From sequence record PZ452591.1: a DNA stretch of 64,000 bases; one strand, 5' to 3'. The stretch is from a phage. How positions within the stretch are numbered: position 1 is the first letter of the stretch; the number at the start of each line of letters is the position of its first letter. This document shows positions 1 to 64,000 of this stretch, piece after piece. The notes beneath the pieces are model-generated. The model searched no databases. It was not told the origin of the DNA and saw nothing but the letters and a program-made list of their open reading frames with translations. The position numbers and the translations under genes were made by a program.

Positions 1-38
1 ATTAGAAACATATTTACGTTCAAAGTTAATGTAGTTCA
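1..38 (-). CDS. 5' end of a minus-strand ORF running off the left edge of the window (MNYINFERKYVSN...)
   Basis: ATG at 36-38 (minus) preceded by GGAG Shine-Dalgarno; only 13 codons visible. Confidence 0.3.
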
Positions 39-75
39 TTTTATTCTCCAAGATGTTTAATTTCGGTACAGGTAT

Positions 76-104
76 ATAATATCATGTCCTGTACCAAAGT
101 AAAC
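76..104 (-). promoter_or_regulatory. sigma70-type early promoter (-35 GTTTAC, 17-bp spacer, -10 TATTAT) inside an inverted repeat
   Basis: minus strand reads GTTTAC-17nt-TATTAT; GGTACAGG/CCTGTACC inverted repeat flanks the -10. Confidence 0.4.
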
Positions 105-106
105 AA

Positions 107-439
107 TTATTTTACTACTTTCCAATGCTGCATGTCAAGTTTACCAACTTTTTTCATCTTCTCAATTAAGCGTTCAGCACGTTGGCGAGCTGTAACATAA
201 TGCCATTCGCCTAATTCATTTTGTTCAATTTTTCCAACGATTACTGTATTCAATTCATAAATCCAACCAGTAAAGAAATTATGAACTTGAACTGTAAAGG
301 TGAAATCTGTTCCCATACCTTCTGTTGTTTCTACTTCAATAATATCACCTTCAACTGCCATTAAGAACCACATAGTTTCATTATATTTACCATTGAAGCA
401 TTTAGTTTTAACTGTAGCGTTCAGATTAATCGTTTTCAT
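107..439 (-). CDS. hypothetical protein, 110 aa (gene 30.x-like early ORF)
   Basis: ORF track; ATG at 437-439 with AGGAG Shine-Dalgarno upstream. Confidence 0.6.
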   Translation of the reverse strand: MKTINLNATVKTKCFNGKYNETMWFLMAVEGDIIEVETTEGMGTDFTFTVQVHNFFTGWIYELNTVIVGKIEQNELGEWHYVTARQRAERLIEKMKKVGKLDMQHWKVVK

Positions 440-521
440 TTTATTCTCCTTTGTTTGTGTAAGATAATACTATCACAAAGGAACCGTTACTGTAAACAAC
501 TTTGTGCAATCTTTGGAAAAT

Positions 522-545
522 AAAAAAGGACTCCCGAAGGAGTCC
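522..545 (-). terminator. intrinsic terminator hairpin GGACUCC-UUCG-GGAGUCC followed by U-run
   Basis: perfect 7-bp stem with UUCG tetraloop on minus strand, A6 run on plus side; same hairpin recurs at 53572-53589. Confidence 0.6.
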
Positions 546-550
546 TCAAC

Positions 551-727
551 TTATGCTTTCTGCTTACCAAAACGAGAAGCATCATCTCGAAGAACCGCAC
601 GTGCTCGGCGCATGATCTTCTCAACAGTTTGATTGATACGAGAGTTCGACCCACGCTTGTAACCAGCGCGTTTAGAATCACCAACTTTCTTTTCAACTGC
701 TTTCTTTGCTTTAGCTTGTTTTGCCAT
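551..727 (-). CDS. small basic protein, 58 aa (MAKQAKAKKAVEKK...)
   Basis: in-frame ATG at 725-727 inside the longer track ORF 551-769; Lys/Arg-rich; terminator directly downstream. Confidence 0.45.
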   Translation of the reverse strand: MAKQAKAKKAVEKKVGDSKRAGYKRGSNSRINQTVEKIMRRARAVLRDDASRFGKQKA

Positions 728-1014
728 TATAAATTCTCTTTTAAATGAAAATGCAGGACTTATTGGCATTGCCTGCGAAAGCCCTCAAGGGGAACATAGG
801 TTTTGAATATTTACCGACAGGATAACCATAAACCTCGTCATCATACCACCAAGACTTACACAGATAACACTTTTCTGACGCATGATAGTAACATTCAAGA
901 GGTACACCGTAAAACTGTCGGGGTCTTAAAACTATAATGATTCGCAAATCATTAATCAGACAGTTCGACGGCTCCTCGATTTAGCTCACACTAAGGCAGT
1001 GAATCTCCAATAAA

Positions 1015-1263
1015 TTACTTCAATGTTACCACAAAGTGACGAACTGCTTTTCGTGCAGCAGAAGCCAGAGGCTTAGCATACTTAAGTTCATCTTTTTCCT
1101 GAAGCTCAGCAGCTAATGCAGTTTGAGCAGGATTCAGATGTTTGAAATAACGCAGGATTTCAAGAGCTTCGGCTTCAACATCAATAGATGCGCCATAGTT
1201 TTCGTGACCATTATTCCATGCGTTTCGTTGCAGTTCAAGAGCGTGTTGTAATTGTTTAATCAT
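1015..1263 (-). CDS. rIII: rIII lysis-inhibition accessory protein, 82 aa
   Basis: ATG at 1261-1263; length and sequence match my recollection of T4 rIII; conserved position beside gene 31. Confidence 0.85.
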   Translation of the reverse strand: MIKQLQHALELQRNAWNNGHENYGASIDVEAEALEILRYFKHLNPAQTALAAELQEKDELKYAKPLASAARKAVRHFVVTLK

Positions 1264-1402
1264 TTAAAAATTCTCGTTAGAGATTAAAACTCGGTAGTCA
1301 CGTTCTTCTGAATTTCATCTTCTTTCGACAGATCTCTCAGTTGTAGACTACCACATAGAATTGTTCGGTTAACTTATTATTCCGACACCCAATTCATATT
1401 AT

Positions 1403-1410
1403 TATTTATA
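1403..1410 (-). promoter_or_regulatory. late promoter box TATAAATA (minus strand)
   Basis: exact TATAAATA octamer on minus strand about 140 nt upstream of rIII. Confidence 0.4.
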
Positions 1411-1746
1411 TCACTTATAAAGACACGGAATAGCTTTATAGTGACAAGTAACGAATTTTTGTTTAATTTCTTTTGGCTGCTTAAGACCCAGAGCTACAAA
1501 AGGATGCGGAACATTTCGAATTTGACCAACTGGAAGAGAAGTCAAATCACCAACTTCGCAGAAACCTTCAGGAACATCAGGACCGACAGAGTGAACTACA
1601 CACAGTTCAGGAACTTCACCTTGAACACGTTTACCGATAATAAGTCCTGATTCTGTAACTTCTTCATCACCGGCTTGTGCAGGTTCAGAAACTAAAATAA
1701 CATATTCACCGACAGCACGAATTGGTAGCTGTTGTACTTCAGACAT
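1411..1746 (-). CDS. 31: gp31 co-chaperonin (GroES-like), 111 aa
   Basis: ATG at 1744-1746; [19 protein letters not shown]... matches recalled T4 gp31. Confidence 0.9.
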
Positions 1747-1802
1747 CGTTTTTCCTTTCTGTTAACAGATGAATTAATAATAACAAATAATTCTTAAAGC
1801 AT

Positions 1803-2111
1803 TTATTTACCAATAAATTGGAGCAAATGCTCAACTTTCATACCATTAACGGAAATCAATTTGTCAATAGAAAAACCTCGCCACGCACCAAGTTCAACAT
1901 CAAATACTGGAATCATGTCAGTAGATTCTTTCCTAGTAGATTCCGTCAATTTACCAGTTTGCATGGTTGGCATAAAGTCTGCATCACGAGTACCTTTCAT
2001 AACACGAATAGTACCATCAGACTTTTCAAAAACTACGTTTGAAACACCCATGGACAATTTAGTTTTCAAAATTTCACGAATTGCTACTTTTTGTTCAGTC
2101 GTCAGTTTCAT
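1803..2111 (-). CDS. hypothetical protein, 102 aa (31.1 position)
   Basis: ORF track; ATG at 2109-2111. Confidence 0.6.
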   Translation of the reverse strand: MKLTTEQKVAIREILKTKLSMGVSNVVFEKSDGTIRVMKGTRDADFMPTMQTGKLTESTRKESTDMIPVFDVELGAWRGFSIDKLISVNGMKVEHLLQFIGK

Positions 2112-2348
2112 TTATTTACCTATTACAGTTTTAATATGAGTTGTTCCACGTTCTTTAAGAGTGGAAAGTAATTTTTGGCATTTTTCTAAATCAGATTTCC
2201 AACTATATGGTCTATCATTACAAACCCAATTTGTCTTATAATACTGTTTCCATTTAGAGAAAAAATATTTCTTATACTCTACAGCAAATGAGATGTTCTC
2301 GTTAGAATAAGAACTAATTGCTGTGAGCTTTACCAAACGAAATTTCAT
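2112..2348 (-). CDS. hypothetical protein, 78 aa (31.2 position)
   Basis: ATG at 2346-2348 overlapping cd stop codon. Confidence 0.55.
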   Translation of the reverse strand: MKFRLVKLTAISSYSNENISFAVEYKKYFFSKWKQYYKTNWVCNDRPYSWKSDLEKCQKLLSTLKERGTTHIKTVIGK

Positions 2349-2929
2349 TATTCACCACAGAATTCGTTGATATTTTCCCAGTTTAACTTATTCAAGTTTT
2401 TCTTAGGAACATTAAACACTTCAATACCTGCATTTCGCAGAATATCATCCCAGCCAGGTTTATTTTTATCGTATGTTTCGCAATAAACCAGCTTTTTAAT
2501 TCCAGATTGAGCTATCGCTTTTGCGCAATCTGGACATGGAGAAAGTGTTACATACATAGTAGCACCTTCAATAGAAGAACCATTTCGTGCAGCAAACAAA
2601 ATTGCATTTAGTTCAGCATGAATTTCATTTTTAGATGACCATTCCGAGTGAGCACTACGATGTTCTTTCGCCAAGACAAAACGATCAGTTGAACCAAATG
2701 ATACGCATTCAGGCTTATGACCTTGAATGATAGTATGTTTAGGCTTATTCAACAACCAACCTTGCTCAGCAGCATAATCACAACAGTTCACACCCCCTGC
2801 AGGTGAACCATTATACCCAGTAGAAATAATACGTCCATTCTTTTCAATTACTGCTCCTACCTTCCAGGAGCAACATTTTGATTCCTGCGATACTAAATAT
2901 GCAATTTGAAGTACTGTACTCGCTTTCAT
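2348..2929 (-). CDS. cd: dCMP deaminase, 193 aa
   Basis: ATG at 2927-2929; zinc-binding HAE...PCxxC deaminase motifs; matches recalled T4 Cd length. Confidence 0.9.
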   Translation of the reverse strand: MKASTVLQIAYLVSQESKCCSWKVGAVIEKNGRIISTGYNGSPAGGVNCCDYAAEQGWLLNKPKHTIIQGHKPECVSFGSTDRFVLAKEHRSAHSEWSSKNEIHAELNAILFAARNGSSIEGATMYVTLSPCPDCAKAIAQSGIKKLVYCETYDKNKPGWDDILRNAGIEVFNVPKKNLNKLNWENINEFCGE

Positions 2930-3264
2930 TTCATAATCACCAGATAAGCAGATTTAGCAGTTTCAACCCGATAAATTTCGTGACGAAGTTTAGTTATACT
3001 TTTAATAACAGAACTAATTATATTCTGCCCATCTTTAAAGCGGTTTTTCTTATCAATAAAAACGGCGCCAGTCATCTTTTTGTGAAGCTCAACCGGATAC
3101 TTCGTCACAATAATAGCATCATACACAGAAGGATGAATACTATTCACCAGAGTATCATTCATTAAAGTTATTCTAATGAACTTTGCTGTTTCAGAGTCAA
3201 GCGCTCTATGATCGCCAGTATCATTTTCAAGACAATTATCAATTATATCAGTTAAATTCATCAT
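2926..3264 (-). CDS. hypothetical protein, 112 aa (cd.1 position)
   Basis: ORF track; tandem ATG ATG at 3259-3264; 4-nt overlap with cd. Confidence 0.55.
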   Translation of the reverse strand: MMNLTDIIDNCLENDTGDHRALDSETAKFIRITLMNDTLVNSIHPSVYDAIIVTKYPVELHKKMTGAVFIDKKNRFKDGQNIISSVIKSITKLRHEIYRVETAKSAYLVIMK

Positions 3265-3500
3265 AGTACGCCATACACCCTTTGTGCTTCAACTAATCCA
3301 TCAAAATCCAGTTTAAGATGCGATATTTGATCGCCATCACCTGGATTCACAATTACTAATACTGAACGAGGAGTTTCGGTAATAACACGAACCGATGTTT
3401 CAGGAAATCGTTCAGAAACCTTATTTACTAATTCCTGTGCAAATAGTTTAACTTTTTCTTGGAATTCTTTAACAGTAATTGGTTTTTCACTTAGCAGCAT
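3261..3500 (-). CDS. hypothetical protein, 79 aa
   Basis: ORF track; ATG at 3498-3500. Confidence 0.55.
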   Translation of the reverse strand: MLLSEKPITVKEFQEKVKLFAQELVNKVSERFPETSVRVITETPRSVLVIVNPGDGDQISHLKLDFDGLVEAQRVYGVL

Positions 3501-4021
3501 GTTGATCCCAGCTCCTTACTTTCAACGTTTTTAACTAATTTGACAGAAACTAATTCAGCATCTTGAGTAATCATTACCGGACCTTCTTCATACTCTTCAA
3601 GATATTCTAGAGCTTTCTTTTTAGCTTCTTCCTTCGTATCAGTTTGAGCATAGATATAAAACATACAACCAGTAATACCTACTACTTTCCACTTAATTTC
3701 TTTATCAGTTTTAATTTCAAATTTACTGACAGAATCATCTTTTTGAACTTCTTCGAAAAAAGAATATTCTAACATATAAGCAATTGAAAATAACGGGCTA
3801 TCTTTATAGCATTCACCCATTACATCAACAGCTTTATACCAGCAGTCATCAATTTCGCGTTTAATGCTAATAACATTTTTCGCAAGATCTATTTTTACTT
3901 TAAATGAATTTTCCCCAATAAACTGGGCAATTCGTTTATTAGCCCCGCAAGTTTCATTAAAAATATCTTTATACCCAGTTTTAAAGCGATAAACCTTATC
4001 TTCTTCAAACCATTCGCTCAT
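3491..4021 (-). CDS. hypothetical protein, 176 aa
   Basis: ORF track; ATG at 4019-4021. Confidence 0.6.
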   Translation of the reverse strand: MSEWFEEDKVYRFKTGYKDIFNETCGANKRIAQFIGENSFKVKIDLAKNVISIKREIDDCWYKAVDVMGECYKDSPLFSIAYMLEYSFFEEVQKDDSVSKFEIKTDKEIKWKVVGITGCMFYIYAQTDTKEEAKKKALEYLEEYEEGPVMITQDAELVSVKLVKNVESKELGSTCC

Positions 4022-4083
4022 TTCAATTTCCTCATTTGTTTTGGTAGAGCTATAATATCACAACTCTACCGTAAAGTAAACCA

Positions 4084-4359
4084 TTAAATCGCTTTGAATT
4101 CCGCAGTTTGAGATTCAAAGCGAATGTCGCCTTTGATAGCTAGCTCAGCATCAAGACCGAATACAACAATGATATGCGCGGAACCTGGATACAACGTAAT
4201 GGCAATAGAATCCACCTGGTCTGGAAGCAAAGTGTTCAATACATGAGTCACTTGAGCGTGGATTCGAAGCTCAGCTGCGTTATCAAGTTTTTCAAACATA
4301 TTATTAGCGATAATTTGGCTAAACACTACTTCTACGATTTTAGAGTAAGTCGGAAACAT
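4084..4359 (-). CDS. hypothetical protein, about 91 aa
   Basis: track ORF starts at TTG 4389; first in-frame ATG at 4357-4359, adjacent to upstream gene stop. Confidence 0.5.
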   Translation of the reverse strand: MFPTYSKIVEVVFSQIIANNMFEKLDNAAELRIHAQVTHVLNTLLPDQVDSIAITLYPGSAHIIVVFGLDAELAIKGDIRFESQTAEFKAI

Positions 4360-4361
4360 AT

Positions 4362-4562
4362 TTACCTCGCATAATTTTCTTCGAGCCAATCAATAACATC
4401 CAAAGCGTTATCAAAAGTTGCGCCATCTACTTTGTCTTCTGTTTCATAATCAAGAACATCTAGGCCTACTCTTCCGTCAACAATAGGCCATAGACAAAAT
4501 AGATATTTCTTTTCTTTTTCAATTTTATCACAAAGACGATAAATCTTTTCTAGGTTATTCAT
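4362..4562 (-). CDS. hypothetical protein, 66 aa
   Basis: ORF track; ATG at 4560-4562. Confidence 0.5.
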   Translation of the reverse strand: MNNLEKIYRLCDKIEKEKKYLFCLWPIVDGRVGLDVLDYETEDKVDGATFDNALDVIDWLEENYAR

Positions 4563-4751
4563 ACGTTTTCCATGGTAAAGGCAGTTTAGTTTTCTTTACT
4601 ACTAGTTCAACATCAGGATTCTTTTCTCTTAATTTAAGGCATTCCTCCCATGCTCTATTTTCACTAGTAAATACACAAAATTGCCCATTACTAGTACCAA
4701 CTAAACCGCTATTTACAATAACAATAGCCCAAGTTTCATGGTGCCAAGCCA

Positions 4752-4752
<1 letters not shown>
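4555..4752 (-). CDS. hypothetical protein, about 65 aa
   Basis: in-frame ATG at 4750-4752 overlapping pseT stop by 1 nt; track ORF extends 31 nt further into pseT. Confidence 0.45.
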
Positions 4753-5657
<905 letters not shown>

Positions 5658-5885
5658 TTATTTTTTCTCAACCAGTGATTGAATATAATCATGCAGGTCT
5701 TTAGATGCTTTGCCCCACTTATTTTGATATTCATTTTTGAGATTAGCACGTGATTGAGCTAATAAAACATCATTAGTTGGAGGTAAAGATTCTAACCGCT
5801 GAATCTGGCGTCCATAAATCATTGCAGCCATCTCGGATTCATAAATCAATCCTTTGAGATGTTCAAATTGATGCCATGAAATCAT
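5658..5885 (-). CDS. hypothetical protein, 75 aa
   Basis: ORF track; ATG at 5883-5885. Confidence 0.55.
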   Translation of the reverse strand: MISWHQFEHLKGLIYESEMAAMIYGRQIQRLESLPPTNDVLLAQSRANLKNEYQNKWGKASKDLHDYIQSLVEKK

Positions 5886-6181
5886 TTACATTTATCCTCT
5901 TTTAACTCTTGACGATAATAGCATATCATAGTTTTCTGGTCATGTACATATCGTTTTACATCATTAAGCCAAATACGAAATTCCTGAGAATCTTCAAATG
6001 GCATACCGACCCAAGCTTTACCATCGATAACTTTAACTTGCCAAGATAGTTTAGCTTCGTCATATGACTTTATCTGTACAGGCCAATTAGGATGAACTGT
6101 TTCTTTCTTTACTTCTAGAGGCTTTGTCGAACAACCAACTAGAAGACCAATAGATAATATTACTGCTGATAGTTTAATCAT
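5882..6181 (-). CDS. putative lipoprotein, 99 aa
   Basis: signal peptide ending in lipobox LVGC (MIKLSAVILSIGLLVGCS...). Confidence 0.55.
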   Translation of the reverse strand: MIKLSAVILSIGLLVGCSTKPLEVKKETVHPNWPVQIKSYDEAKLSWQVKVIDGKAWVGMPFEDSQEFRIWLNDVKRYVHDQKTMICYYRQELKEDKCK

Positions 6182-6531
6182 TTAGAAAGGTCCTGGATGT
6201 CTTCTGCGAACTTGTTGAAGGAGTTGTTGATTTGTTTTTCAACCAATCCTGGCTTATGAGCCACCACATCCGCCTTCTTTGCGTCTTTGCGCAGTTTTTC
6301 ATTTTCACGCTCAATAGCAGCAATTGCCTCACGATTTTTATTATTCATCGCATCAATATAATTATACTGAATTCGCAAATTATTTAATGCTAAAGCGTTT
6401 TCATTGGCTGTTTTTGTAATTTCAGTAACTGATGTTTCTAATCTTTCTACCTTATTTTTTAAAATAATAGATGTTCCGCCAAATGCTATTACAAGTAATA
6501 GCAATCCAGCTGTAAAATTACTTACATGCAT
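6178..6531 (-). CDS. membrane-anchored coiled-coil protein, 117 aa
   Basis: N-terminal hydrophobic helix then charged, coiled-coil-like region; ATG at 6529-6531. Confidence 0.55.
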   Translation of the reverse strand: MHVSNFTAGLLLLVIAFGGTSIILKNKVERLETSVTEITKTANENALALNNLRIQYNYIDAMNNKNREAIAAIERENEKLRKDAKKADVVAHKPGLVEKQINNSFNKFAEDIQDLSK

Positions 6532-7028
6532 AAAGTTTTAATAACCTCTATAATATCGTCTTGAGAAAGACCGTTAATTAAAATATGATGTTCAGCTGGA
6601 GATTTAGAAATTTTAAAGCATGCCTCAACATCTTCTGCCATATCCGATGCACTACGATTTGGATTACTAATTCCAAGACGATGTTTTCCCGTTAAAGGAT
6701 TAACAATGATATAGCATTTGCAGCTATTGATATGAACATTGGGTTGAGTCTGATTAATGAACACTTCACAATCATACTTAGCGAGTTGATTTTCTAAAAA
6801 GACTTTCATCTCTTCAACCGCATCAGGAAGCATATCACGGGCTTGCTCAAGACGACGATTTCGATATTCTTTAATGGTCGTTTTCCGCTTGACTTGCTTA
6901 GCTAAATCTTTCTTAAGATCGGTGATATATCCAACTCGACGATTTCCTTTGAATACAGAAATCCCATCTGTAGTATCACCGTATGCTTCAACGACCATTT
7001 CAATAGTAATAAGCTGCAAATCCATCAT
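6522..7028 (-). CDS. alc: Alc, inhibitor of host transcription on cytosine DNA, 168 aa
   Basis: size and position between pseT.x ORFs and rnlA match T4; sequence recognised from memory only. Confidence 0.7.
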   Translation of the reverse strand: MMDLQLITIEMVVEAYGDTTDGISVFKGNRRVGYITDLKKDLAKQVKRKTTIKEYRNRRLEQARDMLPDAVEEMKVFLENQLAKYDCEVFINQTQPNVHINSCKCYIIVNPLTGKHRLGISNPNRSASDMAEDVEACFKISKSPAEHHILINGLSQDDIIEVIKTLCM

Positions 7029-7089
7029 AAAGTCCTCATGTTATGCCAGTAAGACTACTGTAACACAACACGAGGGACTTGTAAACAGC

Positions 7090-8677
<1,588 letters not shown>

Positions 8678-8684
8678 AATAAAA

Positions 8685-8700
8685 TGGGCCTTGCGGCCCA
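8685..8700 (-). terminator. GC-rich hairpin GGGCC-GCAA-GGCCC between nrdB and denA
   Basis: stem-loop on minus strand followed by U-rich run that leads directly into the denA ATG. Confidence 0.45.
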
Positions 8701-8704
8701 CTCC

Positions 8705-9883
8705 TTAAAAGTATTTTTTAAAACTCATCATAACTTTATCATCAACATCATTATCAATCTGTGCAACAAGGTAGGATGACAGTTCTACTTCTTGTGGTGC
8801 GGATTGAACATTATCAGAATTAAGATATTCACGAATCCAAGGATATGGATGTTTAACCGGAGCATCGGTAATTGGGCATGGAAGACCACACTGTTTCATA
8901 CGAGATACAGTTAAGTAATCAATAAAGCTCCACATGCTATTTGTATTTAATCCAGGAACATCGCCATCTTTAAATAAATGAACTGCCCAATCTTTTTCTT
9001 GGCGATTAACTTCCATGAAAATATCAACTGCTTCTTGTTCACACTCTTGAGCAATTTTAACCCATTCATCGCCATCAGTGCCAAGTTGAAGTTGACGAAT
9101 AATATATTGAGTGCCTTTAAGATGAAGCTGCTCATCACGAGCAATGAACTTCATAATCTTGGCATTACCTTCCATGATTTCCATGTTCTTATGGAAGTTA
9201 AAGGTACATGCAAAAGATACATAAAAACGAATAGCTTCTAAGGCATTAATAACGTGCAAACAGAGGTAAAGAGACTTCATTAAAGCACGTTTAGCTTCGG
9301 CTTCTTGTTTAATAGCTCGGTTTAAACGAAAGTCGGCATCAGGAGATTCTTTAGCTAGTTCTACAAATTCTTTAGCATTTTCCCATTCACGGGTTTTAGT
9401 CAGAACATCATCATAATAACGTCCAATTGATTCAGCACGTTTCATAATAGCTTCATCTAATACAATCTCATCAAATACCTTCGATGGATCAGTATAAAGA
9501 TTTCGCATGATATGAGTATATGAACGACTGTGAATAGTTTCACTAAAAGTCCATGTAGCAACCCATGTATCAAGACTTGGGTCTGAAATTAATGACATAA
9601 GTACAGCAGATGGCGCACGACCCTGAATGCTATCCAAAAGTGATTGATACTTCAGGTTGTTAGTAAAAATATTTTGCTGATATTGAGGAAGCTTATTAAA
9701 CTGTGCAGCATCCATCATTAAGTTTACTTCTTCGGGACGCCAGAAAAATGATAAGGACTTCTCTGTAAGTTCTTCAAATACTCGATGCCGTTGAATATCA
9801 TAACGCGCAATACCAAGACCTGAACCAAAAAACATAGGTTCTTTTAAAACATCAACTGGATTTGTATTAAAAACTGTGCTCAT
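8705..9883 (-). CDS. nrdB: ribonucleotide reductase small subunit, 392 aa, uninterrupted
   Basis: ATG at 9881-9883; single continuous ORF with no intron. Confidence 0.92.
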   Translation of the reverse strand: MSTVFNTNPVDVLKEPMFFGSGLGIARYDIQRHRVFEELTEKSLSFFWRPEEVNLMMDAAQFNKLPQYQQNIFTNNLKYQSLLDSIQGRAPSAVLMSLISDPSLDTWVATWTFSETIHSRSYTHIMRNLYTDPSKVFDEIVLDEAIMKRAESIGRYYDDVLTKTREWENAKEFVELAKESPDADFRLNRAIKQEAEAKRALMKSLYLCLHVINALEAIRFYVSFACTFNFHKNMEIMEGNAKIMKFIARDEQLHLKGTQYIIRQLQLGTDGDEWVKIAQECEQEAVDIFMEVNRQEKDWAVHLFKDGDVPGLNTNSMWSFIDYLTVSRMKQCGLPCPITDAPVKHPYPWIREYLNSDNVQSAPQEVELSSYLVAQIDNDVDDKVMMSFKKYF

Positions 9884-9934
9884 AAATTTTCCGCTTAGTT
9901 AATAGTTGGTGACTCGTCCGTGAGTCAAATTATA

Positions 9935-12199
9935 TCATAATTTACAGGATGAACAATCTTCAGCTTTTGGAGTTTCTATTTCATAATCATCAGTACCAGA
10001 ACCATCACGGGTATTATGATAATAGAAATTTTTAATGCCATAATACCATCCGTATAGCATGTCATCAATCATTATTGACATTGGAACCTTTCCTTTTGGA
10101 AAAATCTGCGGGTCATAGTATGTATTCGCTGAAGCTGATTGACATACCCATTTCAGCATAATAGCTACCTGTGTAAGATAAGGTTTATTACCTTTCTTAG
10201 CTAATTTCCATGTATAATCATAGAGGTCTATGTTATGCTCAATATTGGGCACGACTTGATTAAAGGAGCCCTCTTTTGATTCTTTAACAGAGACTGGTCC
10301 ACGTGGAGGCTCGATACCGTTTGTACTGTTAGAAACTTGGGAAGATGACTCACATGGCATAAGTGCTGATAATGTGCTATTACGGATGCCAAAGAGCTTA
10401 AGGTCTTCCCGCAGCGACGACCAGTCACAAACGTATTTTGGAGCTGCGATTTGGTCAATCTTTTTATTGTACCAGTCGATAGGTAATTCGCCTCGAGACC
10501 AACGAGTGTCTGAATAATATTCGCAAGGTCCTTTTTCTTTGGCGAGCTTAATGGATGCTTTAATGAGTCCATACTGTAATCTCTCAAATAGTTCATGTGT
10601 TAAATCGTTAGCATCTTCATAAGAAGCAAAGTTACTTGCCAGCCAAGCTGCATAGTTGGTAACACCTACACCGAGGTTACGACGCTTTTTAGCTTTTTCT
10701 GCTTCAGGAACTGGATATCCTTGGTAATCCAAAAGATTATCAAGAGCACGAACTTGAACTTCTGCCAATTCATTAATTTTATCTTGGTCTTGCCAGTCAA
10801 AATTATCTAGTACGAATGCAGATAACGTGCACAAGCCAATTTCAGCATCGGGGCTATTCACATCATTTGTTGGAATAGCAATTTCACAACATAAGTTACT
10901 CTGACGAATAGGTGCCTTTTCACGAATAAACGGAGTATAGTTATTCGTATTATCAATGAACTGTACATAAATCCTTGCTGTTCCTGAACGTTCAGTCATG
11001 AGCAATTCAAATAGTTCACGGGCTTTAATACGCTTTTTACGAATATTAGGGTCTTTTTCTGCTGCTTCGTATAATTCACGGAAACGGTCTTGGTCTTTAA
11101 AATAAGAATAATAAAGTTCTCCACCCATTTCATGCGGACTGAACAAAGTGATGTAATCGTTCTTTCCGAATCGTTCCATCATCAAATCATTCAGCTGAAC
11201 ACCATAATCCATATGACGAATGCGGTTTTCTTCTACACCTTTGTTATTTTTCAAAACGAGAAGATTTTCAACTTCCAAATGCCAAATAGGATAATAAGCA
11301 GTAGCAGCGCCGCCACGAATTCCACCCTGTGAGCATGATTTAACAGCAGTCTGAAAATGTTTCCAAAAAGGAATAACACCAGTATGGCGTACTTCACCCA
11401 TGCCAATCTTAGAACCTTCGGCGCGAATCATACCAACGTTAATACCAATTCCAGCGCGTTTAGAGATATATTCAACAATTGAAGCAGAAGCCTTATTGAT
11501 AGACTTCAATGAATCTCCTGCCTCAATAACAACACATGAACTAAACTGTCGAGTCGGAGTACGGCAACCAGCCATAATAGGAGTTGGCAGTGAAATCTGT
11601 CGAGTAGATACTGCTTCATAAAAACGAATAACATGTTTTAATCTATCAACAGGTTCATCTTGATGCAATGCCATTCCAATAGTCATAAATGCAAACTGTG
11701 GAGTTTCATAAATTTGACCAGTGGTTTTATCTTTAACTAGATATTTTTCTTTCAATTGCATCGCCCCGGAATAAGTAAATTCCATATCCCGCTCGTGTTT
11801 AATTTTTGATTCTAAAAATGTAATTTCTTCTGCTGAATATTTTGACAATAATTCAGGGTCATATTTACCTTCATTTACACAGTAAGAAATATGGTCAATA
11901 AATGAACGTGGTTCATACTGCCCATAAACATGCTTACGAAGAGCAAACATTAAACAACGTGCAGCTACATATTGATAATCAGGTTCTTCAACCGAAATAG
12001 AATTCGCAGCAGCCTTAATGACAATAGTCTGAATGTCATCAGTTGTCATTCCATCACGGAGATATGATTTAATATTTTCATATAATTCATAAGGATCTAC
12101 TGATGTTCCCTCAGATGCCCAAGATAAAACTTTAATAATTTTTTGTGGGTCAAAGCTCTGAGAAACACCACTACTTTTGATAACATTAATTAATTGCAT
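9935..12199 (-). CDS. nrdA: ribonucleotide reductase large subunit, 754 aa
   Basis: ATG at 12197-12199; [21 protein letters not shown]... matches recalled T4 NrdA. Confidence 0.93.
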   Translation of the reverse strand: MQLINVIKSSGVSQSFDPQKIIKVLSWASEGTSVDPYELYENIKSYLRDGMTTDDIQTIVIKAAANSISVEEPDYQYVAARCLMFALRKHVYGQYEPRSFIDHISYCVNEGKYDPELLSKYSAEEITFLESKIKHERDMEFTYSGAMQLKEKYLVKDKTTGQIYETPQFAFMTIGMALHQDEPVDRLKHVIRFYEAVSTRQISLPTPIMAGCRTPTRQFSSCVVIEAGDSLKSINKASASIVEYISKRAGIGINVGMIRAEGSKIGMGEVRHTGVIPFWKHFQTAVKSCSQGGIRGGAATAYYPIWHLEVENLLVLKNNKGVEENRIRHMDYGVQLNDLMMERFGKNDYITLFSPHEMGGELYYSYFKDQDRFRELYEAAEKDPNIRKKRIKARELFELLMTERSGTARIYVQFIDNTNNYTPFIREKAPIRQSNLCCEIAIPTNDVNSPDAEIGLCTLSAFVLDNFDWQDQDKINELAEVQVRALDNLLDYQGYPVPEAEKAKKRRNLGVGVTNYAAWLASNFASYEDANDLTHELFERLQYGLIKASIKLAKEKGPCEYYSDTRWSRGELPIDWYNKKIDQIAAPKYVCDWSSLREDLKLFGIRNSTLSALMPCESSSQVSNSTNGIEPPRGPVSVKESKEGSFNQVVPNIEHNIDLYDYTWKLAKKGNKPYLTQVAIMLKWVCQSASANTYYDPQIFPKGKVPMSIMIDDMLYGWYYGIKNFYYHNTRDGSGTDDYEIETPKAEDCSSCKL

Positions 12200-12516
12200 A
12201 AGTCCTCAACTTGAAAATCGTCTTTAAACAATCGGTTAACTATATGAGCTATTATATCACCATGACACGGCTTTGGTTTACATGTGCATCCTAGCCTCAT
12301 TCCACGTAAAGGCTCTAAATGTGCTTTAGTTATTTCTCCGGATTTAATTCGACGTATAAAATCTTTTTTGAATAATTCAATGGCAGCCTCCCGGCTGCCA
12401 GCATCTTTACCGACGTAATTTCCCCAAAATGTACCACGGTGAATATTAACATCAAAGTCGGATTTATATTTATTCACTACCCGACATAGACGGCCCGCGC
12501 GGTGATAATTCGGCAT
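12190..12516 (-). CDS. hypothetical protein, 108 aa (nrdA.1 position)
   Basis: ORF track; ATG at 12514-12516. Confidence 0.55.
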
Positions 12517-12733
12517 ATTGTTTTTCCGTTAAAACAGTAATATCGTAGTAACAGTCAGAAGAAGTTTTAACTGTGGAAATTTTATTATCAAAATACTCAC
12601 GAGTCATTTTATGAGTATAATATTTTTTACCATAAATGATAATAGGCTGATTTGGTCCTGGAACTTCTAGCTCACTTGGATTAGGAAGTGTAAAAAGAAC
12701 TACACCAGAAGTATCTTTAAATCGTAAAATCAT
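12470..12733 (-). CDS. hypothetical protein, about 87 aa (nrdA.2 position)
   Basis: in-frame ATG at 12731-12733; track ORF starts at upstream TTG. Confidence 0.5.
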
Positions 12734-12756
12734 ATATCCTCGCAATTAAATTGAAA

Positions 12757-13617
12757 TTACACCGCCATCTTTCCTTTAATTGGCGGGTGAGATACATAGT
12801 TGTTAAGAACAAAATTATGCGGCTTTGCGAATTGACTCAACCAAAATACCTGCGATTCTGTGTCCCATTCATCAAATTCATCTGGAAATTTTAATTGCAA
12901 TTCGCATAAATCCATAGGTTCACGACGCAAAATTTCTTTACATTGTTCTACGTGATTCATATAGATATGAGTATTACCACCAGAAAATATCAAATCTCCA
13001 GGAATAAGATTACACATCTTAGCTACAATATGAACTAACGTAGCATATGATGCAATATTAAATGGAAGACCGAGGAAAACATCTACCGAACGTTGATACC
13101 ACTGCAAATCCAAATAGCCATTACGCACATTAAACTGATAGAACATATGACAAGGCGGTAATGCCATATATTTAAGTTCAGCTGGATTCCATGCAGAAAC
13201 AATTTGACGCCTATCATTTGGCAATTTTTTAATACGATCAACAACTTCTATAATTTGGTCTACACCGCCAAAATCGCGCCATTGTTTTCCATAAATTGGA
13301 CCAAGTTCACCGCTATGGTATCCTAAATCTTTTGCTTGATTTTCGTAATTTTCATCCCAGACTGTTTTGCCTTGAATTAATGAATCATGTTGAATTAATC
13401 GTAAATCATTGACATTTGTGCTTCCCGATAAAAACCATATTAGCTCAGCAATGCAAGCTTTCCAGGCGAGCTTCTTAGTTGTTACTGCAGGAAAACCTTT
13501 AGTTAAATCCCAGCGTAATTTAGTACCGAACAAAGCAATTGTTCCTGTGCCCGTTCGGTCATCGGTTTCATAGCCATTTTCAAAAATGTCTTTAATTAAA
13601 TCTTGGTATTGTTTCAT
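12757..13617 (-). CDS. td: thymidylate synthase, 286 aa, uninterrupted
   Basis: ATG at 13615-13617; continuous 286-aa ORF, no intron or I-TevI-like ORF. Confidence 0.93.
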   Translation of the reverse strand: MKQYQDLIKDIFENGYETDDRTGTGTIALFGTKLRWDLTKGFPAVTTKKLAWKACIAELIWFLSGSTNVNDLRLIQHDSLIQGKTVWDENYENQAKDLGYHSGELGPIYGKQWRDFGGVDQIIEVVDRIKKLPNDRRQIVSAWNPAELKYMALPPCHMFYQFNVRNGYLDLQWYQRSVDVFLGLPFNIASYATLVHIVAKMCNLIPGDLIFSGGNTHIYMNHVEQCKEILRREPMDLCELQLKFPDEFDEWDTESQVFWLSQFAKPHNFVLNNYVSHPPIKGKMAV

Positions 13618-13662
13618 TTAGTACCTTATATAAATTATAATACATTTTATGAAGCTAAATAA

Positions 13663-14010
13663 TCAATACGGTTTAGCATCAAATTTTCTCTCAATTTCAG
13701 GCGTGAAATATAATTCTTTACCGCGTTTGGAAAAGCGACCAATAATATGATAATTATTCTCATCAAACGTAATATTACCAATATCCATAGCTTTCAACCA
13801 AATATCGATATTTCTATCCAGCTTTATGTCAAAATTCCAATACGGAGAACTATTACCGAAAATACTGCAAGCGGATTCAGTGAAACAGCTACTATAAATC
13901 TTGTCTTTAGGAACTACTAATTGATAGACACCTTTAATAAACTGAGGACCCTGCCACTTTGGCTGTTTCGCGTCTTCTTCTAATAGAATAGGGTAATAAT
14001 TAAAATTCAT
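13663..14010 (-). CDS. hypothetical protein, about 115 aa, between frd and td
   Basis: in-frame ATG at 14008-14010; fills the space between frd stop (14031) and td start (13617). Confidence 0.5.
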   Translation of the reverse strand: MNFNYYPILLEEDAKQPKWQGPQFIKGVYQLVVPKDKIYSSCFTESACSIFGNSSPYWNFDIKLDRNIDIWLKAMDIGNITFDENNYHIIGRFSKRGKELYFTPEIERKFDAKPY

Positions 14011-14030
14011 ATTTTCCGTCACGCGTTATT

Positions 14031-14859
<829 letters not shown>

Positions 14860-14869
14860 ATTATTTTCC

Positions 14870-15112
14870 TTAAACAGACTTTTTCACAATTTTCCAATCA
14901 GCTTTAAACTGCTCGACGTCAGAATGGTAAATCCAAAATCCTGCGCTTTCTCCATCCTCATAAAGAGGGCATCCATCACATTCATCTTCCCACCCCATAT
15001 CGCGTAAAAGGTGTTCAGCTTTTTCAACAAGTTCAGAATCTTTACCGATGATATTATAATACCATTTACCTCTAACTTCCGAGTCTTTGATGCTCTGACG
15101 TTGTAATCTCAT
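14870..15112 (-). CDS. hypothetical protein, 80 aa
   Basis: ATG at 15110-15112 with GAGGAG Shine-Dalgarno. Confidence 0.55.
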   Translation of the reverse strand: MRLQRQSIKDSEVRGKWYYNIIGKDSELVEKAEHLLRDMGWEDECDGCPLYEDGESAGFWIYHSDVEQFKADWKIVKKSV

Positions 15113-15169
15113 TTTATTCTCCTCAAGTTGATAAGGCTATAGTATCATTACCATAGCCTGTTGTAACAT

Positions 15170-15397
15170 TTATTTTTGGATTAAGCCCATATAAAATTTA
15201 GCATCTTCAGGATACATGCCATCACAATACTCATTGGTCATAAAACTAATAAGGTCTTCAAGAGGACCTTGGACCTCAATTTGAATACTAAAGAATTGGG
15301 TATCTTTAATGTAAGCCATACTCAAAGAAGGATAACGATTGCGGATAACTTCGTAAGTGTATTCAAAATCAACAATATCAATATTAACCTTAGCCAT
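15170..15397 (-). CDS. hypothetical protein, about 75 aa, paralog A (frd.x family)
   Basis: ATG at 15395-15397 preceded by GAGGAAAATAA; about 50% identical to the 15880-16107 ORF. Confidence 0.55.
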
Positions 15398-15426
15398 TTT
15401 ATTTTCCTCATGTAGTTGATAGGGTA

Positions 15427-15456
15427 ATAGTATCACACTACTACCCTACTGTAAAC
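15427..15456 (-). promoter_or_regulatory. early promoter (-35 GTTTAC, 18-bp spacer, -10 TACTAT)
   Basis: minus strand GTTTAC at 15451-15456, TACTAT at 15427-15432; lies within an inverted repeat AGGGTA...TACCCT. Confidence 0.45.
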
Positions 15457-15836
15457 TACTTTTTGAAAGTTTTTCGCAAAAGTTCAATGATTTCATCTAC
15501 ATTGTTTTCATCTACAATGCAGTGAATTTTTATTACGCCAGAAACCGGGTCTTTGACTTCAACTTCTTCAGAAGTCGGTTCTTTATACTCACGAAAACAA
15601 TGAAATTCGTCTTCGCAAATTTCTAAAAGTCTATCTTTGAGGTAAAAATGCTTTCCATTTGCGCATTCAATGTGTTTTACTGCTTTATATCCATTAGCGA
15701 CGGAAACTTCTTTAACTTCAAACCATCCGCCATTATCTCGAATCGCTTTAACTATTGATGAATTAGAACGTGGGCTATAATTAATAAATGTATCAATAAG
15801 TCTTGGAACAAGTTCATACTTTTTGCCAATATACAT
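15456..15836 (-). CDS. hypothetical protein, 126 aa
   Basis: ORF track; ATG at 15834-15836. Confidence 0.55.
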   Translation of the reverse strand: MYIGKKYELVPRLIDTFINYSPRSNSSIVKAIRDNGGWFEVKEVSVANGYKAVKHIECANGKHFYLKDRLLEICEDEFHCFREYKEPTSEEVEVKDPVSGVIKIHCIVDENNVDEIIELLRKTFKK

Positions 15837-15879
15837 TACGTTTCCTCATTTTGATAGGGGCTTGATAGCCCCTTGATAA

Positions 15880-16107
15880 TTACTGTTCAATAAATCCTGT
15901 GTAAAATTCTACATCTTCAGCATCCATACCGTCGCAGTATTCATTAACCATAAACTGTTTAAGACGATTTAAAGGACCTTCAATAACAACTGAAACATTA
16001 CAATTAGGATCATTTAGTGCGCTTATGATACTAAGTTCAGGATAACGATTACGAATAATTTCTTCAATATATTCAAAATCAACAACATCAATATCAATTT
16101 TAGCCAT
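15880..16107 (-). CDS. hypothetical protein, about 75 aa, paralog B (frd.x family)
   Basis: ATG at 16105-16107 preceded by GAGGAAAATAAT; paralog of 15170-15397. Confidence 0.55.
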
Positions 16108-16150
16108 ATTATTTTCCTCTTTAATCATCAGCAGTATTGCCGATAGTTGT

Positions 16151-16180
16151 ATAGTACCATAAAGCTTTATGCTTGTAAAC
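16151..16180 (-). promoter_or_regulatory. early promoter cassette (-35 GTTTAC, 18-bp spacer, extended -10 TGG-TACTAT)
   Basis: copy of the recurring motif GTGGTACTATACAACTATC with upstream A/T-rich tract. Confidence 0.5.
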
Positions 16181-16204
16181 AGTTTTGTGAAAAAATTTTT
16201 TGAA

Positions 16205-16230
16205 ATAAAAAAAGGGACCTCTAGGGTCCC
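16205..16230 (-). terminator. intrinsic terminator after gene 32
   Basis: hairpin GGGACC-CUAGA-GGUCCC followed by U-run on minus strand, 24 nt past the gene 32 stop. Confidence 0.6.
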
Positions 16231-16253
16231 CGATTAATTAGTAATATAATCTG

Positions 16254-17159
16254 TTAAAGGTCATTCAAAAGGTCATCCAGGTCCGTGTCATCAGCACTAG
16301 ATGAACTGCCAGAGCTTGAGCTCATAAAATCATCTTCAGTTTTTGTTTTGAAGTCATCAACATTGAATGCATCCAAATCATCAGCAACTTTATCAGCTTT
16401 CTTAGCAGCAGTTGCAGCGGCACCGCCCATCACAGCAGTTCCCATAACTTGACCGAATTTAGTATTCAGTTCTTCAAACGATTTGAATTTATCTTTAGAA
16501 GTCATTTCAGAAAGGTCAACCATTTGTTCGAACAGTTCTTTCTGGAAAGATTCATCATCAATGTTTGGAATCGCAGATTGATTCAGGAATTTAGATTCGT
16601 CGTAGTTACTAAATCCAGAAACCTGTTTAACTTTCAGTACAAAGTTAGCACCTTCCCACGGGCAAGTTACATCAACCGGAGTTTCACCCATTTCGACATC
16701 AACCGCAATCATTGCATTGATTTTATCCCAGATTTTCTTACCGAAACGGTATTTAAATACTTTACCTTCGTTTTCTGGAGCAGCTGGGTCTTTTACAACA
16801 AGAATATTAGCCCAGTAAGAAGTTTTACGTTTAACAAGACTGTACTCTTTATTGTCAGTGTTGTACAGATCATTTTTACTGATGTATTGACATACTGGGC
16901 AAGAATCGTAATCACCATGGGTAGATGAACATGTTTCAATATACCATTTACCATTTTTCTTGAAACCGTGATTTACAAGAATTGCGAATGGTGCTTGTTC
17001 ATCATTTTTAGACGGAAGAAAACGAATTACTGCTTGACCGTTACCCGCATTATCGAGTTTCAGTTTCCACTCGCCTTTATCTTCAGAAGAAAAACCTTTA
17101 TTGCCATTCAGTTTAGCCATTTGTGCAGCAAGTTCAGCAGTAGATTTACGTTTAAACAT
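16254..17159 (-). CDS. 32: single-stranded DNA-binding protein gp32, 301 aa
   Basis: ATG at 17157-17159; matches recalled T4 gp32 including acidic C-terminal tail. Confidence 0.95.
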
Positions 17160-17215
17160 TTTATTTCCTTTTTAATTTAATTAACAGTTGGTGCTATGAC
17201 ACTTTACCTCATAGC
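17160..17215 (-). promoter_or_regulatory. gene 32 translational operator (hairpin/pseudoknot stem plus AU-rich unstructured leader)
   Basis: minus strand GCUAUGAGGUAAAGUGUCAUAGC inverted repeat followed by UUAAUUAAAUUAAAAAGGAAAUAAA-AUG. Confidence 0.6.
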
Positions 17216-17841
17216 TGGCATAATTCGCAATACTCTGGGTCTTCGAGAGGTATCCAACCTGAGTTGAAATACTTTACCATCGATTTAGCAGTTGTATCAG
17301 TTATATTTATATTACCTTTAACTCTTCGCCATCCAGGAGTTTTACCGTACAGATTAGAGGATAATAATAACTCATAATTCTCGTAAGCAATATGAGATAA
17401 TTTCCAAGACTCTATATTAGCTCGTGATGTTTTCCAAGGTCTAAAATCGTCACGGTTCATATAATTAGCCAATCTCATATGCTCTCTAACTTCCGGGTCT
17501 TTGGCTGGATGAGTTTCACCACTCACACCAAATCCACCACCAGCATATACCAGATTAAAATAGTCTGGATTATCTCTGGCATTTACTTCAAGTTGGTATT
17601 TTCGTTCTGCTTCAATAACATCCAAGTCATCATCAATTTGAATTATTTTAACGCTCGGTTTTTGAAGCATTAGCGCATTCAAAAATCTTTTTTGTTTACA
17701 TGAGCTCCAGTATTCCTTTCCGGAAGAGTCATATATTATTCCGTTCTCAAATGAGCAATTTAATTTACTACCGATATAGTAGTATGGCGGAGTCTTATTT
17801 TTGACACGGTCTTCAAATGTAAACCAATATACTATATTCAT
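17209..17841 (-). CDS. GIY-YIG family putative homing endonuclease (seg-like), 210 aa
   Basis: ATG at 17839-17841; N-terminal IVYWFTF...YYYIGS and downstream ERKYQLEVNARDN resemble the GIY-YIG catalytic core. Confidence 0.65.
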   Translation of the reverse strand: MNIVYWFTFEDRVKNKTPPYYYIGSKLNCSFENGIIYDSSGKEYWSSCKQKRFLNALMLQKPSVKIIQIDDDLDVIEAERKYQLEVNARDNPDYFNLVYAGGGFGVSGETHPAKDPEVREHMRLANYMNRDDFRPWKTSRANIESWKLSHIAYENYELLLSSNLYGKTPGWRRVKGNINITDTTAKSMVKYFNSGWIPLEDPEYCELCQL

Positions 17842-17842
17842 A

Positions 17843-18496
17843 TCAATACTTGCAAGATTTCACAGTTTCAATGAAAACACTTTTAGCTTTCTGTGAATCA
17901 ATATTTAAAATTTTTCTATAAGCCTTTAACTTTATAGAATAATTATTCCAGACTAAATTATCAGTCTGTTCATCATGTTTATCAATTATATTTAAAAACG
18001 AATCAAGCAAGATAAACGTCTCAAACGAAATTATGTTCGATTGCAGAAGTTTAAAAATATAACTTGACTGAACCTTTGGATTATATTCAAAGATTTCTTT
18101 AAAAGCAGAAACTTCAACTTTCTTACTAAAATAATAAATGTTGCGAATATCTTCTTCAAACTTAAATTTAATTTGCTTTAAGCGTCCGATATATTCACGA
18201 TAAAACACAAGTGCATCAGCGTCAGAGATGTCACCAATCCAAGCATCTTGGTTAGCAACCAAATTACTTATAAAGATTAAAGCAAGTTCCTTTAATTTAT
18301 ATTTTTCTGATAACTTCTGGAAAAAATACTTATCCCTTCGCTTTTGATAAGCGGCATCAGACACCCGCATGCACCAATTATACTTAATTACATCATACTT
18401 TCCATTCATATGCTGTTTTATCATTAAGTATAATTTATAAACTGATTTACCATCAATGTATCTTTCACCACCAGCAGGCATGCGGAGTTTAATCAT
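17843..18496 (-). CDS. 59: helicase loader gp59, 217 aa
   Basis: ATG at 18494-18496; length and position match T4 gp59. Confidence 0.88.
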   Translation of the reverse strand: MIKLRMPAGGERYIDGKSVYKLYLMIKQHMNGKYDVIKYNWCMRVSDAAYQKRRDKYFFQKLSEKYKLKELALIFISNLVANQDAWIGDISDADALVFYREYIGRLKQIKFKFEEDIRNIYYFSKKVEVSAFKEIFEYNPKVQSSYIFKLLQSNIISFETFILLDSFLNIIDKHDEQTDNLVWNNYSIKLKAYRKILNIDSQKAKSVFIETVKSCKY

Positions 18497-18831
18497 AGCA
18501 GAAAATCTAGTGTATTAGTTTTTTCACAACGAACAACAGAAGGACGTAAAAGATTTTCGTCAATGGCTTCTGACTGAATTTTTTCAATTATACCCGAAGG
18601 AATAAATTTAGCAAATTGAGTTTCAGGAATAGAGTTTTCTTCCAAGAATGCTGTTGTAGCTTCAAGATAACTCATTCCAAACTCTTCTACCATTTTTTCA
18701 ATAATAAATCCGTTTTCTTGACGATCAAGAAGCTTTGCTATTTCATCCTTTTCTTTCTTGATTGAAAGTTCTTTTTCTGAAAGACCGGTCTCATCGACCG
18801 GACGAATATCATTTAGAGAAAACTGTGTCAT
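18493..18831 (-). CDS. 33: late transcription co-activator gp33, 112 aa
   Basis: start set at ATG 18829-18831 (MTQFSLNDIRPVD...); track ORF starts at an upstream TTG. Confidence 0.85.
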   Translation of the reverse strand: MTQFSLNDIRPVDETGLSEKELSIKKEKDEIAKLLDRQENGFIIEKMVEEFGMSYLEATTAFLEENSIPETQFAKFIPSGIIEKIQSEAIDENLLRPSVVRCEKTNTLDFLL

Positions 18832-19078
18832 AAAGTTCAACTACCTCTTCAGTTTCAGCTTCAAACACATCACGATTATCTTTATGATACAAAGCTAATA
18901 GACGATTAAACATCTTACCATCAACGCCAAGTTCATCTTTGGCACGAATTCGAATATCTTTAATCAGTTCATTATAACCGGAAATTTTCAGTTTATGGTC
19001 AGATGCTTCTTTAATAAATTTAGCCAAGTCTTCGCCATGGATAGCTTCATCAAATTCAACCATTTCTTTTTTAGCCAT
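18809..19078 (-). CDS. dsbA: double-stranded DNA-binding protein DsbA, 89 aa
   Basis: ATG at 19076-19078; size and position between 33 and rnh. Confidence 0.85.
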   Translation of the reverse strand: MAKKEMVEFDEAIHGEDLAKFIKEASDHKLKISGYNELIKDIRIRAKDELGVDGKMFNRLLALYHKDNRDVFEAETEEVVELYDTVFSK

Positions 19079-19086
19079 TATTCACC

Positions 19087-20004
19087 TCAAAATTCATTAA
19101 TGCTATTAGTTAATTTAGAAAGACCCGCTTTTACAAAATATGAATAAATTTTGCCACGCGGTGGTAATTTATATGAATTATAGTAATTCACAATGTTTGA
19201 AGCAATATTATCAGGAATATAATCAAAATCAATTAGAACTAAATTTTCTTTATAACGATTATACTCAGATTCTGAGAGAAGCACCTTAGCTTGCTCACGA
19301 TCATTAGCAATAGCTTCAACGATTGAAGTTTTCATTGAAGGAGTCCGTTCACCTTCAACTCTGGTAAACCAAAAGTCAGAACGTACTTTAACTGAAGCAA
19401 CGTTATCCTTTTTGTCACCCTTAAGAATTTTAGTCATACAATCAATTTCAGCAGAACCGCTTTTAATTTTAACCCATTTCTTGTGCATCGGTGACCATTG
19501 CTTAACATTTGGATATTTGTGAAGTTGAGTAAAGTCACCGTCCGATGAAATGATTAAAATCTTATGTCCTTCTAAAGAGAACTTTTTAACAAGAACAGCA
19601 ATGTGGTCATCTGCTTCATACTTATCAATATCCATAACAATGTATGGCATATAAGCTTTCAATTCATCTATAACTTTATGACTGGATTCAAAATAACCTT
19701 CCCAGTCCCAAGTAGATTCTTCTCGTGCTTTTCCACGGTTTTTCTTATAATAATAAGCGAAATCACGACGCCAGTATCCAGATTTCGCGTTATCAATACA
19801 TAGTACAATTTTAGTGTATCCAAGCGTTTTTGCTTTTTTGACATTAAACTTAATTGAGTTCAATATCAAATGACGAACCATTGATAAATTAATTTTTTCT
19901 TTATCTGGGAAGTTTACCAGAGCAGTTGAAAGAGCAATTTGACTAAAGTCAATAAAGCAAATTCCTTCTTTGTAATCTTCATCCAGCATCATTTCTAAAT
20001 CCAT
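19087..20004 (-). CDS. rnh: RNase H (5'-3' exonuclease, FEN-1 family), 305 aa
   Basis: start set at ATG 20002-20004 (MDLEMMLDEDYKEG...); track ORF starts at upstream TTG. Confidence 0.9.
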   Translation of the reverse strand: MDLEMMLDEDYKEGICFIDFSQIALSTALVNFPDKEKINLSMVRHLILNSIKFNVKKAKTLGYTKIVLCIDNAKSGYWRRDFAYYYKKNRGKAREESTWDWEGYFESSHKVIDELKAYMPYIVMDIDKYEADDHIAVLVKKFSLEGHKILIISSDGDFTQLHKYPNVKQWSPMHKKWVKIKSGSAEIDCMTKILKGDKKDNVASVKVRSDFWFTRVEGERTPSMKTSIVEAIANDREQAKVLLSESEYNRYKENLVLIDFDYIPDNIASNIVNYYNSYKLPPRGKIYSYFVKAGLSKLTNSINEF

Positions 20005-20066
20005 ATGAACCTCGTTCAATTAGTGAGATTTCTATTATATACTATCTAAATCTTAAAGTAAACAGG

Positions 20067-20074
20067 TATAAATA
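20067..20074 (+). promoter_or_regulatory. late promoter TATAAATA upstream of gene 34
   Basis: exact octamer about 35 nt upstream of the gene 34 ATG; GGGAG Shine-Dalgarno at 20103-20107. Confidence 0.6.
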
Positions 20075-20108
20075 CTTATTATTGAAAACACAATAGGAGC
20101 CCGGGAGA

Positions 20109-23100
20109 ATGGCCGAGATTAAAAGAAAGTTCAGAGCAGAAGATGGTCTGGACGCAGGTGGCGATAAAATAATCAACGTAGCTTTAGCTGATCGTACCGT
20201 AGGAACTGACGGTGTTAACGTTGATTACTTAATTCAAGAAAACACAGTTCAGCAATATGATCCAACTCGTGGATATTTAAAAGATTTTGTAATCATTTAT
20301 AATAATCGTTTTTGGGCAGCAGCGGATAATATTCCAAAACCTGCTGGAAATTTTAATAGAATTCGTTGGAAAGCATTACGTACTGATGCCGTATATACAA
20401 CCGTATCATCTGGACCATATCAATTAAAATCCGGAGAAGCAATTTCAGTAGATACATCAGTTGGCAATGACATTGAGTTTACTTTACCACCTTCTCCGCT
20501 TGATGGAGAAACCGTAATAATTCAAGATATCGGTGGAAAACCTGGCATAAATCAGGTTAAAATAAATTCTTCAAATCAGAGTATTGTCAATTTTAGAGGT
20601 GAACAGGTACGTTCAGTTTTAATGACTCATCCAAAGTCACAGATGGTATTCATTTTTAATAATCGTTTGTGGCAAATGTATATTGCTGATTATAGCAGAG
20701 AAGCTGCGATTGTTACTCCATCGACTGCATATCAAGCACAATCTAATGATTTTATCGTACGTAGATTTACTTCTGCCGCACCGATTAATGTTAAGCTTCC
20801 AAGATTTGCCAATCATGGAGATATCATTAATTTCGTTGATTTAGATAAATTAAATCCACTTTATCATACAATTGTTACGACATATGATGAAACAACGTCA
20901 GTGCAAGAAGTTGGAACTCATTCCATTGAAGGCCGTACATCGATTGACGGTTTCTTGATGTTTGATGATAATGAGAAATTGTGGAGATTGTTTGACGGGG
21001 ATAGTAAAGCACGTTTACGCATTATAACAACTAATTCTAATATTCGTCCAAATGAAGAAGTTATGGTATTTGGCGCGAATAATGGAACAACCCAAACAAT
21101 TGAACTTCAGCTTCCGACTGATATTTCTGTTGGTGATACTGTTAAAATTTCCATGAATTACATGAGAAAAGGACAAACAGTTAAAATCAAAGCTGCCGGT
21201 GAAGATAAAATTGCTTCTTCAGTTCAATTGCTACAATTCCCAAAACGTTCAGAATATCCGCCTGAAGCTGAATGGGTAACAGTTCAAGAATTAGTTTTTA
21301 ATGGTGAAACTAATTATGTACCAGTTTTGCAACTTGCTTATATAGAAGATTCTGATGGAAAATACTGGGTTGTACAGCAAAACGTTCCAACAGTTGAAAG
21401 AGTCGATTCTTTAAATAATTCTACTAGAGCAAGATTAGGCGTAATTGCTTTAGCTACACAAGCTCAAGCAAATGCTGATTTAGAAAATTCTCCGCAAAAA
21501 GAATTGGCAATTACTCCAGAAACGTTAGCTAATCGTACTGCTACTGAAACTCGCAGAGGTATTGCAAGAATAGCAACTACTGCTCAAGTAAATCAGAACA
21601 CCACATTCTCTTTTGCAGATGACCTTATCATCACTCCTAAAAAGCTGAATGAAAGAACTGCTACAGAAACTCGTAGAGGTGTCGCTGAAATTGCTACGCA
21701 GCAGGAAACTAATACAGGTACTGATGATACTACAATCATCACTCCTAAAAAGCTTCAAGCTCGTCAAGGTTCTGAATCATTATCTGGTATTGTAACTTTT
21801 GTATCTACCGCAGGAGCTACTCCAGCTTCTAGTCGTGAATTAAATGGTACGAATGTTTATAATAAAAACACTAATAATTTAGTTGTTTCACCTAAAGCTT
21901 TGGATCAGTATAAAGCTACTCCAACGCAACAAGGCGCAGTAATTTTAGCAGTTGAAAGTGAAGTAATTGCTGGACAAAGCCAAGAAGGATGGGCAAATGC
22001 GGTTGTAACGCCAGAAACGTTACATAAAAAGACATCAACTGATGCAAGAATTGGTTTAATTGAAATTGCTACACAAAGTGAAGTTAATACAGGAACTGAT
22101 TATACTCGTGCAGTCACTCCTAAAACTTTAAATGACCGTAGAGCAACTGAAAGTTTAAGTGGTATAGCTGAAATTGCTACACAGGTTGAATTCGACGCAG
22201 GCGTCGACGATACTCGTATCTCTACACCATTAAAAATTAAAACCAGATTTAATAGTACTGATCGTACTTCTGTTGTTGCTCTATCTGGATTAGTTGAATC
22301 AGGAACTCTCTGGGACCATTATACCCTTAATATTCTTGAAGCAAATGAGACACAGCGTGGTACACTTCGTGTAGCTACACAAGTTGAAGCTGCTGCAGGA
22401 ACATTAGATAATGTTTTAATAACTCCTAAAAAGCTTTTAGGTACTAAATCTACTGAAGCACAGGAAGGTGTCATTAAAGTTGCAACTCAGTCTGAAACTG
22501 TGGCTGGAACGTCAGCAAATACTGCTGTATCTCCAAAAAATTTAAAATGGATTGTGCAGAGTGAACCTACTTGGGCAGCTACTACTGCAATAAGAGGTTT
22601 TGTTAAAACTTCATCTGGTTCAATTACATTCGTTGGTAATGATACGGTAGGTTCAACACAGCCATTAGAATCATATGAGAAAAATGGTTATGCAGTATCA
22701 CCATATGAATTAAATCGCGTATTAGCAAATTATTTGCCATTAAAAGCAAAAGCTGTAGATAGTAATTTATTAGATGGTCTAGATTCGCTCCAGTTCATTC
22801 GTAGGGACATTGCACAAACAGTTAATGGTTCACTAACCTTAACCCAACAAACGAATCTGAGTGCCCCTCTTGTATCATCTAGTACTGCTACATTCGGTGG
22901 ATCAGTTTCAGCAAATAGTACATTAACTATTTCTAATACTGGAACGGCAACTCGTCTGATTTTTGAGAAAGGACCTCAAACTGGAACAAACCCAGCTCAA
23001 ACGATGACAGTCAGAGTGTGGGGAAATCAATTTAGTGGGGAATCAGACACAACACGTTCTACCGTATTTGAAGTTAGTGATGAAACGTCTAGTCATTTTT

Positions 23101-23978
23101 ATTCTCAGCGTAATAAAGCTGGAAATATAACATTTAATATCAACGGTACAGTAACACCGATAAATGTTAATGCTTCAGGAACATTGAATGCAAATGGTGT
23201 AGCAACATTTGGTAATTCAGTCACTGCAACTGGTGAAATTATTTCTCGAAGCGCAAATGCTTTCCGTGCTATTAGCGGAAATTATGGTTTCATTGTTCGC
23301 AATGACGGGTCAGTAACGAATTTTATGCTTACTGCATCGGGTGATCAGACTGGCGGATTTAATGGATTGCGTCCTTTAGCTATTAATAATGCATCTGGCC
23401 AAGTAACGATTGGTGAAAGCTTAATCATTGCAAAAGGTGCTACTATAAGTTCGGGTGGTTTGACTGTTAACTCGAGAATTCGTTCTCAGGGTACTAAAAC
23501 CTCTGATTTATATACCCGTGCGCCAACATCTGATACAGTAGGATTCTGGTCAATCGATATTAATGATTCAGCCACTTATAACCAGTTCCCGGGTTATTTT
23601 AAAATGGTTGAAAAAACTAATGAAGTGACTGGACTTCCATACTTAGAACGTGGTGAAGAAGTTAAATCTCCTGGTACATTGACTCAGTTTGGTAACACAC
23701 TTGATTCACTTTACCAAGATTGGATTACTTATCCAACGACCCCAGAAGCACGTACCACTCGCTGGACACGTACATGGCAGAAAACCAAAAACTCTTGGTC
23801 AAGTTTTGTTCAGGTATTTGACGGAGGTAACCCTCCTCAACCTTCAGATATAGGAGCGATCCCATCTGATAATGGAATAATAGGTAATCTTACTATTCGC
23901 GATTTCTTGCGAATTGGTAATGTTCGCATTATTCCTGACCCAGTGAATAAAACTGTTAAATTTGAGTGGATTGAATAA
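20109..23978 (+). CDS. 34: long tail fiber proximal subunit gp34, 1289 aa
   Basis: ATG at 20109; length equals T4 gp34; internal repeats of about 39 aa. Confidence 0.93.
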   Translation: MAEIKRKFRAEDGLDAGGDKIINVALADRTVGTDGVNVDYLIQENTVQQYDPTRGYLKDFVIIYNNRFWAAADNIPKPAGNFNRIRWKALRTDAVYTTVSSGPYQLKSGEAISVDTSVGNDIEFTLPPSPLDGETVIIQDIGGKPGINQVKINSSNQSIVNFRGEQVRSVLMTHPKSQMVFIFNNRLWQMYIADYSREAAIVTPSTAYQAQSNDFIVRRFTSAAPINVKLPRFANHGDIINFVDLDKLNPLYHTIVTTYDETTSVQEVGTHSIEGRTSIDGFLMFDDNEKLWRLFDGDSKARLRIITTNSNIRPNEEVMVFGANNGTTQTIELQLPTDISVGDTVKISMNYMRKGQTVKIKAAGEDKIASSVQLLQFPKRSEYPPEAEWVTVQELVFNGETNYVPVLQLAYIEDSDGKYWVVQQNVPTVERVDSLNNSTRARLGVIALATQAQANADLENSPQKELAITPETLANRTATETRRGIARIATTAQVNQNTTFSFADDLIITPKKLNERTATETRRGVAEIATQQETNTGTDDTTIITPKKLQARQGSESLSGIVTFVSTAGATPASSRELNGTNVYNKNTNNLVVSPKALDQYKATPTQQGAVILAVESEVIAGQSQEGWANAVVTPETLHKKTSTDARIGLIEIATQSEVNTGTDYTRAVTPKTLNDRRATESLSGIAEIATQVEFDAGVDDTRISTPLKIKTRFNSTDRTSVVALSGLVESGTLWDHYTLNILEANETQRGTLRVATQVEAAAGTLDNVLITPKKLLGTKSTEAQEGVIKVATQSETVAGTSANTAVSPKNLKWIVQSEPTWAATTAIRGFVKTSSGSITFVGNDTVGSTQPLESYEKNGYAVSPYELNRVLANYLPLKAKAVDSNLLDGLDSLQFIRRDIAQTVNGSLTLTQQTNLSAPLVSSSTATFGGSVSANSTLTISNTGTATRLIFEKGPQTGTNPAQTMTVRVWGNQFSGESDTTRSTVFEVSDETSSHFYSQRNKAGNITFNINGTVTPINVNASGTLNANGVATFGNSVTATGEIISRSANAFRAISGNYGFIVRNDGSVTNFMLTASGDQTGGFNGLRPLAINNASGQVTIGESLIIAKGATISSGGLTVNSRIRSQGTKTSDLYTRAPTSDTVGFWSIDINDSATYNQFPGYFKMVEKTNEVTGLPYLERGEEVKSPGTLTQFGNTLDSLYQDWITYPTTPEARTTRWTRTWQKTKNSWSSFVQVFDGGNPPQPSDIGAIPSDNGIIGNLTIRDFLRIGNVRIIPDPVNKTVKFEWIE

Positions 23979-23986
23979 GAGGTATT

Positions 23987-25102
23987 ATGGAAAAATTTAT
24001 GGCAGAGTTTGGACAAGGATATGTCCAAACGCCATTTTTATCGGAAAGCAATTCAGTAAGATATAAAATAAGCATAGCGGGTTCTTGCCCGCTTTCTACT
24101 GCGGGACCATATGTTAAATTTCAGGATAATCCCGTTGGAAATCAAACATTTAGTGCAGGTCTTCATTTAAGAGTTTTTGACCCTTCTACGGGAGCATTAG
24201 TTGATAGCAAGTCATATGCTTTTTCTGCTTCAAACAATACAACATCTGCCGCTTTTGTCAGTTTCATGAATTCTTTGTCAAACAATAGACTTGTTGCTAT
24301 ATTAACTAGCGGAAAGGTTAATTTTCCTCCTGAAGTGGTATCTTGGTTAAGGGGAGCAGGAACTTCAGTTTTTCCATCAGATTCAGTATTGTCAAGATTT
24401 GACGTGTCATATGCTGCTTTTTATACTTCTTCTAAAAGAGCTATTGCATTAGAGCATGTTAAACTAAGTAATAGAAAAAGCACAGATGATTATCAAACTA
24501 TTTTAGATGTTGTATTTGATAGTTTAGAAGACGTCGGAGCTACAGGATTTCCTAAAAGAACATACGAAAGCGTTGAGCAATTTATGTCTGCGGTTGGAGG
24601 AACTAATAATGAAATTGCGCGATTGCCAACTTCAGCTGCTATAAGTAAACTTTCTGACTACAATTTAATTCCTGGTGATGTTCTTTATCTTAAAGCACAA
24701 CTATATGCTGATGCTGATTTACTTGATCTTGGAACTACAAATATATCTATTCGTTTTTATGATGCATCAAATGGATATATTTCCTCGACCCAAGCTGAGT
24801 TTACTGGGCAAGCTGGGTCTTGGGAATTAAAAGAAGATTATGTAGTTGTTCCTGAAAATGCAGTAGGATTTACGATATATGCACAAAGAACTGCCCAAGC
24901 AGGTCAAGGCGGCATGAGAAATTTAAGCTTTTCTGAAGTATCAAGAAATGGCGGCATTTCAAAACCTGCCGAATTTGGCGTCAACGGTATTCGCGTTAAT
25001 TATGTCTGCGAATCGGCTTCACCTCCAGATATAATGGTACTTCCTACACAAGCCTCTTCTAAAACTGGCAAAGTGTTTGGGCAAGAATTTAGAGAAGTTT
25101 AA
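23987..25102 (+). CDS. 35: long tail fiber hinge protein gp35, 371 aa
   Basis: ATG at 23987; synteny 34-35-36-37. Confidence 0.88.
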   Translation: MEKFMAEFGQGYVQTPFLSESNSVRYKISIAGSCPLSTAGPYVKFQDNPVGNQTFSAGLHLRVFDPSTGALVDSKSYAFSASNNTTSAAFVSFMNSLSNNRLVAILTSGKVNFPPEVVSWLRGAGTSVFPSDSVLSRFDVSYAAFYTSSKRAIALEHVKLSNRKSTDDYQTILDVVFDSLEDVGATGFPKRTYESVEQFMSAVGGTNNEIARLPTSAAISKLSDYNLIPGDVLYLKAQLYADADLLDLGTTNISIRFYDASNGYISSTQAEFTGQAGSWELKEDYVVVPENAVGFTIYAQRTAQAGQGGMRNLSFSEVSRNGGISKPAEFGVNGIRVNYVCESASPPDIMVLPTQASSKTGKVFGQEFREV

Positions 25103-25107
25103 ACTGA

Positions 25108-25130
25108 GGGAGCCTTCGGGTTCCCTTTTT
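25108..25130 (+). terminator. intrinsic terminator after gene 35
   Basis: GGGAGCC-UUCG-GGUUCCC hairpin (one G-U pair) followed by UUUUU. Confidence 0.65.
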
Positions 25131-25133
25131 CTT

Positions 25134-25141
25134 TATAAATA
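25134..25141 (+). promoter_or_regulatory. late promoter TATAAATA upstream of gene 36
   Basis: exact octamer about 24 nt upstream of the gene 36 ATG. Confidence 0.6.
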
Positions 25142-25164
25142 ATATTAAAATAAAGGGGCATATA

Positions 25165-25815
25165 ATGGCTGATTTAAAAGTAGGTTCAACTGTAGGTGGA
25201 TCTGTCATTTGGCATCAAGGAAATTTTCCATTGAATTCAGCCGGTGACGATGTACTCTACAAATCATTTAAAATATATTCAGAATATAATAAACCGCAGG
25301 CAGCTGATAACGATTTCGTTTCTAAAGCTAATGGTGGTACTTACACCGGTCCAATTACTATTAATTACGGGGTAAATAGTTATCTTCAATTAAGTAATAA
25401 TGAAACCCCCATTCGAATTCGTTCTGGTGGCGGTACCGGTAATACTCTTGTAGTTGGTGGCTCTTCCGGCGGTATTAGTTTTAGACCTGCAGGTAGTGAA
25501 ATCACTACTGGACAAATTACTATTACACCAGAAGGTTTGACAACATTTACCAGGGCTGTAACGGCTCCATCGGTAACTGTTACATCTACTCCTTCCGCAG
25601 CATCTGATGTTACTCGTAAAGATTATGTTGATGGAGCAATAAATACTGTTACAGCAAATGCAAACTCTAGGGTATTACGCTCTGGAGACACTATGACAGG
25701 AAATTTAACTGCGCCAAACCTTTTTTCACAGAATCCTGCATCTCAACCTTCACACGTTCCACGATTTGACCAAATCGTAATTAAGGATTCTGTTCAAGAT
25801 TTCGGCTATTATTAA
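25165..25815 (+). CDS. 36: long tail fiber distal connector gp36, 216 aa
   Basis: ATG at 25165; synteny. Confidence 0.88.
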
Positions 25816-25823
25816 GAGGACTT

Positions 25824-28808
25824 ATGGCTACTTTAAAACAAATACAATTTAAAAGAAGCAAAACTGCAGGTCAACTTCCTGCTGCTTCAGTATTAGCCGA
25901 AGGTGAATTGGCTATTAATTTAAAAGATAAAACAATTTTCACAAAAGATGACTCAGGCAATGTTATAGAATTAGGTTTAAAATATGGAGGAACAATTGAT
26001 GGTTCTTTAACTGTTAATGGAAATATAATTGGAAATTTAACAGGTAACGCTGCAACTGCAACGAAATTAAAAACAGCACGAAAAATTAATGGTATATCCT
26101 TTGATGGGTCAAAAGATATCACGCTAACTCCATCTGACATAAATGTCAATAGCACAACGTTTATAAAAAATAATGGCGAATTACCTGTTGATGCTAATTT
26201 AGATACGTATGGGCCTGTTGAAGAATATCTTGGAGTTTGGTCGAAAGCAACTTCAACCAACGCTCAACCAGCAAATAAATTTCCAGAAGAAAATGCTGTA
26301 GGTGTGCTAGAAGTATTTGTGGCCGGTCAATTTGCTGGTACTCAGAGATATACAACTAGATACGGAAATGTTTATATTCGTTCCTTGACTGCTACATGGA
26401 ACGGAGTAAATGGTCCGTGGAGTGTGTGGCGAAATATTCAATCCGGTACTCGTCCACTGTCAACAACAATTGATCTTAATGATCTAGGAGGCGCTGAACA
26501 CTTTGGTTTGTGGCGAAATAGTTCAAATTCCATTGCTACCTTTGACAGAAATTTCCCAGAAGAGGGGTCGTCAGCTCAAGGTCTTTTGGAAGTATATGAA
26601 GGTGGAAACTATTCTCGTACACAAAGATATACAACCAGATTTGGTGTTGTATATACTCGTTGTCTTGCTGCCGCGTGGGATGCTTCCGCGCCTAAATGGG
26701 GACCGTGGCAACAAGTCGGTAATGTCACACCAGCGACTTTCTATGACGGAGATCTGAATGATTTTAAAACCCCTGGGTTATATAATATTTTAGGCACTGA
26801 TGCCGTTATTAACTGTCCTACAGGTGAAGGTTTGCCGACTGTTATTGTTGGTTTGCTGGAAGTTAAACAACGTGCTTCTGGCGGTGCTATTTTCCAAAAA
26901 TTTACTACTGCCGGAACGGGTGCAACTACTCGCGATCGTATTTTTGAGCGTGCATATACTGGTGGTGTGTGGGGTGCATGGAACGAAGTATATACATCTT
27001 ACTCTCTGCCAATTACTTTAGGTATGGGTGGTATTAAAACTCAATTAGCGGAGCTAGATTGGCAAACATTTGATTTTGTTCCTGGTAGTATGTTTAGCGT
27101 TCCTTTGAACAAAATAAAGAACATGCCAGCTAATATGAATTGGGGCACGATTGACGGAAACTTAATTATGTTTTCTGTTGGTCCTAGCGAGCACACCAGC
27201 ACAGGACGTACTGTTCAGGTTTGGCGTGGAACTGTATCCCAGACAAACTATCGTTATTTTGTCGTTCGTGTGTTCGGTAATTCTGGAAATAGAACTTGCA
27301 CAGTTCGCCGTGTTGTTCTTGAAGACGGATCACATACTTGGACTGCTAAACAAGATTTTAATGGCGCAGTTAACTTCGGTGCTCCTACCAATTTTAACTC
27401 TACTGTTAACCTTAATAACACTACCACATTTAAAACAGAAGTTAAATTTCGCTCATTGAATGCATTCCGTATGTATGGCGGAAAATTTGGTACATTTTTA
27501 CGTAATGATGGAGAGAGTCTTTATATTCTTTCCACCGACGAAGATGATCAAGATGGAAACTTTAATACAAATAGACCTTTCCGTTATGAATTAAGAACTG
27601 GTGATGTTACTTTGGGTGGTGCTAGTGGTGCTAACGTTTTAAAATTAAAACGTGATTCTCTCACCGCATTTTTTGGCGGTGATATTAACATTAAAGGCAC
27701 GATGACTTTTGACGCCGGACGTTTAGGATCACGAGATTATTTTAAATTTAACCATTGGGGTGATAGTAATAATGCGCGTGATAACATTATTCAGTTAGAA
27801 GACAGCAAAGGCGCTCATTTTTCCACTGAACGTACTTTAGCGACTGGTGCAATTAAGACTAAATTTTTTGGTGAAATTGAATCCGATGGTAAATTGGTTA
27901 TTAAACGTCCGGGTGATTCTATTGTATTATCAACAACTGCTAGTAATTCTTTGCATATTCGTGGTGACATAGACGGGACTGGTAACTGGTATATTGGTAA
28001 GGGTGGTGCTGATAATGGATTAGCGTTATATAGTTATGCTACTAATGCTGGTGTATACATTACAAACGCAGGAGATATCACGCTAAGTCCAAAAGGCGTC
28101 GAAATGGCCCATGTCAATAACGTTCGATTATATGTTCATGGTGAACGTTGGACTGCTAGTCAACCAGGTGATTGGGGTAGTCAGTGGCAAGTGGAAGCGC
28201 CAATATTCGTCGATCATGGTTATGTTTCACAGGATTGTTATTATCCAATTATTAAAGGAAGAAGTGTAATCACCAATCAAGGGTTTGTAACTGCCGTCGA
28301 TCTTGGTATTCGTCGTGTCAATAACAATTGGGGACAAGCAATTATTCGTGTTGGATCTGCGGAGGCATCGCCAGCGGCTGGACACCCTAACGCGGTATTT
28401 GAATTTCATTACGACGGTACTTTCTATTCTCCTGGTAATGGTAACTTTAACGATGTGTATATTCGTTCCGATGGTCGTCTTAAGATTAATAAAAAAGAGC
28501 TAGAAAACGGAGCACTTGAAAAAGTATGCCGACTGAAAGTTTATACATACGATAAGGTTAAGTCTATTAAAGATCGTAGTGTTATTAAACGTGAAGTTGG
28601 TATTATTGCTCAGGATCTTGAAAAAGAATTACCGGAAGCTGTGTCTAAAGTTGAAGTTGATGGATCTGATGTTCTGACAATTTCTAACTCTGCTGTGAAT
28701 GCTCTTTTAATTAAGGCTATTCAGGAAATGAGTGAAGAAATTAAAGAATTGAAAACGCCTCTCTTTACTAAAATTGCTCGCAAAATTAGTAAATATTTTA
28801 AATTCTAA
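25824..28808 (+). CDS. 37: long tail fiber distal subunit gp37, 994 aa, with C-terminal intramolecular chaperone-like domain
   Basis: ATG at 25824; conserved N-terminus; C-terminal about 110 aa resembles a tail-fiber/endosialidase-type self-cleaving chaperone domain. Confidence 0.9.
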
Positions 28809-28814
28809 CAACAA

Positions 28815-28832
28815 GGGGGAAATGCCCCCTTT
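28815..28832 (+). terminator. hairpin GGGGG-AAAUG-CCCCC with short U-run after gene 37
   Basis: 5-bp G/C stem directly after the gene 37 stop. Confidence 0.45.
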
Positions 28833-28844
28833 GGAGTATAAATT

Positions 28845-29636
28845 ATGGCAGTAGTTGGAGTTCCTGGCTGGATTGGAAGTTCAGCCGCAAATGAAACAGG
28901 ACAACGCTGGATGAGTCAAGCGGCTGGTCAATTAAGATTGGGTGTTCCTTGCTGGATGAGTCAATTTGCAGGTCGCTCACGAGAAATTATTCACACGCTT
29001 GGAGCAGACCATAACTTCAATGGTCAATGGTTCCGAGATAGATGTTTTGAGGCAGGTAGTGCACCTATAGTGTTTAATATTACAGGTGATTTAGTATCAT
29101 ATTCTAAAGATGTTCCTTTATTCTTCATGTACGGAGATACACCAAATGAATATGTTCAGTTAAATATACATGGCGTAACGATGTATGGTCGTGGAGGTAA
29201 TGGTGGTAGCAATAGTCCTGGCTCAGCTGGGGGTCATTGTATTCAAAATAATATTGGTGGGAGACTAAGAATTAATAATGGCGGAGCTATTGCTGGCGGC
29301 GGTGGCGGCGGTGGCGGCGGCTACTGGAATGCCGGTATAACGAGATATAGATCTGTTGTTGGTGGCGGTGGCGGACGTCCATTTGGGGCGGCTGGCGGGT
29401 ATTCTGGAGGATCAGCTTCTACCGCGGGCACTTTGACTGGGGCGGGCATTGGTTCTAAACCGGGAAATGCGATTTATGGTGGAAACGGAGGAAATGTGGG
29501 ATCTGCTGGTGGAGCTTGTGGCGGAATCTCAGGCTCTCGTTATGCTCGTTATGGTGGCGGCGCTGCTGGTTATGCTGTCATAGGGTCCGCTCCAACATGG
29601 CAAAATGTTGGAGCAATATATGGTCCAAGAGTATAA
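28845..29636 (+). CDS. 38: tail fiber tip adhesin gp38 (T2/T6-type, glycine-rich motifs), 263 aa
   Basis: ATG at 28845; several Gly-rich blocks ([59 protein letters not shown]) as in T2-type gp38 adhesins. Confidence 0.85.
29295..29321 (+). repeat. (GGC/GGT)9 trinucleotide tract encoding Gly9 inside gene 38
   Basis: ggcggcggtggcggcggtggcggcggc read directly from the sequence. Confidence 0.9.
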
Positions 29637-29666
29637 TGTGAATAAATACCCTTAAAAGGAGGGTCT

Positions 29667-30323
29667 ATGGCAGCACCTAGAATATCATTTTCGCCCTCTG
29701 ATATTCTATTTGGTGTTCTAGATCGCTTGTTCAAAGATAATGCTACCGGGAAAGTTCTTGCTTCCCGGGTAGCTGTCGTAATTCTTTTGTTTATAATGGC
29801 GATTGTATGGTATAGGGGAGATAGTTTCTTTGAGTACTATAAGCAATCAAAGTATGAAACATACAGCGAAATTATTGAAAAGGAAAGAAATGCACGCTTT
29901 GAATCTGTCGCCCTGGAACAACTCCAGATAGTTCATATATCATCTGAGGCAGACTTTAGTGCGGTGTATTCTTTCCGCCCTAAAAACTTAAACTATTTTG
30001 TTGATATTATAGCATATGAAGGAAGATTACCTTCAACAATAACTGAAAAATCACTTGGAGGATATCCTGTTGATAAAACTATGGATGAATACACAGTTCA
30101 TTTAAATGGACGTCATTATTATTCCAACTCAAAATTTGCTTTTTTACCAACTAAAAAGCCTACTCCCGAAATAAACTACATGTACAGTTGTCCATATTTT
30201 AATTTGGATAATATCTATGCTGGAACGATAACCATGTACTGGTATAGAAATGATCATATAAGTAATGACCGCCTTGAATCAATATGTGCTCAGGCGGCCA
30301 GAATATTAGGAAGGGCTAAATAA
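29667..30323 (+). CDS. t: holin T, 218 aa
   Basis: ATG at 29667; single N-terminal transmembrane segment and large periplasmic domain; matches recalled T4 T. Confidence 0.9.
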   Translation: MAAPRISFSPSDILFGVLDRLFKDNATGKVLASRVAVVILLFIMAIVWYRGDSFFEYYKQSKYETYSEIIEKERNARFESVALEQLQIVHISSEADFSAVYSFRPKNLNYFVDIIAYEGRLPSTITEKSLGGYPVDKTMDEYTVHLNGRHYYSNSKFAFLPTKKPTPEINYMYSCPYFNLDNIYAGTITMYWYRNDHISNDRLESICAQAARILGRAK

Positions 30324-30596
30324 TTATTTGTTCGTATACATTTCTAGATATCGATATACACCCTCAAAACCCTCGTTGAATTCATCGATGAGGGTTTTCT
30401 TATCTTCTTGAGTTAATTCAGAAACAATTTTACGGAATGAATTCTGATTTAACTTTCTACCTTCATGCGTTACTCCAATCTCATTTAGAAATGCAATAAA
30501 ATTAGCACGATTTTCGACAATATCTTCTCTAGAAAATTTAATCAAAATAGATGCAACAGTAATAATTTCACGAACTGTATCAATATTTTTATTCAT
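30324..30596 (-). CDS. asiA: anti-sigma70 factor AsiA, 90 aa
   Basis: ATG at 30594-30596; MNKNIDTVREIITVASILIKFSREDIVENRANFIAFLNEIGV... matches recalled T4 AsiA. Confidence 0.9.
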   Translation of the reverse strand: MNKNIDTVREIITVASILIKFSREDIVENRANFIAFLNEIGVTHEGRKLNQNSFRKIVSELTQEDKKTLIDEFNEGFEGVYRYLEMYTNK

Positions 30597-30628
30597 TGAC
30601 TATACCACTCAATTAGTTGACTTTGTTA

Positions 30629-30658
30629 TAATATCATCAGACGCTTGATTTGTAAACT
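30629..30658 (-). promoter_or_regulatory. early promoter upstream of asiA (-35 GTTTAC, 18-bp spacer, -10 TATTAT)
   Basis: minus strand GTTTAC at 30653-30658, TATTAT at 30629-30634. Confidence 0.5.
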
Positions 30659-30757
30659 GGTCTGTGTTATTTTCTTCAAAAATTTTTTCTACGAATTCCT
30701 TGAACGACTCACGTTCCTGAGCTACATTATGCTCGATTACCATTTCAAGATTATAAC

Positions 30758-31036
30758 TCATTCGAAATAATCTTCAATTTCGTAATCATGGACATAAATC
30801 ATTATAGTTTTTAATACATCATCAATGCTTTTTCCTGGGGCTGGAATTACGTAGAAATATCCTGCTTTTGAGAGGTCTTTATAAGTTCCAATTAAGAAAT
30901 CGTTATTCTCAAGATGTAGTTCTTCAACTAATTCATTAATAATTGAATGGTATAAATTTGGTAGAAACTTATATAGCTTTTCTAGAATATCAATTTTGAT
31001 TGTATATTGAACCACGGACTGAGAATCAATAATCAT
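30758..31036 (-). CDS. arn: Arn, anti-restriction (McrBC inhibitor), 92 aa
   Basis: ATG at 31034-31036; size and position after asiA; identity from synteny and recollection. Confidence 0.75.
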   Translation of the reverse strand: MIIDSQSVVQYTIKIDILEKLYKFLPNLYHSIINELVEELHLENNDFLIGTYKDLSKAGYFYVIPAPGKSIDDVLKTIMIYVHDYEIEDYFE

Positions 31037-31119
31037 AGACCTTCCCCTTATGTTTCTGTTTGCGATTAGATTCTTTAAACGCTTTCTTCTTATCCTTATG
31101 AACAGAAGCTTTATTAAAA

Positions 31120-31338
31120 TTATGCTTTGCGACTAAATTGTTCATAGTGCTGAATTACCTCTCTTAAACATTTGCATGTGAATGAAAACTTTTTAGCTAC
31201 ACCACATTCAAATATATGTTCTCTTAAATCGCGTGTATCAGTATATCCCATCTCAACGATAAAATGTCGTATTAGATTTTTATCTTTATCGTTTAGAGAA
31301 TTAAAATAATCAGATTTTGAATTAATTTCCCTGGCCAA
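31120..31338 (-). CDS. hypothetical protein, 72 aa (Cys-containing)
   Basis: ORF track. Confidence 0.5.
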   Translation of the reverse strand: MAREINSKSDYFNSLNDKDKNLIRHFIVEMGYTDTRDLREHIFECGVAKKFSFTCKCLREVIQHYEQFSRKA

Positions 31339-31618
31339 ATTGAATCACCTTCAGTTGACGTTTTAGTTCTTTTATCATCTCTTCGTTCATTGCAATATAA
31401 AGATCGCGTAGAGCAGGTTTTAGCATTCCATTTACCGGAGAACTAAATGGGCATACATAATCTTTTCCTACGAGCTTTTTAGTGAATTCCATATCACAGA
31501 ACTTAAATCCCGGCTCATTGGTATAAATTCCCCAATTAGTTGACATCATTTTATTGGCATATTCTAGTGCCTTAATTTGATTCATAATTCCATCAATTTG
31601 AAACTTTTTAATATTCAT
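31322..31618 (-). CDS. hypothetical protein, 98 aa
   Basis: ORF track. Confidence 0.5.
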   Translation of the reverse strand: MNIKKFQIDGIMNQIKALEYANKMMSTNWGIYTNEPGFKFCDMEFTKKLVGKDYVCPFSSPVNGMLKPALRDLYIAMNEEMIKELKRQLKVIQFGQGN

Positions 31619-32079
31619 TAGTAAAGGTCCTCAGAGTAAAGTTCTTTTTCACTACCACCACGTTCAATACGTACTTGTCCAGCGTAAGTTGCAATAATCA
31701 TTGCTTCTTCACGTGTCCAATAATTACTATATTGGTCAATAAATCCTTGGTCATCATCACAAACTTGTTGAGTAACTAATTGAGGTTTAACTACATCTAA
31801 AACTTCTGCCATATCTTTAGAATAATGACGAGCACCTGGAATAATAAGAGTTCGTCCATCTTTTAATTTAAAACGGTTGGCTGCACAGACAATTCGTCGT
31901 TGATACTTTTGGTTTTCATCCCAATATGCAGTCTGCCAACAGATTTCAGGAACTTCTGTGAGAATATCTTCTTCGGTACATTTATAACCATGCGCTTTAA
32001 ATTTTTGAACAAGACTTTCTGGAGTTTCACGAGATAAAGGAACATTCAGCATTTTTAAACGATTGATAAATGGGTTCAT
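31618..32079 (-). CDS. hypothetical protein, 153 aa
   Basis: ORF track. Confidence 0.55.
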
Positions 32080-32405
32080 TTAAACCATCCTTTAATACGT
32101 TGCCACAAAGTTTTCTGCTGAGCTTTGTTAACACCAATTGAGCGAATAACTGGTTGAGATTCCTGGAATTCTTTATAGTCAGCAAGGTAAATTTCGTAAG
32201 CTGCATCCGTAAATGAACTTATCGCTGCCATGAAATTATTGCGAATACCTACCGGAGCATCCTTATTTTCACGAATAATCATGTATTTACCAGTCTTAAT
32301 CTTTACAATAGTTCCAAGATAAGCTCCGTGGTACCAAATATCCCAACCCTCTTGAGTAGGTTCTGCACAACGACGAAGTTCATTAATAATTTCTAACTTG
32401 TTCAT
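32076..32405 (-). CDS. hypothetical protein, 109 aa
   Basis: ORF track. Confidence 0.55.
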
Positions 32406-32415
32406 TATTTATTCC

Positions 32416-33051
32416 TCACAGTTCAGATGCTACAGCGATTACTGCTTCAATGTTTTCTGCTGAGCGTTTAATGTCAAGATACACATTACCGTTTTTAGCG
32501 ATTTTACATGACATTCCGATATCAGTAAATTTCTGAATATGATGTTCCATCATTTTGTATCCAAAAATTCGCATATTTCCATTATTGTTAATTTCAAAAT
32601 TACGAATTCCGTGAGTACGTTTTTCTAAAATAGCGAGATAGTTACTGCGGTAAGTTTCAACCTTTTTAAGAACAAATCCATTTTCATCTAAAAGTTTTAA
32701 CATGAGGTCTTTATCTTCTTCCATATCAGAAGTAATCTCACGAGCTTTACGAGTTGCTCGTTTTTTCAGAAGTTCCGGAGCATTTTCCTGTGCGTATAAA
32801 GTTGCTGCGTTTGAAATAATATCCTGGGCTTCACCTGTAATGATTAAACCATCACCAGATTTCTCCACCAGGCCTTTTTTAATCAATACCCCAATATTAC
32901 TATTAACTACTGCGTTACCTAAATCTGGATGCACCTCACGAACTTCTGCAGCTGTAATGAAATCTTTCTTAGCAATAGTAATTAAAATCGCAGCAGTTTT
33001 TTCATTCAGAACATCGTTAGAAGCTTTGATGATGTAAGTTACTTTAGACAT
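32416..33051 (-). CDS. motA: middle-transcription activator MotA, 211 aa
   Basis: ATG at 33049-33051; matches recalled T4 MotA. Confidence 0.9.
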   Translation of the reverse strand: MSKVTYIIKASNDVLNEKTAAILITIAKKDFITAAEVREVHPDLGNAVVNSNIGVLIKKGLVEKSGDGLIITGEAQDIISNAATLYAQENAPELLKKRATRKAREITSDMEEDKDLMLKLLDENGFVLKKVETYRSNYLAILEKRTHGIRNFEINNNGNMRIFGYKMMEHHIQKFTDIGMSCKIAKNGNVYLDIKRSAENIEAVIAVASEL

Positions 33052-33092
33052 TTTCTAATCTCCGTAATTCTGTATCAGTAGTTGATAGTTGT

Positions 33093-33122
33093 ATAGTACC
33101 ACAGTATGCTTTGGTTGTAAAC
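33093..33122 (-). promoter_or_regulatory. early promoter cassette upstream of motA
   Basis: minus strand GTTTAC at 33117-33122, 18-bp spacer, extended -10 TGG-TACTAT at 33093-33101. Confidence 0.55.
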
Positions 33123-33146
33123 CGTTTTGTGAAAAAATTTTTAAAT

Positions 33147-33174
33147 AAAAAAAAGGGAGAGCCTCGGCTCTCCC
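33147..33174 (-). terminator. intrinsic terminator GGGAGAGCC-GAG-GCUCUCCC plus U-run
   Basis: 8-9 bp stem with A8 run on the plus side, downstream of the 52/52.1 transcription unit. Confidence 0.6.
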
Positions 33175-33179
33175 TAAAA

Positions 33180-33329
33180 TTACTGCATGACTGTGATAAC
33201 TGTCATGATAACACGTTGAATTCCGAACGCAAGAAGACCTCCTGCTACAGCTGGAACAACGCCTAAACCCGCCAGTAAAATGCTACCAGATACTAATGCA
33301 GCGCTTGTAATACCAATGAATGGACTCAT
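33180..33329 (-). CDS. small membrane protein, 49 aa (gene 52.1 position), glycine-zipper-like
   Basis: ATG at 33327-33329 overlapping gene 52 stop as ATGA; GAGGAAA Shine-Dalgarno; not in ORF track (<60 aa). Confidence 0.45.
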   Translation of the reverse strand: MSPFIGITSAALVSGSILLAGLGVVPAVAGGLLAFGIQRVIMTVITVMQ

Positions 33330-34654
33330 TTGATTTCCTCTAAATCTTTGGTGTATTCGGTAACTACATCAGTAGTTTTCCAATATTCGTTTTCTTCTTT
33401 TTTAGCTTTAGCTTCTTCAGCAAGTTTCTTTGCTTCATCGGAAGTCATATGAAAAATATTCATTCCAACTAGTTTATCAACATAAGAAGAATACATATCA
33501 ATTTTAGAAAGTTCTTCGGTCAGTTCTTTACGAGTTTTACCCTGTACAACAATTTCACCCGAAATTACTTTCTTAATGAAATGCGCCTTGGCAAAGGCTA
33601 AACGAAAAGCTGACTCAGTTTCTTTAATTTTGTTATCAATTCGTTTTTGGACATAAGTTTTACGAACTTCAACGAAGTCTTTGATTAAATCAACTACGTT
33701 ATCGTAAACTTGTAGCTTTCCTTTCTCATTAATAACCGTAATATTCTGAGAACGACGCTCAATCAGTCCGAAGTCTTTCATAATTTTTGCATGGCGTTCT
33801 TCTTCGTTATCGCTCAAAGAATATTCTTTACGGAATTTAACTTTGAATCCAAACCCGTGCTCACCGCAAGCATCATCCCATATAATGAAGCCTTTATCTT
33901 CAAGCGGGTCTAAGATTTTACTCACATAAGTTTCACGATCATACTTATACGGAATCTCAGTGATATGCATTTGAGTTCGTGAAGTAAACTTATATTTTCC
34001 ACGAATTTCATATTGCCCATCAATTTCAACGACTTCACCACGAAATTCTGGGAATTCTACCTTCGGTTTAGTTATTTTCTTTCCTTGAAGAGCTTGCAGT
34101 ACAGCTTTCTTGACAGAAGAAACACTATGAGGAAGAATGTAAGTTGCATAACCAGTTGCAATACCGGAAACGCCATTAAGAAGAACAGTAGGAATAATAG
34201 GCAAATAGAAAGCAGGCGGAATGTGTTCTTTATCTTGATGTACCGGAGCATATTCAGTATCTTTATATACGTTATAGAAATTTTTACTTACACGAGCAAA
34301 AATATAACGACTTGCTGCTGCCTTTTGGACAGTACGAGAACCGAAGTTTCCTTGACCATCTAACAGAGGAAAGTTATTATTCCAAGTGTTAGCCATCAAA
34401 GCACCTGCGTCTTGTGCAGAGTTTTCGCCATGGTGATATCCAAGGTCCGCTACACCACCTGCGATAGAAGCGAGTTTGTGAAACTTATCTTTATTTCCTC
34501 GTGCCAAATCAAGAGCTCGAGCAATAACAAATCGTTGAACTGGCTTAAATCCATCAATCATATTTGGAATAGCACGATTTTCAACCGTGTACATAGCATA
34601 AGCCAATGCTTCATTATCAATGATACTTTTTAAATCGCGATTATTCAGTTGCAT
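33326..34654 (-). CDS. 52: topoisomerase II medium subunit gp52, 442 aa
   Basis: ATG at 34652-34654; length and position match T4 gp52. Confidence 0.92.
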   Translation of the reverse strand: MQLNNRDLKSIIDNEALAYAMYTVENRAIPNMIDGFKPVQRFVIARALDLARGNKDKFHKLASIAGGVADLGYHHGENSAQDAGALMANTWNNNFPLLDGQGNFGSRTVQKAAASRYIFARVSKNFYNVYKDTEYAPVHQDKEHIPPAFYLPIIPTVLLNGVSGIATGYATYILPHSVSSVKKAVLQALQGKKITKPKVEFPEFRGEVVEIDGQYEIRGKYKFTSRTQMHITEIPYKYDRETYVSKILDPLEDKGFIIWDDACGEHGFGFKVKFRKEYSLSDNEEERHAKIMKDFGLIERRSQNITVINEKGKLQVYDNVVDLIKDFVEVRKTYVQKRIDNKIKETESAFRLAFAKAHFIKKVISGEIVVQGKTRKELTEELSKIDMYSSYVDKLVGMNIFHMTSDEAKKLAEEAKAKKEENEYWKTTDVVTEYTKDLEEIK

Positions 34655-34957
34655 AAATTTACCATACTAGTGAATGTAGTGCCATAATAACATCAGAAAT
34701 GAAAAGCACGACTTGAATTAATCCGAACATTACTCCGTAATATAGTGCTACCAATAAAGCAGCAAGGGCTAATGAATAGCCCAAGATTTTCTTAATCATT
34801 AGATAACAACACAAATGTTAAATATGCACACATACCCTGGGCTAAAGCCTGTGAAAACACACTACTGACATCGATACAGATAGTTAAAACACATGCTACT
34901 ATCCAACAAATAAATGAAATAATTCCAATAATTTTTGCAGTATTCATAGTATTCTCC

Positions 34958-35044
34958 TCAACTATTTTTAAAACCTAAAATACCGAAGTTTTTAAGATTG
35001 TTACGATAGAACTGCATCACATGTTCGTTATGGAAATTACTCAT
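34958..35044 (-). CDS. stp: Stp peptide (activator of host PrrC anticodon nuclease), 28 aa
   Basis: minus [31 protein letters not shown]; N-terminal 18 residues match my recollection of T4 Stp; ATG at 35042-35044. Confidence 0.6.
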
Positions 35045-35209
35045 ATATACCACACATTTTGCATAAACGTTCAAAACAGATATATCCACCACCAAAACAC
35101 ATCACTATAGCAACTTTATCATTAAATGGAGCACCAAAGGCCATAAAGGCTCCGACCATTGTGAATAAAACTAAAACAAATATATAACCCGTTACGAATA
35201 GACGTTTCA

Positions 35210-35668
35210 TTAGTAAGCCTGCAGGATGAATTTAAAGTTATCAGCCAACATACGGTTCATTTCTTCAAGTGTTTGATACTCAGAATGATGATTACGAGTA
35301 AACGCCAAAGCTAACTGACCTTTTCCAAATCCTGTCGTCAATGGTTTCATCTTAGAAGCAGGCAGATAAAATACTGTGTATGGAACATTGTTATTTGCAA
35401 TAGTACGCGCAAGCTGAGACCGACGCTGACGAATATGACTTAGAACCGCACTGAATCCTTGCTTAGAACGCTGATTACCTACATAAAATCGTGCGGACAC
35501 GCACGGATTACTAAATGGACGACCATCTAATTTACTCACTAAAAAGTAAAATCCAGGTTTAGATAAAATATCTTTATGCGGAGTTCCCAAAAACCACTCA
35601 CCGCCCTTGATTGTACCAATAACAGTAGCGCCTGCATTATTCAGATCAGTAACAGTCATATATTTCAT
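35210..35668 (-). CDS. ndd: nucleoid disruption protein Ndd, 152 aa
   Basis: start set at ATG 35666-35668 ([18 protein letters not shown]...) with GAGGA Shine-Dalgarno; track ORF has a 16-codon upstream extension. Confidence 0.85.
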
Positions 35669-35728
35669 ATTAATTTCCTCTAAATTATTTTCTACTCCAA
35701 GGCCGCATGAATACACACGGCCATTAAA

Positions 35729-35944
35729 TTAATCGTCGCAGTCGACGCTCAATTCCCAGAATTCTTCTACGGTATAAGTTTCAGTATCATTTTCAATACA
35801 GAAACGTTCATTACTGTTATTTGCTAAAGTAGCATTAACTGTCGGTTTCTCGCTAGTGCTCTTAAGAGGTGAAATACGAATTAACTGATCACCGTTATCT
35901 AAACAAAAAATTTCACCAACTTTTACATCTTTAAAAATTTTCAT
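35729..35944 (-). CDS. hypothetical protein, 71 aa
   Basis: ORF track; ATG at 35942-35944. Confidence 0.5.
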   Translation of the reverse strand: MKIFKDVKVGEIFCLDNGDQLIRISPLKSTSEKPTVNATLANNSNERFCIENDTETYTVEEFWELSVDCDD

Positions 35945-36059
35945 AATTCACCTCAAGGAGTATAAAATCCAAATGCAGTTGTTGACCATCCCATCCAATA
36001 TGGAAAATTTGCACCAATGTAAAACATAAGAATATAAAACCAACCGCTCAGCAAATTCA

Positions 36060-36257
36060 TCATTTTACACCGTTCCAAATTGTTTCAACCACGGATTTTA
36101 AACCATTTTGATGAATATCCATTCCGACTACCGTCATCAAATAAATTCCAACTACAACTGAACCTAAGGCAAAAATCAGCATGAAAATGAATAAAGCCGG
36201 AAAAATATTATCGAAAAACCATTCAATAAATGTAAAAGCACTGCGTTTACGCTTCAT
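36060..36257 (-). CDS. small membrane protein, about 65 aa
   Basis: in-frame ATG at 36255-36257 with GAGGAAAAT Shine-Dalgarno; predicted transmembrane helix. Confidence 0.45.
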   Translation of the reverse strand: MKRKRSAFTFIEWFFDNIFPALFIFMLIFALGSVVVGIYLMTVVGMDIHQNGLKSVVETIWNGVK

Positions 36258-36264
36258 ATTTTCC

Positions 36265-36378
36265 TCACATAAATCCAAAGTAAGCGTTTAATACATCAAT
36301 CATTAAAACGATTGGGAATATACTCAAAACTATTAGTATTATAACTACATTCCATATAGCTTTAACAATCTTTTTCAT
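36265..36378 (-). CDS. small membrane protein, about 37 aa
   Basis: in-frame ATG at 36376-36378; the track ORF N-terminal extension reads through the promoter cassette. Confidence 0.35.
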   Translation of the reverse strand: MKKIVKAIWNVVIILIVLSIFPIVLMIDVLNAYFGFM

Positions 36379-36406
36379 TTTCTGTTCCTCCGTAGTTGAT
36401 AGTTGT

Positions 36407-36436
36407 ATAGTACCACAGAGGAACAGTCTTGTAAAC
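36407..36436 (-). promoter_or_regulatory. early promoter cassette
   Basis: GTTTAC at 36431-36436, 18-bp spacer, TGG-TACTAT; recurring motif. Confidence 0.5.
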
Positions 36437-36624
36437 AACTTTTTTTTTAAAAATATTCGTAATAAATGTGAATACCAACTACTACCGCTGAAACTTGCAC
36501 AACCCACCACGCACAAGCAATAAGTACAGAATTCAAAATTTTCATAATAACCTCATCACAAAAGTAAATGTTAAACAAATTACTGGAATACTAATTAACC
36601 AAACAAAACACCACCACAATGAAC

Positions 36625-36888
36625 TCATAGTTCAATCTCAACGATTTTCATTTCATTACTATTAATAGCCGCTTTAAGACTATCTGAAAGAATTACATTC
36701 CAGTGGTCATTCATATGACCATTAACTAAGCGTGTAATTTCTTCAGGAGTTGAAAAATAAGGCTGATCAGACTCCCAATGCGATAATCCTAAGCGAGTAT
36801 AAATCATGCCTTCATCATCGCTAGAATATTCAACTGACACAAACTCATCAGTTATTTTATGCTTAGCATAATAAAATTTAAATTTCAT
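36625..36888 (-). CDS. hypothetical protein, about 87 aa
   Basis: in-frame ATG at 36886-36888; track ORF extension crosses the promoter cassette. Confidence 0.5.
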   Translation of the reverse strand: MKFKFYYAKHKITDEFVSVEYSSDDEGMIYTRLGLSHWESDQPYFSTPEEITRLVNGHMNDHWNVILSDSLKAAINSNEMKIVEIEL

Positions 36889-36922
36889 TTTACTCTCCAA
36901 ATCCGTATCAGTTGATAGTTGT

Positions 36923-36952
36923 ATAGTACCACGGTCCTTGTGGTATGTAAAC
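36923..36952 (-). promoter_or_regulatory. early promoter cassette
   Basis: GTTTAC at 36947-36952, 18-bp spacer, TGG-TACTAT. Confidence 0.5.
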
Positions 36953-36968
36953 CGTTTTGTGAAATTTT

Positions 36969-37526
36969 TTAAATGGAAAGATACCATCCGTTGTAGTTGC
37001 TTTTTCTTACAACCTTACGAAGGTCTTCTCTGTCACCGATGAACTTCGGAGTGTACTGGATGACACCTGGATGAATTTCTTTAGTGTTGAATATAATTAT
37101 ACAGTCAGCGACTTGATGATTTAGAATAGGCCCTAGATTTATTCCAGAACCATATGGATACTCTCCGCTGCATCCTGTTGTTACAGAAATCCAACGTGAG
37201 TCAGTTTGATGTGTCTTAACTTCTACACGAAGCCCACAGTATTTTGGATGCGCTAATACATCCCATGCATATGTGTACGGATCATCGACATCTTCTTGGC
37301 CTTTATTGACATATCCGCTTAGCCAATCTGCCACAAAAAACTCTGCGTACACAGCGATACGGCATCTTTCGATAACTTCTGCTTTATCCTGGTTCGGGTT
37401 TTGTTTTAAAGAGTATCTTACTGTATCAGCAATTTTGACCTTCATTTCACTAGTCAAGTCACTGTTCGATAGGGTAAATGTCGGAATCTGAAATAGTCTC
37501 TGTAAACCCGGATTCGTTTTCTGCAT
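36969..37526 (-). CDS. denB: endonuclease IV DenB, 185 aa
   Basis: ATG at 37524-37526; size and position between ndd.x ORFs and rIIB. Confidence 0.85.
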   Translation of the reverse strand: MQKTNPGLQRLFQIPTFTLSNSDLTSEMKVKIADTVRYSLKQNPNQDKAEVIERCRIAVYAEFFVADWLSGYVNKGQEDVDDPYTYAWDVLAHPKYCGLRVEVKTHQTDSRWISVTTGCSGEYPYGSGINLGPILNHQVADCIIIFNTKEIHPGVIQYTPKFIGDREDLRKVVRKSNYNGWYLSI

Positions 37527-37595
37527 TTAAACTTTCCTTTTATGTCTGAATCACTGGTATTCATATAATAAATCATAATTTCTCTTAAAACAAAA

Positions 37596-37607
37596 GGGCC
37601 GAAGCCC
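37596..37607 (-). terminator. hairpin GGGC-UUCG-GCCC (copy 1)
   Basis: UUCG-loop stem flanked by A/U runs on both sides (potentially bidirectional). Confidence 0.5.
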
Positions 37608-37612
37608 TTATT

Positions 37613-37807
37613 TTATTTGAATTGTGCAATTCTTTTCTCTAGACATTCAGCATAAGATTTCATTGAGATAAACTGCGAAAGTAACAGTTCTTGCTCAACT
37701 GCATTAACTGTTAGAAACTTTGCGCTTTCTAAAAATTTGCTCAGTGCATTAATTTTGAGCATTAATTGATCGTATTCTTCTTTTACTCGTGCTTGATAAC
37801 CTAACAT
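37613..37807 (-). CDS. hypothetical protein, 64 aa
   Basis: ORF track; flanked on both sides by identical terminator hairpins. Confidence 0.45.
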   Translation of the reverse strand: MLGYQARVKEEYDQLMLKINALSKFLESAKFLTVNAVEQELLLSQFISMKSYAECLEKRIAQFK

Positions 37808-37823
37808 AATTTTCCTTAGTTAA

Positions 37824-37835
37824 GGGCCGAAGCCC
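37824..37835 (-). terminator. hairpin GGGC-UUCG-GCCC (copy 2) directly after rIIB
   Basis: identical core to 37596-37607, directly after the rIIB stop. Confidence 0.5.
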
Positions 37836-38774
37836 TTATTTAAATTGTTCAGTAACGTCTTCAACTACTTCGTATTGGCAGGTACGCATTTTAGCATCGT
37901 TGTAATCAATCGGAATTGATACTACATCGCGAGGATGAACTTTAACTTTTACAACTCGGCTGGTTGAACTGCCAAAGTGACGAATATAAGATTTAGAACA
38001 CACATGCAGACCACGAGAACAAGTTTGTGTATCATCGTCATTCACACGAGTACGTGGCATTTTAACTACTTTACCCGGACTGTTATCAAAGGTATTTGAG
38101 TGACAGTCAAAGTAATTGCTACGAACTACTTTCCAAGCATAGAAGTAACCATCTTCTGTAATTTCAATATCGTTTGCTACCAAGAAATCAAAGAGTCGAG
38201 ATACCGCTTTTTGGCTTGGGTTTTCCAGCAGATTTTCCAAGAACGGAAAATAAAATTCAAAGTTTTCACCTTTTTCCATCGAGTCAAGAATACGATCAAC
38301 CAAACCAGACCGCAATTCAATATTTTGATAGAACAAGCTTCCACCTTCAATTCGAACATCACCGGAAATATATTTTTCAACAGCGCGACGAACATTAATT
38401 TTTTGTGCCGCTTCTTCCAACTTATCCGCTACAAGCAGATTAAGAATTTCCTGGAAGTTTGAATGAGTATTAGGAGTTGCGTTATAAGTTACACCGTCAA
38501 CAGTAATTGAAATGAATTTTTTAGATGCATTCCAAATAATGTCAGATTTAGCAACTGGAGCAATAACTGCATCGCTATTAACTTTAACTGTAATATCACC
38601 GCTAATAGTAACTTTAGAGCGTTTAGCTTCTTCGGCATTTTTCAAAACACGACGGATTGTGTCAACCGATACATCCTTCCAATAAGCTAATTCCTGTTGG
38701 GTATAATTACCACTTGAATACAGTTTAACAATTTCAGCTTGTTCGTTTTTGGTCAGGCATTTAATATTGTACAT
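37836..38774 (-). CDS. rIIB: rIIB, 312 aa
   Basis: ATG at 38772-38774; MYNIKCLTKNEQAEIVKLYSSGNYTQQELA... matches recalled T4 rIIB. Confidence 0.93.
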   Translation of the reverse strand: MYNIKCLTKNEQAEIVKLYSSGNYTQQELAYWKDVSVDTIRRVLKNAEEAKRSKVTISGDITVKVNSDAVIAPVAKSDIIWNASKKFISITVDGVTYNATPNTHSNFQEILNLLVADKLEEAAQKINVRRAVEKYISGDVRIEGGSLFYQNIELRSGLVDRILDSMEKGENFEFYFPFLENLLENPSQKAVSRLFDFLVANDIEITEDGYFYAWKVVRSNYFDCHSNTFDNSPGKVVKMPRTRVNDDDTQTCSRGLHVCSKSYIRHFGSSTSRVVKVKVHPRDVVSIPIDYNDAKMRTCQYEVVEDVTEQFK

Positions 38775-38785
38775 AATTTTCCTTA

Positions 38786-40963
38786 TTAGGCCGCAAGGGC
38801 CTTCATAGTTTTAGCGATTTGGGAAACTTCATCATCACTTAAAGAGTTGCGATAACCGATGAAGTCGGAAACAATACGGAATTTCTTGGTAAACTCAGCA
38901 ACCATTTTATCACTGTTTTTTGAAGCATTATTTGATAATACATCAAAAAGATTAGTTACTGTCCAGATGTCATGACCGATGGTATCTTTTCCACCATTGA
39001 AATATACGCCCCGTAATGAACTAACTATATTAGCGAGTCGTGTATATTCTTCAGAAACTTCATCTGTACTGAAGTACTTCATCATAAAATCTAGTTCAGG
39101 ATACTTGATAATTTTATCAATATATCGTTGAGCTGAACTTGAATAACCTACATACTTATCATAATCTACATCATCAAAAGCATCTACATATAAATCACGC
39201 AGAGTTTCAAAAATACATTGGCACTGACCGAGTTCTTTTACCTTTTTCTGCAAAAGCGGACGAATAACATAAAATTCATTAATGCCAATAAGATTAGCCA
39301 TACGAATCAAAATATTCATAGATGGATGACAAAGAGATGTAGTACCATCCATAGAGAAAATATCAGAACGATGCATATACGCTACATACCCAGTAATTTC
39401 ATCTGCTTCTGATGTGAGCGTAAATAATTCCTCTTTTTCCCAGCGCCCGTCTTTAATTTCAAACTTAAATGCTGTAGCAGCTTTAGGACGAGGAGCTTTA
39501 CTTTTAACTACCTTTGGAATATAGCTTTTAACTAAAGCTTCAATTTCTGACAAATAATGAATGTTAACTTCATCACTTTCAAACATCGCCATAATATCAG
39601 GAAGTAAATCAATCTGCGATTCTACTTCTGGATTAATAAACAGAAGACGCTCATTATGATGAATATTCAAAGTGTTATTAAATTCACTATCATCTAACGC
39701 TCGTGCTAATCCACGAACAATATTAACACGATTTTTAATATTATCAATAACGATATTAATTTTTGTTGTATTAATACCAAACAGACGATAACTTGATGCA
39801 ACGGCTGAAGTTTCATGACTTTGCTTAATGCGCTTCAGTCGAGGGTCAAGATTTACTTCATACACAACTCCTGCATTGCATAACTTACTGTCAGGTTCAA
39901 ACATGCTCTGCATCTTTTTATATGACAGATTTTTAGTCGTGAATTTGACTGAATTACTAATCATATAATCTCGAGCAGAATATCCCATCTTCATCAATTC
40001 ACGGTATGTGTGACGAGGAGATGTAGATTCTTTAAATCGTTTTACATCTTCATTAAATGCTTTCTCACTGAGTTCTTTAACTCGTTCAATAATATTTTTA
40101 CGAGTACGATCATCCAGTGAAAGAGCCTCACGAGATGGAGCAATATCAAGTGAACCCATTGGAAACTTAATGTAATTCACTTCATTGCGAATGCTTAGCC
40201 AGTTACGGTCTCTAATAACACCATCGATAGGATAAACAATACCGCCATAGATAGCATATAATCCACCACGATCAGGCCAGTATCTTTCTGGATTTACACC
40301 GTAATAGTCATCAAAATCCGGAAAATAATCAATTTCGCGGTCAAGACCATTAATGATAGCCAAATCTTTGAATGGTCGCATGATATAAGAAACTTCATAA
40401 GCAAAGTTTCTAAAGTCTTTTTCTTCAACTGGAACTACGATTTCAATACCAGTTTTATCATCTGGACCCATTTCTTTTACGAATGTAGGTTTAATCTGTG
40501 GACCATCACCATCCATGTAAGCTACATAACCACGAATTTCACCTTTATGATAAGAAGTAATACTAAACGTATCAGTATAACTAAACGGAGATTTAGAACC
40601 TAAACCAAATCCGCCAATAAAGTCATTAGATTCAGCTTTAGATGAACTGAAGTATGAATTATACAACCCAGGAGAATTATCATCACCTTGAATATCAAAA
40701 TCACTCATACCCGGACCAAAATCTCGACAAACAAATCGTGGGTCTAAACGTCCAGGAACTTGTATGATAAATTTCTCTGGATTTCCATTAAGTGCATGAG
40801 CATCAATCATGTTAGTAATCAATTCACGGACTACTGCGCGAATCTTGTTTGTATATAAATCAGATGACAGAATTTTAAATACTTTAGGAGATGCTGTGAT
40901 GCTAAATGCTTTTGATTTAGAACCATTGCCAAGAATTGTTTCTTTTTCAGTGGTGATAATCAT
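38786..40963 (-). CDS. rIIA: rIIA, 725 aa
   Basis: ATG at 40961-40963; length and N-terminal ATPase-like region match T4 rIIA. Confidence 0.93.
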
Positions 40964-40973
40964 AATTTCCTCA

Positions 40974-41177
40974 TTAATTCATATTACGCTTAATAACTTC
41001 AGCAACTTCTAGTAATTCATCTTTAGTTGCAGTGTCGGATTGAATTTTATCTCTAATATCTTTAAAGCGGTTTTTAAATTCTTCGGCTTCTCCCATATCG
41101 AAAAAGCGTTGAATGATTCTATATTCTCGATGAACTGCTTTATCAAAAAGTTCTAAATTTACTTTATATGATTTCAT
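40974..41177 (-). CDS. hypothetical protein, 67 aa (rIIA.1 position)
   Basis: ORF track; ATG at 41175-41177. Confidence 0.55.
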
Positions 41178-41231
41178 TTCAATATCCTCATTTGCCCAAT
41201 TAATTATACCACATCCTTGTGGTAAAGTAAA

Positions 41232-43049
41232 CTACTGGCTCATCCATTCTTTACGAAGGTCAGCATTATCTCCCATGAGCATTTCAAAAAGCTCTTTCCA
41301 GTTCTCAGGAAGTTTAACAACATCATATACTGGATTTTGAATCATCTCACGATATTCAGATTTTTCCAAAGAGCCAAGTCCTTTAATATAACGGATGCTA
41401 TGTTTAGGTAGAGCATCTTTAGCACTCTCATATTCAGCGACTGTATAAAACCATTCTTGTTTTTTACCAATCTGTGCGATGATTACAGGAGTTTTGACAA
41501 AGCGAATTCGTCCTTGCTCAAACAGTTCTGGCCAATTACTAAAAAATCCAAGCAGAGAAGGATAAATGCTTCCTAGACCATCATGGTCAGCATCAGTCAT
41601 AATAGCAATATTATGATAATTCAAGTTTTCAGCTTTTTCACCGAGAACTAATCCAGTGATTGCGCAAATATCAAATAGTTCTTTGTTTTTAAGCATATCT
41701 GCATAAGACATACCCCAGCTATTAAGAACTTTACCACGCAATGGATAACCACCGTGAAGTTCTTTATCACGAACATCAATAAGATATCCGATAGCAGAAT
41801 CACCCTCAGTCAAGAAAAGAGTAGTGTCAGCATCTTTACCACAAAGATTCGCTTTGATATGTTTATGAACCTTAGCTTTAGAAGCCTTTTTAGCTGCTTT
41901 AGTTTCTGCTGCTTTTTCTGCCGCCAATTTACGAGCCAAAGCAGCTTCAATAATCGGCATCAGAATTGCTTCATTATTCAAAATAGCACGTGAAATCTTT
42001 TTAGCATCAAGCTGAATATGACTACGGATTTCACCAAATGGAGAAGTCAAACGCTCTTTAGTCTGAGAATCAAATCGCATGTTTTTCATATCACGAACAA
42101 ACATAACGATAGTCAAACATTCTTTGACACGTGCTTTAGTCACATCAATTTTGAACTTACGTTTGATTTGTGGAATAAGGTCTTCACAAATATCATCCAT
42201 AACACAGTCAATGTGATGGCCACCATTCTTAGTATGAATGTTATTAACGTATGTTAATTGACGAAAACCATCCGGTGAACGACCAACTGCAATAGAACAA
42301 TTTTCTTGTTCTTGAACAATAGCATGCTCATCATATTGGCGTGCATATTTCTTAAAATTGCCCTGAACCTTTTTACCATTAAAGGTAAATTGAATATCAG
42401 GATAAACTACTGCAAGTGTCTGGAGACGGTCCAGTGTAATGTCAAGATAAACCTGAGACAGCTCATTAGTTTCAAATGACATAAAATCAGGAATGAAAGT
42501 AACACGAGTTCCTTTCCATTTTCCAGGAATAGTTTCCCATGATTTATTTTCCATGCCATTTGAACAACGAACTACAATATTATTTTGACCATCACCAGTT
42601 TCACCGACAAACATCACAGAAAAAATGTTTGTCAAACTAGAACCAACACCATTCATACCACCGGTGACACGTTCTTTATCATCACCAAAGTTACCACCTG
42701 CTTTTGGAATAGTCCATGCAGCAACAGGACCAGGAATTTCTTCACCGGTAGGTGTTTTGACCATCGCTTGTGGAATACCGCGACCGTTATCTTCAACTGT
42801 TACTTGATTGTTTTTAATAGTAACATTAATTTTATTTGCGAATTTAAACTTAGTACGAATACCTTCATCTACTGAGTTATCGATAATTTCATCAATAAGC
42901 TTAACAAGACCAGGTACATACTGAACACTTTCCCATTTACCAAACAGAAAGCGCTCATGCATTTCATTAGCAGAAGAGCCGATGTACATGCCACTGCGCT
43001 TTTTGATATGTTCAATATCGCTCAGAATTTTAATTTCATTCTTAATCAT
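41232..43049 (-). CDS. 39: topoisomerase II large (ATPase) subunit, contiguous 605 aa (equivalent to T4 gp39 plus gp60)
   Basis: ATG at 43047-43049; one uninterrupted ORF spanning GHKL ATPase and Toprim regions. Confidence 0.9.
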   Translation of the reverse strand: MIKNEIKILSDIEHIKKRSGMYIGSSANEMHERFLFGKWESVQYVPGLVKLIDEIIDNSVDEGIRTKFKFANKINVTIKNNQVTVEDNGRGIPQAMVKTPTGEEIPGPVAAWTIPKAGGNFGDDKERVTGGMNGVGSSLTNIFSVMFVGETGDGQNNIVVRCSNGMENKSWETIPGKWKGTRVTFIPDFMSFETNELSQVYLDITLDRLQTLAVVYPDIQFTFNGKKVQGNFKKYARQYDEHAIVQEQENCSIAVGRSPDGFRQLTYVNNIHTKNGGHHIDCVMDDICEDLIPQIKRKFKIDVTKARVKECLTIVMFVRDMKNMRFDSQTKERLTSPFGEIRSHIQLDAKKISRAILNNEAILMPIIEAALARKLAAEKAAETKAAKKASKAKVHKHIKANLCGKDADTTLFLTEGDSAIGYLIDVRDKELHGGYPLRGKVLNSWGMSYADMLKNKELFDICAITGLVLGEKAENLNYHNIAIMTDADHDGLGSIYPSLLGFFSNWPELFEQGRIRFVKTPVIIAQIGKKQEWFYTVAEYESAKDALPKHSIRYIKGLGSLEKSEYREMIQNPVYDVVKLPENWKELFEMLMGDNADLRKEWMSQ

Positions 43050-43104
43050 CACTTATCCTCGTTTGGTTTCGGGAATATTATACTCCGGTAATCATAAAGC
43101 TAAA

Positions 43105-43116
43105 GGCCCGAAGGCC
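43105..43116 (-). terminator. hairpin GGCC-UUCG-GGCC with flanking A/U runs
   Basis: between the lipoprotein ORF stop and the gene 39 start. Confidence 0.5.
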
Positions 43117-43118
43117 TT

Positions 43119-43379
43119 TTATTTAAAACGAATAGTTGAATCCTTAAAGAACAGCCCAGAACATACTGTTCCTTCTACTTTCTGCCCAGTAGGTCCAATA
43201 GCACGAAATCCAGTATGTTGGAAATCATTTTCAGAACAACCGAACCAGTTATATCCAGTGATTTCAATATTAGTAAAACCGCTTGAAGACAAAACTTTGG
43301 TTGCATTATCAGCATCAGTACATCCTACTAAAGACACTACTAATACTAATGCTGCAATAGAACGATTAATATATTTCAT
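43119..43379 (-). CDS. putative lipoprotein, 86 aa
   Basis: signal peptide with lipobox LVGC (MKYINRSIAALVLVVSLVGCTD...). Confidence 0.55.
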   Translation of the reverse strand: MKYINRSIAALVLVVSLVGCTDADNATKVLSSSGFTNIEITGYNWFGCSENDFQHTGFRAIGPTGQKVEGTVCSGLFFKDSTIRFK

Positions 43380-43381
43380 AA

Positions 43382-43558
43382 TTACCCTTTAAGCAAGTCG
43401 TAAAATCCGCCATTCACATGCTTAGGAGCGGAAACTAACCGAACAGCCAACCGATGACAATCAGGACATACATCAGTATCTCTTTCAGAAATTTTCTTGA
43501 TTTTTTCGTATTCTTTTGCGCAGTCTTTTGATTGACATTTATAATCATAAAGCGGCAT
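43382..43558 (-). CDS. zinc-ribbon protein, 58 aa (CxxC...CxxC)
   Basis: MPLYDYKCQSKDCAKEYEKIKKISERDTDVCPDCH...; ATG at 43556-43558; not in ORF track (<60 aa). Confidence 0.45.
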   Translation of the reverse strand: MPLYDYKCQSKDCAKEYEKIKKISERDTDVCPDCHRLAVRLVSAPKHVNGGFYDLLKG

Positions 43559-43560
43559 AA

Positions 43561-43974
43561 TTATTCCTTAAAGTGAGCTTTCAACATCTGATACAAAGAC
43601 CATGCCTGTTCATTATTTTCAATAGTAACTTTCATTACAGGGAATTTAGATTGATCAGTTATCGGTGCAGATTCTTCCTGCTCTTCAGCTGCCTGGTATG
43701 GATTTTCAACTTCATCAAAGAATTGAGCTTCACTTTTTGAAAGCCAAATAAAGTCTTCATCCAAAATATCTTTACCAGAAGATAGTACTAAATTTCCAGT
43801 AAATGACATAATTTTAATAGGACGCCCAAGAGCGTCCACATCTAAAATTTTAAAAGGGTGCATACCTAAACGCCGCGCATAAATTCCATTTTCAGTATGG
43901 TCTTTAATAAAATTTTCTTGAGCTTGTTTATTTTTAAATTGATACCATTTATTAACTTCAAATTTAATAGCCAT
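43561..43974 (-). CDS. hypothetical protein, 137 aa
   Basis: ORF track; ATG at 43972-43974. Confidence 0.55.
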
Positions 43975-44189
43975 TAATAAATTTCCTTCCAGTAAGTTGT
44001 GCCGTTTTCAGTAATTTCACGAAATACACCGTAAATTGGTTGTTTATCACCGACTTTCTCATACACATAAACCGAAGTCAAGTGAGTAAACTTGATGGTG
44101 TGTTCCTTTTGAACTACTACCAAATCTGGATCGAATAATACATCTTCAAATTCGTCATTAGTGCAATTCTGAACAATTTTACGTTTCAT
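43974..44189 (-). CDS. hypothetical protein, 71 aa
   Basis: ORF track; ATG at 44187-44189. Confidence 0.5.
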
Positions 44190-44202
44190 TACAATTTCCT
44201 CA

Positions 44203-44472
44203 TTAATTGAACAGTGGAGCGATGCGTTTCAGAAGAGTAGCAGCACCTTTGGCGAATTTTACATCATGAAAAACAGTTTCTTCTTCCGTTACAACACGAG
44301 CTTTAATGTTTTCACAATCCCAATTTTTGCGAACAATCTTCAAAAGCTGCAGTAAATCTTTACATTCAGCAATATCGATAACACATCCACGAGAATCTTC
44401 CATTATCGCACGATAACCGTAAGCCATACCATAATCGTTGAAAGATTGCTCGATGATAATTAAGTTTTCCAT
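44203..44472 (-). CDS. hypothetical protein, about 89 aa
   Basis: in-frame ATG at 44470-44472 with GGAG Shine-Dalgarno; track ORF starts at upstream TTG. Confidence 0.5.
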   Translation of the reverse strand: MENLIIIEQSFNDYGMAYGYRAIMEDSRGCVIDIAECKDLLQLLKIVRKNWDCENIKARVVTEEETVFHDVKFAKGAATLLKRIAPLFN

Positions 44473-44569
44473 TTTATTCTCCAAGTTGTTTTCTGTATCA
44501 GTAGTTGATATTGATATAGTACCATAATCAACTACTGATGTATATAGTTTTATGAAAAAATTTTAAACT

Positions 44570-45061
44570 TTATGCATAGCGAGCTTTGCTGTAGTGTTTA
44601 ATCCAACTTTCAGGAATGACTTTGTATGTTCCTAAAAATACCGCGTTGTATAACTTAACGCCATCTTCTACCCATTGATCAGTAATGTATGCACACATGG
44701 CGCGAGTACGGTTAACAACCCCTTCCTCACCTTCAGTAAATTCAAACTCATAAGGAGCAACGAACTTAATAGCTTGACCGAGTTTCCACTTAAAGTCTAC
44801 GCCTACATGCGAAGTATCAATCGTTTCAATTCCTTTAGCAGGAACAGCTTTTAAAAACGCAGACTCAAGAAATTTCGCACGAACATAGCCAAACTGGGGT
44901 TTAGACTTTCCATCTTTAGGAATGATACGCACTTTTACTTCAGAATCTTCATCTTTAACACCGTGTTTAAGCTGAATGCTTACAACTTCAACCAATTTTC
45001 CTGCTGCTTTAGAACGGGATTTATCAGATACACGAGCAATTTCACCGATATTAATAATCAT
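44570..45061 (-). CDS. motB: MotB-like DNA-binding protein, 163 aa
   Basis: ATG at 45059-45061; size and position match T4 motB; shares a C-terminal domain with the next ORF. Confidence 0.65.
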   Translation of the reverse strand: MIINIGEIARVSDKSRSKAAGKLVEVVSIQLKHGVKDEDSEVKVRIIPKDGKSKPQFGYVRAKFLESAFLKAVPAKGIETIDTSHVGVDFKWKLGQAIKFVAPYEFEFTEGEEGVVNRTRAMCAYITDQWVEDGVKLYNAVFLGTYKVIPESWIKHYSKARYA

Positions 45062-45137
45062 AGTTATCTCTCACTTGTTAAAAAGATTTTATACTCCACG
45101 GGACCATTATACTCTGGTCCCAAGAGTTTGTAAACTA

Positions 45138-45680
45138 TTAATTCAAAATAGCTACCACTGCACTACGAGGTACTACGCTAAAATCACCTGCATGAACAAC
45201 GTTCAGAAGTTCAACACCATCTTCAATCCACTGGTCTGTTACCCAACCACAGACCGAAATAAATGGGGTCTTGATAGCTACTGCACGAGTCAAAAGGTCA
45301 GTAGGATCAACTTCTTGGAAGAGGATAATCTCTGCTTCAAAGACTATAGTTTTAATTACTTCATCATTATCTAAGCGATGTGCTCGAATCACGTAAGCTT
45401 TATTCTTATCATACCAATTACTTTTTGAAAAACTTTTAACCACAAACTCACCTTCACCAAAAACACTGGTCAATGCTTTATAACCCAAATCTAGTTCAGT
45501 AGTTTTAATTTCAGTTTCAACCAGTTTGTAGGTTTTGCCAGTTTCGATGGTCCGAGCAGTCATAAATGTTTCCTTAATTTCTAATGGTTTAACAAGAGTG
45601 CCGTACATGCTTGCTATATCCATATCAAACGGTTTATCTACAGGATTCGGTGTGTATTCAGGATTATAATTAAATTTCAT
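45138..45680 (-). CDS. MotB paralog, 180 aa
   Basis: ATG at 45678-45680; C-terminal ...TDQWIEDGVELLNVV... parallels MotB ...TDQWVEDGVKLYNAV... Confidence 0.55.
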   Translation of the reverse strand: MKFNYNPEYTPNPVDKPFDMDIASMYGTLVKPLEIKETFMTARTIETGKTYKLVETEIKTTELDLGYKALTSVFGEGEFVVKSFSKSNWYDKNKAYVIRAHRLDNDEVIKTIVFEAEIILFQEVDPTDLLTRAVAIKTPFISVCGWVTDQWIEDGVELLNVVHAGDFSVVPRSAVVAILN

Positions 45681-45682
45681 AA

Positions 45683-46195
45683 TTATCTCATTTCAATAAA
45701 ATCTACAAGTTCAGCATGGGATTTACGGAACATTACTTGATGCCCACCAATGATAACTTGGTCATCTGGCACTTCATAAATCGCAATGTACATTCCACGA
45801 TCTTTTAAGTCTTCACGCTCTTCTCGGGTGAACCATCTCATCATATCATATTCAGTAGCGAAAGCAAAATGATATAATGCAATAAACCACAATGGAATAT
45901 AATTTTCAATTCGTGAATAATCTTTATTCCATTTAGTTTTAATAGCATCATTAGCATTTTCAACTAATAACTTATCATCGTGCGGAATAGGAATACTTTC
46001 ATGACTTTCATAATTATCGCTATGATGATGAAATGACGATGAATTAATACCGCAAAATTTTAGCCAAGTTCGAGTTTTCATAGAATCAAATCCACGATAA
46101 GGAGTTGATTGAACGCATAACTCTTGCCTAATTTTCATTATACCACTATCATCATTTAATGCGCTAAACGATGATTCAACACGATAAATTTTCAT
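45683..46195 (-). CDS. hypothetical protein, about 170 aa
   Basis: in-frame ATG at 46193-46195; track ORF starts at upstream TTG. Confidence 0.5.
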   Translation of the reverse strand: MKIYRVESSFSALNDDSGIMKIRQELCVQSTPYRGFDSMKTRTWLKFCGINSSSFHHHSDNYESHESIPIPHDDKLLVENANDAIKTKWNKDYSRIENYIPLWFIALYHFAFATEYDMMRWFTREEREDLKDRGMYIAIYEVPDDQVIIGGHQVMFRKSHAELVDFIEMR

Positions 46196-46258
46196 TTTAT
46201 TATCCTCAGTAGCTATGGTGTTATAATACCACAACTAACCGAGGAAGTAAACAACTTT

Positions 46259-46942
46259 TTATCGTTTTGTTGGAAGAGACAGAGGATCGCATTCTTCCTC
46301 TGACGGAGCATCTTCAAGACCCATAGCATATCGCAAAGCATACTTCATCATCAGGATGTCTTTCGCACAGTCATGAATAGAATCATGCGCAACGAATCCA
46401 TCTAAAGTTCCTTTTGGAAGAGGACATGTGGTCATATCACGAACAAGCAGAAGTGCTTCAATTCTGGTACGAATATCACGCTGATTCCAGAATTTACATG
46501 GTTCTAACTTAAATGTGTCAAGCTCATTCTCAGATACACCATTAAGGCGTTGAATATCACGAATGAGATCGACTAAAATTGGAAAATCAAACGACATTCC
46601 ACGACACCAACCCTGAGATTTCCAAGGATCGATATTATGCGCATTGATATAATCATTAAATTTTGCAATACCATCGATGGTGCTTACATCTTCATCTGAT
46701 GGTGCAATATTTTTTCGAGCTTCAGGGGATTGATTCTTCCACCATTCGATAGTACTTTTAGTAAAAAGACGATGTCCTTTTTGGCTTTTTAAATCAAATT
46801 TGATTTTAATGCCACGTGAAACTAATTCATCAAATGTTTCAACGACTTCTGGATTAGGGTCAAAAGCAATTACAGCTAAATCAATAACAGCTGCCTTTTC
46901 GCCGCTTCCCATTGTTTCAAAATCTATAATAAAATCAAACAT
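46259..46942 (-). CDS. dexA: exonuclease A (DEDD-type 3'-5' exonuclease), 227 aa
   Basis: ATG at 46940-46942; MFDFIIDFETMG... DEDD exonuclease signature. Confidence 0.9.
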   Translation of the reverse strand: MFDFIIDFETMGSGEKAAVIDLAVIAFDPNPEVVETFDELVSRGIKIKFDLKSQKGHRLFTKSTIEWWKNQSPEARKNIAPSDEDVSTIDGIAKFNDYINAHNIDPWKSQGWCRGMSFDFPILVDLIRDIQRLNGVSENELDTFKLEPCKFWNQRDIRTRIEALLLVRDMTTCPLPKGTLDGFVAHDSIHDCAKDILMMKYALRYAMGLEDAPSEEECDPLSLPTKR

Positions 46943-47184
46943 TAAATTTTCCTTGCTAAATCGCGAATTTGACCTACAGTATAGTCTTGAATATAAACTT
47001 TATTAATAGGCTCATCAATAAATTTTGCCATAGATTCAATGTCTTTTTGTATCTCTTCAAGACTGTATACTATCTTTGAAGCTTTTTCGCGAATAGTAAT
47101 ATTTTCAGGACCCGGATTTTCTTCAATGACAGCTTTAACATTTGTCATAAGAGATTTAAACTGGTACCAACTCAATTCAATCAT
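46942..47184 (-). CDS. hypothetical protein, 80 aa (dexA.1 position)
   Basis: ORF track; ATG at 47182-47184. Confidence 0.5.
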   Translation of the reverse strand: MIELSWYQFKSLMTNVKAVIEENPGPENITIREKASKIVYSLEEIQKDIESMAKFIDEPINKVYIQDYTVGQIRDLARKI

Positions 47185-47437
47185 TAATAATCGCCTTATA
47201 AAGATAGCTAATTTCGCCTAAAATATAATCATTGATTGTAACAGTTTTCACTTCACCACAAAAGAATTCTAACGCAATTAAATCTCGTTCAATTTCTTCT
47301 AATTGAAGCCTCAACTTACTAGATTCTATTTTTACAGTTTCACGATTTTTGCTATAAGCAATTTCATAAATTTCGCTTACTTTATCTTGAAGAAGATAAA
47401 ACTGATCTTTAGTTATTTCCACGAATAGCTTCCTCAA
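47177..47437 (-). CDS. hypothetical protein, 86 aa, paralog of the preceding ORF; apparent TTG start
   Basis: no in-frame ATG; shares LEEI..D...........V.I.DY..G.I motif with 46942-47184. Confidence 0.4.
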   Translation of the reverse strand: MRKLFVEITKDQFYLLQDKVSEIYEIAYSKNRETVKIESSKLRLQLEEIERDLIALEFFCGEVKTVTINDYILGEISYLYKAIIND

Positions 47438-47669
47438 ATTTAATCAGTAATTTACAAACACTTTCATCTAGTGTAATTACCGTATCTGTATTACTGTGAT
47501 ATGATTGTTTTTCAATTCGTTTAATTGCTAATATAGTATCACTTATAAGATAAAGCTTATGAAGGAGCTCAGCTCCTGTTACCATAACATTAAGATTATC
47601 TTGCTTATTAGTATGCTTCCTTATACCATCTATTAGACGATTTAAATATTTTGAATTGATGTTAATCAT
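47409..47669 (-). CDS. hypothetical protein, 86 aa
   Basis: ORF track; ATG at 47667-47669. Confidence 0.5.
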   Translation of the reverse strand: MININSKYLNRLIDGIRKHTNKQDNLNVMVTGAELLHKLYLISDTILAIKRIEKQSYHSNTDTVITLDESVCKLLIKFEEAIRGNN

Positions 47670-47675
47670 ATATCC

Positions 47676-48995
47676 TCACACATAAAATACATCATAACGA
47701 CCACGAGTAACACCAACATAAAGAAGTTGTTGAGCTAATTCAGCATCTGCATAATGAATACAAGGCGTATAAATGAAAGCACGGTCTACAGACATGCCCT
47801 GTGCTTTATGGAATGTTGATGCAGGAAGTGCTTTCACTTTACTAAACTGTGATTTAGCATCCCAAAAATCACTCCATGGAGCTTTTCCGCCTTTGTTCCA
47901 ATTTTTATAAGTTTCTGCCGTTTTACCTAAAAATAGGTTAAACTTATACAGTTCTTCATCAGATGAAATTATTTTAATCTTTTCACGATAATATTCATCA
48001 TCGCCATAAGTTTCTACTGTTAAATCCCAGTGACGAATTAGATATTCTCCAGGAACACCACGAGCTTTAACAAAGGTTGATGTATACTCTGCTTCTATAA
48101 TACGAACTAATTGTCCGTTGTTAAAAATAATTTCTGACACAGGCTTTCCATCAATTTTATATGTTTTAATTAATGGTTCCTGCATTACAATAATTTCACC
48201 GACAATAAAATCTTTATCAGTTTCAAAAATCTTTTTACGAATAATGCTATTTAACTTATCAACAGATTTATTCGTAAATGCCATTACGCGATTTTCAAAC
48301 AAATCATCTAGAGATTTGACGATTGAAAAATAATTTACCATAAAATCGCGTAAAGCGGTATCACCAGTAAATCCACGTACTCCATGCCCGTCAACAACTT
48401 TATCATAAATCCACTTACCGTTACGAACGTCAGTAGCTACATCAATAATAGGAGCATTACTGCGTTTAACTTCAGTGAGTTCACACTGATAAAAATCTTT
48501 ATGTGTAAAGAATGGACTGATATAAGCAGTGTTTTCTCCTGGGTCAACAGGTCTAATCTGCTTATTATCACCTATTCCAATTATAGTACACCACGGCGGG
48601 ATAGTTGAAAGCAGAATTTTAAATAGCTTTCTATCATACATTGACACTTCATCGCAGATTAATACCCTGCATTTAGCTAAATCTGGTACTTCCTTCTGCT
48701 CAAAGAGGACATTTTCTTCATATGTTACAGGGTTAATTTTAAGAATACTGTGAATAGTACTCGCTTCTTTCCCTGATAGTTTTGAAAGAATCTTTTTAGC
48801 TGCATGAGTAGGAGCTGCTAAAATAATACCAGTTTCACCCGTAGATATTAAAGCTTCAATGATGAACTTAGTAAGAGTAGTCTTACCGGTACCGGCAGGT
48901 CCATTAATAGTTACATGATGTTTCTTTTCTTTAATAGCCTTCATAACAATGTTAAAGGCATTTTTCTGGCCTTCGGTCAAATCATCAAATGTCAT
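47676..48995 (-). CDS. dda: Dda DNA helicase (SF1B), 439 aa
   Basis: ATG at 48993-48995; Walker A GPAGTGKTT; matches recalled T4 Dda. Confidence 0.93.
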   Translation of the reverse strand: MTFDDLTEGQKNAFNIVMKAIKEKKHHVTINGPAGTGKTTLTKFIIEALISTGETGIILAAPTHAAKKILSKLSGKEASTIHSILKINPVTYEENVLFEQKEVPDLAKCRVLICDEVSMYDRKLFKILLSTIPPWCTIIGIGDNKQIRPVDPGENTAYISPFFTHKDFYQCELTEVKRSNAPIIDVATDVRNGKWIYDKVVDGHGVRGFTGDTALRDFMVNYFSIVKSLDDLFENRVMAFTNKSVDKLNSIIRKKIFETDKDFIVGEIIVMQEPLIKTYKIDGKPVSEIIFNNGQLVRIIEAEYTSTFVKARGVPGEYLIRHWDLTVETYGDDEYYREKIKIISSDEELYKFNLFLGKTAETYKNWNKGGKAPWSDFWDAKSQFSKVKALPASTFHKAQGMSVDRAFIYTPCIHYADAELAQQLLYVGVTRGRYDVFYV

Positions 48996-49303
48996 CGTAA
49001 ATTCCCTGCAATTGGTATACTAACAATACGCCCAGTATCTAAAATTCGCTGATATAATCTTTGTGTGTCTACGTCAGGCTTAACATGTTTAACTTCTATT
49101 TTATTAAACCAAAATTTACGTGGAGTCTCAACTAATCTTGGAATTCCCTTACCTAAAGCTAGTCGATACTGCTCTTTAAGAGTAGTAAATACTTTATCAG
49201 CAATCTTCCATTCAAAAAATACAGCAGGACGATGTTCATCAAGCGGAACTGGCGCCGTAAATCCGTCTTTGTCTCGGTAAACTATCGCATATACATAAAC
49301 CAT
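48992..49303 (-). CDS. hypothetical protein, 103 aa (dda.1 position)
   Basis: ORF track; ATG at 49301-49303. Confidence 0.55.
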   Translation of the reverse strand: MVYVYAIVYRDKDGFTAPVPLDEHRPAVFFEWKIADKVFTTLKEQYRLALGKGIPRLVETPRKFWFNKIEVKHVKPDVDTQRLYQRILDTGRIVSIPIAGNLR

Positions 49304-49304
49304 A

Positions 49305-50051
49305 TTATCCTCGGATAAGTTTAAAAATTGAACAATTTAGCGGATATCCTCTTTTCAGTTTAAGTTTATCAATAAAAGACAAGTTTTGATACCGCTCTAC
49401 ACCTTGAATAATTTTATCACACATATCATATTGCATTTCTGCTTCTGACAACTTTTTCACAATTTTCCAATCCGAGCCTTTAAGAAGAACGTTCAATTTA
49501 ACAACTTCAGCGCCTTCTGCTATGCGAGAACCATCAATACGAGCTTTAAGTGCTATAATCCTCAGCTTAATGTCAGATGTCTGTTTTGATTTAGAAAGCT
49601 GAGAAATGTGTTCAATTCGGTTTTCACGTTTTTTCTGTATAGCTTTAATTTGATTATAAGTCTTTTTGATTTTAGTCCATTTCTTTTCATCTAAATTTAG
49701 TTTATGAACTTTTTTCGCAGATGAACGACCAATTCGCAAAGCAAATAAATCACGCTTTTCAATCAACTCCTCTAAAGTATAATCAGAACGAAATGTATTA
49801 TACTTTTTCTTTACTGCAATAACATTCCCTTTAATGTATCCAACGTTATTATCAAAACGTTCTAATGATAATTTCTCTCCTTCAATACGATTATCAAAAG
49901 GTTCTCCCGAGTAAGCACAAACTTTTTGATCTAAAATGTTCTTAATGTAATTGAAGTCTAAGTTAAAATCTTTAGAACGTCTTTTTGCAGATGCCTGAGT
50001 ATGCTCTAGACGACGTTTAATTTTACGAATTTGGTTATTAGACAGCTTCAT
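49305..50051 (-). CDS. srd: Srd-like protein, 248 aa
   Basis: ATG at 50049-50051; assigned by position between dda and the mod genes. Confidence 0.65.
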   Translation of the reverse strand: MKLSNNQIRKIKRRLEHTQASAKRRSKDFNLDFNYIKNILDQKVCAYSGEPFDNRIEGEKLSLERFDNNVGYIKGNVIAVKKKYNTFRSDYTLEELIEKRDLFALRIGRSSAKKVHKLNLDEKKWTKIKKTYNQIKAIQKKRENRIEHISQLSKSKQTSDIKLRIIALKARIDGSRIAEGAEVVKLNVLLKGSDWKIVKKLSEAEMQYDMCDKIIQGVERYQNLSFIDKLKLKRGYPLNCSIFKLIRG

Positions 50052-50174
50052 ATTTTTCTCACATCTTACGGACGGTTAACTACTTATACTATAACATTTT
50101 TACCTTAACTTGTAAACAACTTTATGTAAAAATGCTTTAAAACTTTCATGGTATAATGAATCTAAGTCCTTCCA

Positions 50175-50777
50175 TTATAGATTAAATCCTTCAAAATCAA
50201 GAGTATAGATAGTATATGTTGAATACTTTTTGTACTCATATCTATCTGCAATTCTAAATACACTTCCAGCTGGTATCATTACTTCTTGTTCATCTGAAAC
50301 TAATTCCATATTACGATAACGATGACTATCCGGAAACTTAAAGTTTGGATTGTATTCTTTACAGCGTAGAGCTTTTATAGCATACTCCTGGAAATTGAAT
50401 ACCATAGGAGCTTTGAATTCAAAAATAACTTGTGTGTTATACTCTAAACCGGAAGCAAAATGTAGAGCTATATTTTTATCATATGAAGCTGATACGACTT
50501 TATCAAATGTAATAATATCAATTCCTTGATTTAATACTTGCTTAGTCTCAGCTGGAACACCTCTCCAAAGAGGTTTATCGTTTGGTTCCAAACGAGATTT
50601 GATTATTTCATTTAACCAAGTATGGTCATCTGGTTTATTAGTAATACAATGAATTAAAAGTTCAATTTCAGATAAATTAAACCCTTCAGAAAGTAATTCT
50701 TCACGAATAGAAGCACGCACCGATGCATCCATTGATTTTATTTTAAAATCTTTTAGTTGCATTACTGAGTATTTCAT
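50175..50777 (-). CDS. modB: ADP-ribosyltransferase, 200 aa (ModB or ModA; assignment by gene order uncertain)
   Basis: ATG at 50775-50777; R...STS...E ART-like motif pattern (LWRG, SASY, QEVMIPAGS). Confidence 0.6.
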   Translation of the reverse strand: MKYSVMQLKDFKIKSMDASVRASIREELLSEGFNLSEIELLIHCITNKPDDHTWLNEIIKSRLEPNDKPLWRGVPAETKQVLNQGIDIITFDKVVSASYDKNIALHFASGLEYNTQVIFEFKAPMVFNFQEYAIKALRCKEYNPNFKFPDSHRYRNMELVSDEQEVMIPAGSVFRIADRYEYKKYSTYTIYTLDFEGFNL

Positions 50778-51397
50778 TCAACTACCTCAATATCATAAAC
50801 TTTAAATGTTCCAAATGAATCGTGTAATTTTTCTTTTGAAATAGAAGTTATTCTATACTTTCCAATTGGAATCATCCATTCTTGTTCACGCACAATCATC
50901 ATTAAGTTATCAGTACGCTCTGAATCTAGCCCATCAGTATCTTCATATGTATACTTAAACTCAGTATTAGGAGAAGAAAGTATAATATCGCTGATATGGT
51001 CAGAATAATTAAAAGCTTTATCAGTTTTTAAGCGAAGTATTATTTTAGTAAAATATTCAGCATAAGAAAAAGAACATGCTGTGAGCAAACTAGTAGTAAA
51101 TGAATCTACCCTGTTCGTTGAAAACACTTCTCCAACTTGTAAATCTTTAATGAGTTCTTTTGTCGATTTTGATATACCACGATATAACTGATAAGGTGAT
51201 TTAGTTAAATGCTTTTTAATGATTTTATTCAACTGCCGATGAAGAGCTTCATTCTTTTTGGCTTCCATACATTGCCAAAGAACGGATTGTTCAAAGTCAG
51301 TAAATTTTTCACAGACTTTTTTATACATATCATATTGAAAATCAACGCTTTCAGCTTTTATAGATAACTGTTCAACATCTGCAAGATTAATAATCAT
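50774..51397 (-). CDS. modA: ADP-ribosyltransferase, 207 aa (ModA or ModB)
   Basis: ATG at 51395-51397; ART-like motifs (LYRG, STN...TTS, QEWMIPIGK); paralog of preceding gene. Confidence 0.6.
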   Translation of the reverse strand: MIINLADVEQLSIKAESVDFQYDMYKKVCEKFTDFEQSVLWQCMEAKKNEALHRQLNKIIKKHLTKSPYQLYRGISKSTKELIKDLQVGEVFSTNRVDSFTTSLLTACSFSYAEYFTKIILRLKTDKAFNYSDHISDIILSSPNTEFKYTYEDTDGLDSERTDNLMMIVREQEWMIPIGKYRITSISKEKLHDSFGTFKVYDIEVVE

Positions 51398-51464
51398 GAT
51401 AGCCTCCGTATACTTCAGAAGCTATCATATCATTGTTAGAAAGGAAAGTAAACAACTTTTTGAA

Positions 51465-51647
51465 TTATTTTGCCCAGGGAGCCCAGGGCGGAGGGTCAAG
51501 ATGGTATGAAGCTAGTTCTTCTAGAAGAGCATCTGGGGCTTCAATTCCATAATTCTGTAATACTATACGGTACTCTTTCTTATAATCACTAGAATCATTC
51601 TGGTTATTCGTAGAATGATTATCTTCTAACATCTCAAATAAATCCAT
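51465..51647 (-). CDS. hypothetical protein, 60 aa
   Basis: ORF track; ATG at 51645-51647. Confidence 0.45.
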   Translation of the reverse strand: MDLFEMLEDNHSTNNQNDSSDYKKEYRIVLQNYGIEAPDALLEELASYHLDPPPWAPWAK

Positions 51648-51655
51648 ATTAATTC

Positions 51656-52126
51656 CTAGCGATAAAAACCAAAATAACGATTAGCTTCAATAATCTTTCT
51701 TTCTTCTTCGGACATTCTCCAGCGTAGTCCAACATCAAAATGAGCCCAGACCATTTTAACAAATGCATTTATATCTTTAATATCTTCAATAATGAATGTT
51801 TTACTTTTAAAAGGCTGACTCGCTAATTTAACTTTATCATCTTCAAACAGGTCAAAAAGACCATATTCATGAGCTCTTTTATAGCCTTTAATAGTTAAAG
51901 CTTCGGAAGAAGAAAACGGTGAATCAGTATTCTGCAAAATATCTTCAGTATGCTTTATAATTAGAATAATATTTTCTGGATATTTTCTTTCTTTTATATC
52001 TTTAATTAAAAAATCCGGATTTTCTGCTAAAGGAATAATTAATGAGCATTTTTTATCAAGTGTATTTACTGATTTACCTTCTTTAGACATAAATTCTATT
52101 GAATAATGTTTTGCTACTTCAATCAT
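51656..52126 (-). CDS. hypothetical protein, 156 aa
   Basis: ORF track; ATG at 52124-52126. Confidence 0.5.
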
Positions 52127-52279
52127 GGGATTTCCTTTTGCCTACTAATGGACCATCAGGAATTTTGTTTTCCTGGATATATTTCTCATTTTCTTCCATC
52201 ATTTTACTGCCAATTTTAAGAAGCAAATCCATTGCTTCATTTGCTTTTGCTTTAGCCTCTTCCAATGTCATATCTTTGT

Positions 52280-52483
52280 TCATGATTTATCACCATAGAT
52301 GTCTCTCATCAATTTAAGTGCTGAGCGTTCTAATTTCTTTTCTTTCTCAGCACTAATCATTGATTTCATCCATTCTTCCGATTCGTTCTGCATTTCTTTA
52401 TTTGCTTGTTCAACCCAACCATCATCAATGTACATTGAGTTTGGTCTATTGAACCATTCAAGTATTTTCTTCAGAACTTTCAT
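52280..52483 (-). CDS. hypothetical protein, 67 aa
   Basis: ORF track; ATG at 52481-52483. Confidence 0.45.
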
Positions 52484-52943
52484 TTGTTTTACCTAAAACA
52501 ATAGTAGGAGCATTGTCAAATTTATGAATTTTTAGCAAATTTGGATTTAAATTATTCCATAAAGAGGTAATAAAATATGATAGCGCACTTTCGTCCGTAA
52601 TTATAAATTTATTTCCTTTATCTATTTTCCAATCATGTATTGAATCATATGAATAGAAGGATAACGGTTTATTATTATAATATGCTTCAGCAACATCAAT
52701 ATAGTTAGATTTAGTAAATGCTTGAATTGCCATAAATGGAGAATTTTGTACAGTTTCAATAATTCCGATCTTTTTAAGTTTTATTTCAACATCTTCTGGA
52801 ATTGGCATTGAAATAAAATCTTCTACTAGATACATATTATTGTCATATCTTTTATCAATCATTACTGCTACGGTAATTGGAACATCCTTGACAAACGCCA
52901 TACTAATACTATTGATAGACATTTCAAACAAAATTGCTTCCAT
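52458..52943 (-). CDS. hypothetical protein, about 161 aa
   Basis: in-frame ATG at 52941-52943 with GAGGA Shine-Dalgarno; track ORF starts at upstream TTG. Confidence 0.5.
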
Positions 52944-52951
52944 AATTTTCC

Positions 52952-53293
52952 TCAATCACAAGATGTAGATGAACAACTAGAATCACAAGAACTTCCACAT
53001 GAATCGCCCGTCCATACATGAACAGGAACATTAGTATCATATGAATCAGAACTAGACTGTGTATTCTGCGTATTAGATGATGTAGTAGGTGTTGACCAGC
53101 GCCAAGGATTTTTATAATATTCTTGGGCTTCTTCATAAGTCATAGTAACTGCTTCTACTGTTCCATCTCCCATATAAACATATTCAACTACAGTTAAAGG
53201 AAGGTAGTCATTTGAAATAGGAACTACACCTTCTCCAGGAGTCGTAGAGAAAAAATCCGTAAAGAAACTTTTAAACCAATTAAAGATAAACAT
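52952..53293 (-). CDS. hypothetical protein, 113 aa, with Ser/Thr-rich linker and Cys/Ser-rich C-terminal tail
   Basis: C-terminus ...[19 protein letters not shown] read from the translation; ATG at 53291-53293. Confidence 0.5.
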
Positions 53294-53499
53294 TACAAAA
53301 AGCCTCTTTTGAATTCAACTTGCTTCTCACCATAATCATATCGAATTTCTGCATTAAATTCGACAGAACCATCTGCGTACATCATAAATGAATGCACAAC
53401 AACTTCTGTAGACCATGGTTGTAGTTCATATTTCTTCATTACATGTCGTGAAATGATAATATCTAAATCTTCATTTGGTTTAATCCAGCGATTTAACAT
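53293..53499 (-). CDS. hypothetical protein, 68 aa
   Basis: ORF track; ATG at 53497-53499. Confidence 0.5.
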   Translation of the reverse strand: MLNRWIKPNEDLDIIISRHVMKKYELQPWSTEVVVHSFMMYADGSVEFNAEIRYDYGEKQVEFKRGFL

Positions 53500-53571
53500 A
53501 GTGCTCTCCTCTATAAGATAATTTTATTATACCATACTCATTTTGGAAAGTAAACCGTTTAAATGAAAAAA

Positions 53572-53589
53572 GGACTCCCGAAGGAGTCC
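53572..53589 (-). terminator. intrinsic terminator after soc, GGACUCC-UUCG-GGAGUCC
   Basis: identical hairpin to 528-545; A-run on plus side; just past the soc stop. Confidence 0.6.
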
Positions 53590-53595
53590 TTGAAT

Positions 53596-53841
53596 TTATT
53601 CACCAGTTACTTTCCACAAATCTTCATTTGCAGCAATCCATTCAGTACGTTGATTTTCTTCATATACTGTAGAATATGCTGCTTTTTCTGAAGGGAATGT
53701 CTGGTAATGAGCGCCAGAAATTTTGTGAACGTCAGAATAAAGAGGGAAAGCTACAGAAATTTCCTTTCCTTCAATTTTCTTATTTCCATCTAATTTCTGC
53801 TCAAATGTTTTAATATTAACATAACCGCGAGTACTAGCCAT
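53596..53841 (-). CDS. soc: small outer capsid protein Soc, 81 aa
   Basis: ATG at 53839-53841; late promoter TATAAATA upstream. Confidence 0.88.
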   Translation of the reverse strand: MASTRGYVNIKTFEQKLDGNKKIEGKEISVAFPLYSDVHKISGAHYQTFPSEKAAYSTVYEENQRTEWIAANEDLWKVTGE

Positions 53842-53871
53842 GTAATTCTCCTTTTATTTAAATTACATGAT

Positions 53872-53879
53872 TATTTATA
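53872..53879 (-). promoter_or_regulatory. late promoter TATAAATA for soc
   Basis: exact octamer on minus strand about 30 nt upstream of the soc ATG. Confidence 0.6.
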
Positions 53880-53924
53880 ATAAATTCTCGCGGCTTTTAA
53901 GTCGTCGTTTAAATAAACGAGCTA

Positions 53925-54443
53925 TTAATAGCCTCGATCTTGACGTGCGAAATTTTCGGCATTTTTCAGATAATAAAGTTTAAAGATTTCTTCAGCTGAC
54001 ATTCCAAGAGCAATAAATTTATTCATGAAAAAGTGAAATTGGTCAATCAGTTCAAATTTAATTTCAAGCTGATCTTCGGGAGATAAATCTTGAATTTTCT
54101 TGGATTGCATTTCAGAATAACGTTTCTTCCAAGGTTTCCATACAGCAGAAGCTTCTTTTTCACCATTACTCATACCACCAAGAGAAGTATATAGCTCGCG
54201 AGTTTCGTCTGCGATATAATCGTCTTGGTTTCGCAGCCAAGCAAGAACTTCTCCTGCGGTTTCAAGTGAATCAGGATGACGATTTGTTTCTGGCTTATCA
54301 TTAGCCAAACGAATCTGTAAAGACCGCTGCATATCAAGCATAACCTGCAATGGGTCTTTTTCATCACCGAGAATATCCCGGTATTCATTTTGAGCTTTAT
54401 CAACACCTTCGATCAAATGAGCGCATTCATTAAAGTGAGCCAT
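53925..54443 (-). CDS. 56: dCTPase/dUTPase gp56, 172 aa
   Basis: start set at ATG 54441-54443 (MAHFNECAHLIEGVDKAQNEY...) with AAAGGAAAA Shine-Dalgarno; the track ORF extension begins at GTG and covers the promoter. Confidence 0.85.
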   Translation of the reverse strand: MAHFNECAHLIEGVDKAQNEYRDILGDEKDPLQVMLDMQRSLQIRLANDKPETNRHPDSLETAGEVLAWLRNQDDYIADETRELYTSLGGMSNGEKEASAVWKPWKKRYSEMQSKKIQDLSPEDQLEIKFELIDQFHFFMNKFIALGMSAEEIFKLYYLKNAENFARQDRGY

Positions 54444-54477
54444 TATTTTTCCTTTCAATTCATGGGTTAGTAGATTA

Positions 54478-54502
54478 ATTATACAATAAATATATAAAGC
54501 AA
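54478..54502 (-). promoter_or_regulatory. MotA-dependent middle promoter (MotA box TTGCTTTA, 11 nt, -10 TATAAT)
   Basis: minus strand ...ATTGCTTTATATATTTATTGTATAATTAA... about 35-60 nt upstream of the gene 56 ATG. Confidence 0.5.
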
Positions 54503-54514
54503 TAAGGAGGACAT

Positions 54515-54715
54515 ATGGTACAAAAATTAATGGCACTTGTTGATGCCATAAAAGGTAATAAGAAACGTATAGCTTTTACTATTTCTGCTATGGTAGGAAT
54601 TTTACTCTGGAACTTTATTTTATCACCTGTTGCAATTGCTCATGGTGTTAATATTCCAGTAGTTACTCTTGATACATTCGTAGATTTAGCATTTGCTTTA
54701 GTTGGGTTAATTTAA
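54515..54715 (+). CDS. small hydrophobic ORF, 66 aa, plus strand, in the 56-61 spacer
   Basis: ATG at 54515 with strong AAGGAGG Shine-Dalgarno 4 nt upstream; two predicted transmembrane segments; opposite strand to all neighbours. Confidence 0.3.
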   Translation: MVQKLMALVDAIKGNKKRIAFTISAMVGILLWNFILSPVAIAHGVNIPVVTLDTFVDLAFALVGLI

Positions 54716-55740
54716 ATCTTAGCATATTTAGATAGCCGCATTTTAGCCATCAACCCCTGTGCAATATTATTTTTCATATATTCCATAATTTGTTCAGTGG
54801 TTGCACCTTCCTTTCTAATCATATCATTAACATCTTTTGATTTCCAGGGAGATTTATCCCAAAACATAACCCTTTCTCCTGCATCAACTAATTTAGTCAT
54901 TCGCTTAATAGTGTCAGGGTGACGAGGTTCATTATCTAAGACCCACACACGTCTATCTTTAAATGGAACAACTTCTAGGTCTAATTGACCACCCGTAATA
55001 GCTATACCATTTTCAATAAAAAGTGAATCTATAGGTCCTTCTAGAACATATACATCACCATCTTTAACTCGTTCTACTCCATAGATTTTTGTTGCCTCAG
55101 GATAAGCTTTGATGGTGATATATTTTTGAGGAGCATCTTTCTTTAATGCACGCCCTTGAAAAGACTCAGCTTTTCCATTAGCATTATAAATTGGAATAAC
55201 AAGACGAGGCTCAGGTATTTCCTTTTTATATGTTCCCGGTGCTATACTATTAACTAATTTAGGCCATTCAGTTGTAAACCAAAGATATTTCCATTTATCC
55301 TTTGGAATACAACGAGCTTTTACGTATTTTATAATTGGATGGTCTTCCGCCAGTTTATCTAATCTAACACATGACGGAAGAGATTTAATTATTTTCTTCT
55401 CAGGTTGTTTAGGAAGTTCTTTAAGTTTTTCTACTGGACGACTTTTACCTTTTTCTTTTCTTATTTCAAAGATATACTCACGATATAAATCAGGTTCAAA
55501 CTCCTTTAAATATATTCCGATTGGTGCATGATAGTTACAGTTATAACAATGAATATTTCCTTCATTATTATCACCATAATACCATCCACGGGCTTTATTT
55601 TGGTCGGTTTTTGAATCTCCACACACTGGGCATCTAAACCGCAATTTAAAAGTTGAACTATTATTTACTTGTGTGAATTTAGGTAAATGAGCTAATGCAC
55701 GGTATGCAAACTCATTATCAATCCAAGGTATTGATGACAT
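54712..55740 (-). CDS. 61: DNA primase gp61, 342 aa
   Basis: ATG at 55738-55740; zinc-ribbon CPVCGDSKTD...CYNCNYH and Toprim region; matches recalled T4 gp61. Confidence 0.92.
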   Translation of the reverse strand: MSSIPWIDNEFAYRALAHLPKFTQVNNSSTFKLRFRCPVCGDSKTDQNKARGWYYGDNNEGNIHCYNCNYHAPIGIYLKEFEPDLYREYIFEIRKEKGKSRPVEKLKELPKQPEKKIIKSLPSCVRLDKLAEDHPIIKYVKARCIPKDKWKYLWFTTEWPKLVNSIAPGTYKKEIPEPRLVIPIYNANGKAESFQGRALKKDAPQKYITIKAYPEATKIYGVERVKDGDVYVLEGPIDSLFIENGIAITGGQLDLEVVPFKDRRVWVLDNEPRHPDTIKRMTKLVDAGERVMFWDKSPWKSKDVNDMIRKEGATTEQIMEYMKNNIAQGLMAKMRLSKYAKI

Positions 55741-55743
55741 TTT

Positions 55744-55907
55744 TACTCTTCTTTTTCTTTAGATTCCTCTTTTTTCTTTTTAGGAATCTGTTCAGGACCT
55801 TTATTTACTACAGCGCCTGATGTTGTTCCAGTAGAGATATTTTCAGGATTACCACCTGAATCTCCAGCGACCATATCTTCTTTGATAAATTCTTTATATG
55901 TTTTCAT
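55744..55907 (-). CDS. small charged protein, 54 aa (61.1 position)
   Basis: ATG at 55905-55907 with GAGG Shine-Dalgarno; not in ORF track (<60 aa). Confidence 0.4.
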
Positions 55908-55908
55908 A

Positions 55909-56535
55909 TTAACCTCTATTCATAAAAGCATTAAAAATTTGGTCATCAATAGAAACATTTACTTTAGACTGTTTTTCAGATGGCAATTCATATCCACATA
56001 TTACAATTTTATAATCAATATCAAAATACACAGAAGCAATATGATTAATGATATTTTCAGTAAAGTCTAAATCAACATCAATATCTTTTTGACCAAAGCC
56101 CAAAGGATAAATAATGCGAGTAATTCGATTATCTTTAACAAAGATTCCACCGACATACTCTGTACTGCGTTTAAAGTCTACACGCCGACGAAATGAAAAA
56201 TATTCAGGCTCTTTATGAGCTCGGCTCATAGGGCACAACGAATAACTAGAATAAGAGATGTCAAATCCTACGCCTTCAATATGAACTAAATTGTCATGAT
56301 TAAACCAATTATAATCATATGCCAAGTCCATTAGATTGTCATACGTGAAAGGCACCGGATTAACATCATTGGTCACAAGCATATAATTAGCAACTGCTAT
56401 AATTTCATTATTTTTAACGAATACAAACCGTGATTGATGCGAATGGCCTGGACCTGCGTTTTCACGATTAATGATATAACACTGGGCACCTTTATATTTG
56501 TACGTGTCTTTACACTTGTGCATTTGATAAAGCAT
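55909..56535 (-). CDS. hypothetical protein, 208 aa (61.2 position)
   Basis: ATG at 56533-56535; assignment to the 61.2 slot is by gene order only. Confidence 0.55.
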   Translation of the reverse strand: MLYQMHKCKDTYKYKGAQCYIINRENAGPGHSHQSRFVFVKNNEIIAVANYMLVTNDVNPVPFTYDNLMDLAYDYNWFNHDNLVHIEGVGFDISYSSYSLCPMSRAHKEPEYFSFRRRVDFKRSTEYVGGIFVKDNRITRIIYPLGFGQKDIDVDLDFTENIINHIASVYFDIDYKIVICGYELPSEKQSKVNVSIDDQIFNAFMNRG

Positions 56536-56828
56536 TATTCACCTACCACTTCAGCGATGATATTTTTATTATTAAAGTTTTTATCGCAATACAGAACATA
56601 ATTATACTGCATTACACCACCAGATTTAAGCTGTTTTTGCACTTCAGCTTTCATTTCAGGGCGATCGCGCTCAACGATATTCATAATATCTGCTTCAATT
56701 TGAGTTTCAACCTCAGTCTGATCTGCAGTCATAGACCATTCGCACAAATCTTTATCATAACCTGCCATAGCAGGCTGAGCAGCACAAGAAGCTAAAGCAA
56801 AAATTGTAGCAAAGATAAATTTTTTCAT
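56535..56828 (-). CDS. sp: Spackle (periplasmic superinfection exclusion / lysozyme inhibitor), 97 aa
   Basis: ATG at 56826-56828; cleavable signal peptide MKKFIFATIFALASCAAQPAMA; position 61.3. Confidence 0.8.
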   Translation of the reverse strand: MKKFIFATIFALASCAAQPAMAGYDKDLCEWSMTADQTEVETQIEADIMNIVERDRPEMKAEVQKQLKSGGVMQYNYVLYCDKNFNNKNIIAEVVGE

Positions 56829-56888
56829 GATAATCTCCTCAGTAGTTTATGTTTATATAGTATCTCAATTTCCAACAAAAGTAAACAG

Positions 56889-57185
56889 TTATTTTAAAAC
56901 TTCTGCATAATCACATGTTACAAACTGTTTCTCTAGCTTGACGATTTTACGAAAGTATCTTTTACATTGACGAATCTGCCGCTTCGTAGGACGTACAGCA
57001 AACTTAATAAATTCCACTCGACCAAATGGAGGGCTTTCTTCTGCTGGAATATCTAACACCAATTCCCACGTATCTGCAATAAGTGCTTTGAATTGTGTAT
57101 TTTTCCTGACGTTATACGGAGTAGGTTTAAATAAAACAATATGCATATTATCCTCGGCAATCCACTTCACATACTTTCTTGTCAT
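56889..57185 (-). CDS. hypothetical protein, about 98 aa (61.4 position)
   Basis: in-frame ATG at 57183-57185; track ORF starts one codon upstream at TTG. Confidence 0.55.
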   Translation of the reverse strand: MTRKYVKWIAEDNMHIVLFKPTPYNVRKNTQFKALIADTWELVLDIPAEESPPFGRVEFIKFAVRPTKRQIRQCKRYFRKIVKLEKQFVTCDYAEVLK

Positions 57186-57330
57186 CAATGAAAGCTTTAA
57201 CTAATGCTTTATTAACTTCAGCATATTGAGTAGTAGCCCATTGAACGTCATCTTTCATCATTGTGGTTTCTTTAGTAAACATGCTTTCATTCTTAAACCA
57301 CCCCATAAAAACTACCTTTACCAATTCCAT
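57148..57330 (-). CDS. dmd: Dmd (inhibitor of host RnlA/LsoA toxin endoribonucleases), 60 aa
   Basis: ATG at 57328-57330; 60-aa ORF directly upstream of gene 41 (61.5 position). Confidence 0.7.
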   Translation of the reverse strand: MELVKVVFMGWFKNESMFTKETTMMKDDVQWATTQYAEVNKALVKAFIDDKKVCEVDCRG

Positions 57331-57388
57331 AACAATCTCCTCATTTAACCAACAAGACTACTATACCATAGTCTTGTCAGCTTGTAAA

Positions 57389-58816
57389 CTAAAATTTTAA
57401 TTCATTCGCCAAAGCATCTAACTGAGCTCGAGTGGATTCATTTCTTTGATAGAGATTCTGCTCAGCTTGAATCTGCTGTGAACCTGCTACTTCACTCACT
57501 TCAGTTGGAGTAGAATCTTGTTCAATTTCTACCCATTTCTGATTTCCCTTTTGAACGCCCATCAAAAACTTATTCCATTTGTTCTTATCGCCATATCGTG
57601 ATTTGATTTGCTTAATGAGTTGTTGTTCAGCAGCTGCTAACTCCTCGGTTTCAATGACCGCAAGCATAAAATCGGCTGTTGCTGGAAGACCGGCAGATTC
57701 TGCAATATCGCTCATGTTAACATCGGAAGAGTCCCAAGCTTGTTTACCAACCTGTGCTGCAGTCCAAAGAACAGTTTCGGTTTCAACAGCCAGAGCACGC
57801 AATTCCTCTGCAATAGCTTTAACAGTTGTGTAACTATTTTCTGAATAAACTCTAATGCGGCAAGATTTACAAATACCTAGATAGTCGACAATAATGATTG
57901 TTGGAACAAAATTCTTCTTGAGCTTCAATTCGTTTAAAAGTGATCGAAATGTATTAGCATCTGCTCCACCAGTAGGATACTGTTTAACGATTAAACGACC
58001 AAGAGTAGATTTCTCACGCCATTTTTCCATTTTTCCTTTATACTCAGCGTAAGAAATATGCCCATCATCTATGTCATCAAGAGAAACATCAAGCATATTA
58101 GCATCAATACGTTTAGCACAGACTTCTTCTGCCATTTCCATGGAAATGTAAAGAACATTATGTCCGAGCTGTAAATAATCTGCTGCCAATGAACACAATC
58201 CTAATGACTTACCAACGTTAACACCAGCCATTAAAACGTTCAGTGTTCCAGTCTCAGCTCCGCCTTTAGTAATTTTGTTTAGAATTCTGAGTTTAAATGG
58301 AACCTTACGAGCTTTATTCATATAAGATAGCCAACGTGCTTCGTAGTCATCCATCCAATCATGACCAACATAGCTATCAAATGAAATTGATAATGCTTGC
58401 CGCATGATGTCAGGAATAGCACCAACATCCGGCATTTTCTTATTTCGTTTTTCCGGAGGAAGCTCAGCATTAGTTTGAATTTCGATTATTTTAGACGTAG
58501 CATTAAACATCGCCCTTTGCTGAACATATTTTTCTGTTTCTTTTACTAACCAACTGTGGTCTTCCGGAGAATCAGCCAGTTTTGAAATAAGTGTTTTTAC
58601 ACCAGAATATTCTGTTTCAGTAAATGAACTATTTTCTAATGCAACATTTAACGCATTAATAGATGGAACGCTATGATACTCATTGACATGAGATTTAATT
58701 AATTTGAATGTATTTTTAGCTGGACCACTTTCAAAATATTCTGAATCCATATATGGCCAAACTTTTGAAAAATAAGCTTGATCAAATATGAGATGAGAAA
58801 GAATAATTTCTACCAC
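57389..58816 (-). CDS. 41: replicative helicase gp41, 475 aa
   Basis: apparent GTG start at 58814-58816 with AAGGAG Shine-Dalgarno; Walker A GVNVGKS; matches recalled T4 gp41. Confidence 0.93.
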   Translation of the reverse strand: MVEIILSHLIFDQAYFSKVWPYMDSEYFESGPAKNTFKLIKSHVNEYHSVPSINALNVALENSSFTETEYSGVKTLISKLADSPEDHSWLVKETEKYVQQRAMFNATSKIIEIQTNAELPPEKRNKKMPDVGAIPDIMRQALSISFDSYVGHDWMDDYEARWLSYMNKARKVPFKLRILNKITKGGAETGTLNVLMAGVNVGKSLGLCSLAADYLQLGHNVLYISMEMAEEVCAKRIDANMLDVSLDDIDDGHISYAEYKGKMEKWREKSTLGRLIVKQYPTGGADANTFRSLLNELKLKKNFVPTIIIVDYLGICKSCRIRVYSENSYTTVKAIAEELRALAVETETVLWTAAQVGKQAWDSSDVNMSDIAESAGLPATADFMLAVIETEELAAAEQQLIKQIKSRYGDKNKWNKFLMGVQKGNQKWVEIEQDSTPTEVSEVAGSQQIQAEQNLYQRNESTRAQLDALANELKF

Positions 58817-58825
58817 ACTTACTCC

Positions 58826-59170
58826 TTAAAAGAATTTAAATTTTTTCTTTGACCTTTTATTAAATGCATCTTGTAGTTGCATTGTAATACATTTTTCTAC
58901 ATGAGGAGCTAACTCAGCTTTTCTTTCTTGGTCAAGAACAGCAAAGTCCATTACAACCTTTCCATCAACCCAATCCAGTTTTGTTACATACACTATATGT
59001 GTAGAACCATCTTCTAGTTTAATGACAATCTCCTGGATAACATTTTCCATAGCGGATTTAATTATCTTAAGAGACTCATTAAAAAGACGTTCTTTTCTTT
59101 CTTCTTCCCCCTCCGAAGAGGGGGATTCATCGATAATTTCTAGATCTAAATCTAAATCATCTTTATTCAT
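58826..59170 (-). CDS. 40: gp40 head-assembly accessory protein, 114 aa
   Basis: in-frame ATG at 59168-59170; overlaps uvsX stop by 8 nt; track ORF starts at upstream GTG. Confidence 0.7.
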   Translation of the reverse strand: MNKDDLDLDLEIIDESPSSEGEEERKERLFNESLKIIKSAMENVIQEIVIKLEDGSTHIVYVTKLDWVDGKVVMDFAVLDQERKAELAPHVEKCITMQLQDAFNKRSKKKFKFF

Positions 59171-60344
59171 TAAATTCTTCCATATCACTTAACTGTTCAA
59201 GGTCAGTTTCTAAATCAGCTGCTGATTTACTTTTACTTTCTGGAGATTTAAATTTTTCAACCTTTGAGTTAATCAATTCATCAACTTCAGCTTCAACAAT
59301 TTCATTACTATCAATAGCACCTAACTGATAAGCACGTTTAATAGCATCTCGGAATGGTTGATGCTTAAATAAAGGACCCCAGAATGTAGTGCAGTTAGTA
59401 TCTTTTGCACGCCAAGATTTTTCTTCGCGAATCATCTCGCCGGTTTCTTCATCAAGAAATTCACGAGCATACCAGCCATTTTTAGGTTTTACTACAAATC
59501 CTAATTCTAGAGCCATATCTAACAATCCAGAATAAGGATCGATACCACCGTCAAATTTAACATCAATAAAGAATTTACTTTTTTCTTTAACGGTACGAGA
59601 TTTTTCTACATTTAGAACAAATTGATACCCCTGAAGATCAGAACCATCTTTAATCTGACGCTTACCAATAATGAATACAGTATCAGCTGAATACATTACG
59701 CCTGTACCACCTGTCATCACGGTTTTACTAAACATTTCAATGGTTTCAATTGTATGGTTAACCGCAACACATGGAATATTTTTAATGCTAAAATAAGGAG
59801 TAACAATACGGAATAATGACTTCAGTGATTTAGCACGAGTCATATCTGCCACAGATTTTTCATTCAAGGCATCTTCCGTTTCTTTCTTGGAAGCCATATT
59901 ACCAATTGAGTCGATGAATACAATAACCTTTTCACCACGCTCAATAGCTTCAAGCTGATTCACCATATCAATTTTCAGTTGTTCAACTGACTGGATTGGT
60001 GTATGAATTACTCGTTCCGGGTCAACTCCCATGGATCGCAAATAAGCTGGAGTAATACCAAATTCGCTATCATAGAATAGACAAACCGCGTCAGGATATT
60101 TGTTTAAATATGCCGCAACCATAGTCAAAGACATATTTGATTTAAAGTGTTTAGAAGGACCTGCAAAAATGGTTAAACCAGACTGCATACCGCCATCAAT
60201 CGCGCCGGAAATAGCGATATTAAGCATTGGAATTTTTGTACGGATTACATCCTTTTCATTAAAGAATTTAGATGTAGTCAGTTCAGCAGTCATTTTAGAA
60301 GTGGAAGCTTTAATCAAACGGGATTTTAAATCTGCAATAGACAT
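59163..60344 (-). CDS. uvsX: UvsX recombinase (RecA homolog), 393 aa
   Basis: ATG at 60342-60344; Walker A GPSKHFKS; matches recalled T4 UvsX. Confidence 0.93.
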   Translation of the reverse strand: MSIADLKSRLIKASTSKMTAELTTSKFFNEKDVIRTKIPMLNIAISGAIDGGMQSGLTIFAGPSKHFKSNMSLTMVAAYLNKYPDAVCLFYDSEFGITPAYLRSMGVDPERVIHTPIQSVEQLKIDMVNQLEAIERGEKVIVFIDSIGNMASKKETEDALNEKSVADMTRAKSLKSLFRIVTPYFSIKNIPCVAVNHTIETIEMFSKTVMTGGTGVMYSADTVFIIGKRQIKDGSDLQGYQFVLNVEKSRTVKEKSKFFIDVKFDGGIDPYSGLLDMALELGFVVKPKNGWYAREFLDEETGEMIREEKSWRAKDTNCTTFWGPLFKHQPFRDAIKRAYQLGAIDSNEIVEAEVDELINSKVEKFKSPESKSKSAADLETDLEQLSDMEEFNE

Positions 60345-60421
60345 TCATTTTTTCCATAGGCATCATTATATTTTCCTCACTGGTTAAAGATAGAGTAATT
60401 ATAACACAATAAATTTAGGCA

Positions 60422-61264
60422 TTAATCAACTGCTATTGGATGAATAGCATTAAACTTATGAAATGCTTCTGATTTTTCTTTACGCGAAACGCACATGCGA
60501 AGAACCTTTAGTGGTTCATCTTCTTCACCCAACGATTTTCGTTTTTCAATATTCGATGTTTTCCAACGAGCTTGCTCTGGAAACTCTCTATTGATTTGCT
60601 CAAGCGCTCTATTATGTTTAGAATTACTACGAATTGAACTACACCCACCAGGAGCGTGTGATTTTCCAGATACAACTAGATATTTGAACAAGGCCAAATG
60701 CGGATAACCTTGATTAATTAAATTGAGAAATGCATACATATCTTCACATAAATCAATTTTTCCATACCCAATTTGTTCTGTCGTAAGTTTTCCGAGGTCA
60801 TACCATGTATTCGTGAATCCATATGAGTTTTCACGATAATTACCCCAAGATGAAGTAATTTTAAAAATTGGTAGACGAGCATGACCGTGATAATACCCGC
60901 AATCCATAGCATCCTCAACGTATTGAATTAATTCATAGAACTGTTCACGAGTTAATTGATTAATTTTATCTACGCGCCGTTTATCGTCTCTCTTTCGTAT
61001 TGAACTCATACGAATAGTAGTATCATCGTCAATCATCCAGATTCGTTGACCTGCATACATATCAGTAATTGCTTTACGAGTACCGGCAATTCCATTAACA
61101 TCATCAGGAATAGTTACAATTTTAGCTCTAGACCCATAAGCATCATAATAAGCTTTTTCTTCGTGTTCACGTACTACAATATGTGGTTCATAATCAGTCG
61201 GAAACATATCAAGGGCAGAAACTGCCCCTACACGTTGATAGCTTGGAATTACGAATTGAATCAT
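60422..61264 (-). CDS. GT-A-fold glycosyltransferase (DxD motif), about 280 aa, at the uvsX-42 locus; candidate DNA hydroxymethylcytosine glucosyltransferase
   Basis: in-frame ATG at 61262-61264 overlapping gene 42 stop as ATGA; WMIDDDTT motif; occupies the T4 beta-gt position but is shorter. Confidence 0.6.
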   Translation of the reverse strand: MIQFVIPSYQRVGAVSALDMFPTDYEPHIVVREHEEKAYYDAYGSRAKIVTIPDDVNGIAGTRKAITDMYAGQRIWMIDDDTTIRMSSIRKRDDKRRVDKINQLTREQFYELIQYVEDAMDCGYYHGHARLPIFKITSSWGNYRENSYGFTNTWYDLGKLTTEQIGYGKIDLCEDMYAFLNLINQGYPHLALFKYLVVSGKSHAPGGCSSIRSNSKHNRALEQINREFPEQARWKTSNIEKRKSLGEEDEPLKVLRMCVSRKEKSEAFHKFNAIHPIAVD

Positions 61265-62001
61265 TTCCACTCACCGTTATAATCTTTTTTCACAATATGA
61301 GTTTCGCCAGTATTCCACCAATGATCAACCAAGTAAAAATGACGAGAATATACATGAAGACTTCCAACATTCCATATAATAGAACCTGCTTTATACTGAC
61401 GAGTTGAATCGCCTGCATTCAAATCAGATACTAATTTATCTAATACGTATTTTTGCCATGCATAATCATTACGGAATCCGAAGACCACGTCATTTGAGCG
61501 CATGTTAACAACCGCATTGATTTTCTTGTCACGAATTAAGTATTGTACTGTATTCGTACACATGAAATCTGACATACCATCTTTATTGTAGTCAAATTGC
61601 ATAGATGGACGAGTATAAATCATGATACCACGTCGAGAATCAGGATTTTGACCAAGTTCAGCTAAACACATATCATACTGGGCATAGTTATCTTCTGACC
61701 AGATAGCCCAACCATAATTCGAGTTAATTTCACCTTTAGAAGATGCTACTTGTTGCCAAATCTTCGGTGTTTCACCCGGAATATCTTTAACGAACAAGCT
61801 CTTAGATTTATACCATTCAAGTTCACGCTGAATGTATTCATCATTAAGAGCGCCAAAAATAAACGGTTCATCTGCTACAAATGATGCGCCAATAATTTCA
61901 ATAGTTTTAACGCCAGTTTTATCAACTACGAAATCTTTTTCCTTTAATGCAAGCCCCAAATGAAGACGGATTTCTTCAACTGTCATAGAGTCACTAATCA
62001 T
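61261..62001 (-). CDS. 42: dCMP hydroxymethylase gp42, 246 aa
   Basis: ATG at 61999-62001; thymidylate-synthase-like fold; matches recalled T4 gp42. Confidence 0.93.
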   Translation of the reverse strand: MISDSMTVEEIRLHLGLALKEKDFVVDKTGVKTIEIIGASFVADEPFIFGALNDEYIQRELEWYKSKSLFVKDIPGETPKIWQQVASSKGEINSNYGWAIWSEDNYAQYDMCLAELGQNPDSRRGIMIYTRPSMQFDYNKDGMSDFMCTNTVQYLIRDKKINAVVNMRSNDVVFGFRNDYAWQKYVLDKLVSDLNAGDSTRQYKAGSIIWNVGSLHVYSRHFYLVDHWWNTGETHIVKKDYNGEWK

Positions 62002-62154
62002 TTAAACCTCAATTGATACATTCATATTTAACTTGTAACAGTAATAAACTCCAACCTAAAACAATAGTTGGAATCATAAGAGGAACCGTTACACTATAGT
62101 ATATACTTATTATAACCATCAAGATTAAAAGCAACACTGCTATAATTTTGCTTT

Positions 62155-62406
62155 TCATTCCTTCTCTCTGATGATAATTACCTGATTTGGCTGCGCAGAC
62201 TTTTTAGTTTCACCCGCAATTGACCAAATAAATGTAATAAACCAACCAATAATTGACCAGTTAAACAGCAAAGATGTGAAAAAGATTCCTACTGTCGATT
62301 TTGACCCACGCATCAAGGCAATAAACCATGGAAGCATGTATATAATAATAGCCAACACACCTGAAACTAAAACCATAAAAATTGAACCTGCTACTAAAGT
62401 TTCCAT
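62155..62406 (-). CDS. imm: Imm superinfection immunity protein, 83 aa
   Basis: ATG at 62404-62406; two transmembrane helices; matches recalled T4 Imm. Confidence 0.85.
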   Translation of the reverse strand: METLVAGSIFMVLVSGVLAIIIYMLPWFIALMRGSKSTVGIFFTSLLFNWSIIGWFITFIWSIAGETKKSAQPNQVIIIREKE

Positions 62407-62413
62407 GTTTTCC

Positions 62414-62794
62414 TCACTTAGTCAAATTTTTTACACATGAATTATAAGAATTCACTACATACTCCATCGGAGCATTTTTACCTGTACGCCATTGGTAATT
62501 ATTAGCCCAATTTGCCCAAAGTTCAGCGCAGTAGTTTTCAATTTTTTCTTCGCGTGTAATTACATCAGAATTACGATATGCTTGAGCAGATTCATCTGGA
62601 CGAATAGCCTCGTCAAAATTCGCCTGCATTTGTTCTACTGTCTGTTTTGGAGCTTCTTTATAACACTTGACGTTAGGATTATAAAATTTGCTTGAACAGT
62701 TTACAATTTTTCCTACATCAGAATGATTTACTACCGGTCCTTGAGCTACACAACCAGTAAGACCTAATGCAATAACCAAAATAGCGATTTTCAT
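62414..62794 (-). CDS. putative lipoprotein, about 126 aa, adjacent to imm
   Basis: in-frame ATG at 62792-62794 with GGAG Shine-Dalgarno; lipobox LTGC (MKIAILVIALGLTGC...); track ORF starts at upstream TTG. Confidence 0.55.
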   Translation of the reverse strand: MKIAILVIALGLTGCVAQGPVVNHSDVGKIVNCSSKFYNPNVKCYKEAPKQTVEQMQANFDEAIRPDESAQAYRNSDVITREEKIENYCAELWANWANNYQWRTGKNAPMEYVVNSYNSCVKNLTK

Positions 62795-62828
62795 TTCATT
62801 CTCCAAATCCGTATCAGTTGATAGTTAT

Positions 62829-62858
62829 ATAGTACCATGGAAGAACAGTCTTGTAAAC
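62829..62858 (-). promoter_or_regulatory. early promoter cassette
   Basis: GTTTAC at 62853-62858, 18-bp spacer, TGG-TACTAT at 62829-62837. Confidence 0.5.
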
Positions 62859-62947
62859 AGTTTTGTGAAAAAAATTTTTAATGAATCCAAAAGGTCCAGA
62901 ATCATCCGTTTTTCATAAGTATAGATTTATATTACTTGTATGAAAAG

Positions 62948-62963
62948 GGGACCCGAAGGTCCC
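62948..62963 (-). terminator. intrinsic terminator after gene 43, GGGACC-UUCG-GGUCCC
   Basis: UUCG tetraloop hairpin with flanking A/U runs, 14 nt past the gene 43 stop. Confidence 0.6.
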
Positions 62964-62976
62964 TAGATTTATTCTA

Positions 62977-64000
62977 TCAGCCAAACAGGAAGTCTAACGA
63001 AGCTTTTTCTTCATAGTCCATGCCAGCCGATTCACACATACCCGCAAGCGGTTTAACAAACGATTTTTGGAACAAAGTTGAGTAGTCAATCCAAGACAGT
63101 ACGTCAGAACGAATTTCTTTTGGAAGTTCTGTACCCGATGGCCAAGCAATGCACTTGTCGCCAAATGGATTTCCTTCACGTAATGGAAGAACCATTACCT
63201 TATTTCCATCCAAAATTGGAGCTACACCTAAACCGCTAACAGCTCGACGATAAGTTAGCACACCACGAATATGGAACGGGCATTTAAATCCTGGCCAACC
63301 TTTATCATCATATTTCGCTATATCGTTCGCAGTTTTTACTTCAGCAATAACTTTATAGTCAAGTTGACGATATTCTTTCTCGAAGTTCTTGTAATATTCT
63401 TGGACAGACTCTTCACCTTCCTGAAGAATACGACGAATACTTTCTTCGAGAGCTTCTTGCACTGCTTTTGGTGTTGAACTCTGCTGAGTTTCCATACCCA
63501 TGATTTTTAGATGCGGTTCAGCAAATCGCTTATCTTCCATATCATAAACGTTCAGAGCATAACGCTTTTTCGCTTTCCAAAATCCGCCAACGCCCTTTGA
63601 ACCAAGCGGAGGGCAAGAAATAGCTTCACGGTCCATATGCATCAGATGCTCGCGGTTATTCATATAATCGCATAACTCACGATATGCAACATCAATCATA
63701 GGTTCCATCTTTTTCTTACCGAACTGATTCATAAATTCAACTAAATCGTTCTGCTCTTTGAATCGGTCAAGACCTACTTTTTCAATGACTTTATCTACAC
63801 AAACATATACCGAATCAGTATCACCTGCTGCAATGAAATCTTCATCATTAGTTCCGCATACTTTATTCAGATATTCATTAATTTTACGAGCAATCCACTG
63901 AATACCAACTTGGCCGAAAATTGTGATAGCAGTAGCATTTCGCAAATCATAGTAACGGAAATGAATATTACCAAGAGCACCATAAAGACTGTTAATAAGA
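62977..64000 (-). CDS. 43: DNA polymerase gp43, C-terminal part (gene continues past the window end)
   Basis: family-B polymerase motif C ...IAAGDTDSVYVCV...; ORF is open to the window edge. Confidence 0.9.
   Translation of the reverse strand, partial: LINSLYGALGNIHFRYYDLRNATAITIFGQVGIQWIARKINEYLNKVCGTNDEDFIAAGDTDSVYVCVDKVIEKVGLDRFKEQNDLVEFMNQFGKKKMEPMIDVAYRELCDYMNNREHLMHMDREAISCPPLGSKGVGGFWKAKKRYALNVYDMEDKRFAEPHLKIMGMETQQSSTPKAVQEALEESIRRILQEGEESVQEYYKNFEKEYRQLDYKVIAEVKTANDIAKYDDKGWPGFKCPFHIRGVLTYRRAVSGLGVAPILDGNKVMVLPLREGNPFGDKCIAWPSGTELPKEIRSDVLSWIDYSTLFQKSFVKPLAGMCESAGMDYEEKASLDFLFG

Follow-up and report, generated by a model that had tools for sequence, protein, structure and literature searches.

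The window, by which we mean the whole 64,000-nt stretch of phage record PZ452591.1 that was analysed and in which all coordinates below are positions, comes from a T4-like phage (Tequatrovirus), and the stretch described here is part of the frd–32 hyperplastic region. All genes from td through gene 32 lie on the minus strand. By increasing coordinate they are td (12757–13617), a 119-aa ORF (13663–14022), frd (14031–14612), an 84-aa ORF (orf84, 14605–14859), frd.1 (14870–15112; 80 aa, DUF5417, Pfam PF17438), a 75-aa gene that we call copy A (15170–15397), frd.2 (15456–15836; 126 aa, PF03197 FRD2, 113.7 bits), a second 75-aa gene, copy B (15880–16107), and gene 32 (16254–17159), which encodes the 301-aa ssDNA-binding protein and has counterparts annotated as gp32 in VEc74, PP01 and T4. 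The downstream neighbour of copy A is frd.1, and the upstream neighbour of copy B is gene 32, whose intrinsic terminator was located by a terminator scan at 16203–16231 on the same strand (GGGGACCCTAGAGGTCCCT followed by a T-run, hairpin ΔG −12). For T4 Frd.2, an LSm-like fold has been predicted (PMC12152347).

Copies A and B sit on either side of frd.2, 710 bp apart. The initial annotation had described them as two paralogous 75-aa genes that flank a 126-aa ORF, share about half of their residues and lie between frd and gene 32, in a region that varies among T-even phages, and all of this was borne out. The pairwise alignment that it proposed as a check is ungapped over 75 residues, with 38 of 75 identities (51%), 69% positives and an E value of 9e-29. 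The ORF map and synteny with T4, PP01 and VEc74 place the locus between frd and gene 32, and the gene content of the region differs among T4, PP01, KMB22, JLBYU24, JS98 and VR5. Comparison with the T4 frd genes, also proposed there, puts copy B at the canonical T4 frd.3 position and both copies in the Frd.3 family: they match PF05798 (Phage_FRD3) over the complete model (positions 1–75 of 75) with 123.4 bits (E 5e-36) for copy A and 110.9 bits (E 4e-32) for copy B, the gathering score being 28.1 bits. The pair are paralogues within a single family, with a similarity far beyond chance. They resemble T4 Frd.3 in length, acidity (pI 4.0–4.3) and genomic neighbourhood, but T4 and almost all of its relatives carry one frd.3, whereas the phage examined here carries two that are only 51% identical.

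A profile HMM search of 1.84 billion representative proteins recovered nine proteins, which confines the Frd.3 family to T4-like phages. Two long proteins in the same search (P0044 and P0046) gave partial or repetitive matches.

At the DNA level, the two copies are well conserved with each other only over the ribosome-binding site (RBS) and the first ~24 codons (92 nt, 82% identity). Their synonymous divergence is saturated, with a dS of 1.27 overall and 2.19 in codons 25–58. The sequence GAGGAAAATAA(A/T)ATG precedes both start codons, and its only exact matches in the window are these two (15395–15409 and 16105–16119). Versions with one mismatch stand ahead of five further genes of the window, orf84 and frd.1 among them, so the GAGGAAAATAA motif is the generic T4 early-gene initiation region and not the mark of a duplication.

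The structure prediction suggested in the initial annotation gave confident AlphaFold2 models of both proteins (pLDDT 95.5 for copy A and 93.1 for copy B) with identical secondary structure: β-strand 2–8, α-helix 11–21, β-strands 26–32 and 38–44, and α-helices 46–57 and 63–70. On these models, Frd.3 is confidently predicted to be a small acidic cytoplasmic α/β protein (pI 4.3 and 4.05 for the two copies) with a β-α-β-β-α-α order of elements and a generic ferredoxin-like fold. The residues that are invariant in the family comprise D7, D10-F-E-Y13 and R19-N-R-Y22 in β1 and α1, followed by G44-P-L46, E56-Y-C58, G60, E64-D65 and F68-Y69, and the β2–β3 hairpin together with α2 forms the hypervariable part. 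Fold searches with the models returned only generic ferredoxin-like neighbours and uncharacterised Frd.3 orthologues.

The spacers in front of these genes match published PeSL cassettes in sequence, with putative promoter and attenuator activity. A PeSL (promoter-early stem-loop) is defined as an early promoter, a stem-loop and a Shine-Dalgarno sequence that in hyperplastic regions precede small ORFs of unknown function (PMC2839356), and for the T4/PST pair the published promoter consensus is TTTACW-N17-TAYWAT (PMC4122927). The window contains 14 matches to this consensus, all of them on the minus strand, as against 0.44 expected. The enrichment is limited to the T4-specific consensus, as a generic σ70 scan found 12 sites versus 10.1 expected.

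All spacer elements are, like the genes, on the minus strand. The predicted PeSL upstream of copy A (15420–15455) is made of a promoter, TTTACA-N17-TACTAT (15427–15455), and a hairpin, TAGGGTA...TACCCTA (15420–15448; ΔG −18.9, z −3.2). Read on the gene strand, the spacer is TAGTTTACAGTAGGGTAGTAGTGTGATACTATTACCCTATCAACTACATGAGGAAAATAAAATG and folds into a 12–14 bp hairpin that holds the −10 box inside its 3′ arm. A PeSL of Dhakavirus type precedes frd.1 (15134–15167); its promoter, GTTACA-N17-TACTAT, has one mismatch to the consensus, and its hairpin (AGGCTATGGTA/TACTATAGCCT, 15134–15159) has a ΔG of −14.7 and a z of −3.5. For copy B, the match to the PeSL consensus and the promoter scan place an early σ70-type promoter at 16151–16179 (TTTACA-N17-TACTAT with a TG upstream of the −10 box). 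It contains a weak palindrome, CATAAAGCTTTATG, whose fold is not significant (z −1.3), and the terminator hairpin of gene 32 is located just upstream. Finally, the hairpin AGGGGCT-ATCA-AGCCCCT occupies 15856–15873, between copy B and frd.2 (ΔG −12.9, z −2.8). Its stem is kept in T4, PP01 and JLBYU24 and its loop differs; the promoter and terminator scans found neither a promoter nor a T-run with it, and it looks like a degraded "half PeSL". The terminator scan found no T-run at any of the spacer hairpins.

Two claims of the initial annotation about these spacers need amendment. Both of the inverted repeats that it listed are real hairpins (z −3.2 and −2.8), but the second stem is AGGGGCT and not AGGGGGCT, which has one G too many. 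The overlap that it proposed between hairpins and promoter elements exists upstream of copy A, but the AGGGGCT hairpin, downstream of copy B and upstream of frd.2, shares no position with a promoter. A −10 box is overlapped in two cases only, by the hairpin ahead of copy A and by the one ahead of frd.1.

Among related phages, the corresponding element in front of frd.1 or frd.3 has an invariant GATACTAT, which contains the −10 box, within one of three self-complementary stems: GGGTAGTAG/CTATTACCC, GGCTATGGTA/TACTATAGCC or GGTCTATAG/CTATAGACC. With RNAalifold, the hairpin variants gave neither a shared structure nor covarying pairs, their stem types pairing in shifted registers, and no Rfam family matched between positions 14000 and 17500.

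The resemblance to the PeSLs described by Arbiol et al. 2010 (PMC2839356) and Comeau et al. 2014 (PMC4122927) extends to an early σ70 promoter of the T4/PST consensus, a stem-loop between or overlapping the promoter boxes, a Shine-Dalgarno sequence and start codon at the 3′ end, a position upstream of small ORFs in a hyperplastic region, the presence of a degraded "half" element, and breakpoints of indels between related phages that fall inside the element. There are also differences. The stem-loops of PST PeSLs lie just upstream of the promoter, whereas here the −10 box is in the 3′ arm, a class described for phi1/RB49. As cargo, there is a diverged further allele of a gene that the phage has already, instead of an ORFan.

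The two Frd.3 proteins have different affinities. Copy B shares 97% of its residues with the single-copy allele found in Tequatrovirus TB004 and 69% with T4 Frd.3; both its sequence and its position mark it as the resident Tequatrovirus allele. Copy A is the same protein as its counterpart in VEc74 (100% identity), 85–91% identical to Dhakavirus/Gaprivervirus Frd.3 (84–88% for the Dhakavirus alleles), and 49–68% identical to Tequatrovirus alleles. Gene order draws the same distinction between positions: it is 32–frd.3–frd.2–frd.1 in T4, PP01 and most Tequatroviruses, and 32–frd.2 copies–orf232–frd.3–frd.1 in Dhakavirus JS98 and in VR5. The window has frd.3-type genes at both the T4-type and the JS98/VR5-type position.

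This dual affinity is mirrored in the DNA, where a segment that resembles Dhakavirus and Gaprivervirus (~15122–15427, minus strand, 88–98% identity) and was probably imported comprises the frd.1 PeSL, copy A and the 3′ part of the copy A PeSL. The flanking DNA of frd.1 and frd.2 is 94–97% Tequatrovirus-like and 64–72% Dhakavirus-like. Along the locus, the body of frd.1 is 96% identical to PP01 and 70–72% identical to JS98, VR5 and TH57, but in the spacer upstream of it these values become 67% and 90–98%, respectively. Copy A is absent from PP01 and 88–92% identical to the JS98, VR5 and TH57 genes, and the stretch from its RBS to the 3′ stem arm is 83–90% identical to the same three phages. Beyond this point, in the 5′ stem arm, the −35 box and the frd.2 stop, identity to PP01 (and also to T4) is ~97% and that to JS98, VR5 and TH57 is 64%.

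The initial annotation had interpreted the pair as a local duplication. An in-place tandem duplication across frd.2 within the phage lineage, followed by divergence, would be in keeping with two genes of the same family, length and orientation that are 710 bp apart and have near-identical RBSs and N-terminal codons. It would leave several observations without a place, however: copy A matches alleles of another genus at 85–91% identity and copy B at only 51%; dS between the copies is saturated (~1.3), while the flanks differ from those of relatives by ~5%; the spacer adjoining copy A is of the foreign type as well; near-identical single-copy counterparts exist for copy B; and identity switches sharply at the edges of the cassette. 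We consider such a duplication improbable. Instead, the identity profile argues that copy A is probably a foreign allele that was captured by PeSL-mediated modular shuffling.

Compared to PP01, the window contains ~285 extra bases, and a single 37-bp stretch of PP01 (1609–1645 of the PP01 region) aligns to both ends of the insert. These ends form an imperfect direct repeat around the cassette, with one member (RBS, TATCAAC, 3′ stem arm) at about 15110–15147 and the other at 15395–15431, both on the minus strand; the core of the repeat is 19 nt long, 89% identical and spaced by 285. The right breakpoint falls within GTAGTTGATAGG and the −10 core (~15415–15431). The left one lies in the frd.1 5′ end and RBS, where the sequence is common to all lineages and placement at base level is impossible.

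We infer the direction and timing of the transfer by parsimony and would reconstruct the recombination route as follows. Recombination with a co-infecting Dhakavirus/Gaprivervirus-like phage would have put copy A between frd.2 and frd.1. One crossover would have occurred in the conserved 5′ end and RBS of frd.1, and the other, an ectopic one, in the conserved core of two PeSL elements (GATACTAT...CCTATCAAC), the conserved promoter, hairpin and Shine-Dalgarno sequence providing the short homologies for ectopic recombination. The outcome would be a cassette of ~285 bp surrounded by imperfect direct repeats. Since the 3′ part of the frd.1 spacer is also of the donor type, a double crossover fits better than the strictly reciprocal integration of a mini-circle by a single crossover, although a mini-circle may have been an intermediate. 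The involvement of PeSLs in indels has precedents (PMC2839356, PMC4122927). The exact donor was not found among the database phages, where the best Dhakavirus and Gaprivervirus matches are 88–93% identical in DNA.

The junction between copy A and frd.2 was found in only one of 50,697 phage records, that of VEc74, so that the same two-copy layout is already present in GenBank. About 730 of the phage records searched have one frd.3. The identical copy A protein occurs in 38 blocks of a large assembly collection, and in all ten places listed from that collection the order is 32–Frd3–FRD2–Frd3–DUF5417, which gives the layout in VEc74 and at least ten other assemblies. An IMG/VR scan yielded 13 loci, all of them single-copy. 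A concatenated B+A query, intended to count two-copy phages, was uninformative in that it merged single-copy loci into one place, and TB004, the sole other record with two places, was found to have one copy only within 3 kb on either side.

These assemblies bear on whether the arrangement exists in nature. As the breakpoints lie in repeated sequence, mis-joins are possible there, and an assembler could have joined the alleles of two co-assembled phages at the repeated promoter and RBS sequence. The same order is found, however, in the complete genome of an isolate, VEc74, and in independent ENA, Logan and NCBI assemblies of up to 168 kb, which leaves an assembly chimera hardly credible.

Across the two-copy contigs listed, the copy A protein is invariant and the cassette DNA is 97–99.4% identical. 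Position B, in contrast, is occupied by at least four alleles (that of the window, the T4 type, the 76-aa KMB22 type and an intragenic hybrid). The DNA of copy B is 93% identical to the other alleles in the first 24 codons and only 67–73% identical in codons 25–58. An invariant copy A in a nearly uniform cassette next to a variable position B points to one recent event. It is difficult to reconcile with a Tevenvirinae ancestor that had frd.3 at both positions, of which Dhakavirus kept A, most Tequatroviruses kept B and the lineage examined here kept both. Such an ancestor would account for the occupation of both positions in nature (next to frd.1 in JS98 and VR5, next to gene 32 in T4), and the direct repeats around copy A could mediate deletion as well as result from insertion. 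Yet vertical descent would not be expected to produce the discontinuity between a cassette that is 88–98% Dhakavirus/Gaprivervirus-like and a frd.1 body at 70–72%, nor does it agree well with a junction seen in one record out of 50,697. We regard retention from a two-copy ancestor as unlikely, and capture of copy A from another genus as the probable origin of the second gene.

In this proposal, each Frd.3 gene would be an autonomous immediate-early cassette (TTTACA-N17-TACTAT, GAGGAAAATAA and 75 codons) read by the host σ70 RNA polymerase. Folding of the hairpins, both those that overlap a −10 box and those that do not, would be confined to read-through RNA or single-stranded DNA, and on read-through transcripts they would serve as attenuators or insulators. 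Attenuator or insulator action has been shown for PeSLs in phi1/RB49, and the promoter and attenuator activities of the spacers described here are predicted by their sequence likeness to such elements. In T4, the frd.3 mRNA is reported to belong to the most abundant NAD-capped RNAs (bioRxiv 10.1101/2024.04.04.588121).

As to what Frd.3 does, a literature search on phage frd.3 gave no function, and comparison with known anti-defence and defence families produced no characterised match, be it in sequence or in fold. A frd.3 allele has been classified as a "cloud" gene in a Tequatrovirus pan-genome (PMC10236363). Between copy B and T4 frd.3, dN/dS is higher in the variable part (0.68) than in the N-terminal part (0.13). 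Values for the variable region range from 0.3 to 0.7, below 1, and so do not establish positive selection. From the small size, acidity, early expression and allelic hypervariability of Frd.3, we infer that it may bind a host or defence target that varies, and that its specificity would be broader with two alleles. A fuller version of this idea, which we put forward as a speculation that may well prove wrong, is that Frd.3 is an allele-diversified host-takeover or counter-defence protein whose β2–β3/α2 face (codons 25–58) sets its specificity, that alleles with their own immediate-early promoters are stacked, and that the slot by gene 32 is kept hyper-recombinogenic by PeSLs, perhaps with a contribution from SegG cutting within gene 32. 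If so, two stacked alleles would neutralise two variants of a host target and widen the host range.

The capture of copy A would make the locus a clean base-level example of accessory-gene gain in T4-like phages, with a foreign allele entering via a crossover inside a promoter–hairpin cassette between genera that share just ~70% DNA identity in the neighbouring genes. It is nevertheless an ordinary fresh instance of known PeSL-mediated shuffling, the gene family, the plasticity of the region and the mechanism having been described already. Frd.3 also stands out among early genes for its number of alleles: at least four, and intragenic hybrids besides, occur at one position in genomes that are otherwise ~95% identical. 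Such richness is what one typically sees in proteins that interact with variable host factors.

Comparable arrangements exist in T4-like phages. In JS98 (Dhakavirus), another small gene of the same hyperplastic region is likewise present twice, as frd.2a and frd.2b, but these copies are adjacent, unlike copies A and B. The T4 internal-protein (IP) locus (Repoila et al. 1994, cited in PMC4122927), as far as the description in PMC4122927 goes, is similar in that related phages swap alternative small genes there, at conserved intergenic motifs of a non-essential region, and different in that it is another locus with another protein family. The site between frd.2 and frd.1 that copy A occupies in the window carries other cargo elsewhere: an unannotated 22-codon hydrophobic mini-ORF in T4, and in JLBYU24 an 86-aa ORF that is 96.5% identical to orf232 of JS98.

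The spacer between frd.2 and frd.1, where the copy A cassette sits in the window, is occupied by other cargo in related phages. In T4, a hydrophobic mini-ORF of 22 codons, MFAPYIMAAVMLVCLYLLIKAC, which is missing from the annotation, lies in this spacer (L008 1206-1343, corresponding to NC_000866 146005-146142). The mini-ORF has a Shine-Dalgarno sequence of its own and is immediately preceded on its 5′ side by the same promoter-hairpin that is found upstream of copy A in the window. In the Tequatrovirus JLBYU24, an 86-aa ORF (L007 1727-1987) is located at the same site. Its product is 96.5% identical to that of orf232 of the Dhakavirus JS98, which makes this ORF another case, independent of copy A, of import from a different genus at the frd.2/frd.1 site.

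Recombination is also evident within Frd.3 genes. The comparison loci L027 and L028 2270-2518, as well as protein P0017, represent intragenic recombinant alleles in which the N-terminal and central parts are of the T4 type and the C-terminal part is of the window type. Protein P0010 is an analogous hybrid of T4 and Dhakavirus Frd.3.

Near copy B, between genes 59 and 32, the window carries segG, a 210-aa ORF on the minus strand (17209-17841) that encodes a free-standing GIY-YIG homing endonuclease and displays 99% identity to T4 SegG over its C-terminal 129 aa. A comparison of the homologous regions showed that segG is absent from PP01 and from VEc74, a phage with the same two-copy layout. As gene 32 is the target of SegG (PMC2988022), the repair of a SegG-induced break in this gene might promote allele exchange at the adjoining copy B.

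The Shine-Dalgarno sequence of frd.1, GAGGAG (within 15110-15124), includes GGAG, the motif cleaved by T4 RegB, whereas that of both Frd.3 genes is GAGGAA (within 15395-15409 and 16105-16119). This difference in sequence hints at differing fates of the frd.1 and Frd.3 mRNAs.

Several GenBank records (H99, H113, H176, and others) label the 75-aa Frd.3 gene as a “single-stranded DNA-binding protein”, and one record labels it as a “putative peptidase inhibitor”. Such labels were probably transferred from the adjoining gene 32. In the search of representative proteins, the Frd.3 profile gave partial or repetitive matches, which may be spurious, in two long proteins, P0044 of 1068 aa and P0046 of 2044 aa (11 stretches).

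The td gene of the window (286 aa, 12757-13617, minus strand) is uninterrupted, unlike that of T4 and several two-copy contigs, in which the td intron with I-TevI is present. Two minus-strand ORFs represent further small cassettes, both lacking in T4: an ORF of 84 aa (phrog_3183, 14605-14859) that shares 8 nt with the start of frd, and a GTG-initiated ORF of 119 aa (phrog_1928, 13663-14022). KMB22 and JLBYU24 carry yet another 110-119-aa ORF (DUF7247) between orf81 and frd.1.

Follow-up and report, generated by a model that had tools for sequence, protein, structure and literature searches.

The six cassettes and their genome context

On the minus strand of this phage genome a short cassette lies between the terminator of gene 32 and the start codon of an frd.3 homologue, and it recurs at five further loci of the window, by which we mean the whole stretch of DNA that was analysed (64,000 nucleotides of record PZ452591.1). 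An unbiased repeat search returned one family, which consists of six 77-nt copies and includes the diverged copy at 44.5 kb (Table 1). All six are co-oriented, as minus-strand promoters 5' of minus-strand ORFs, and leaders of 22–37 nt set their distance to the early genes that follow. The half-motif GTTGATAGTTGTATAGTACCAC was found with at most three mismatches at positions 16139, 33081, 36395, 36911 and 62817 (0 expected from 100 shuffles), and the other half-motif at 16174, 33116 and 62852 (0 expected by chance). The repeated cassettes that the first-pass annotation had placed at six or more loci were thus recovered at all six sites, and "or more" also holds, as the window also holds two closer relatives (15412–15464 and 15124–15176) and, in the general class, ~15 more early promoters.

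The copies had been called near-identical, a wording that proved too strong. Ungapped identity among the six over positions −62 to +20 is 55–74%, with a mean of 65%, and conservation is confined to certain blocks, namely the UP tract (62%), the −35 element, TGG-TACTAT (100%) and the 12 nt past the −10 element (84% within the subclass versus 34% in 13 other early promoters of the window that were used for comparison). The spacer and the distal leader, at 38% and 34% identity, are near the random level of 27%, particular pairs excepted.

The window is part of a Tequatrovirus (T4-like) genome with ~96% identity to phages such as SH-2, UFV-AREG1 and JK23. It is colinear with T4, running from T4 ~130 kb through the rIIB/rIIA origin (window ~38775) to T4 ~28 kb, and its genes are on the minus strand except for a plus-strand late tail-fibre block. 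Compared to T4, it lacks the nrdB and td introns, nrdB.1/mobE, segF and the gene 60/mobA insertion, gp39 being encoded by one fused 606-aa ORF (41232–43052), and a different 282-aa ORF stands in place of the T4 segA/beta-gt segment. A T4 stretch of ~900 bp that includes the dam methyltransferase gene (T4 16846–17625) has no counterpart at window 54483–54504, and therefore the phage appears to be without dam. The distal tail-fibre genes (25343–29642, plus strand) differ from those of T4, with little or no nucleotide match in genes 36–38. Within this region, ORF 28845–29636 (263 aa, plus strand) contains repeated glycine-rich GGCGGTGGCGG tracts (repeat family D4), which suggests that it encodes a T2/PST-type gp38 adhesin and not a T4-type gp38 chaperone. 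Further small minus-strand ORFs that are absent from T4 are found at 3491–4021, 13663–14022, 14605–14859, 35037–35210 and 47409–47669; the first of these lies directly behind the orthologue of the T4 early promoter Pe133295 and has an indel junction at its Shine-Dalgarno (SD) sequence/ATG.

Table 1. Positions in the window of the cassettes, of stem-loops beside or within early promoters and of sites that differ from T4. The gene that each cassette is predicted to drive is given, followed for cassettes 1–6 by the orthologous site in T4.
Feature	Position	Strand	Parts	Predicted gene, T4 site or remark
Cassette 1	16105–16202	minus	77-nt repeat 16126–16202; UP 16184–16200; −35 GTTTAC 16175–16180; spacer 16157–16174; −10 TACTAT 16151–16156 after TGG; predicted start A 16144; SD GAGG; ATG 16105–16107	frd.3 homologue (ORF 15880–16107, 75 aa); T4 146875
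Cassette 2	33049–33144	minus	77-nt repeat 33068–33144; UP 33126–33142; −35 33117–33122; −10 33093–33098; predicted start 33086; SD GGAG; ATG 33049–33051	motA (32416–33051); T4 163673
Cassette 3	36376–36458	minus	77-nt repeat 36382–36458; −35 36431–36436; −10 36407–36412; predicted start 36400; ATG 36376–36378	ndd.4-like 37-aa membrane peptide (36265–36378); T4 166807
Cassette 4	36886–36974	minus	77-nt repeat 36898–36974; −35 36947–36952; −10 36923–36928; predicted start 36916; SD GGAG; ATG 36886–36888	87-aa ORF (36625–36888, phrog_2390), lost from T4; T4 167086
Cassette 5 (diverged)	44470–44567	minus	77-nt repeat 44491–44567; −35 ATATAC (degenerate) 44540–44545; −10 44516–44521; predicted start 44509; SD/RegB-type GGAGAATAAAA; ATG 44470–44472	89-aa ORF (44203–44472, phrog_3720) between motB and cef, deleted in T4; T4 6630
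Cassette 6	62792–62880	minus	77-nt repeat 62804–62880; UP 62862–62878; −35 62853–62858; −10 62829–62834; predicted start 62822; SD GGAG; ATG 62792–62794	imm.1 (62414–62794); T4 27080
Related cassette A	15395–15464	minus	GTTTAC-N18-TACTAT-TACCCTATCAAC	extra frd.3 paralogue (15170–15397)
Related cassette B	15113–15176	minus	−35 damaged: GTTACA for GTTTAC	5' of frd.1
Gene 32 intrinsic terminator	16206–16231	minus	GGGGACC...GGUCCC + U-run	MFE −12 kcal/mol; annotated "terminator" in fPS-90
Intrinsic terminator after motA.1	33154–33175	minus	9-bp GC-rich stem + U8	MFE −18.7 kcal/mol, z −4.4
Early-promoter hairpins	7000–7086, 36376–36436, 46190–46252, 51390–51453		5' arm spacer; loop −10; 3' arm start region/SD	
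Further early-promoter hairpins	4020–4081, 15395–15456, 45060–45135, 57330–57389		same layout	
Sites differing from T4	9207–9210, 9883–9939, 13068–13069, 41567–41632, 53879–53925, 60332–61279			introns, insertions, segA

Promoter class and leader

In a minus-strand alignment, the six copies share the order A/T-rich tract, GTTTAC, 18 nt, TGG-TACTAT, ACAACTATCAAC, short leader, SD and ATG. The first-pass annotation had read the anatomy correctly from the A/T-rich tract through to the conserved block that follows the extended −10 element. The −35 element GTTTAC, at −36 to −31, is exact in five of the six copies (ATATAC in copy 5), while the extended −10 element TGG-TACTAT is found in all of them; the distance from GTTTAC to TACTAT is 18 nt, or 17 nt with the −35 element taken as TTTACA. 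All copies also contain AAAA at approximately −42 to −39, an A-rich/UP feature upstream of the −35 element. The full UP-element consensus of E. coli is AAAWWTWTTTTNNNAAA. The upstream block AAAAATTTTTTCACAAAA matches this consensus, and exact matches to AAAWWTWTTTTNNNAAA occur at only three places in the 64-kb window, in cassettes 1, 2 and 6, where they are within 1 nt of the canonical register.

Lists of T4 early promoters (Pe) are reportedly to be found in Miller et al. 2003 and in Wilkens and Rueger. A scan for GTTTAC-N17/18-TGn-TAnnnT revealed ~20 promoters in the window, none of them on the plus strand; within this set the six copies form a tight subclass, TGG-TACTAT-ACAACTATCAAC. The same scan of T4 returned the same promoter set, including orthologues of all six copies (Table 1), and further subclass members were found in T4 at nrdC.9, nrdC.10 and e.8. 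The T4 early consensus comprises GTTTAC at −36 to −31, an A-rich UP region at −40 to −44, a GT-rich/TGn extension and a −10 element with T−12, A−11 and T−7 (PMC1524935), and T4 early promoters have been described as "uber" UP/−35/TGn/−10 promoters with extra consensus regions (Hinton 2010, PMC2988021). The window copies agree with T4 Pe in the GTTTAC −35, TGn, the −10 TAnnnT, the A/T-rich UP element and genomic position; there is no essential difference, and the window holds one phage's set of orthologues. The earlier assignment to the strong T4 early-promoter class is therefore borne out, with all defining sequence features present at sites orthologous to T4 early promoters.

The element is also conserved in relatives. 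The motA cassette is 100% identical to T4 163619–163695 over 77 nt, and the 77-nt element has matches in 566 phage records, at ~8 places per genome. Because there are orthologues in T4 and the element occurs in so many records, a lack of conservation in relatives, which the first-pass annotation had named as grounds for doubt, does not apply. In the records of the Yersinia phages fPS-2 and fPS-90, orthologous sites are annotated "predicted early promoter", with "terminator" before them. The GenBank T4 record AF158101 has no promoter features except for one note on Pe133295, and the six sites are unannotated there. A match in phiE142, a 121-kb phage, was considered as spread beyond T4-like phages and rejected, since phiE142 belongs to the Straboviridae. 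A generic sigma-70 scan did not discriminate in a genome this AT-rich (50 sites versus 66 expected), and the cassettes score only 9/12 in it because the T4 −35 element differs from TTGACA.

No transcription start-site or activity data for the six promoters were found in the literature searched (dRNA-seq, Cappable-seq, primer extension). From the arrangement of the motifs we infer that host RNA polymerase would bind the cassettes without a phage protein via four stacked recognition elements: the near-consensus UP element AAAAATTTTTTCACAAAA, for the alpha C-terminal domains, the −35 GTTTAC(A), the extended −10 TGn and the −10 TACTAT. The A of ATCAAC, 7 nt past the −10 element, is the predicted start site.

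The leader that would result is 22–37 nt in length and contains a GGAG-type SD. The strong RegB/S1 cleavage consensus in early mRNAs is GG↓AGRAYARAA (PMC3014915), and both the conserved SD segment GGAGAATAAAATG and the leader GGAGAATAAAA correspond to it. Copy 5 matches it exactly (GGAGAATAAAA), and copies 2, 4 and 6 each differ from it at one position; copy 3 fits poorly and the motif is absent from copy 1. As the SD segment equals the RegB consensus, part of what had been called a conserved leader would be a joint ribosome-binding and RegB-inactivation signal. Moreover, since four of the six leaders fit or nearly fit the RegB/S1 consensus, the cassette is predicted to programme rapid inactivation of the early mRNA in addition to its synthesis.

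Probable exchange of cassette parts and small genes

We pooled those cassettes of the window, T4 and IMG/VR contigs that have the exact core; the exact-core search of IMG/VR gave only 21 loci from ~7 contigs, which is too few for a population survey. In the pooled set the spacers are locus-specific, and whole units are common to distant loci with unrelated ORFs. In particular, the nrdC.9 and ndd.4 cassettes have the stretch from the −35 element through ATGAA in common, while their UP tracts and their ORFs and proteins differ. The leaders form discrete types that re-assort with the spacers, and the T4 nrdC.10 cassette is composed of the frd.3 spacer and the imm.1/ndd.6 leader. At the frd.3 locus the UP, −35 and −10 elements, the start region, the leader and the gene are constant across genomes and are combined with three different spacers, each of which resembles the spacer of another locus.

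The frd.2-frd.1 interval shows five arrangements among relatives: cassette A; cassette B; A with a 22-aa ORF; A with an frd.3 paralogue and the damaged B, as in the window; and another ORF with B. The junctions between them are located in the UP/−35 block, in TATCAAC or in the SD leader. In the window, the extra frd.3 paralogue (75 aa, 15170–15397, phrog_1764) stands between frd.2 and frd.1 with cassettes A and B flanking it, and an indel junction relative to other phages lies inside the cassette A leader. This arrangement (15113–15464) was found in only one of 616 related records, that of phage VEc74.

Deletion and duplication endpoints in relatives, which the earlier annotation had proposed as a check, were looked for, and several ORF indels do end within cassette parts. 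Four of the ten window-versus-T4 indels that are unrelated to homing endonucleases end in a cassette, where 9% would be expected (p ~0.01), an enrichment that is confounded because whole-ORF indels must end intergenically, where promoters also lie. The ORFs behind cassettes 4 and 5 were lost from T4 by in-frame deletions at 4–8 nt microhomologies of the start-codon region with the 3' end of the ORF. Mini-ORF remnants were left in both cases: MKIAEIEL and a stop at ~T4 167018 from the 87-aa ORF and a 21-codon remnant at ~T4 6557 from the 89-aa ORF. Given these remnants, cassette-to-cassette recombination was rejected as the cause of the ORFs missing from T4 at 36.7 kb and 44.3 kb. Hence, of the proposal that long identical repeats act as recombination substrates in the gain and loss of small genes, the recombination part is supported by the re-assortment of spacers and leaders and by indel ends inside cassette parts; the description of the repeats does not hold, with conserved blocks of only 6–27 nt and with two T4 losses attributable to microhomology.

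The recombination idea is exactly the published hypothesis of the promoter-early stem-loop (PeSL) cassette, so termed by the Krisch group, a linker through which small ORFs in hyperplastic regions would be inserted, deleted and exchanged. The hypothesis was demonstrated for RB49/phi1 (Arbiol et al. 2010, PMC2839356), and a second paper carried it over to T4/PST, where the consensus is TTTACW-N17-TAYWAT (Comeau et al. 2014, PMC4122927). The window copies fit this T4/PST consensus, and an ndd.4/.5 exchange that was published in the second paper (PMC4122927) concerns the same region as window 36.3–37.0 kb. Like PeSLs, the cassettes consist of an AT-rich tract and an early promoter with an SD and a start codon at the 3' end, and they adjoin variable small ORFs, with indel or exchange junctions inside the element. 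The element has thus been described before, as a T4 early promoter and also as a recombination linker of the PeSL type. Promoter-containing repeats that flank the T-even internal-protein (IP) genes are attributed to Repoila et al. 1994 in both PeSL papers (PMC2839356, PMC4122927), as cited there; these too are T4 early-promoter-based elements repeated before interchangeable small genes. The IP loci are outside this window, and the T4 ipI and 57B promoters have the motif TACTAT-TACC(C/T)(T/C)ATCAA in common with cassette A.

Taken together, it is very probable that the cassettes are sigma-70 early promoters (Pe) with short 5' leaders, and that their likeness as a subclass arose by ectopic recombination or conversion as in the PeSL model. 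The likeness beyond what polymerase contacts need would stem from ectopic recombination or short-patch gene conversion between cassettes, and crossovers in the UP/−35, TATCAAC or SD-leader blocks would add, remove or swap the small ORFs behind them.

Stem-loops, Shine-Dalgarno pairing and competing explanations

Stem-loops are associated with the cassettes in two placements. The gene 32 terminator is located directly upstream of cassette 1, where its T-run extends into the UP element, and the terminator after motA.1 directly upstream of cassette 2, where its T-run merges with the UP element; both would insulate the cassettes behind them against upstream transcription. Cassettes 3 and 5 harbor a hairpin that has the promoter spacer as its 5' arm and the −10 element as its loop. 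In cassette 3, a duplex of −26 kcal/mol (z −7.5) is predicted between the spacer CUGUUCCUCUGUGG and the leader/SD CUACGGAGGAACAG, and in cassette 5 a 13-bp hairpin spans the −10 element, with a read-through fold of −20.2 kcal/mol. No significant stem-loops were found at cassettes 4 and 6. The "stem-loop" half of the PeSL definition thus applies only partly, since terminators are present at two of the six copies, −10-spanning hairpins at two and neither at the remaining two. Arbiol et al. described stem-loops between the −35 and −10 elements or overlapping the −10 element, which they read as attenuators (PMC2839356).

Pairing of the spacer with the start region or the SD was observed at many T4-type early promoters, beyond this subclass. 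When the untranscribed spacer plus −10 element was tested against the leader with RNAduplex, five of 19 window promoters (~1 expected) and ten of 33 T4 promoters (~1.7 expected) gave better pairing than shuffled spacers at p<0.05. At the hairpin promoters the read-through RNA is predicted to fold at −16 to −26 kcal/mol and the RNA from the own promoter at ~0. For alc, ndd.4, motB.2 and the promoter at 51453, the predicted fold of the read-through RNA has the entire SD paired, whereas the SD is free in that of the RNA from the proximal promoter. As judged by sequence inspection, the 12-bp ndd.4 helix of the window is preserved in T4, the differences between the two being C-G/U·G and G-C/G·U changes.

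This layout resembles the known SD-sequestration switches of T4 e, soc, 49 and I-TevI, which are relieved by a proximal late promoter (PMC3014915). Similarly, in cassette 3 and at a number of further early promoters, the 5' arm lies before the start site and the 3' arm over the SD, and only read-through RNA would hide the SD; in contrast to those genes, the embedded promoter is early, not late, and the effect here is a predicted one. An early-promoter version of the SD-sequestration switch is plausible, and the hairpins may gate translation according to the origin of the transcript. A more far-reaching reading is that UP, spacer, start-region and leader modules exchange by very short conversion tracts and that the spacer is recruited for pairing with the SD of its own gene, which would concern about a quarter to a third of T4 early promoters and gate their translation. 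We regard this as possible, with more doubt than confidence.

Alternatively, the start region and leader (ACAACTATCAAC...GGAGAATAAAATG) could be kept as a 5'-UTR RNA element, such as a RegB/S1 site, a translation enhancer or a stability determinant, and the likeness of the copies would then reflect convergent selection instead of descent or conversion. The equality of leader GGAGAATAAAA with the RegB strong-site consensus and the marked subclass conservation of the 12 nt past the −10 element are as such an element would predict. We nevertheless consider it unlikely. Spacers, which are untranscribed from their own promoter and unconstrained, are also common to distant loci and have been swapped at one locus, and this needs copying rather than convergence. 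The re-assortment of discrete leader types with spacers likewise speaks against it. In addition, an Rfam search returned no family anywhere in the window, and the leaders, taken from the predicted start sites, are essentially unstructured, with fold energies of 0 to −7.6 kcal/mol.

A primary role of the repeats as mobile elements or as sites of site-specific recombination (integron attC-like, or MITEs), served by a dedicated phage recombinase and with the promoter likeness secondary, is very improbable. Variable small ORFs are flanked by cassettes and indel junctions fall inside them, and Arbiol et al. raised a possible helper protein and detected mini-circles in RB49/phi1 (PMC2839356). The copies, however, have neither target-site duplications nor terminal inverted repeats, and a transposon reading was rejected on sequence grounds. 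All are co-oriented with transcription at a fixed distance to the SD and ATG, and their junctions are at varied places (UP/−35, ITS, SD), as expected of homology-driven and not of site-specific exchange. The same element, without change from one genome to the next, serves essential regulators such as motA, and these genomes have no known recombinase.

MotA/AsiA-dependent middle promoters or late promoters are hardly credible as a reading of the cassettes: the sigma-70 type −10 element with TGn is shared with about half of middle promoters (PMC2988021), but in middle promoters the −35 element is replaced by a required MotA box, (a/t)(a/t)(a/t)TGCTTtA, with its centre at −30 (PMC2988021, PMC1524935), whereas the cassettes have GTTTAC at −36 to −31 with no TGCTT at the MotA-box position in any of them, one drives motA itself, needed before MotA exists, and the late TATAAATA motif is absent.

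The early-promoter reading with PeSL-type exchange thus picks out a real regulatory class, one that the first-pass annotation had recognized from raw sequence, and its value is that of a confirmation. As a discovery it carries little weight, since catalogues of T4 early promoters go back decades and the papers on the PeSL linker role, which also cover T4's closest relatives, date from 2010 and 2014. What the comparison adds is clear-cut instances of module swapping, namely the three spacers of the frd.3 promoter and the five frd.2-frd.1 arrangements, and the caution that some gene losses beside cassettes are plain microhomology deletions. The pairing of promoter spacer and SD at many early promoters may deserve a small experimental follow-up. 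If the spacer-recruitment reading is true, only RNA from the proximal early promoter would be licensed for translation, read-through RNA being blocked, and the genes concerned would be restricted to the immediate-early window of infection.

Follow-up and report, generated by a model that had tools for sequence, protein, structure and literature searches.

The stretch of phage DNA analysed here (sequence record PZ452591.1; 64,000 nt), referred to below as the window, carries on its minus strand an open reading frame (ORF) encoding 210 aa between the genes for gp59 and gp32. The ORF and its placement were as given in the initial annotation, and both were confirmed by the ORF list and by Pfam. 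The features of the locus are collected in Table 1. The TGA stop codon of gene 59 (17845-17843) lies 1 nt ahead of the ATG of the ORF, and sequence inspection revealed no Shine-Dalgarno sequence between that stop and the ATG. The ORF is flanked by the stop codon of gene 59 and by the operator of gene 32, outside any intron.

Table 1. Features of the segG locus and its immediate neighbours in the window, in the direction of transcription.
Feature	Position	Strand	Evidence or remark
Gene 59, helicase loader	17843..18496	-	Pfam T4_Gp59_N/C (PF08993/PF08994), E ~1e-53
segG CDS, 210 aa, ATG to TGA	17209..17841	-	ORF list; free-standing homing endonuclease
N-terminal GIY-YIG-type nuclease domain, aa 1-102 (predicted)	17536..17841	-	IVY3-5, YIG22-24, K26, Y44, S47, E79, N96
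Flexible linker, aa 103-108 (predicted)	17518..17535	-	GGFGVS region; sole segment of the model with pLDDT <50
C-terminal helical domain, aa 109-210 (predicted)	17212..17517	-	presumed DNA-binding / target-recognition module
MotA-box-like TTGCTTA inside segG, candidate gene 32 middle promoter	17384..17390	-	sequence reading
T4 late-promoter core TATAAATA inside segG CDS	17304..17311	-	145 nt upstream of gene 32 ATG
GAAUUA, candidate RNase E processing site, segG codons 206-207	17221..17226	-	candidate position; sequence as in T4
Gene 32 translational-operator pseudoknot, 28 nt	17193..17220	-	motif parse in 10 phages, covariation
Unstructured A/U-rich operator part with UUAAA/UAAA repeats and Shine-Dalgarno AGGA	17160..17192	-	alignment to T4 and nine phages
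Gene 32, ssDNA-binding protein	16254..17159	-	PF08804, E 5e-67; reported SegG target gene
Intrinsic terminator 3' of gene 32	16213..16231	-	terminator scan: 7-bp stem, 5 GC pairs, T run

Alignment of the deduced protein with T4 SegG showed that 209 of 210 residues are identical; the sole difference, V157E, falls in a column that varies among homologs. An 851-nt nucleotide query across the ORF matched 499 phage records, with 99.8% identity to Shigella phage vb_GEC_SH_GT and 99.0% to T4. The identity to phage genes annotated as segG or homing endonuclease was 99-99.8%, and the annotation beneath the nucleotide match reads 'segG: homing endonuclease'. In PHROGs, the ORF matched phrog_7504 ('homing endonuclease') over its full length (E 2e-132). 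The initial annotation had assigned a segG gene to the 59/32 site of T4, and this was correct: the T4T record has the order 59 - segG - 32 and describes segG as 'site-specific DNA endonuclease; GIY-YIG family'. The locus has in common with that of T4 the 59/32 position, the 1-nt junction with gene 59, the overlap with the pseudoknot and an embedded late-promoter core. Apart from V157E, it differs in an operator that is 6 nt shorter and in a surrounding genome that is not T4. These results leave us nearly certain that the ORF is segG, the gene of a free-standing ('intronless') GIY-YIG homing endonuclease in a T4-like (Tequatrovirus) phage, which would spread by homing through a break in gene 32 of segG-less relatives. 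The segG of the window is thus an already known and ordinary gene, a textbook selfish element.

T4 SegG, formerly ORF 32.1 (Liu et al. 2003 J Mol Biol 334:13, cited in PMC2988022), is listed as a free-standing GIY-YIG enzyme that is active ('Yes'), is inserted between 32 and 59 and has gene 32 as its target (PMC2988022). Free-standing enzymes of this kind cleave at sites that lie hundreds to thousands of bp away from the gene encoding them (PMC2988022). In T4 x T2 crosses, cleavage of the segG-less allele and super-Mendelian inheritance have been reported, and SegG is mobile with exclusion of T2 gene 32, which is reduced to 1-2% of the progeny in a manner linked to SegG (PMC2330249, PMC2988022).

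The 3' end of the ORF had been thought to overlap the gene 32 translational operator, and we located this overlap in the 12 nt that segG shares with the pseudoknot (17220..17193). The last 12 nt of segG (17209-17220), UGC CAG CUA UGA, are its three final sense codons and its stop codon, and they also make up the 5' strand of stem S1, loop L1 and the 5' strand of stem S2. In S1, UGCC (17220-17217) pairs with GGUA (17208-17205), and L1 is A; in S2, GCUAUGA (17215-17209) pairs with UCAUAGC (17199-17193), and L2 is AAGUG. The overlap of the 5' part of the gene 32 pseudoknot with the segG reading frame has been described for T4 (Borjac-Natour et al., PMC535899). With regard to the known gene 32 pseudoknots of T4, T2 and RB69, the copy in the window is sequence-identical to that of T4, whereas the adjacent operator has the short form found otherwise in segG-less phages.

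The T4-type form of the pseudoknot was present in all five of the segG-carrying phages examined, and all five of the segG-less phages had a UGACC/GGUCA stem with a 7-nt L2. Two distant phages had a like architecture, GUCC-A-GUUGCAA-GGAC-CCAUG-UUGCAAC and ACCU-A-GUUAUCA-AGGU-AAACG-UGAUAAC. When the four sequence types were aligned, all cells were paired (44/44, 100%), and 7 of the 11 pairs were compensatory with both sides changed. The covariation score was 0.864 as against 0.30 for shuffles, and none of 500 shuffles reached it; slid controls paired at 27-52%, a contrast that is inflated by the structure having been read off the same sequences. The compensatory changes are clear, and the H-type architecture is conserved across the four sequence types. 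In Rfam, no family for the gene 32 pseudoknot was matched at gathering or E<=1 thresholds. In the two distant phages (L019 3660-3687 and L020 3651-3678), the endonuclease stop codon precedes the whole of the pseudoknot, and the overlap seen in T4 and the window is missing.

For the remainder of the operator we followed the anatomy described in PMC535899. The A/U-rich part in the window is 6 nt shorter than that of T4 and has one UUAAA-type repeat unit fewer. This short form is common to Shigella phage SH-2 and all five of the segG-less phages examined; the repeat count is higher by one unit in T4 and HP3 and by two in ES26. The differences in this part of the operator are a repeat-length polymorphism in a regulatory RNA.

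The distribution of segG was evaluated with a 1651-nt query, which matched 690 phage records; the segG ORF was present in 141 of these. In 19 of the 30 segG-less matches listed, gene 59 joins gene 32 directly, giving a match in two pieces, and in the more distant matching records gene 32 alone was matched. Phage Lutter, which has no segG, carries a 36-nt spacer, TTGCTTATTATAAATAGATTATAATTATCTCACTGA, after its gene 59 stop, with CCAGCTATGAGG coming next. The window has the 633-nt ORF in place of the Lutter spacer, and homology resumes exactly at CCAGCTATGAGG.

Linkage to segG was examined in ten genomes, five with the gene (the window, T4, HP3, SH-2 and ES26) and five without it (AV119, WilhelmHis, JK23, ECO07P5 and Lutter). 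In gene 59, the stop codon alone tracked segG, being TGA in four of the five carriers and TAA in all five segG-less phages. Towards gene 32, the form of the pseudoknot was perfectly linked to segG in the ten genomes. Nucleotides 52-63 of gene 32, a 3-nt indel included, and nucleotide 243 were linked to segG in four of the five carriers; these alleles map to 17097-17108 and 16917 of the window, respectively. Past nucleotide 243, gene 32 showed mosaic variation without linkage to segG in the ten genomes. This one-sided linkage, a population-level pattern in ten genomes, is what would be expected if a break were made inside gene 32 and co-conversion ran back to the cassette. The alleles at nucleotides 52-63 and 243 would then mark the likely co-conversion tract, and they are the place to seek the cut site and immunity polymorphisms. 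Shigella phage SH-2 (L016) has segG and the T4-type pseudoknot, yet its alleles at nucleotides 52-63 and 243 are of the segG-less type and its gene 59 ends in TAA. Its genome resembles a recombinant in which the co-conversion tract was very short.

Based on the anatomy of the locus and the literature on T4, the spread of segG can be pictured as described below. The gene would be transcribed within the 33/59 polycistronic message, which the anatomy suggests and with which the literature is consistent. Because the spacer is 1 nt and there is no Shine-Dalgarno sequence, translation is probably low and coupled to the gene 59 stop. The protein would consist of the N-terminal nuclease domain, the flexible linker and the helical DNA-binding domain, with the fold predicted and DNA binding presumed. 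When a segG-less relative infects the same cell, the enzyme would make a double-strand break in the gene 32 of that rival, at a distance of some hundreds of bp from the insertion site, as has been shown for T4 SegG in the literature. The break would be resected and repaired from the segG-carrying genome, whereby segG would be copied and the 5' region of gene 32 and its operator co-converted, so that the rival gene 32 marker would be excluded. The cut presumably lies ~330 bp from the insertion site, a background figure that was not used as evidence. Outside the primary paper (PMID 14596796), the literature searched gave no statement of the position of the SegG cut.

The same events can be viewed as phage-versus-phage competition, in which the main selected role of segG would be the destruction or conversion of the rival gene 32 and not purely selfish spread. 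In favour of this view, SegG targets an essential replication gene, its action has been tied to the exclusion of T2 gene 32 in crosses, and SegG-family genes occupy the 59/32 site in several T4-like lineages. However, competition invokes the same molecular mechanism at another level of selection, and the present data do not separate the two views; in addition, segG is missing from most close relatives, which argues against a strong general benefit. A primarily competitive role seems rather doubtful, and we continue to regard segG as a homing gene.

Two promoter-like motifs, a late core and a MotA-like heptamer, are found inside segG. The late core TATAAATA occurs six times in the 64 kb, and another of these copies precedes late gene 34. 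Both motifs are also found in the 36-nt spacer of segG-less phages, where the heptamer stands directly after gene 59. In T4, segG has been described as a promoterless cassette with the middle and late promoters of gene 32 within it (Edgell et al., PMC2988022), and the embedded predicted motifs fit this published displacement of the gene 32 promoters into the cassette. The cassette would thus have replaced the ca. 36-nt spacer between genes 59 and 32 that carried the gene 32 promoters, which would now lie inside segG. It has been argued in review that embedded promoters favour the retention of segG (PMC2988022); with the promoters and 12 nt of the operator inside the gene, its deletion would harm the expression of an essential gene. 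A scan for sigma-70 promoters found 10, as against 10.4 expected by chance, and was left unused. The GAAUUA near the 3' end of segG is a candidate for the '-71' RNase E site of T4. Transcripts of segG and gene 32 are processed by RNase E (PMC2988022). The finding of segG explains the look of the interval between segG and the gene 32 operator, and it carries little further weight for the window.

Over the same span T4 has seven homing-endonuclease genes (I-TevIII, mobE, I-TevI, segG, mobA, segF and segA), and the window has only segG, the other six being missing (loci 8705-13617, 41232-43052, 53925-54536 and 59163-61270). Neither td (286 aa) nor nrdB is interrupted in the window, and both are intronless. 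The genes nrdA and nrdB are 51 nt apart, leaving no mobE; gene 39 is unsplit (606 aa), with neither mobA nor the gene 60 split; and no ORF is inserted between soc and 56 (no segF) or between uvsX and beta-gt (no segA). No Rfam introns were found in the 64-kb window, a tblastn search with 14 T4-type homing endonucleases gave no match in the window beyond the segG ORF, and none of the ten non-backbone ORFs of the window matched an endonuclease PHROG. The statement of the initial annotation that this ORF is the only clear mobile-element-like gene in the window therefore holds as far as these Rfam, tblastn and PHROGs searches reach. Phage vb_GEC_SH_GT was tried as an annotation proxy for the entire window and dropped, since its mobile gene content differs: it has an nrdB intron endonuclease, a homing endonuclease between nrdA and nrdB and an HNH gene at soc/56, all three of which are missing from the window.

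The presence of segG alone out of these seven T4 genes agrees with the published notion that it is hard to lose once it has captured promoters. The same fact, together with the late-promoter core and MotA-like box inside the ORF, the pseudoknot that overlaps its end and the review argument on retention, could be taken to mean that segG is domesticated or decaying, kept for the promoters of gene 32 and a portion of the pseudoknot and no longer a mobile endonuclease in this phage. This is quite unlikely. The ORF is intact and at 209 of 210 residues identical to the biochemically active T4 enzyme, all family-invariant residues are kept, and the one substitution is at a variable column; besides, retention through promoter capture and continued mobility can coexist. 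We thus retain the reading of segG as a mobile gene.

Some other small ORFs were noted in the neighbouring loci. A 119-aa ORF with a GTG start (13663-14022, minus strand), which belongs to phrog_1928 (unknown function), occupies the ca. 410 nt between frd and td; in T4, frd and td overlap by 4 nt, and the ORF of the window cannot be recognised as an endonuclease. Between gene 32 and frd are two paralogous small ORFs of 88 and 82 aa (15170-15436 and 15880-16128, minus strand). Their N-termini are similar, MAK(V/I)(N/D)IDIVDFEY...IRNRYP, and they resemble T4 frd.3, of which T4 has one copy here.

The motifs on which the GIY-YIG call had been based (IVYWFTF, YYYIGS and ERKYQLEVNARDN) were all found in the translation of the ORF. 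A Pfam scan of the protein gave no family at E<=1, PF01541 and PF19835 included, and an NCBIfam scan gave none at E<=10. Among PDB sequences, phmmer with the single protein returned nothing relevant, and a profile of 25 homologs returned no match. PF19835 (SegE_GIY-YIG) was touched by only one of the 25 homologs (E 0.035) and by 5 of 117 wider relatives (best E 3.3e-4). The initial annotation had named the lack of a significant GIY-YIG profile match as grounds for refuting its call, and, taken literally, that lack is what the Pfam, NCBIfam and PDB sequence searches gave. In a control scan under equal conditions, T4 I-TevI and SegA-E matched PF01541 and/or PF19835, whereas T4 SegF (L005 15592-16266) had no Pfam match at E<=0.01, like SegG. 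Because the SegF control was also unmatched, the failure of the profile search is ascribed to model coverage and is not a defining biological property. Pfam and NCBIfam miss the SegG- and SegF-type GIY-YIG domain, that is, at least two of the seven T4 Seg proteins.

Comparison of structure models indicated that the predicted fold of the N-terminal domain is the GIY-YIG alpha/beta fold, with I3-V4-Y5 on strand 3-8 and Y22-I23-G24 on strand 21-26 of the predicted model. In a Foldseek search against the PDB, I-TevI was top-ranked but not significant (E 0.87); the fold matches in BFVD included Gp32.1, SegG, Seg-like and GIY-YIG endonucleases. We then searched 1.84 billion representative proteins with a profile of the N-terminal domain and obtained 283 clusters at E<=0.001, of which 117 were aligned and compared by hhalign with the N-terminal domains of I-TevI and SegA-F. 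With the 117-sequence profile, the probability was 95.1% (E 3.4e-8, 89 aligned columns), while a shallow profile had given an unconvincing 4.5% (E 0.009). The hhalign comparison became decisive only once the search of 1.84 billion proteins had supplied diverse relatives. The alignment to other Seg proteins that had been proposed was thereby obtained, and predicted fold and profile-profile alignment together place the N-terminal domain of SegG in the GIY-YIG superfamily. That this domain is instead part of some other DNA-binding or nuclease protein with coincidental motifs, as the missing PF01541/PF19835, NCBIfam and PDB sequence matches, the missing canonical Arg and the unusual GIY-YIG spacing might suggest, is highly improbable. 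The call of a free-standing GIY-YIG homing endonuclease is upheld by the identity with T4 SegG, the literature, the fold and the profile-profile alignment. A naive profile check would wrongly refute it; the call depends on comparing folds or on a family profile of sufficient depth.

Across the 117 sequences, Y5, Y22, G24 and N96 were invariant, and V4, P19, I23, S25, K26, Y44, S47 and E79 were conserved in at least 90%. In the hhalign alignment, IVY3-5 paired with GIY, YIG22-24 with YVG and N96 with N90 of I-TevI. The column of E79 paired with the conserved Glu column of SegA-F, and the I-TevI row (E75) was one residue out of register. Of the catalytic residues, the Glu (E79) and the Asn (N96) could be identified in the alignment, but the canonical Arg could not. 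The conserved Asn had been sought in VNARDN (N87 or N91); both of these vary among homologs, and it is DYFNL that contains the invariant one, N96. No conserved Arg equivalent to R27 of I-TevI was found across the 117 members, and the I-TevI segment that carries R27 aligned as an insertion relative to SegG and SegA-F. R52 and then R12 were considered as the catalytic Arg and rejected, neither being conserved across the 117-member family. The near-invariant K26 aligned with a conserved His of SegA-F, and we suggest that K26 may substitute for the canonical Arg.

The catalytic domain of I-TevI (PDB 1LN0/1MK0) is ca. 15-17% identical in sequence to SegG. I-TevI is intron-encoded and cuts within ca. 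25 bp of its insertion site, whereas SegG is a free-standing enzyme for which cutting at a distance has been reported. SegG is without the R27 helix of I-TevI, and around its YIG strand there are two insertions, a helix (aa 10-15) and a beta-hairpin (aa 30-37); its GIY-to-YIG spacing of 16 residues is longer than that of I-TevI. NUMOD3 motifs are present in 79 of the 117 relatives, in keeping with a homing-endonuclease architecture; in SegG itself, neither a zinc finger nor NUMOD3 nor an I-TevI-type HTH was detectable by Pfam. T4 SegA-SegF and SegG are alike in intergenic, intronless homing, in the family of the N-terminal domain according to the profile-profile alignment, in being without the R27 helix and in having a conserved basic residue two positions after the Gly of YIG (His in SegA-F, Lys26 in SegG). 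They differ in the longer GIY-YIG spacer and different C-terminal domain of SegG, and in that PF01541/PF19835 match SegA-E but not SegG and SegF.

At the 59/32 site of other T4-like phages, we found homologs with 59% identity (P0004) and 38% identity (P0015), and a third protein (P0014) that shares the N-terminal domain and has a different C-terminus with a Cys/His finger. The 59/32 junction hosts endonuclease variants with swapped DNA-binding domains, and the branch that is missed by the curated GIY-YIG models is large and without a conserved counterpart of the canonical Arg. We tentatively entertain the possibility, which for now we would not call probable, that the SegG-type nuclease domain represents a distinct, unmodelled GIY-YIG branch (283 clusters, without the canonical Arg and with a Lys after YIGS), which colonised the 59/32 junction in several T4-like lineages and swapped its C-terminal module there. 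It would include a case, on contig L021, in which the ORF apparently displaced the pseudoknot, and an essential regulatory RNA element would in that case be undergoing active remodelling by homing endonucleases instead of simply having them as neighbours.

L021 is a metagenomic T4-like contig, and the ORF for P0014 on it (3001-3670) ends 3 nt before the ATG of gene 32. This ORF reads through an operator-like A/U-rich sequence and the Shine-Dalgarno region, and sequence inspection found no recognisable pseudoknot upstream of gene 32 on L021. On contig L020, whose backbone is near-identical to that of L021, the C-terminus of the endonuclease is SegG-like, and an intact pseudoknot follows the stop codon of the endonuclease ORF.

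Follow-up and report, generated by a model that had tools for sequence, protein, structure and literature searches.

Organization of the tail-fiber locus

The window analyzed here, the whole 64,000-nt stretch of phage DNA in record PZ452591.1, carries g34, g35, g36, g37, g38 and the holin gene t in this order, which is the order in T-even phages. g38 lies directly 3′ of g37, whose product has an intramolecular chaperone domain at its end, and holin t follows 3′ of g38 (Table 1). The two reading frames for which the initial annotation had proposed a receptor-recognition module, a gp37 of 994 aa and a gp38 of 263 aa, were found exactly as described. Around g36, the nucleotide identity with T4 was 92% over 25001-25343, from the end of gp35 to the start of g36, and 89% over 25586-25978, and similarity to T4 in blastn picked up again at holin t (98%).

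The exact match to the T4-type late promoter consensus at 25134 is likely the start of a g36-g37-g38(-t) late transcript. A second copy of TATAAATA on the + strand is located at 20067, upstream of g34. Because TATAAATA showed no enrichment above chance within the window, we infer its promoter role from its position only. The spacer between g37 and g38 contains a hairpin with a predicted folding energy of -14.8 kcal/mol and a weak z of -1.9, and the GGAG ribosome-binding site comes after this hairpin.

Table 1. Coordinates of the genes and sequence features of the distal tail-fiber region in the window
Feature	Position	Strand	Evidence
g36, hinge-distal connector of the long tail fiber, 216 aa	25165-25815	+	ORF, Pfam Phage_T4_gp36
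g37, long tail fiber distal subunit, 994 aa precursor	25824-28808	+	ORF
g38, tail-fiber tip adhesin, 263 aa	28845-29636	+	ORF, Pfam, look-up
Holin t, downstream neighbor of g38	29667-30323	+	PF11031, 390 bits
T4-type late promoter consensus TATAAATA	25134-25141	+	exact match, 31 nt 5′ of g36
gp37 N-terminal ~52 codons in common with T4, junction with gp36	25824-25978	+	blastn, aa alignment
Cassette replaced relative to T4, gp37 from about codon 52 to the end and all of g38	25979-29641	+	blastn
Shaft of gp37, three ~85-aa repeats in tandem (aa 122-205, 214-298, 307-390)	26187-26993	+	alignment
gp34-like trimerization/shaft domain, gp37 aa 521-587	27384-27584	+	PF21446 Gp34_trimer, 48.5 bits
Predicted autoproteolytic site R881|S882 in gp37 (DVYIR^SDGRLKI)	28464-28469	+	motif position
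Peptidase_S74 intramolecular chaperone domain, gp37 aa 882-994	28467-28805	+	Pfam PF13884
GC-rich hairpin GGGGG-AAATG-CCCCC in the g37-g38 spacer	28815-28830	+	sequence
gp38 N-terminal attachment domain, aa 1-42, with W9, W22 and W37	28845-28970	+	PF21721 Gp38_N
HVS1 / loop A, gp38 aa 122-128, SNSPGSA	29208-29228	+	conservation profile
HVS2 / loop B, gp38 aa 160-171	29322-29357	+	conservation profile
HVS3 / loops C and D, gp38 aa 185-198 and 204-212	29397-29480	+	conservation profile
HVS4 / loop E, gp38 aa 224-236	29514-29552	+	sequence comparison

The gp37 shaft and its C-terminal chaperone domain

Residues 1-989 of gp37 matched phrog_1699, 'long tail fiber protein distal subunit' (E = 7.6e-225). 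In most bins of 200 nt, g37 had 94-100% nucleotide identity to its counterparts in phages BW-1 and GADU22, and the N-terminus of the protein had 79% amino acid identity to residues 1-66 of T4 gp37. The three tandem repeats in the shaft share the motif G-x-LEV...Q-x-x-TT...W-x-x-W, with the second and third copies being 39% and 22% identical to the first, respectively. The T4 gp34 crystal structures 5nxf and 4uxe were matched by gp37 aa 440-630. When modeled as a monomer, the fiber tip just before the chaperone domain had a pLDDT below 60.

The roughly 110-aa C-terminal sequence that the initial annotation had quoted is present, and we delimited it to S882-F994 (113 aa). Its chaperone-like character was borne out by a Peptidase_S74 match, by conserved residues and by a predicted fold like those of solved intramolecular chaperones. 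PF13884 was matched with 45.4 bits (curated cutoff, 22 bits) over aa 882-940, which corresponds to profile positions 1-57 of 58. The model of residues 882-994 had per-10-residue pLDDT values mostly between 83 and 95, lower at the extreme C-terminus. In a Foldseek search, in which the matches of this model had probabilities of 0.69-1.0, the MyRF ICA domain (7dc3) was retrieved with E = 1e-4 and a probability of 1.0, followed by weaker matches to T5 (4uw8, E = 0.016) and endosialidase (3gud, E = 0.052; 3gw6, E 0.05-0.15). The domain also aligned to the C-terminal region of S16 gp37 in the deposited 6f45_A sequence.

Conservation of the cleavage site, which had been suggested as a check, was high: S882, D883 and K887 were invariant in 45 homologs. 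K887 is the Lys five residues downstream of S882, and following MEROPS S74 and Schulz et al. (2010) we take the two to be the Ser/Lys dyad. The cleavage motif begins at residue 877, and therefore the fragment predicted to be released is the 113-aa S882-F994. The same sequence, DVYIR^SDGRLKI, has been published for Tequatrovirus gp37 and aligned to the S16 cleavage site DLNVS^SDRRIKK, where S16 gp37 sheds its last 113 residues by autocleavage (Salem 2021). Proteolytic processing of the gp37 C-terminus in T2 and T6 is stated in a passage of Trojet 2011 (PMC3157838) that cites Drexler 1986. By analogy with these proteins, gp37 probably cuts off its own folding helper.

gp38 is an adhesin-type protein

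The proposal that gp38 is of the adhesin type and not the T4 chaperone type agreed with all profile and structure comparisons. Residues 47-263 matched PF05268 (GP38) with 230.1 bits and residues 1-42 matched PF21721 (Gp38_N) with 71.9 bits (cutoff, 25 for both), and phrog_2056 was matched at E = 7e-105. The solved adhesins of phages PP01 (PDB 9v85, E = 3e-78) and S16 (6f45_D, E = 1e-48) were also matched, whereas BLASTP against T4 gp38 (183 aa) gave a best E of 1.7 over 12 residues. An AlphaFold2 model of gp38 (pLDDT, 89.1; pTM, 0.81) was searched against the PDB with Foldseek, and the only structures retrieved at E <= 0.001 were 9v85_C, 9v85_A and 6f45_D, all of which are gp38 adhesin chains. 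The target-normalized TM was 0.83-0.84 for 9v85_C and 6f45_D. As modeled, gp38 folds into a beta-helix and a polyglycine-II sandwich.

Glycine accounts for 67 of the 263 residues, 54 of them in residues 113-263. In a profile of 50 homologs, conserved glycine-rich stretches alternated with variable segments at aa 122-128, 160-171, 185-212 and 224-236. The initial annotation had described four glycine-rich blocks; the glycine-rich character and the intervening variable segments were correct, but the number was not. According to Trojet 2011, proteins of this family have five conserved glycine-rich motifs, between which lie four hypervariable segments (HVS), so that 'four' is the number of variable segments and not of glycine blocks. 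In the crystal structures of gp38 adhesins there are ten polyglycine-II helices and five distal loops. In the attachment domain, W9 and W22 were invariant in the 50 homologs, and W37 was present in at least 70% of them and invariant in six close relatives.

gp38 was 100% identical to the adhesin of phage Mi (AET36511.1) in an exact look-up. In addition, window positions 28053-29769, including the last 251 codons of g37, were 98.8% identical to the whole 1,714-nt record of phage M1 (X05676). Whole-genome records in the phage collection reached at most about 96-97% identity, and the exact gp37 protein had no match in a 15-billion-protein collection. Because of this absence, it is not established that the gp37 here is also that of Mi.

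The M1/Mi loop type is rare, with about eight sequences. Loops C and D are specific to it (100% identity with M1 and UAB_60, 22-33% with T6). The differences between this gp38 and its seven closest relatives include the copy number of short repeats, namely one, two or three AGATAT copies in loop B and one or two CTCGTTATG copies in loop E. Loop B contains the tandem hexamers AGATAT-AGATCT at 29343-29354; its Arg-Tyr copy number is one in six relatives, two here and in Mi, where the second copy is Arg-Ser, and three in M1. The 9-nt tandem duplication of CTCGTTATG in loop E (29536-29544 and 29545-29553) was found, among the eight M1/Mi-type sequences, only in this one, which is that of Mi. These short tandem duplications in receptor loops are the only mildly interesting detail of the module.

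The module is the part of the window most diverged from T4

When the window was compared by blastn with 76 kb of syntenic T4 sequence, no match was found over 25979-29641 (3,663 nt), and the next longest unmatched stretch in the window was 946 nt. As had been claimed, this is the most T4-diverged part of the window. The C-terminus of gp37 did not align to the T4 gp37 receptor-binding tip (residues ~880-1026), and the gp37 here contained no HxH motifs, compared with eight in T4 gp37; neither of the observations that the initial annotation had named as contrary to its reading, a T4-type gp38 or a T4-type gp37 tip, was made. The locus adds a clear case of mosaic exchange: break points lie in gp37 at codon ~52, within g38 downstream of HVS1 and directly behind the g38 stop codon.

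Discussion

We consider it highly probable that this locus encodes the distal receptor-recognition module of a Tequatrovirus long tail fiber, with the architecture known from T6 and S16 and working as follows. The genes g36, g37 and g38 would probably be transcribed late as one unit. gp37 would trimerize into a beta-helical fiber, its folding being nucleated by its own C-terminal 113-aa Peptidase_S74 domain, which, judging from homologs, would then cut between R881 and S882 by means of the Ser882/Lys887 dyad and dissociate. Cleavage would expose a flat trimeric tip ending in ...DVYIR, on which one copy of gp38 would dock through its N-terminal three-helix attachment domain, with W9, W22 and W37 inserted into three symmetry-related gp37 pockets. 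The rest of gp38, a predicted beta-helix and a polyglycine-II sandwich made of the conserved glycine-rich motifs, would act as a scaffold presenting five distal loops, which comprise the four hypervariable segments, to the cell surface. Docking of Trp residues into pockets, a monomer-on-trimer arrangement and the polyglycine-II sandwich are all part of the account of the S16 complex given by its authors (Dunne et al. 2018). We infer the autocleavage, the 3:1 gp37:gp38 stoichiometry and the loop-mediated contact with OmpA by analogy, the first two being extrapolated from S16 and T2.

Two other arrangements of the tip have to be weighed. Homologs of gp38 are labeled 'distal long tail fiber assembly catalyst' in some records, an annotation carried over from T4. 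In an arrangement of the T4 type, gp38 would serve only as a chaperone during assembly and would not remain on the fiber, and the C-terminus of gp37 itself would bind the receptor. We give this arrangement practically no credence here, because gp38 has no similarity to its T4 counterpart (E = 1.7), the eight HxH motifs of T4 gp37 have no equivalent and its tip cannot be aligned, and members of the gp38 adhesin family sit at the fiber tip in crystals. The T4-type arrangement is thus refuted at the level of sequence and fold. Retention of the S74 domain in the mature fiber as part of the tip, either uncleaved or cleaved but still associated, would fit the basic, amphipathic-looking C-terminal tail, which is common only to the closest homologs and is left unaligned to the S16 chain (aligned only up to query residue 99 of 113). 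However, conservation is strict for the cleavage motif and for both residues of the dyad, processing is cited for T2 and T6 gp37 in Trojet 2011 from Drexler 1986, S16 gp37 loses its last 113 residues, and docking of gp38 needs a surface that cleavage exposes (Salem 2021). These observations make retention very improbable.

The published data on the identical gp38 of Mi give indirect support to a role of the module in host range. Spot tests on Keio deletion strains indicated a strong dependence of Mi adsorption to E. coli K-12 on OmpA, a weaker one on the LPS core and none on Tsx (Trojet 2011, PMC3157838). Other virion components can also modulate host range. A loop-mediated contact with a receptor, OmpC, has been shown for PP01 gp38 (mBio 2026). 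The primary receptor might instead be the LPS core, or LPS together with OmpA and not OmpA alone, in which case the adhesin loops would touch sugars, as in some Ox2 host-range mutants and Yersinia phage fPS-65. In PP01 gp38, residues of loop B may touch LPS sugars, and the closest HVS relatives, UAB_60 and Manna, were isolated on Salmonella. We regard this as unlikely, since the OmpA dependence reported by Trojet 2011 is strong, the LPS effects may, as its authors caution, be indirect through outer-membrane protein levels, and over this region the loops of fPS-65 reach no more than about 76% nucleotide identity. Tsx, the receptor of T6, could be expected from loop A and the N-terminal 112 aa of gp38, which are 100% and 90% identical to those of T6, and from the about 90% nucleotide identity of the whole module. 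Loops B-E, however, are only 17-33% identical to T6, and Mi, whose gp38 is the same protein, 'does not recognize the Tsx receptor' (Trojet 2011). Tsx is contradicted by these spot tests and is hardly credible as the receptor. The phage of the window can therefore be predicted to be OmpA-dependent, with the rare M1/Mi-type loop set carried on a common T6-like scaffold.

Two of the receptor-contacting loops in the PP01 structure are at the B and E positions, which hold the repeats in our sequence. A rather doubtful proposal is that these repeats are hot spots of slippage by which phages of the M1/Mi type can rapidly change the length of their loops, and that the M1/Mi set is a third, independently evolved solution to OmpA binding. 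If so, changes in loop length would tune the affinity for variants of OmpA or broaden the range to Yersinia, Salmonella or LPS, and the adhesin gene would contain a mechanism resembling a contingency locus.

The module probably decides which bacteria can be attached to and therefore matters for predicting host range and for engineering phages of altered specificity. Its architecture, assembly pathway, identical gp38 sequence and receptor dependence are already published. The initial interpretation is correct but repeats what textbooks say of T-even phages and so is nothing new; the practical value here is that of an annotation.

Comparison with known systems

The closest relatives are Mi and M1, whose module has a chimeric design with a T6-like HVS1 and distinct HVS2-4 (Trojet 2011, PMC3157838). 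Relative to M1, whose gp38 (P08234) is encoded on the g37′-g38-t′ fragment X05676 published in 1987, our sequence has six substitutions, lacks one of the Arg-Tyr hexamers of loop B (with S169 replacing Y), has C225 where M1 has F, and carries an additional duplication of 9 nt (RYA) in loop E. T6 has the same gene order, a gp37 also of 994 aa and about 90% nucleotide identity across 25001-30400, but it uses Tsx and Mi does not. The initial designation as a T2/T6-type module thus stands for T6 and not for T2, whose g37 matches only over the first ~150 nt and whose gp38 has 53% amino acid identity. This correction, like that of the number of glycine blocks, is minor. T4 has its fiber-tip genes at the same genome position, with the first ~52-66 residues of gp37 in common and weak similarity in the shaft, but its HxH iron-binding needle tip is missing here.

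Among solved structures, PP01 gp38 (PDB 9V85; mBio 2026) is the closest (63% identity; target-normalized TM, 0.84) and has the same loop A-E layout, but it binds OmpC of E. coli O157 via loops D and E, and the loop sequences differ here. The S16 tip complex (PDB 6F45; Dunne et al. 2018) resembles our module in the Trp-pronged attachment helices, beta-helix and polyglycine-II sandwich, and in the 113-residue chaperone domain on gp37, which is autocleaved in S16 and predicted to be so here. In contrast, S16 gp38 is only 45% identical, its receptor is OmpC, and the S16 gp37 tip before the cleavage site is unrelated except for the last few residues. The type 1 (FL08, AV119) and type 2 (FL18) gp38 proteins belong to the same family, with OmpA as the reported receptor (Npj Viruses 2025), but their identity to our sequence is 0-21% in the loops and 8-40% in loops B-E, respectively. 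Because its loops are unrelated to those of both types, the M1/Mi type looks like a third OmpA-associated loop set.

The chaperone domains of endosialidase, T5 pb1 and MyRF share the Pfam family, the Ser with a Lys five residues downstream and the fold with the gp37 domain, although sequence identity is low (9-20%). The domain released from gp37 would uncover the docking site for a separate adhesin instead of completing a self-sufficient tip.

Gene order and regulatory signals

The gp37 and gp38 reading frames lay exactly at the positions, and had the lengths, that the initial annotation had assigned to them. The long-tail-fiber genes of the window follow the canonical T-even order, which is the same in the T4 record. 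Matches to the T4 late-promoter consensus TATAAATA were no more frequent in the window than chance predicts (6 against an expected 9.6), and late promoters are suggested only by where two of the copies lie, ahead of g34 and of g36. The hairpin in the g37-g38 spacer was considered as a possible terminator, but it is followed by only TTT and has a fold z-score of only -1.9.

Genes and candidate regulatory signals of the long-tail-fiber region
Feature	Position	Strand	Remarks
TATAAATA, T4 late-promoter consensus	20067-20074	+	42 nt upstream of g34
gp34	20109-23978		upstream of gp37
gp35	23987-25102		between gp34 and gp36
Terminator-like hairpin	25106-25127		between g35 and g36
TATAAATA, T4 late-promoter consensus	25134-25141	+	31 nt upstream of g36
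gp36	25165-25815		directly precedes gp37
gp37	25824-28808		994 aa ORF
GC hairpin GGGGG-AAATG-CCCCC	28815-28830		within the 36 nt between g37 and g38, directly ahead of the ribosome-binding site of g38
gp38	28845-29636		263 aa ORF
holin t	29667-30323		after gp38
asiA		opposite	downstream of holin t

gp37 ends in a predicted self-cleaving chaperone domain

Over its whole length, gp37 matched phrog_1699 ('long tail fiber protein distal subunit', E = 7.6e-225), and Pfam placed a gp34-like trimerisation domain at aa 521-587 and a Peptidase_S74 domain ('chaperone of endosialidase') at aa 882-940 (45.4 bits; cut-off 22). The C-terminal sequence quoted in the initial annotation was present, and the domain described there as roughly 110 aa measured 113 aa (S882-F994), with the DVYIR^SDGRLKI motif starting at residue 877. 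The C-terminal region could be aligned to the S16 gp37 chain of PDB 6F45. The intramolecular chaperone of S16 consists of the C-terminal 113 residues of gp37 and is autocleaved at DLNVS^SDRRIKK, and the sequence DVYIR^SDGRLKI of Tequatrovirus gp37 homologs aligns to this cleavage site (Salem et al. 2021, PMC7917993). Because the window gp37 carries a motif identical to that of the Tequatrovirus homologs, we infer, by analogy, that it is cleaved between R881 and S882. Residues S882, D883 and K887 were invariant in an alignment of 45 homologs, and the gp37 proteins of T2 and T6 have long been known to be proteolytically processed (Drexler 1986, cited in Trojet et al. 2011).

An AlphaFold2 model of aa 882-994 had per-10-residue pLDDT values mostly between 83 and 95. 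Its top Foldseek match in the PDB was the MyRF ICA domain (7dc3, E = 1e-4), followed by weaker matches (E 0.016-0.15) to the chaperone domain of the T5 L-shaped fiber (4uw8) and the endosialidase chaperone (3gud, 3gw6). Residues 781-881, the fiber tip before the cleavage site, were poorly modelled as a monomer.

The shaft of gp37 contains three tandem repeats of ~85 aa (aa 122-205, 214-298 and 307-390; 26187-26993 in the window). Segment alignment gave them the common motif G-x-LEV...Q-x-x-TT...W-x-x-W, with an identity to copy 1 of 39% for copy 2 and 22% for copy 3, and a match to phrog_4618 ('tail collar fiber protein') was found at aa 106-325. These repeats probably fold into globular knobs spaced along the distal half-fiber.

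gp38 belongs to the adhesin family

Pfam assigned gp38 to PF05268 (GP38, 230 bits) and PF21721 (Gp38_N, 72 bits), and phmmer against the PDB returned 9v85, the receptor-binding domain of PP01 gp38 (E = 3e-78), and 6f45_D, S16 gp38 (E = 1e-48). The structure predicted from 50 homologs (pLDDT 89, pTM 0.81) had the PP01 and S16 adhesins as its only significant structural matches (three chains, best TM-scores 0.83-0.84). In the S16 structure, tryptophans of the gp38 N-terminal domain plug into the gp37 trimer. W9 and W22 of the window gp38 were invariant in the 50 homologs, and W37 was kept in at least 70%.

Most of the glycines of gp38 (54 of 67) fall within residues 113-263, where the conservation profile revealed variable stretches at aa 122-128, 160-171, 185-198, 204-212 and 224-236 amid conserved glycine-rich motifs. 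These stretches correspond to loops A-E of the PP01 structure and to the four hypervariable segments (HVS1-4) that lie between five glycine-rich motifs in the gp38 architecture of Trojet et al. (2011). Thus the count of four glycine-rich blocks in the initial annotation is off by one, there being five motifs and four variable segments. When gp38 was searched against the phage collection by tblastn, only residues 1-132 aligned, since low-complexity filtering removes the glycine-rich half; the hypervariable half was compared instead by 'distant' blastn of 29200-29636 and by direct alignments.

The module is a mosaic with a rare receptor-loop set

The g37-g38 module is common, with matches in 656 phage records. 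The best of these (BW-1, GADU22, KK4 and L14; 94-97% identical) were each split into two pieces by a break within g38. Sliding-window comparison showed that gp37 is 94-100% identical to BW-1 and GADU22, and that the N-terminal half of gp38 is common to many T6-like phages. In contrast, the bin 29301-29500, which covers HVS2-4, was 92-99% identical to M1, UAB_60 and Manna versus 64-66% to T6, BW-1 and GADU22. Likewise, 29200-29636 was 95.9% identical to M1 (X05676), 93% to Salmonella phages Manna and UAB_60, and ~76% to all others, and 28053-29769 was 98.8% identical to the entire 1,714-nt M1 record. T6 gp38 was 100% identical to the window gp38 in loop A, whereas loops B-E were only 17-33% identical, in agreement with the chimeric design described by Trojet et al. 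(2011), in which a T6-like HVS1 is combined with distinct HVS2-4. In an exact look-up, gp38 proved 100% identical to the Enterobacteria phage Mi tail fiber adhesin (AET36511.1); the same look-up of gp37 found no identical sequence in the protein collection.

The M1/Mi loop set was rare, being represented by one six-member cluster and two singletons among 179 significant cluster representatives, a number of which each represent hundreds of sequences. Apart from M1 and Mi, its closest relatives were UAB_60 and Manna, phages isolated on Salmonella enterica. In Manna, the loop set is joined to a different gp38 N-terminal subtype and to an unrelated, longer gp37, which shows that loop set and attachment domain move separately. 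A 2025 paper defined two types of OmpA-binding gp38. Loop identity to the M1/Mi set was 0-21% for FL08 and AV119 (type 1), and 8-40% in loops B-E for FL18 (type 2); the M1/Mi set is unrelated to both types in loop sequence.

Much of the receptor-loop variation among the eight M1/Mi-type sequences was in tandem-repeat copy number. The Arg-Tyr hexamer of loop B was present as one copy in six sequences, two copies in the window gp38 (AGATAT-AGATCT, 29343-29354) and three copies in M1, and the loop E nonamer CTCGTTATG was duplicated only in the window/Mi sequence (29536-29553). We speculate that these repeats reflect slippage-driven tuning of loop length. Short duplications were reportedly seen in the classical K3 and Ox2 host-range mutants as well.

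The g37-g38 region of 'Pseudomonas phage PsgM02F' (OR584013.1) was 95.8% identical to the E. coli-type module of the window, and a gp38 cluster of 155 members (P0009) was labelled 'receptor-recognizing protein [Bacillus cereus]'. Both labels are likely to be host mislabels or to come from T-even phage DNA contaminating bacterial assemblies. A 303-aa ORF (P0037) on an E. coli-labelled 25.7 kb contig combined PF13884, PF21721 and PF05268; the ORF looks like the C-terminus of gp37 fused to gp38, and the fusion could be genuine or an artefact of a frameshift or of assembly.

Proposed mechanism

Phage Mi has been tested on Keio deletion strains; its adsorption depended strongly on OmpA and less on the LPS core, it does not recognise Tsx, and it also grows on Yersinia (Trojet et al. 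2011, PMC3157838). In PP01, cross-linking and mutagenesis showed that the distal loops D and E of gp38 contact the extracellular loops of the receptor. In the best-supported mechanism, late transcription would begin at the TATAAATA sites at 20067 and 25134, and gp37 would trimerise with the assistance of its own C-terminal chaperone domain. This domain would then be removed by autocleavage at R881|S882, one gp38 would dock onto the exposed gp37 tip, and the gp38 loops would bind OmpA.

Comparison with T4 and T2

In a blastn comparison with 76 kb of syntenic T4 sequence, matches covered 88% of the window, mostly at 90-99% identity. One long stretch, 25979-29641 (3,663 nt), was unmatched, the next longest being 946 nt, and the module therefore differs from T4 more than any other part of the window does, as had been proposed. 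The edges of this cassette are sharp, at about codon 52 of gp37 and six nucleotides past the gp38 stop codon. Other unmatched segments of at least 400 nt (3505-4018, 13621-14025, 45251-45694 and 60333-61278) are presumably small accessory-gene or homing-endonuclease differences.

The window gp38 had no similarity to the T4-type chaperone, T4 gp38 (best E = 1.7). T4 gp37 matched the window gp37 at residues 1-66 (79%) and otherwise weakly along the shaft, and the C-terminus did not align with the T4 receptor-binding tip; of the eight HxH motifs in T4 gp37, seven lie in the tip, and the window gp37 has none. A T2-type module was also rejected: T2 gp37 (1,341 aa) shares only the first ~150 nt with the window g37, and gp38 is 53% identical. 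Together with the S74 domain and the gp38 adhesin families, the lack of similarity to T4 gp38 and the T4 tip supports the original interpretation of a gp37 with a chaperone-like domain and an adhesin-type gp38. The g37-g38 module is a real, textbook system, and a protein identical to its key component has been published and phenotyped.

Follow-up and report, generated by a model that had tools for sequence, protein, structure and literature searches.

Gene 38 of the phage sequence record PZ452591.1 contains an uninterrupted run of nine glycine codons, and the question raised by this locus is whether the run serves the structure of the encoded adhesin alone or whether its repetitive DNA also provides a site at which the gene is rearranged. 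The whole stretch of 64,000 nucleotides that was analyzed is referred to as the window, and all positions are those of this stretch. The run is very probably a structural tract that doubles as a crossover site for a specificity cassette, with in-frame slippage and unequal exchange as further consequences of the same DNA. The coordinates of the features are collected in Table 1.

The open reading frame that contains the run was identified as gene 38 using profile and structure searches. In the Pfam test (PF05268 / PF21721), the GP38 family was matched at 3.7e-68 (230.1 bits) and Gp38_N at 4.3e-20 (71.9 bits), each against a cut-off of 25. Sequence-level matches in the PDB were obtained for gp38 of PP01 (9v85, 2.8e-78, residues 38-263) and for gp38 of S16 (6f45, 1.1e-48, residues 5-260). 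The fold is settled by homology to these two solved gp38 structures, and the protein is predicted to consist of an N-terminal gp37-attachment domain, a beta-helix, and a C-terminal polyglycine-sandwich specificity domain. The gp38 of the window is 100% identical to that of Enterobacteria phage Mi (AET36511.1). The closest DNA match for gene 38 is phage M1 at 97.7%, and the 12 kb around the gene are 95-96.5% identical to many Tequatrovirus genomes. The gene order g37 - g38 - t is that of a T-even genome, and gp38 is predicted to cap the tip of gp37. Dependence of Mi gp38 on OmpA, and to a lesser extent on LPS, has been reported (Trojet 2011), and the gp38 proteins of S16 and PP01 use OmpC.

The surroundings of gene 38 were also inspected. 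The Peptidase_S74 domain (intramolecular chaperone) of gp37 is located at 28467-28643, corresponding to residues 882-940, and fits a T2-type fiber that is processed and then capped by gp38. A GC-rich hairpin, GGGGGAAATGCCCCC, is found at 28816-28844, directly after the g37 stop codon. It is followed, right before the g38 start codon, by TATAAATT, which resembles a T4 late promoter. No open reading frame of at least 60 aa is present on the opposite strand under gene 38. Two near-identical elements that resemble T4-type early promoters (GTTTACA, spacer, GTGGTACTATACAACTATCAACTAC) appear on the minus strand at 33079-33140 and 36393-36450, upstream of the 211-aa open reading frame at 32416-33051 and of another small gene, respectively. 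The repeated TAGTTGTA rows in the tandem-repeat list are due to these two elements. No tRNA genes and no Rfam families at the gathering threshold were found in the whole 64 kb.

Table 1. Positions of features at and around gene 38 in the window
Feature	Position	Strand	Basis
Gene 37, distal long-tail-fiber subunit, 994 aa, C-terminal chaperone domain	25824..28808	+	Gp34_trimer, Peptidase_S74
Gene 38, receptor-recognizing tail-fiber adhesin, 263 aa	28845..29636	+	ORF, Pfam, PDB matches
Reported tract (GGY)9, end of glycine-rich motif 2, left crossover zone of the cassette	29295..29321	+	S16 alignment, site patterns
Hypervariable loop between the Gly runs, 13 residues (HVS2 of Trojet 2011, loop-B of PP01 gp38)	29322..29360	+	42% nt identity to KEP10/T6-type
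Receptor-specificity cassette, all distal loops, ~230 nt	29322..29552	+	Shared with RB49-like Krischvirus g38
Arg-Tyr (AGATAT-type) micro-repeat in the loop	29343..29354	+	Window AGATAT AGATCT
Second Gly run, start of GGGGGRPFG motif, putative unequal-exchange partner of Gly9	29361..29375	+	Sequence, duplication/deletion junctions
9-nt tandem duplication CTCGTTATG x2, SRYARYG	29536..29553	+	Perfect repeat, last variable loop
GGT GGC GGC GCT GCT GGT (GGGAAG), last glycine-rich motif, right crossover zone	29553..29570	+	Site patterns
Holin gene t, downstream neighbor	29667..30323	+	Phage_holin_T 4e-117

The 27 nt at 29295-29321 read GGC GGC GGT GGC GGC GGT GGC GGC GGC, in frame with the open reading frame at 28845-29636, and these nine GGY codons encode Gly151-Gly159. 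The second run, GGT GGC GGT GGC GGA at 29361-29375, encodes Gly173-177. Tandem Repeats Finder gives 83% matches for the period-3 reading of the tract and 100% matches for the period-9 reading (TGGCGGCGG x3.0, 29294-29320). The tract is thus perfect as a 9-nt repeat but imperfect as a triplet repeat. A previous sequence-only reading of this DNA had described a perfect 27-nt triplet repeat encoding Gly9 inside the adhesin gene 38, with a shorter GGT/GGC run nearby. The position, the nine glycines, and the second run are as described, and the assignment to gene 38 is confirmed by the two Pfam families and the gp37 and t neighbors, but the perfect unit is 9 nt rather than the triplet. The (GGN)9 pattern occurs once in the 64 kb and in 0/100 dinucleotide-preserving shuffles. 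Apart from Gly9 and Gly5, the window open reading frames of at least 150 aa contain no run of five or more identical residues. GGC accounts for 7/9 of the codons in the tract, compared with 14.4% of the 868 glycine codons in the other open reading frames, and the choice of glycine codons in the tract is nonrandom.

In the alignment with 6f45, Gly151-159 corresponds to residues 151-GGGGGGGG-158 of S16 gp38. This segment of S16 is named helix 3; it is the long polyglycine-II helix at the center of a "polyglycine sandwich" of three layers, in which the backbone hydrogen-bond network is saturated and from which the variable loops project (Dunne 2018). The gp38 of PP01 has the same fold, and its loop-B (Q161-V170), which is needed for adsorption, follows the Gly run. 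Based on this homology, the tract in all likelihood encodes the nine-glycine central polyglycine-II helix of gp38, and the main reason for the tract would be structural, which would explain the requirement for glycine at every position. This principal role was left unmentioned in the sequence-only reading, where slippage and exchange were given. Tight packing of the polyglycine-II lattice would leave no room for side chains, and the Gly run would for this reason be kept in all relatives while the outgoing loops vary.

The lengths of the two runs were determined in 102 parsed homologue clusters at 90% identity. The first run contains 9 glycines in 50 clusters, 8 in 38, 7 in 7, and 6 in 2, and its length tracks the type of loop after the run. 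The second run contains 5 glycines in 97/102 clusters. Five glycine-rich motifs (GRM1-5) and four hypervariable segments (HVS1-4) were defined in gp38 by Trojet (2011), and deletions of GRM2-4 and HVS1-3 were found to be nonviable in T6 (Trojet 2011).

The DNA of gene 38 was compared with the KEP10/T6-type allele and with a Krischvirus allele. Relative to KEP10/T6-type g38, the nucleotide identity is 99-100% over nt 1-450, 89% in the tract (differences at wobble positions only), 42% in the loop, 56% over the 168 nt past the loop, and 97.5% over the last 81 nt. Relative to Krischvirus g38, the identity in 30-nt bins is 20-73% up to 29291, 90-100% over 29292-29561 (93-100% in the cassette bins), and ~60% thereafter. 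The bin that holds the tract is at 90%, compared with 46-73% for the preceding bins, and the motif is conserved at the level of DNA. The flanks of the Krischvirus g38 contig (L032) are 99.3% identical to Krischvirus RB49. In the RB49-like contigs (L032 1501-2274 and L035 1501-2280), g38 lies away from g37 and the holin gene, among small function-unassigned genes, as reported for RB49, and nonetheless carries cassettes common to Tequatrovirus phages.

A site-pattern test was conducted with four genes: the window, KEP10, and two Krischvirus loci (P0043 and P0093), of which one carries a KEP10-type cassette and the other is the RB49-like gene of L032. Before 29295, 137/138 informative sites are backbone-type and group the window with the Tequatrovirus backbone. 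Mixed signals appear inside the tract. All 37 of the 37 informative sites at 29322-29553 are cassette-type and group the window with the RB49-like Krischvirus gene, and 21/21 after 29575 are again backbone-type. The left switch occurs between 29291 and 29321, and the last cassette-type and first backbone-type sites on the right are at 29561 and 29571, respectively. The left crossover is therefore placed in 29292-29320 and the right crossover in 29562-29570, and both mosaic breakpoints fall inside glycine motifs. At least three cassette types were each found on two backbones. When a third cassette type was used as the megablast query, the final base of the tract was the end point of most of the sampled matches. 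Judged from these alignments, the Mi-type allele of the window is most probably a chimera in which a T6-like backbone gives way to a different cassette at the tract. Selection on viable junctions could contribute as much to the sharpness of the boundary as a recombinogenic character of the DNA.

The unit that moves is the whole specificity cassette. No convincing case of single-loop reassortment was found among 103 parsed homologues, in which the loops co-vary as one cassette. An apparent combination of a T6-type loop 1 with a Mi-type loop 2 in the first segment clustering was rejected on inspection as an artifact of greedy clustering. The movement of whole cassettes agrees with the finding that 0/14 selected chimeras contained an internal exchange (Trojet 2011). 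Shorter repeats are also found within the cassette. The AGATAT unit is present in one copy in UAB_60, in two copies in the window (the second mutated to AGATCT, Arg-Ser), and in three copies in M1. The 9-nt duplication at 29536-29553 adjoins the right crossover block, and a single copy (SRYG) is present in M1, UAB_60, Manna, and the Krischvirus allele. The indels that distinguish the window from M1 and UAB_60 are located at 29343-29354 and 29536-29553, outside the Gly run.

Rearrangements between the Gly9 and Gly5 runs were found in natural isolates. PYps47T carries a tandem duplication of the loop together with six glycines (54 nt), and ZN18 has a comparable duplication of 51 nt in which the joint consists of five glycines. 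The codons at the duplication junctions consist of the 5' part of the Gly5 run fused to the 3' part of the Gly9 run. The two junctions differ, and the duplications are independent. A megablast search with the PYps47T junction was uninformative; overlapping pieces were joined in nonduplicated genes. Three assemblies contain the reciprocal product, in which the loop is deleted and the runs are joined as Gly4, Gly6, and Gly7. The loop-deleted genes are located in metagenomic or genome assemblies (L038 1001-1651, L039 1001-1717, and L040 1001-1585). In L038 and L040, the N-terminal part of the gene is also disrupted by a frameshift or stop codon, and these two genes may be nonfunctional. The gene of L039 looks intact, although the equivalent deletion is reported as nonviable in T6.

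Copy-number differences in the tract were found between closely related phages. The Gly12 run of PYps14T consists of GGCGGCGGT x3 plus GGCGGCGGA, whereas the Gly9 run of its sister PYps15T consists of GGCGGCGGT x2. No substitutions separate the two phages over ~1.4 kb of g38 and flanks, and the only differences are one 9-nt unit and one 3-nt indel. The same Gly12 allele is present in AV121, from Danish pig waste, with five substitutions. PYps32T has gained 9 nt and carries one Gly-to-Val change, and one metagenomic allele has lost 9 nt. Runs of 10, 8, 7, and 6 glycines were also found with the loop otherwise unaltered; among the cluster members, the Mi-type loop is combined with Gly10, and loops of other types with Gly8 and Gly7.

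The frequency of such variants was estimated from a sample that comprised the matches listed and ~125 cluster members. Exact Gly12 runs are present in 2/128 phage records covering the query, among the matches listed. Some 4-5 of the ~125 sampled cluster members vary in the length of the run, and ~97% of the sampled relatives with the same loop keep nine glycines. Pattern scans of IMG/VR and GTDB for tract-length variants returned three viral contigs, all with Gly9. A further match, in a Cloacimonadota MAG, was discarded as a chance match unrelated to gp38. Slippage is real but rare, and the tract is therefore not a fast-switching locus.

The wobble positions of the tract were also compared, and 12 haplotypes were counted among 15 Gly9 genes. 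In close pairs, 13/90 tract wobble positions differ, compared with 10/1408 synonymous positions upstream, a ratio of ~20-fold; the pairs are nonindependent, so the p-value of this test is inflated. The hairpin predicted for the G-rich strand (mismatched GGC, -9.4 kcal/mol) is no better than the shuffled controls (z = -1.56), and hairpin-driven slippage is therefore unsupported. PYps55T (L029 6849-7658) contains a 9-nt duplication (Gly-Gly-Gln) in the first glycine-rich motif, which reads RGGQGGQGGW compared with RGGQGGW in a close relative; other glycine blocks therefore slip too. Indels in the gp38 of the PYps phages were noted previously, without a mechanism being assigned (Hammerl et al. 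2022).

The hosts of the variant phages were tabulated. Five isolates carry an expanded run or a duplicated loop, and four of these were isolated on Yersinia pseudotuberculosis: PYps14T (L024), PYps32T (L017), PYps47T (L018), and ZN18 (L003/L022). The fifth is AV121 (L041). Yersinia phages account for only ~10/173 of the matching records in the sample census, and this bias hints that run and loop variants are selected on Y. pseudotuberculosis. Published host ranges of the PYps phages differ only modestly and are confounded by other changes (Hammerl et al. 2022).

These results agree with much of what the sequence-only reading had proposed for the tract. Slipped-strand change was anticipated there and is borne out, although rarely, by PYps14T and PYps15T, AV121, PYps32T, and the Gly6-Gly10 variants; the absence of length variation in related isolates, which would have spoken against that proposal, is contradicted by the Gly12 and Gly9 sisters. 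Homologous exchange at glycine-rich blocks was also anticipated, and it is seen in the four-gene switch within the tract and in the duplication and deletion joints of Gly9 and Gly5. A comparison of breakpoints in related phages had been suggested as the check, and the breakpoints are located in the Gly9 tract and the block at 29553-29570, not elsewhere. The expected shuffling of variable segments applies to the cassette as a whole and not to individual segments, which are linked.

The possibility was considered that the tract is purely structural. According to this explanation, the polyglycine-II helix needs glycine, the breakpoints mark the border between a conserved and a diversifying domain, and the DNA is subject to neither raised slippage nor raised exchange. 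The vast majority of relatives do keep the Gly9 length, T6 mutants that lack glycine-rich motifs or hypervariable segments are nonviable, and the hairpin potential is nonsignificant. However, the cassette is 93-100% identical, silent sites included, beside flanks of 20-73% across two genera, which diversifying selection cannot yield. Neither the 9-nt difference between PYps14T and PYps15T with zero substitutions, nor two independent duplications with junctions inside the runs, nor wobble sites in the tract that diverge ~20-fold faster than silent sites upstream would be expected from structure alone, and this explanation is considered unlikely. That the length variants and mosaics are sequencing or assembly errors in a GC-rich repeat is highly improbable. 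Two laboratories in different countries each obtained an isolate genome with the Gly12 run, the duplications in PYps47T (Germany) and ZN18 have different junctions, and every change is in frame. Of the three contigs found to carry P0043, at least two contain the Krischvirus cassette, and Gly9 and Gly5 probably have too little sequence in common for a 31-mer assembly graph to collapse. These observations outweigh the facts that single short contigs from metagenomes are the source of some variants (P0101) and that L038 and L040 carry further defects.

A programmed contingency locus would be a 9-nt tract selected as a switch, with the length of the helix changed by whole turns and the loop repositioned for shifts in host range. 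The perfect 9-nt periodicity, the overuse of GGC relative to the genome, the four occurrences of +9 or -9 nt changes, the isolation of 4/5 expansion or duplication phages on Y. pseudotuberculosis, and the persistence of the Gly12 allele in two countries are all compatible with such a switch. It is nevertheless quite improbable: variants are rare, changes of +3, -3, and -6 nt show that whole-turn steps are not exclusive, the estimated chance of the observed wobble periodicity reaches only ~0.04, and the published differences in host range are modest and confounded. A polyglycine-II helix contains three residues per turn, and one 9-nt unit would correspond to one such turn. The related proposal that slippage adds or removes whole turns of the core helix, with the lattice register kept and the receptor loop pushed outward, as a reversible in-frame tuning for hosts such as Yersinia, is likewise improbable.

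The preferred explanation is a structural tract that also acts as the crossover site of the cassette. The tract would be an island of DNA identity between otherwise very different g38 genes because it must stay (GGY)n. Given such islands, homologous recombination could cross over in the tract and in the last Gly/Ala block, and the exchange would transfer the ~230-nt loop cassette, which determines the choice of receptor, from phage to phage and even across genera. The same repetitiveness would permit in-frame slippage, commonly by one 9-nt unit or three glycines, and unequal exchange with the nearby Gly5 run, which would duplicate or delete the loop between the runs. Purifying selection on the length of the helix would remove most of these variants.

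The structural and recombination roles of the glycine motifs were published between 1987 and 2018, and the chimeric nature of Mi gp38, with a T6-like HVS1 and novel remaining HVSs, was described by Trojet (2011). The glycine-rich motifs have been proposed as recombination hotspots (Tetart 1998; Trojet 2011). The observation made in the sequence-only reading is correct and its interpretation survives, and both restate published knowledge of gp38. The additions made here are the placement of both junctions at the level of single bases, the cross-genus (Krischvirus) copy of the Mi-type cassette, the natural variants in Gly-run and loop copy number, and the remark on the 9-nt unit and the helical turn. 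The current understanding of the gp38 system is unchanged by these findings. Gp38 is the main host-range determinant of the T2/T6-type phages and a target for the engineering of therapeutic phages. Cassette junctions placed to within 10-30 bases in glycine blocks provide practical splice points for swaps of specificity, including swaps between genera. The alleles with Gly12, a duplicated loop, or a deleted loop are natural examples of the changes that the polyglycine core undergoes in sequenced phages.

The locus can be compared with several known systems. As in the simple-sequence contingency loci of bacteria, a short tandem repeat is located in a gene for surface recognition and differs in copy number between near-identical strains. 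In contrast to those loci, the changes in gp38 are all in frame, rare, and without on/off switching, and the repeat is imposed by the structure of the protein. Host-range duplication mutants of T4 gene 37 were reportedly selected on Y. pseudotuberculosis. In those mutants, as in gp38, short conserved repeats flank a receptor-binding segment and mediate its tandem duplication (Tetart 1996), and the gp38 loop duplications of PYps47T and ZN18 were also found in phages isolated on Y. pseudotuberculosis. The two systems differ in that the duplications described here affect gp38 rather than the tip of gp37, involve another flanking motif, and are natural isolates known from their sequences. Compared with the polyglycine sandwich of S16 and PP01 (PDB 6F45 and 9V85), the homology extends over the full length, and the receptor-binding face is built from the loops that separate the glycine-rich motifs. 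Helix 3 contains eight glycines in S16 and nine in the window, the loops differ, and the fold of the Mi-type protein is predicted here from sequence only. The closest system is that of the glycine-rich motifs and hypervariable segments of T2/T6-type gp38 (Montag 1987; Tetart 1998; Trojet 2011). The gene family is the same, the tract is the Gly run of GRM2 and is followed by HVS2 and GRM3, the crossovers likewise fall in glycine-rich motifs, and nothing essential differs.
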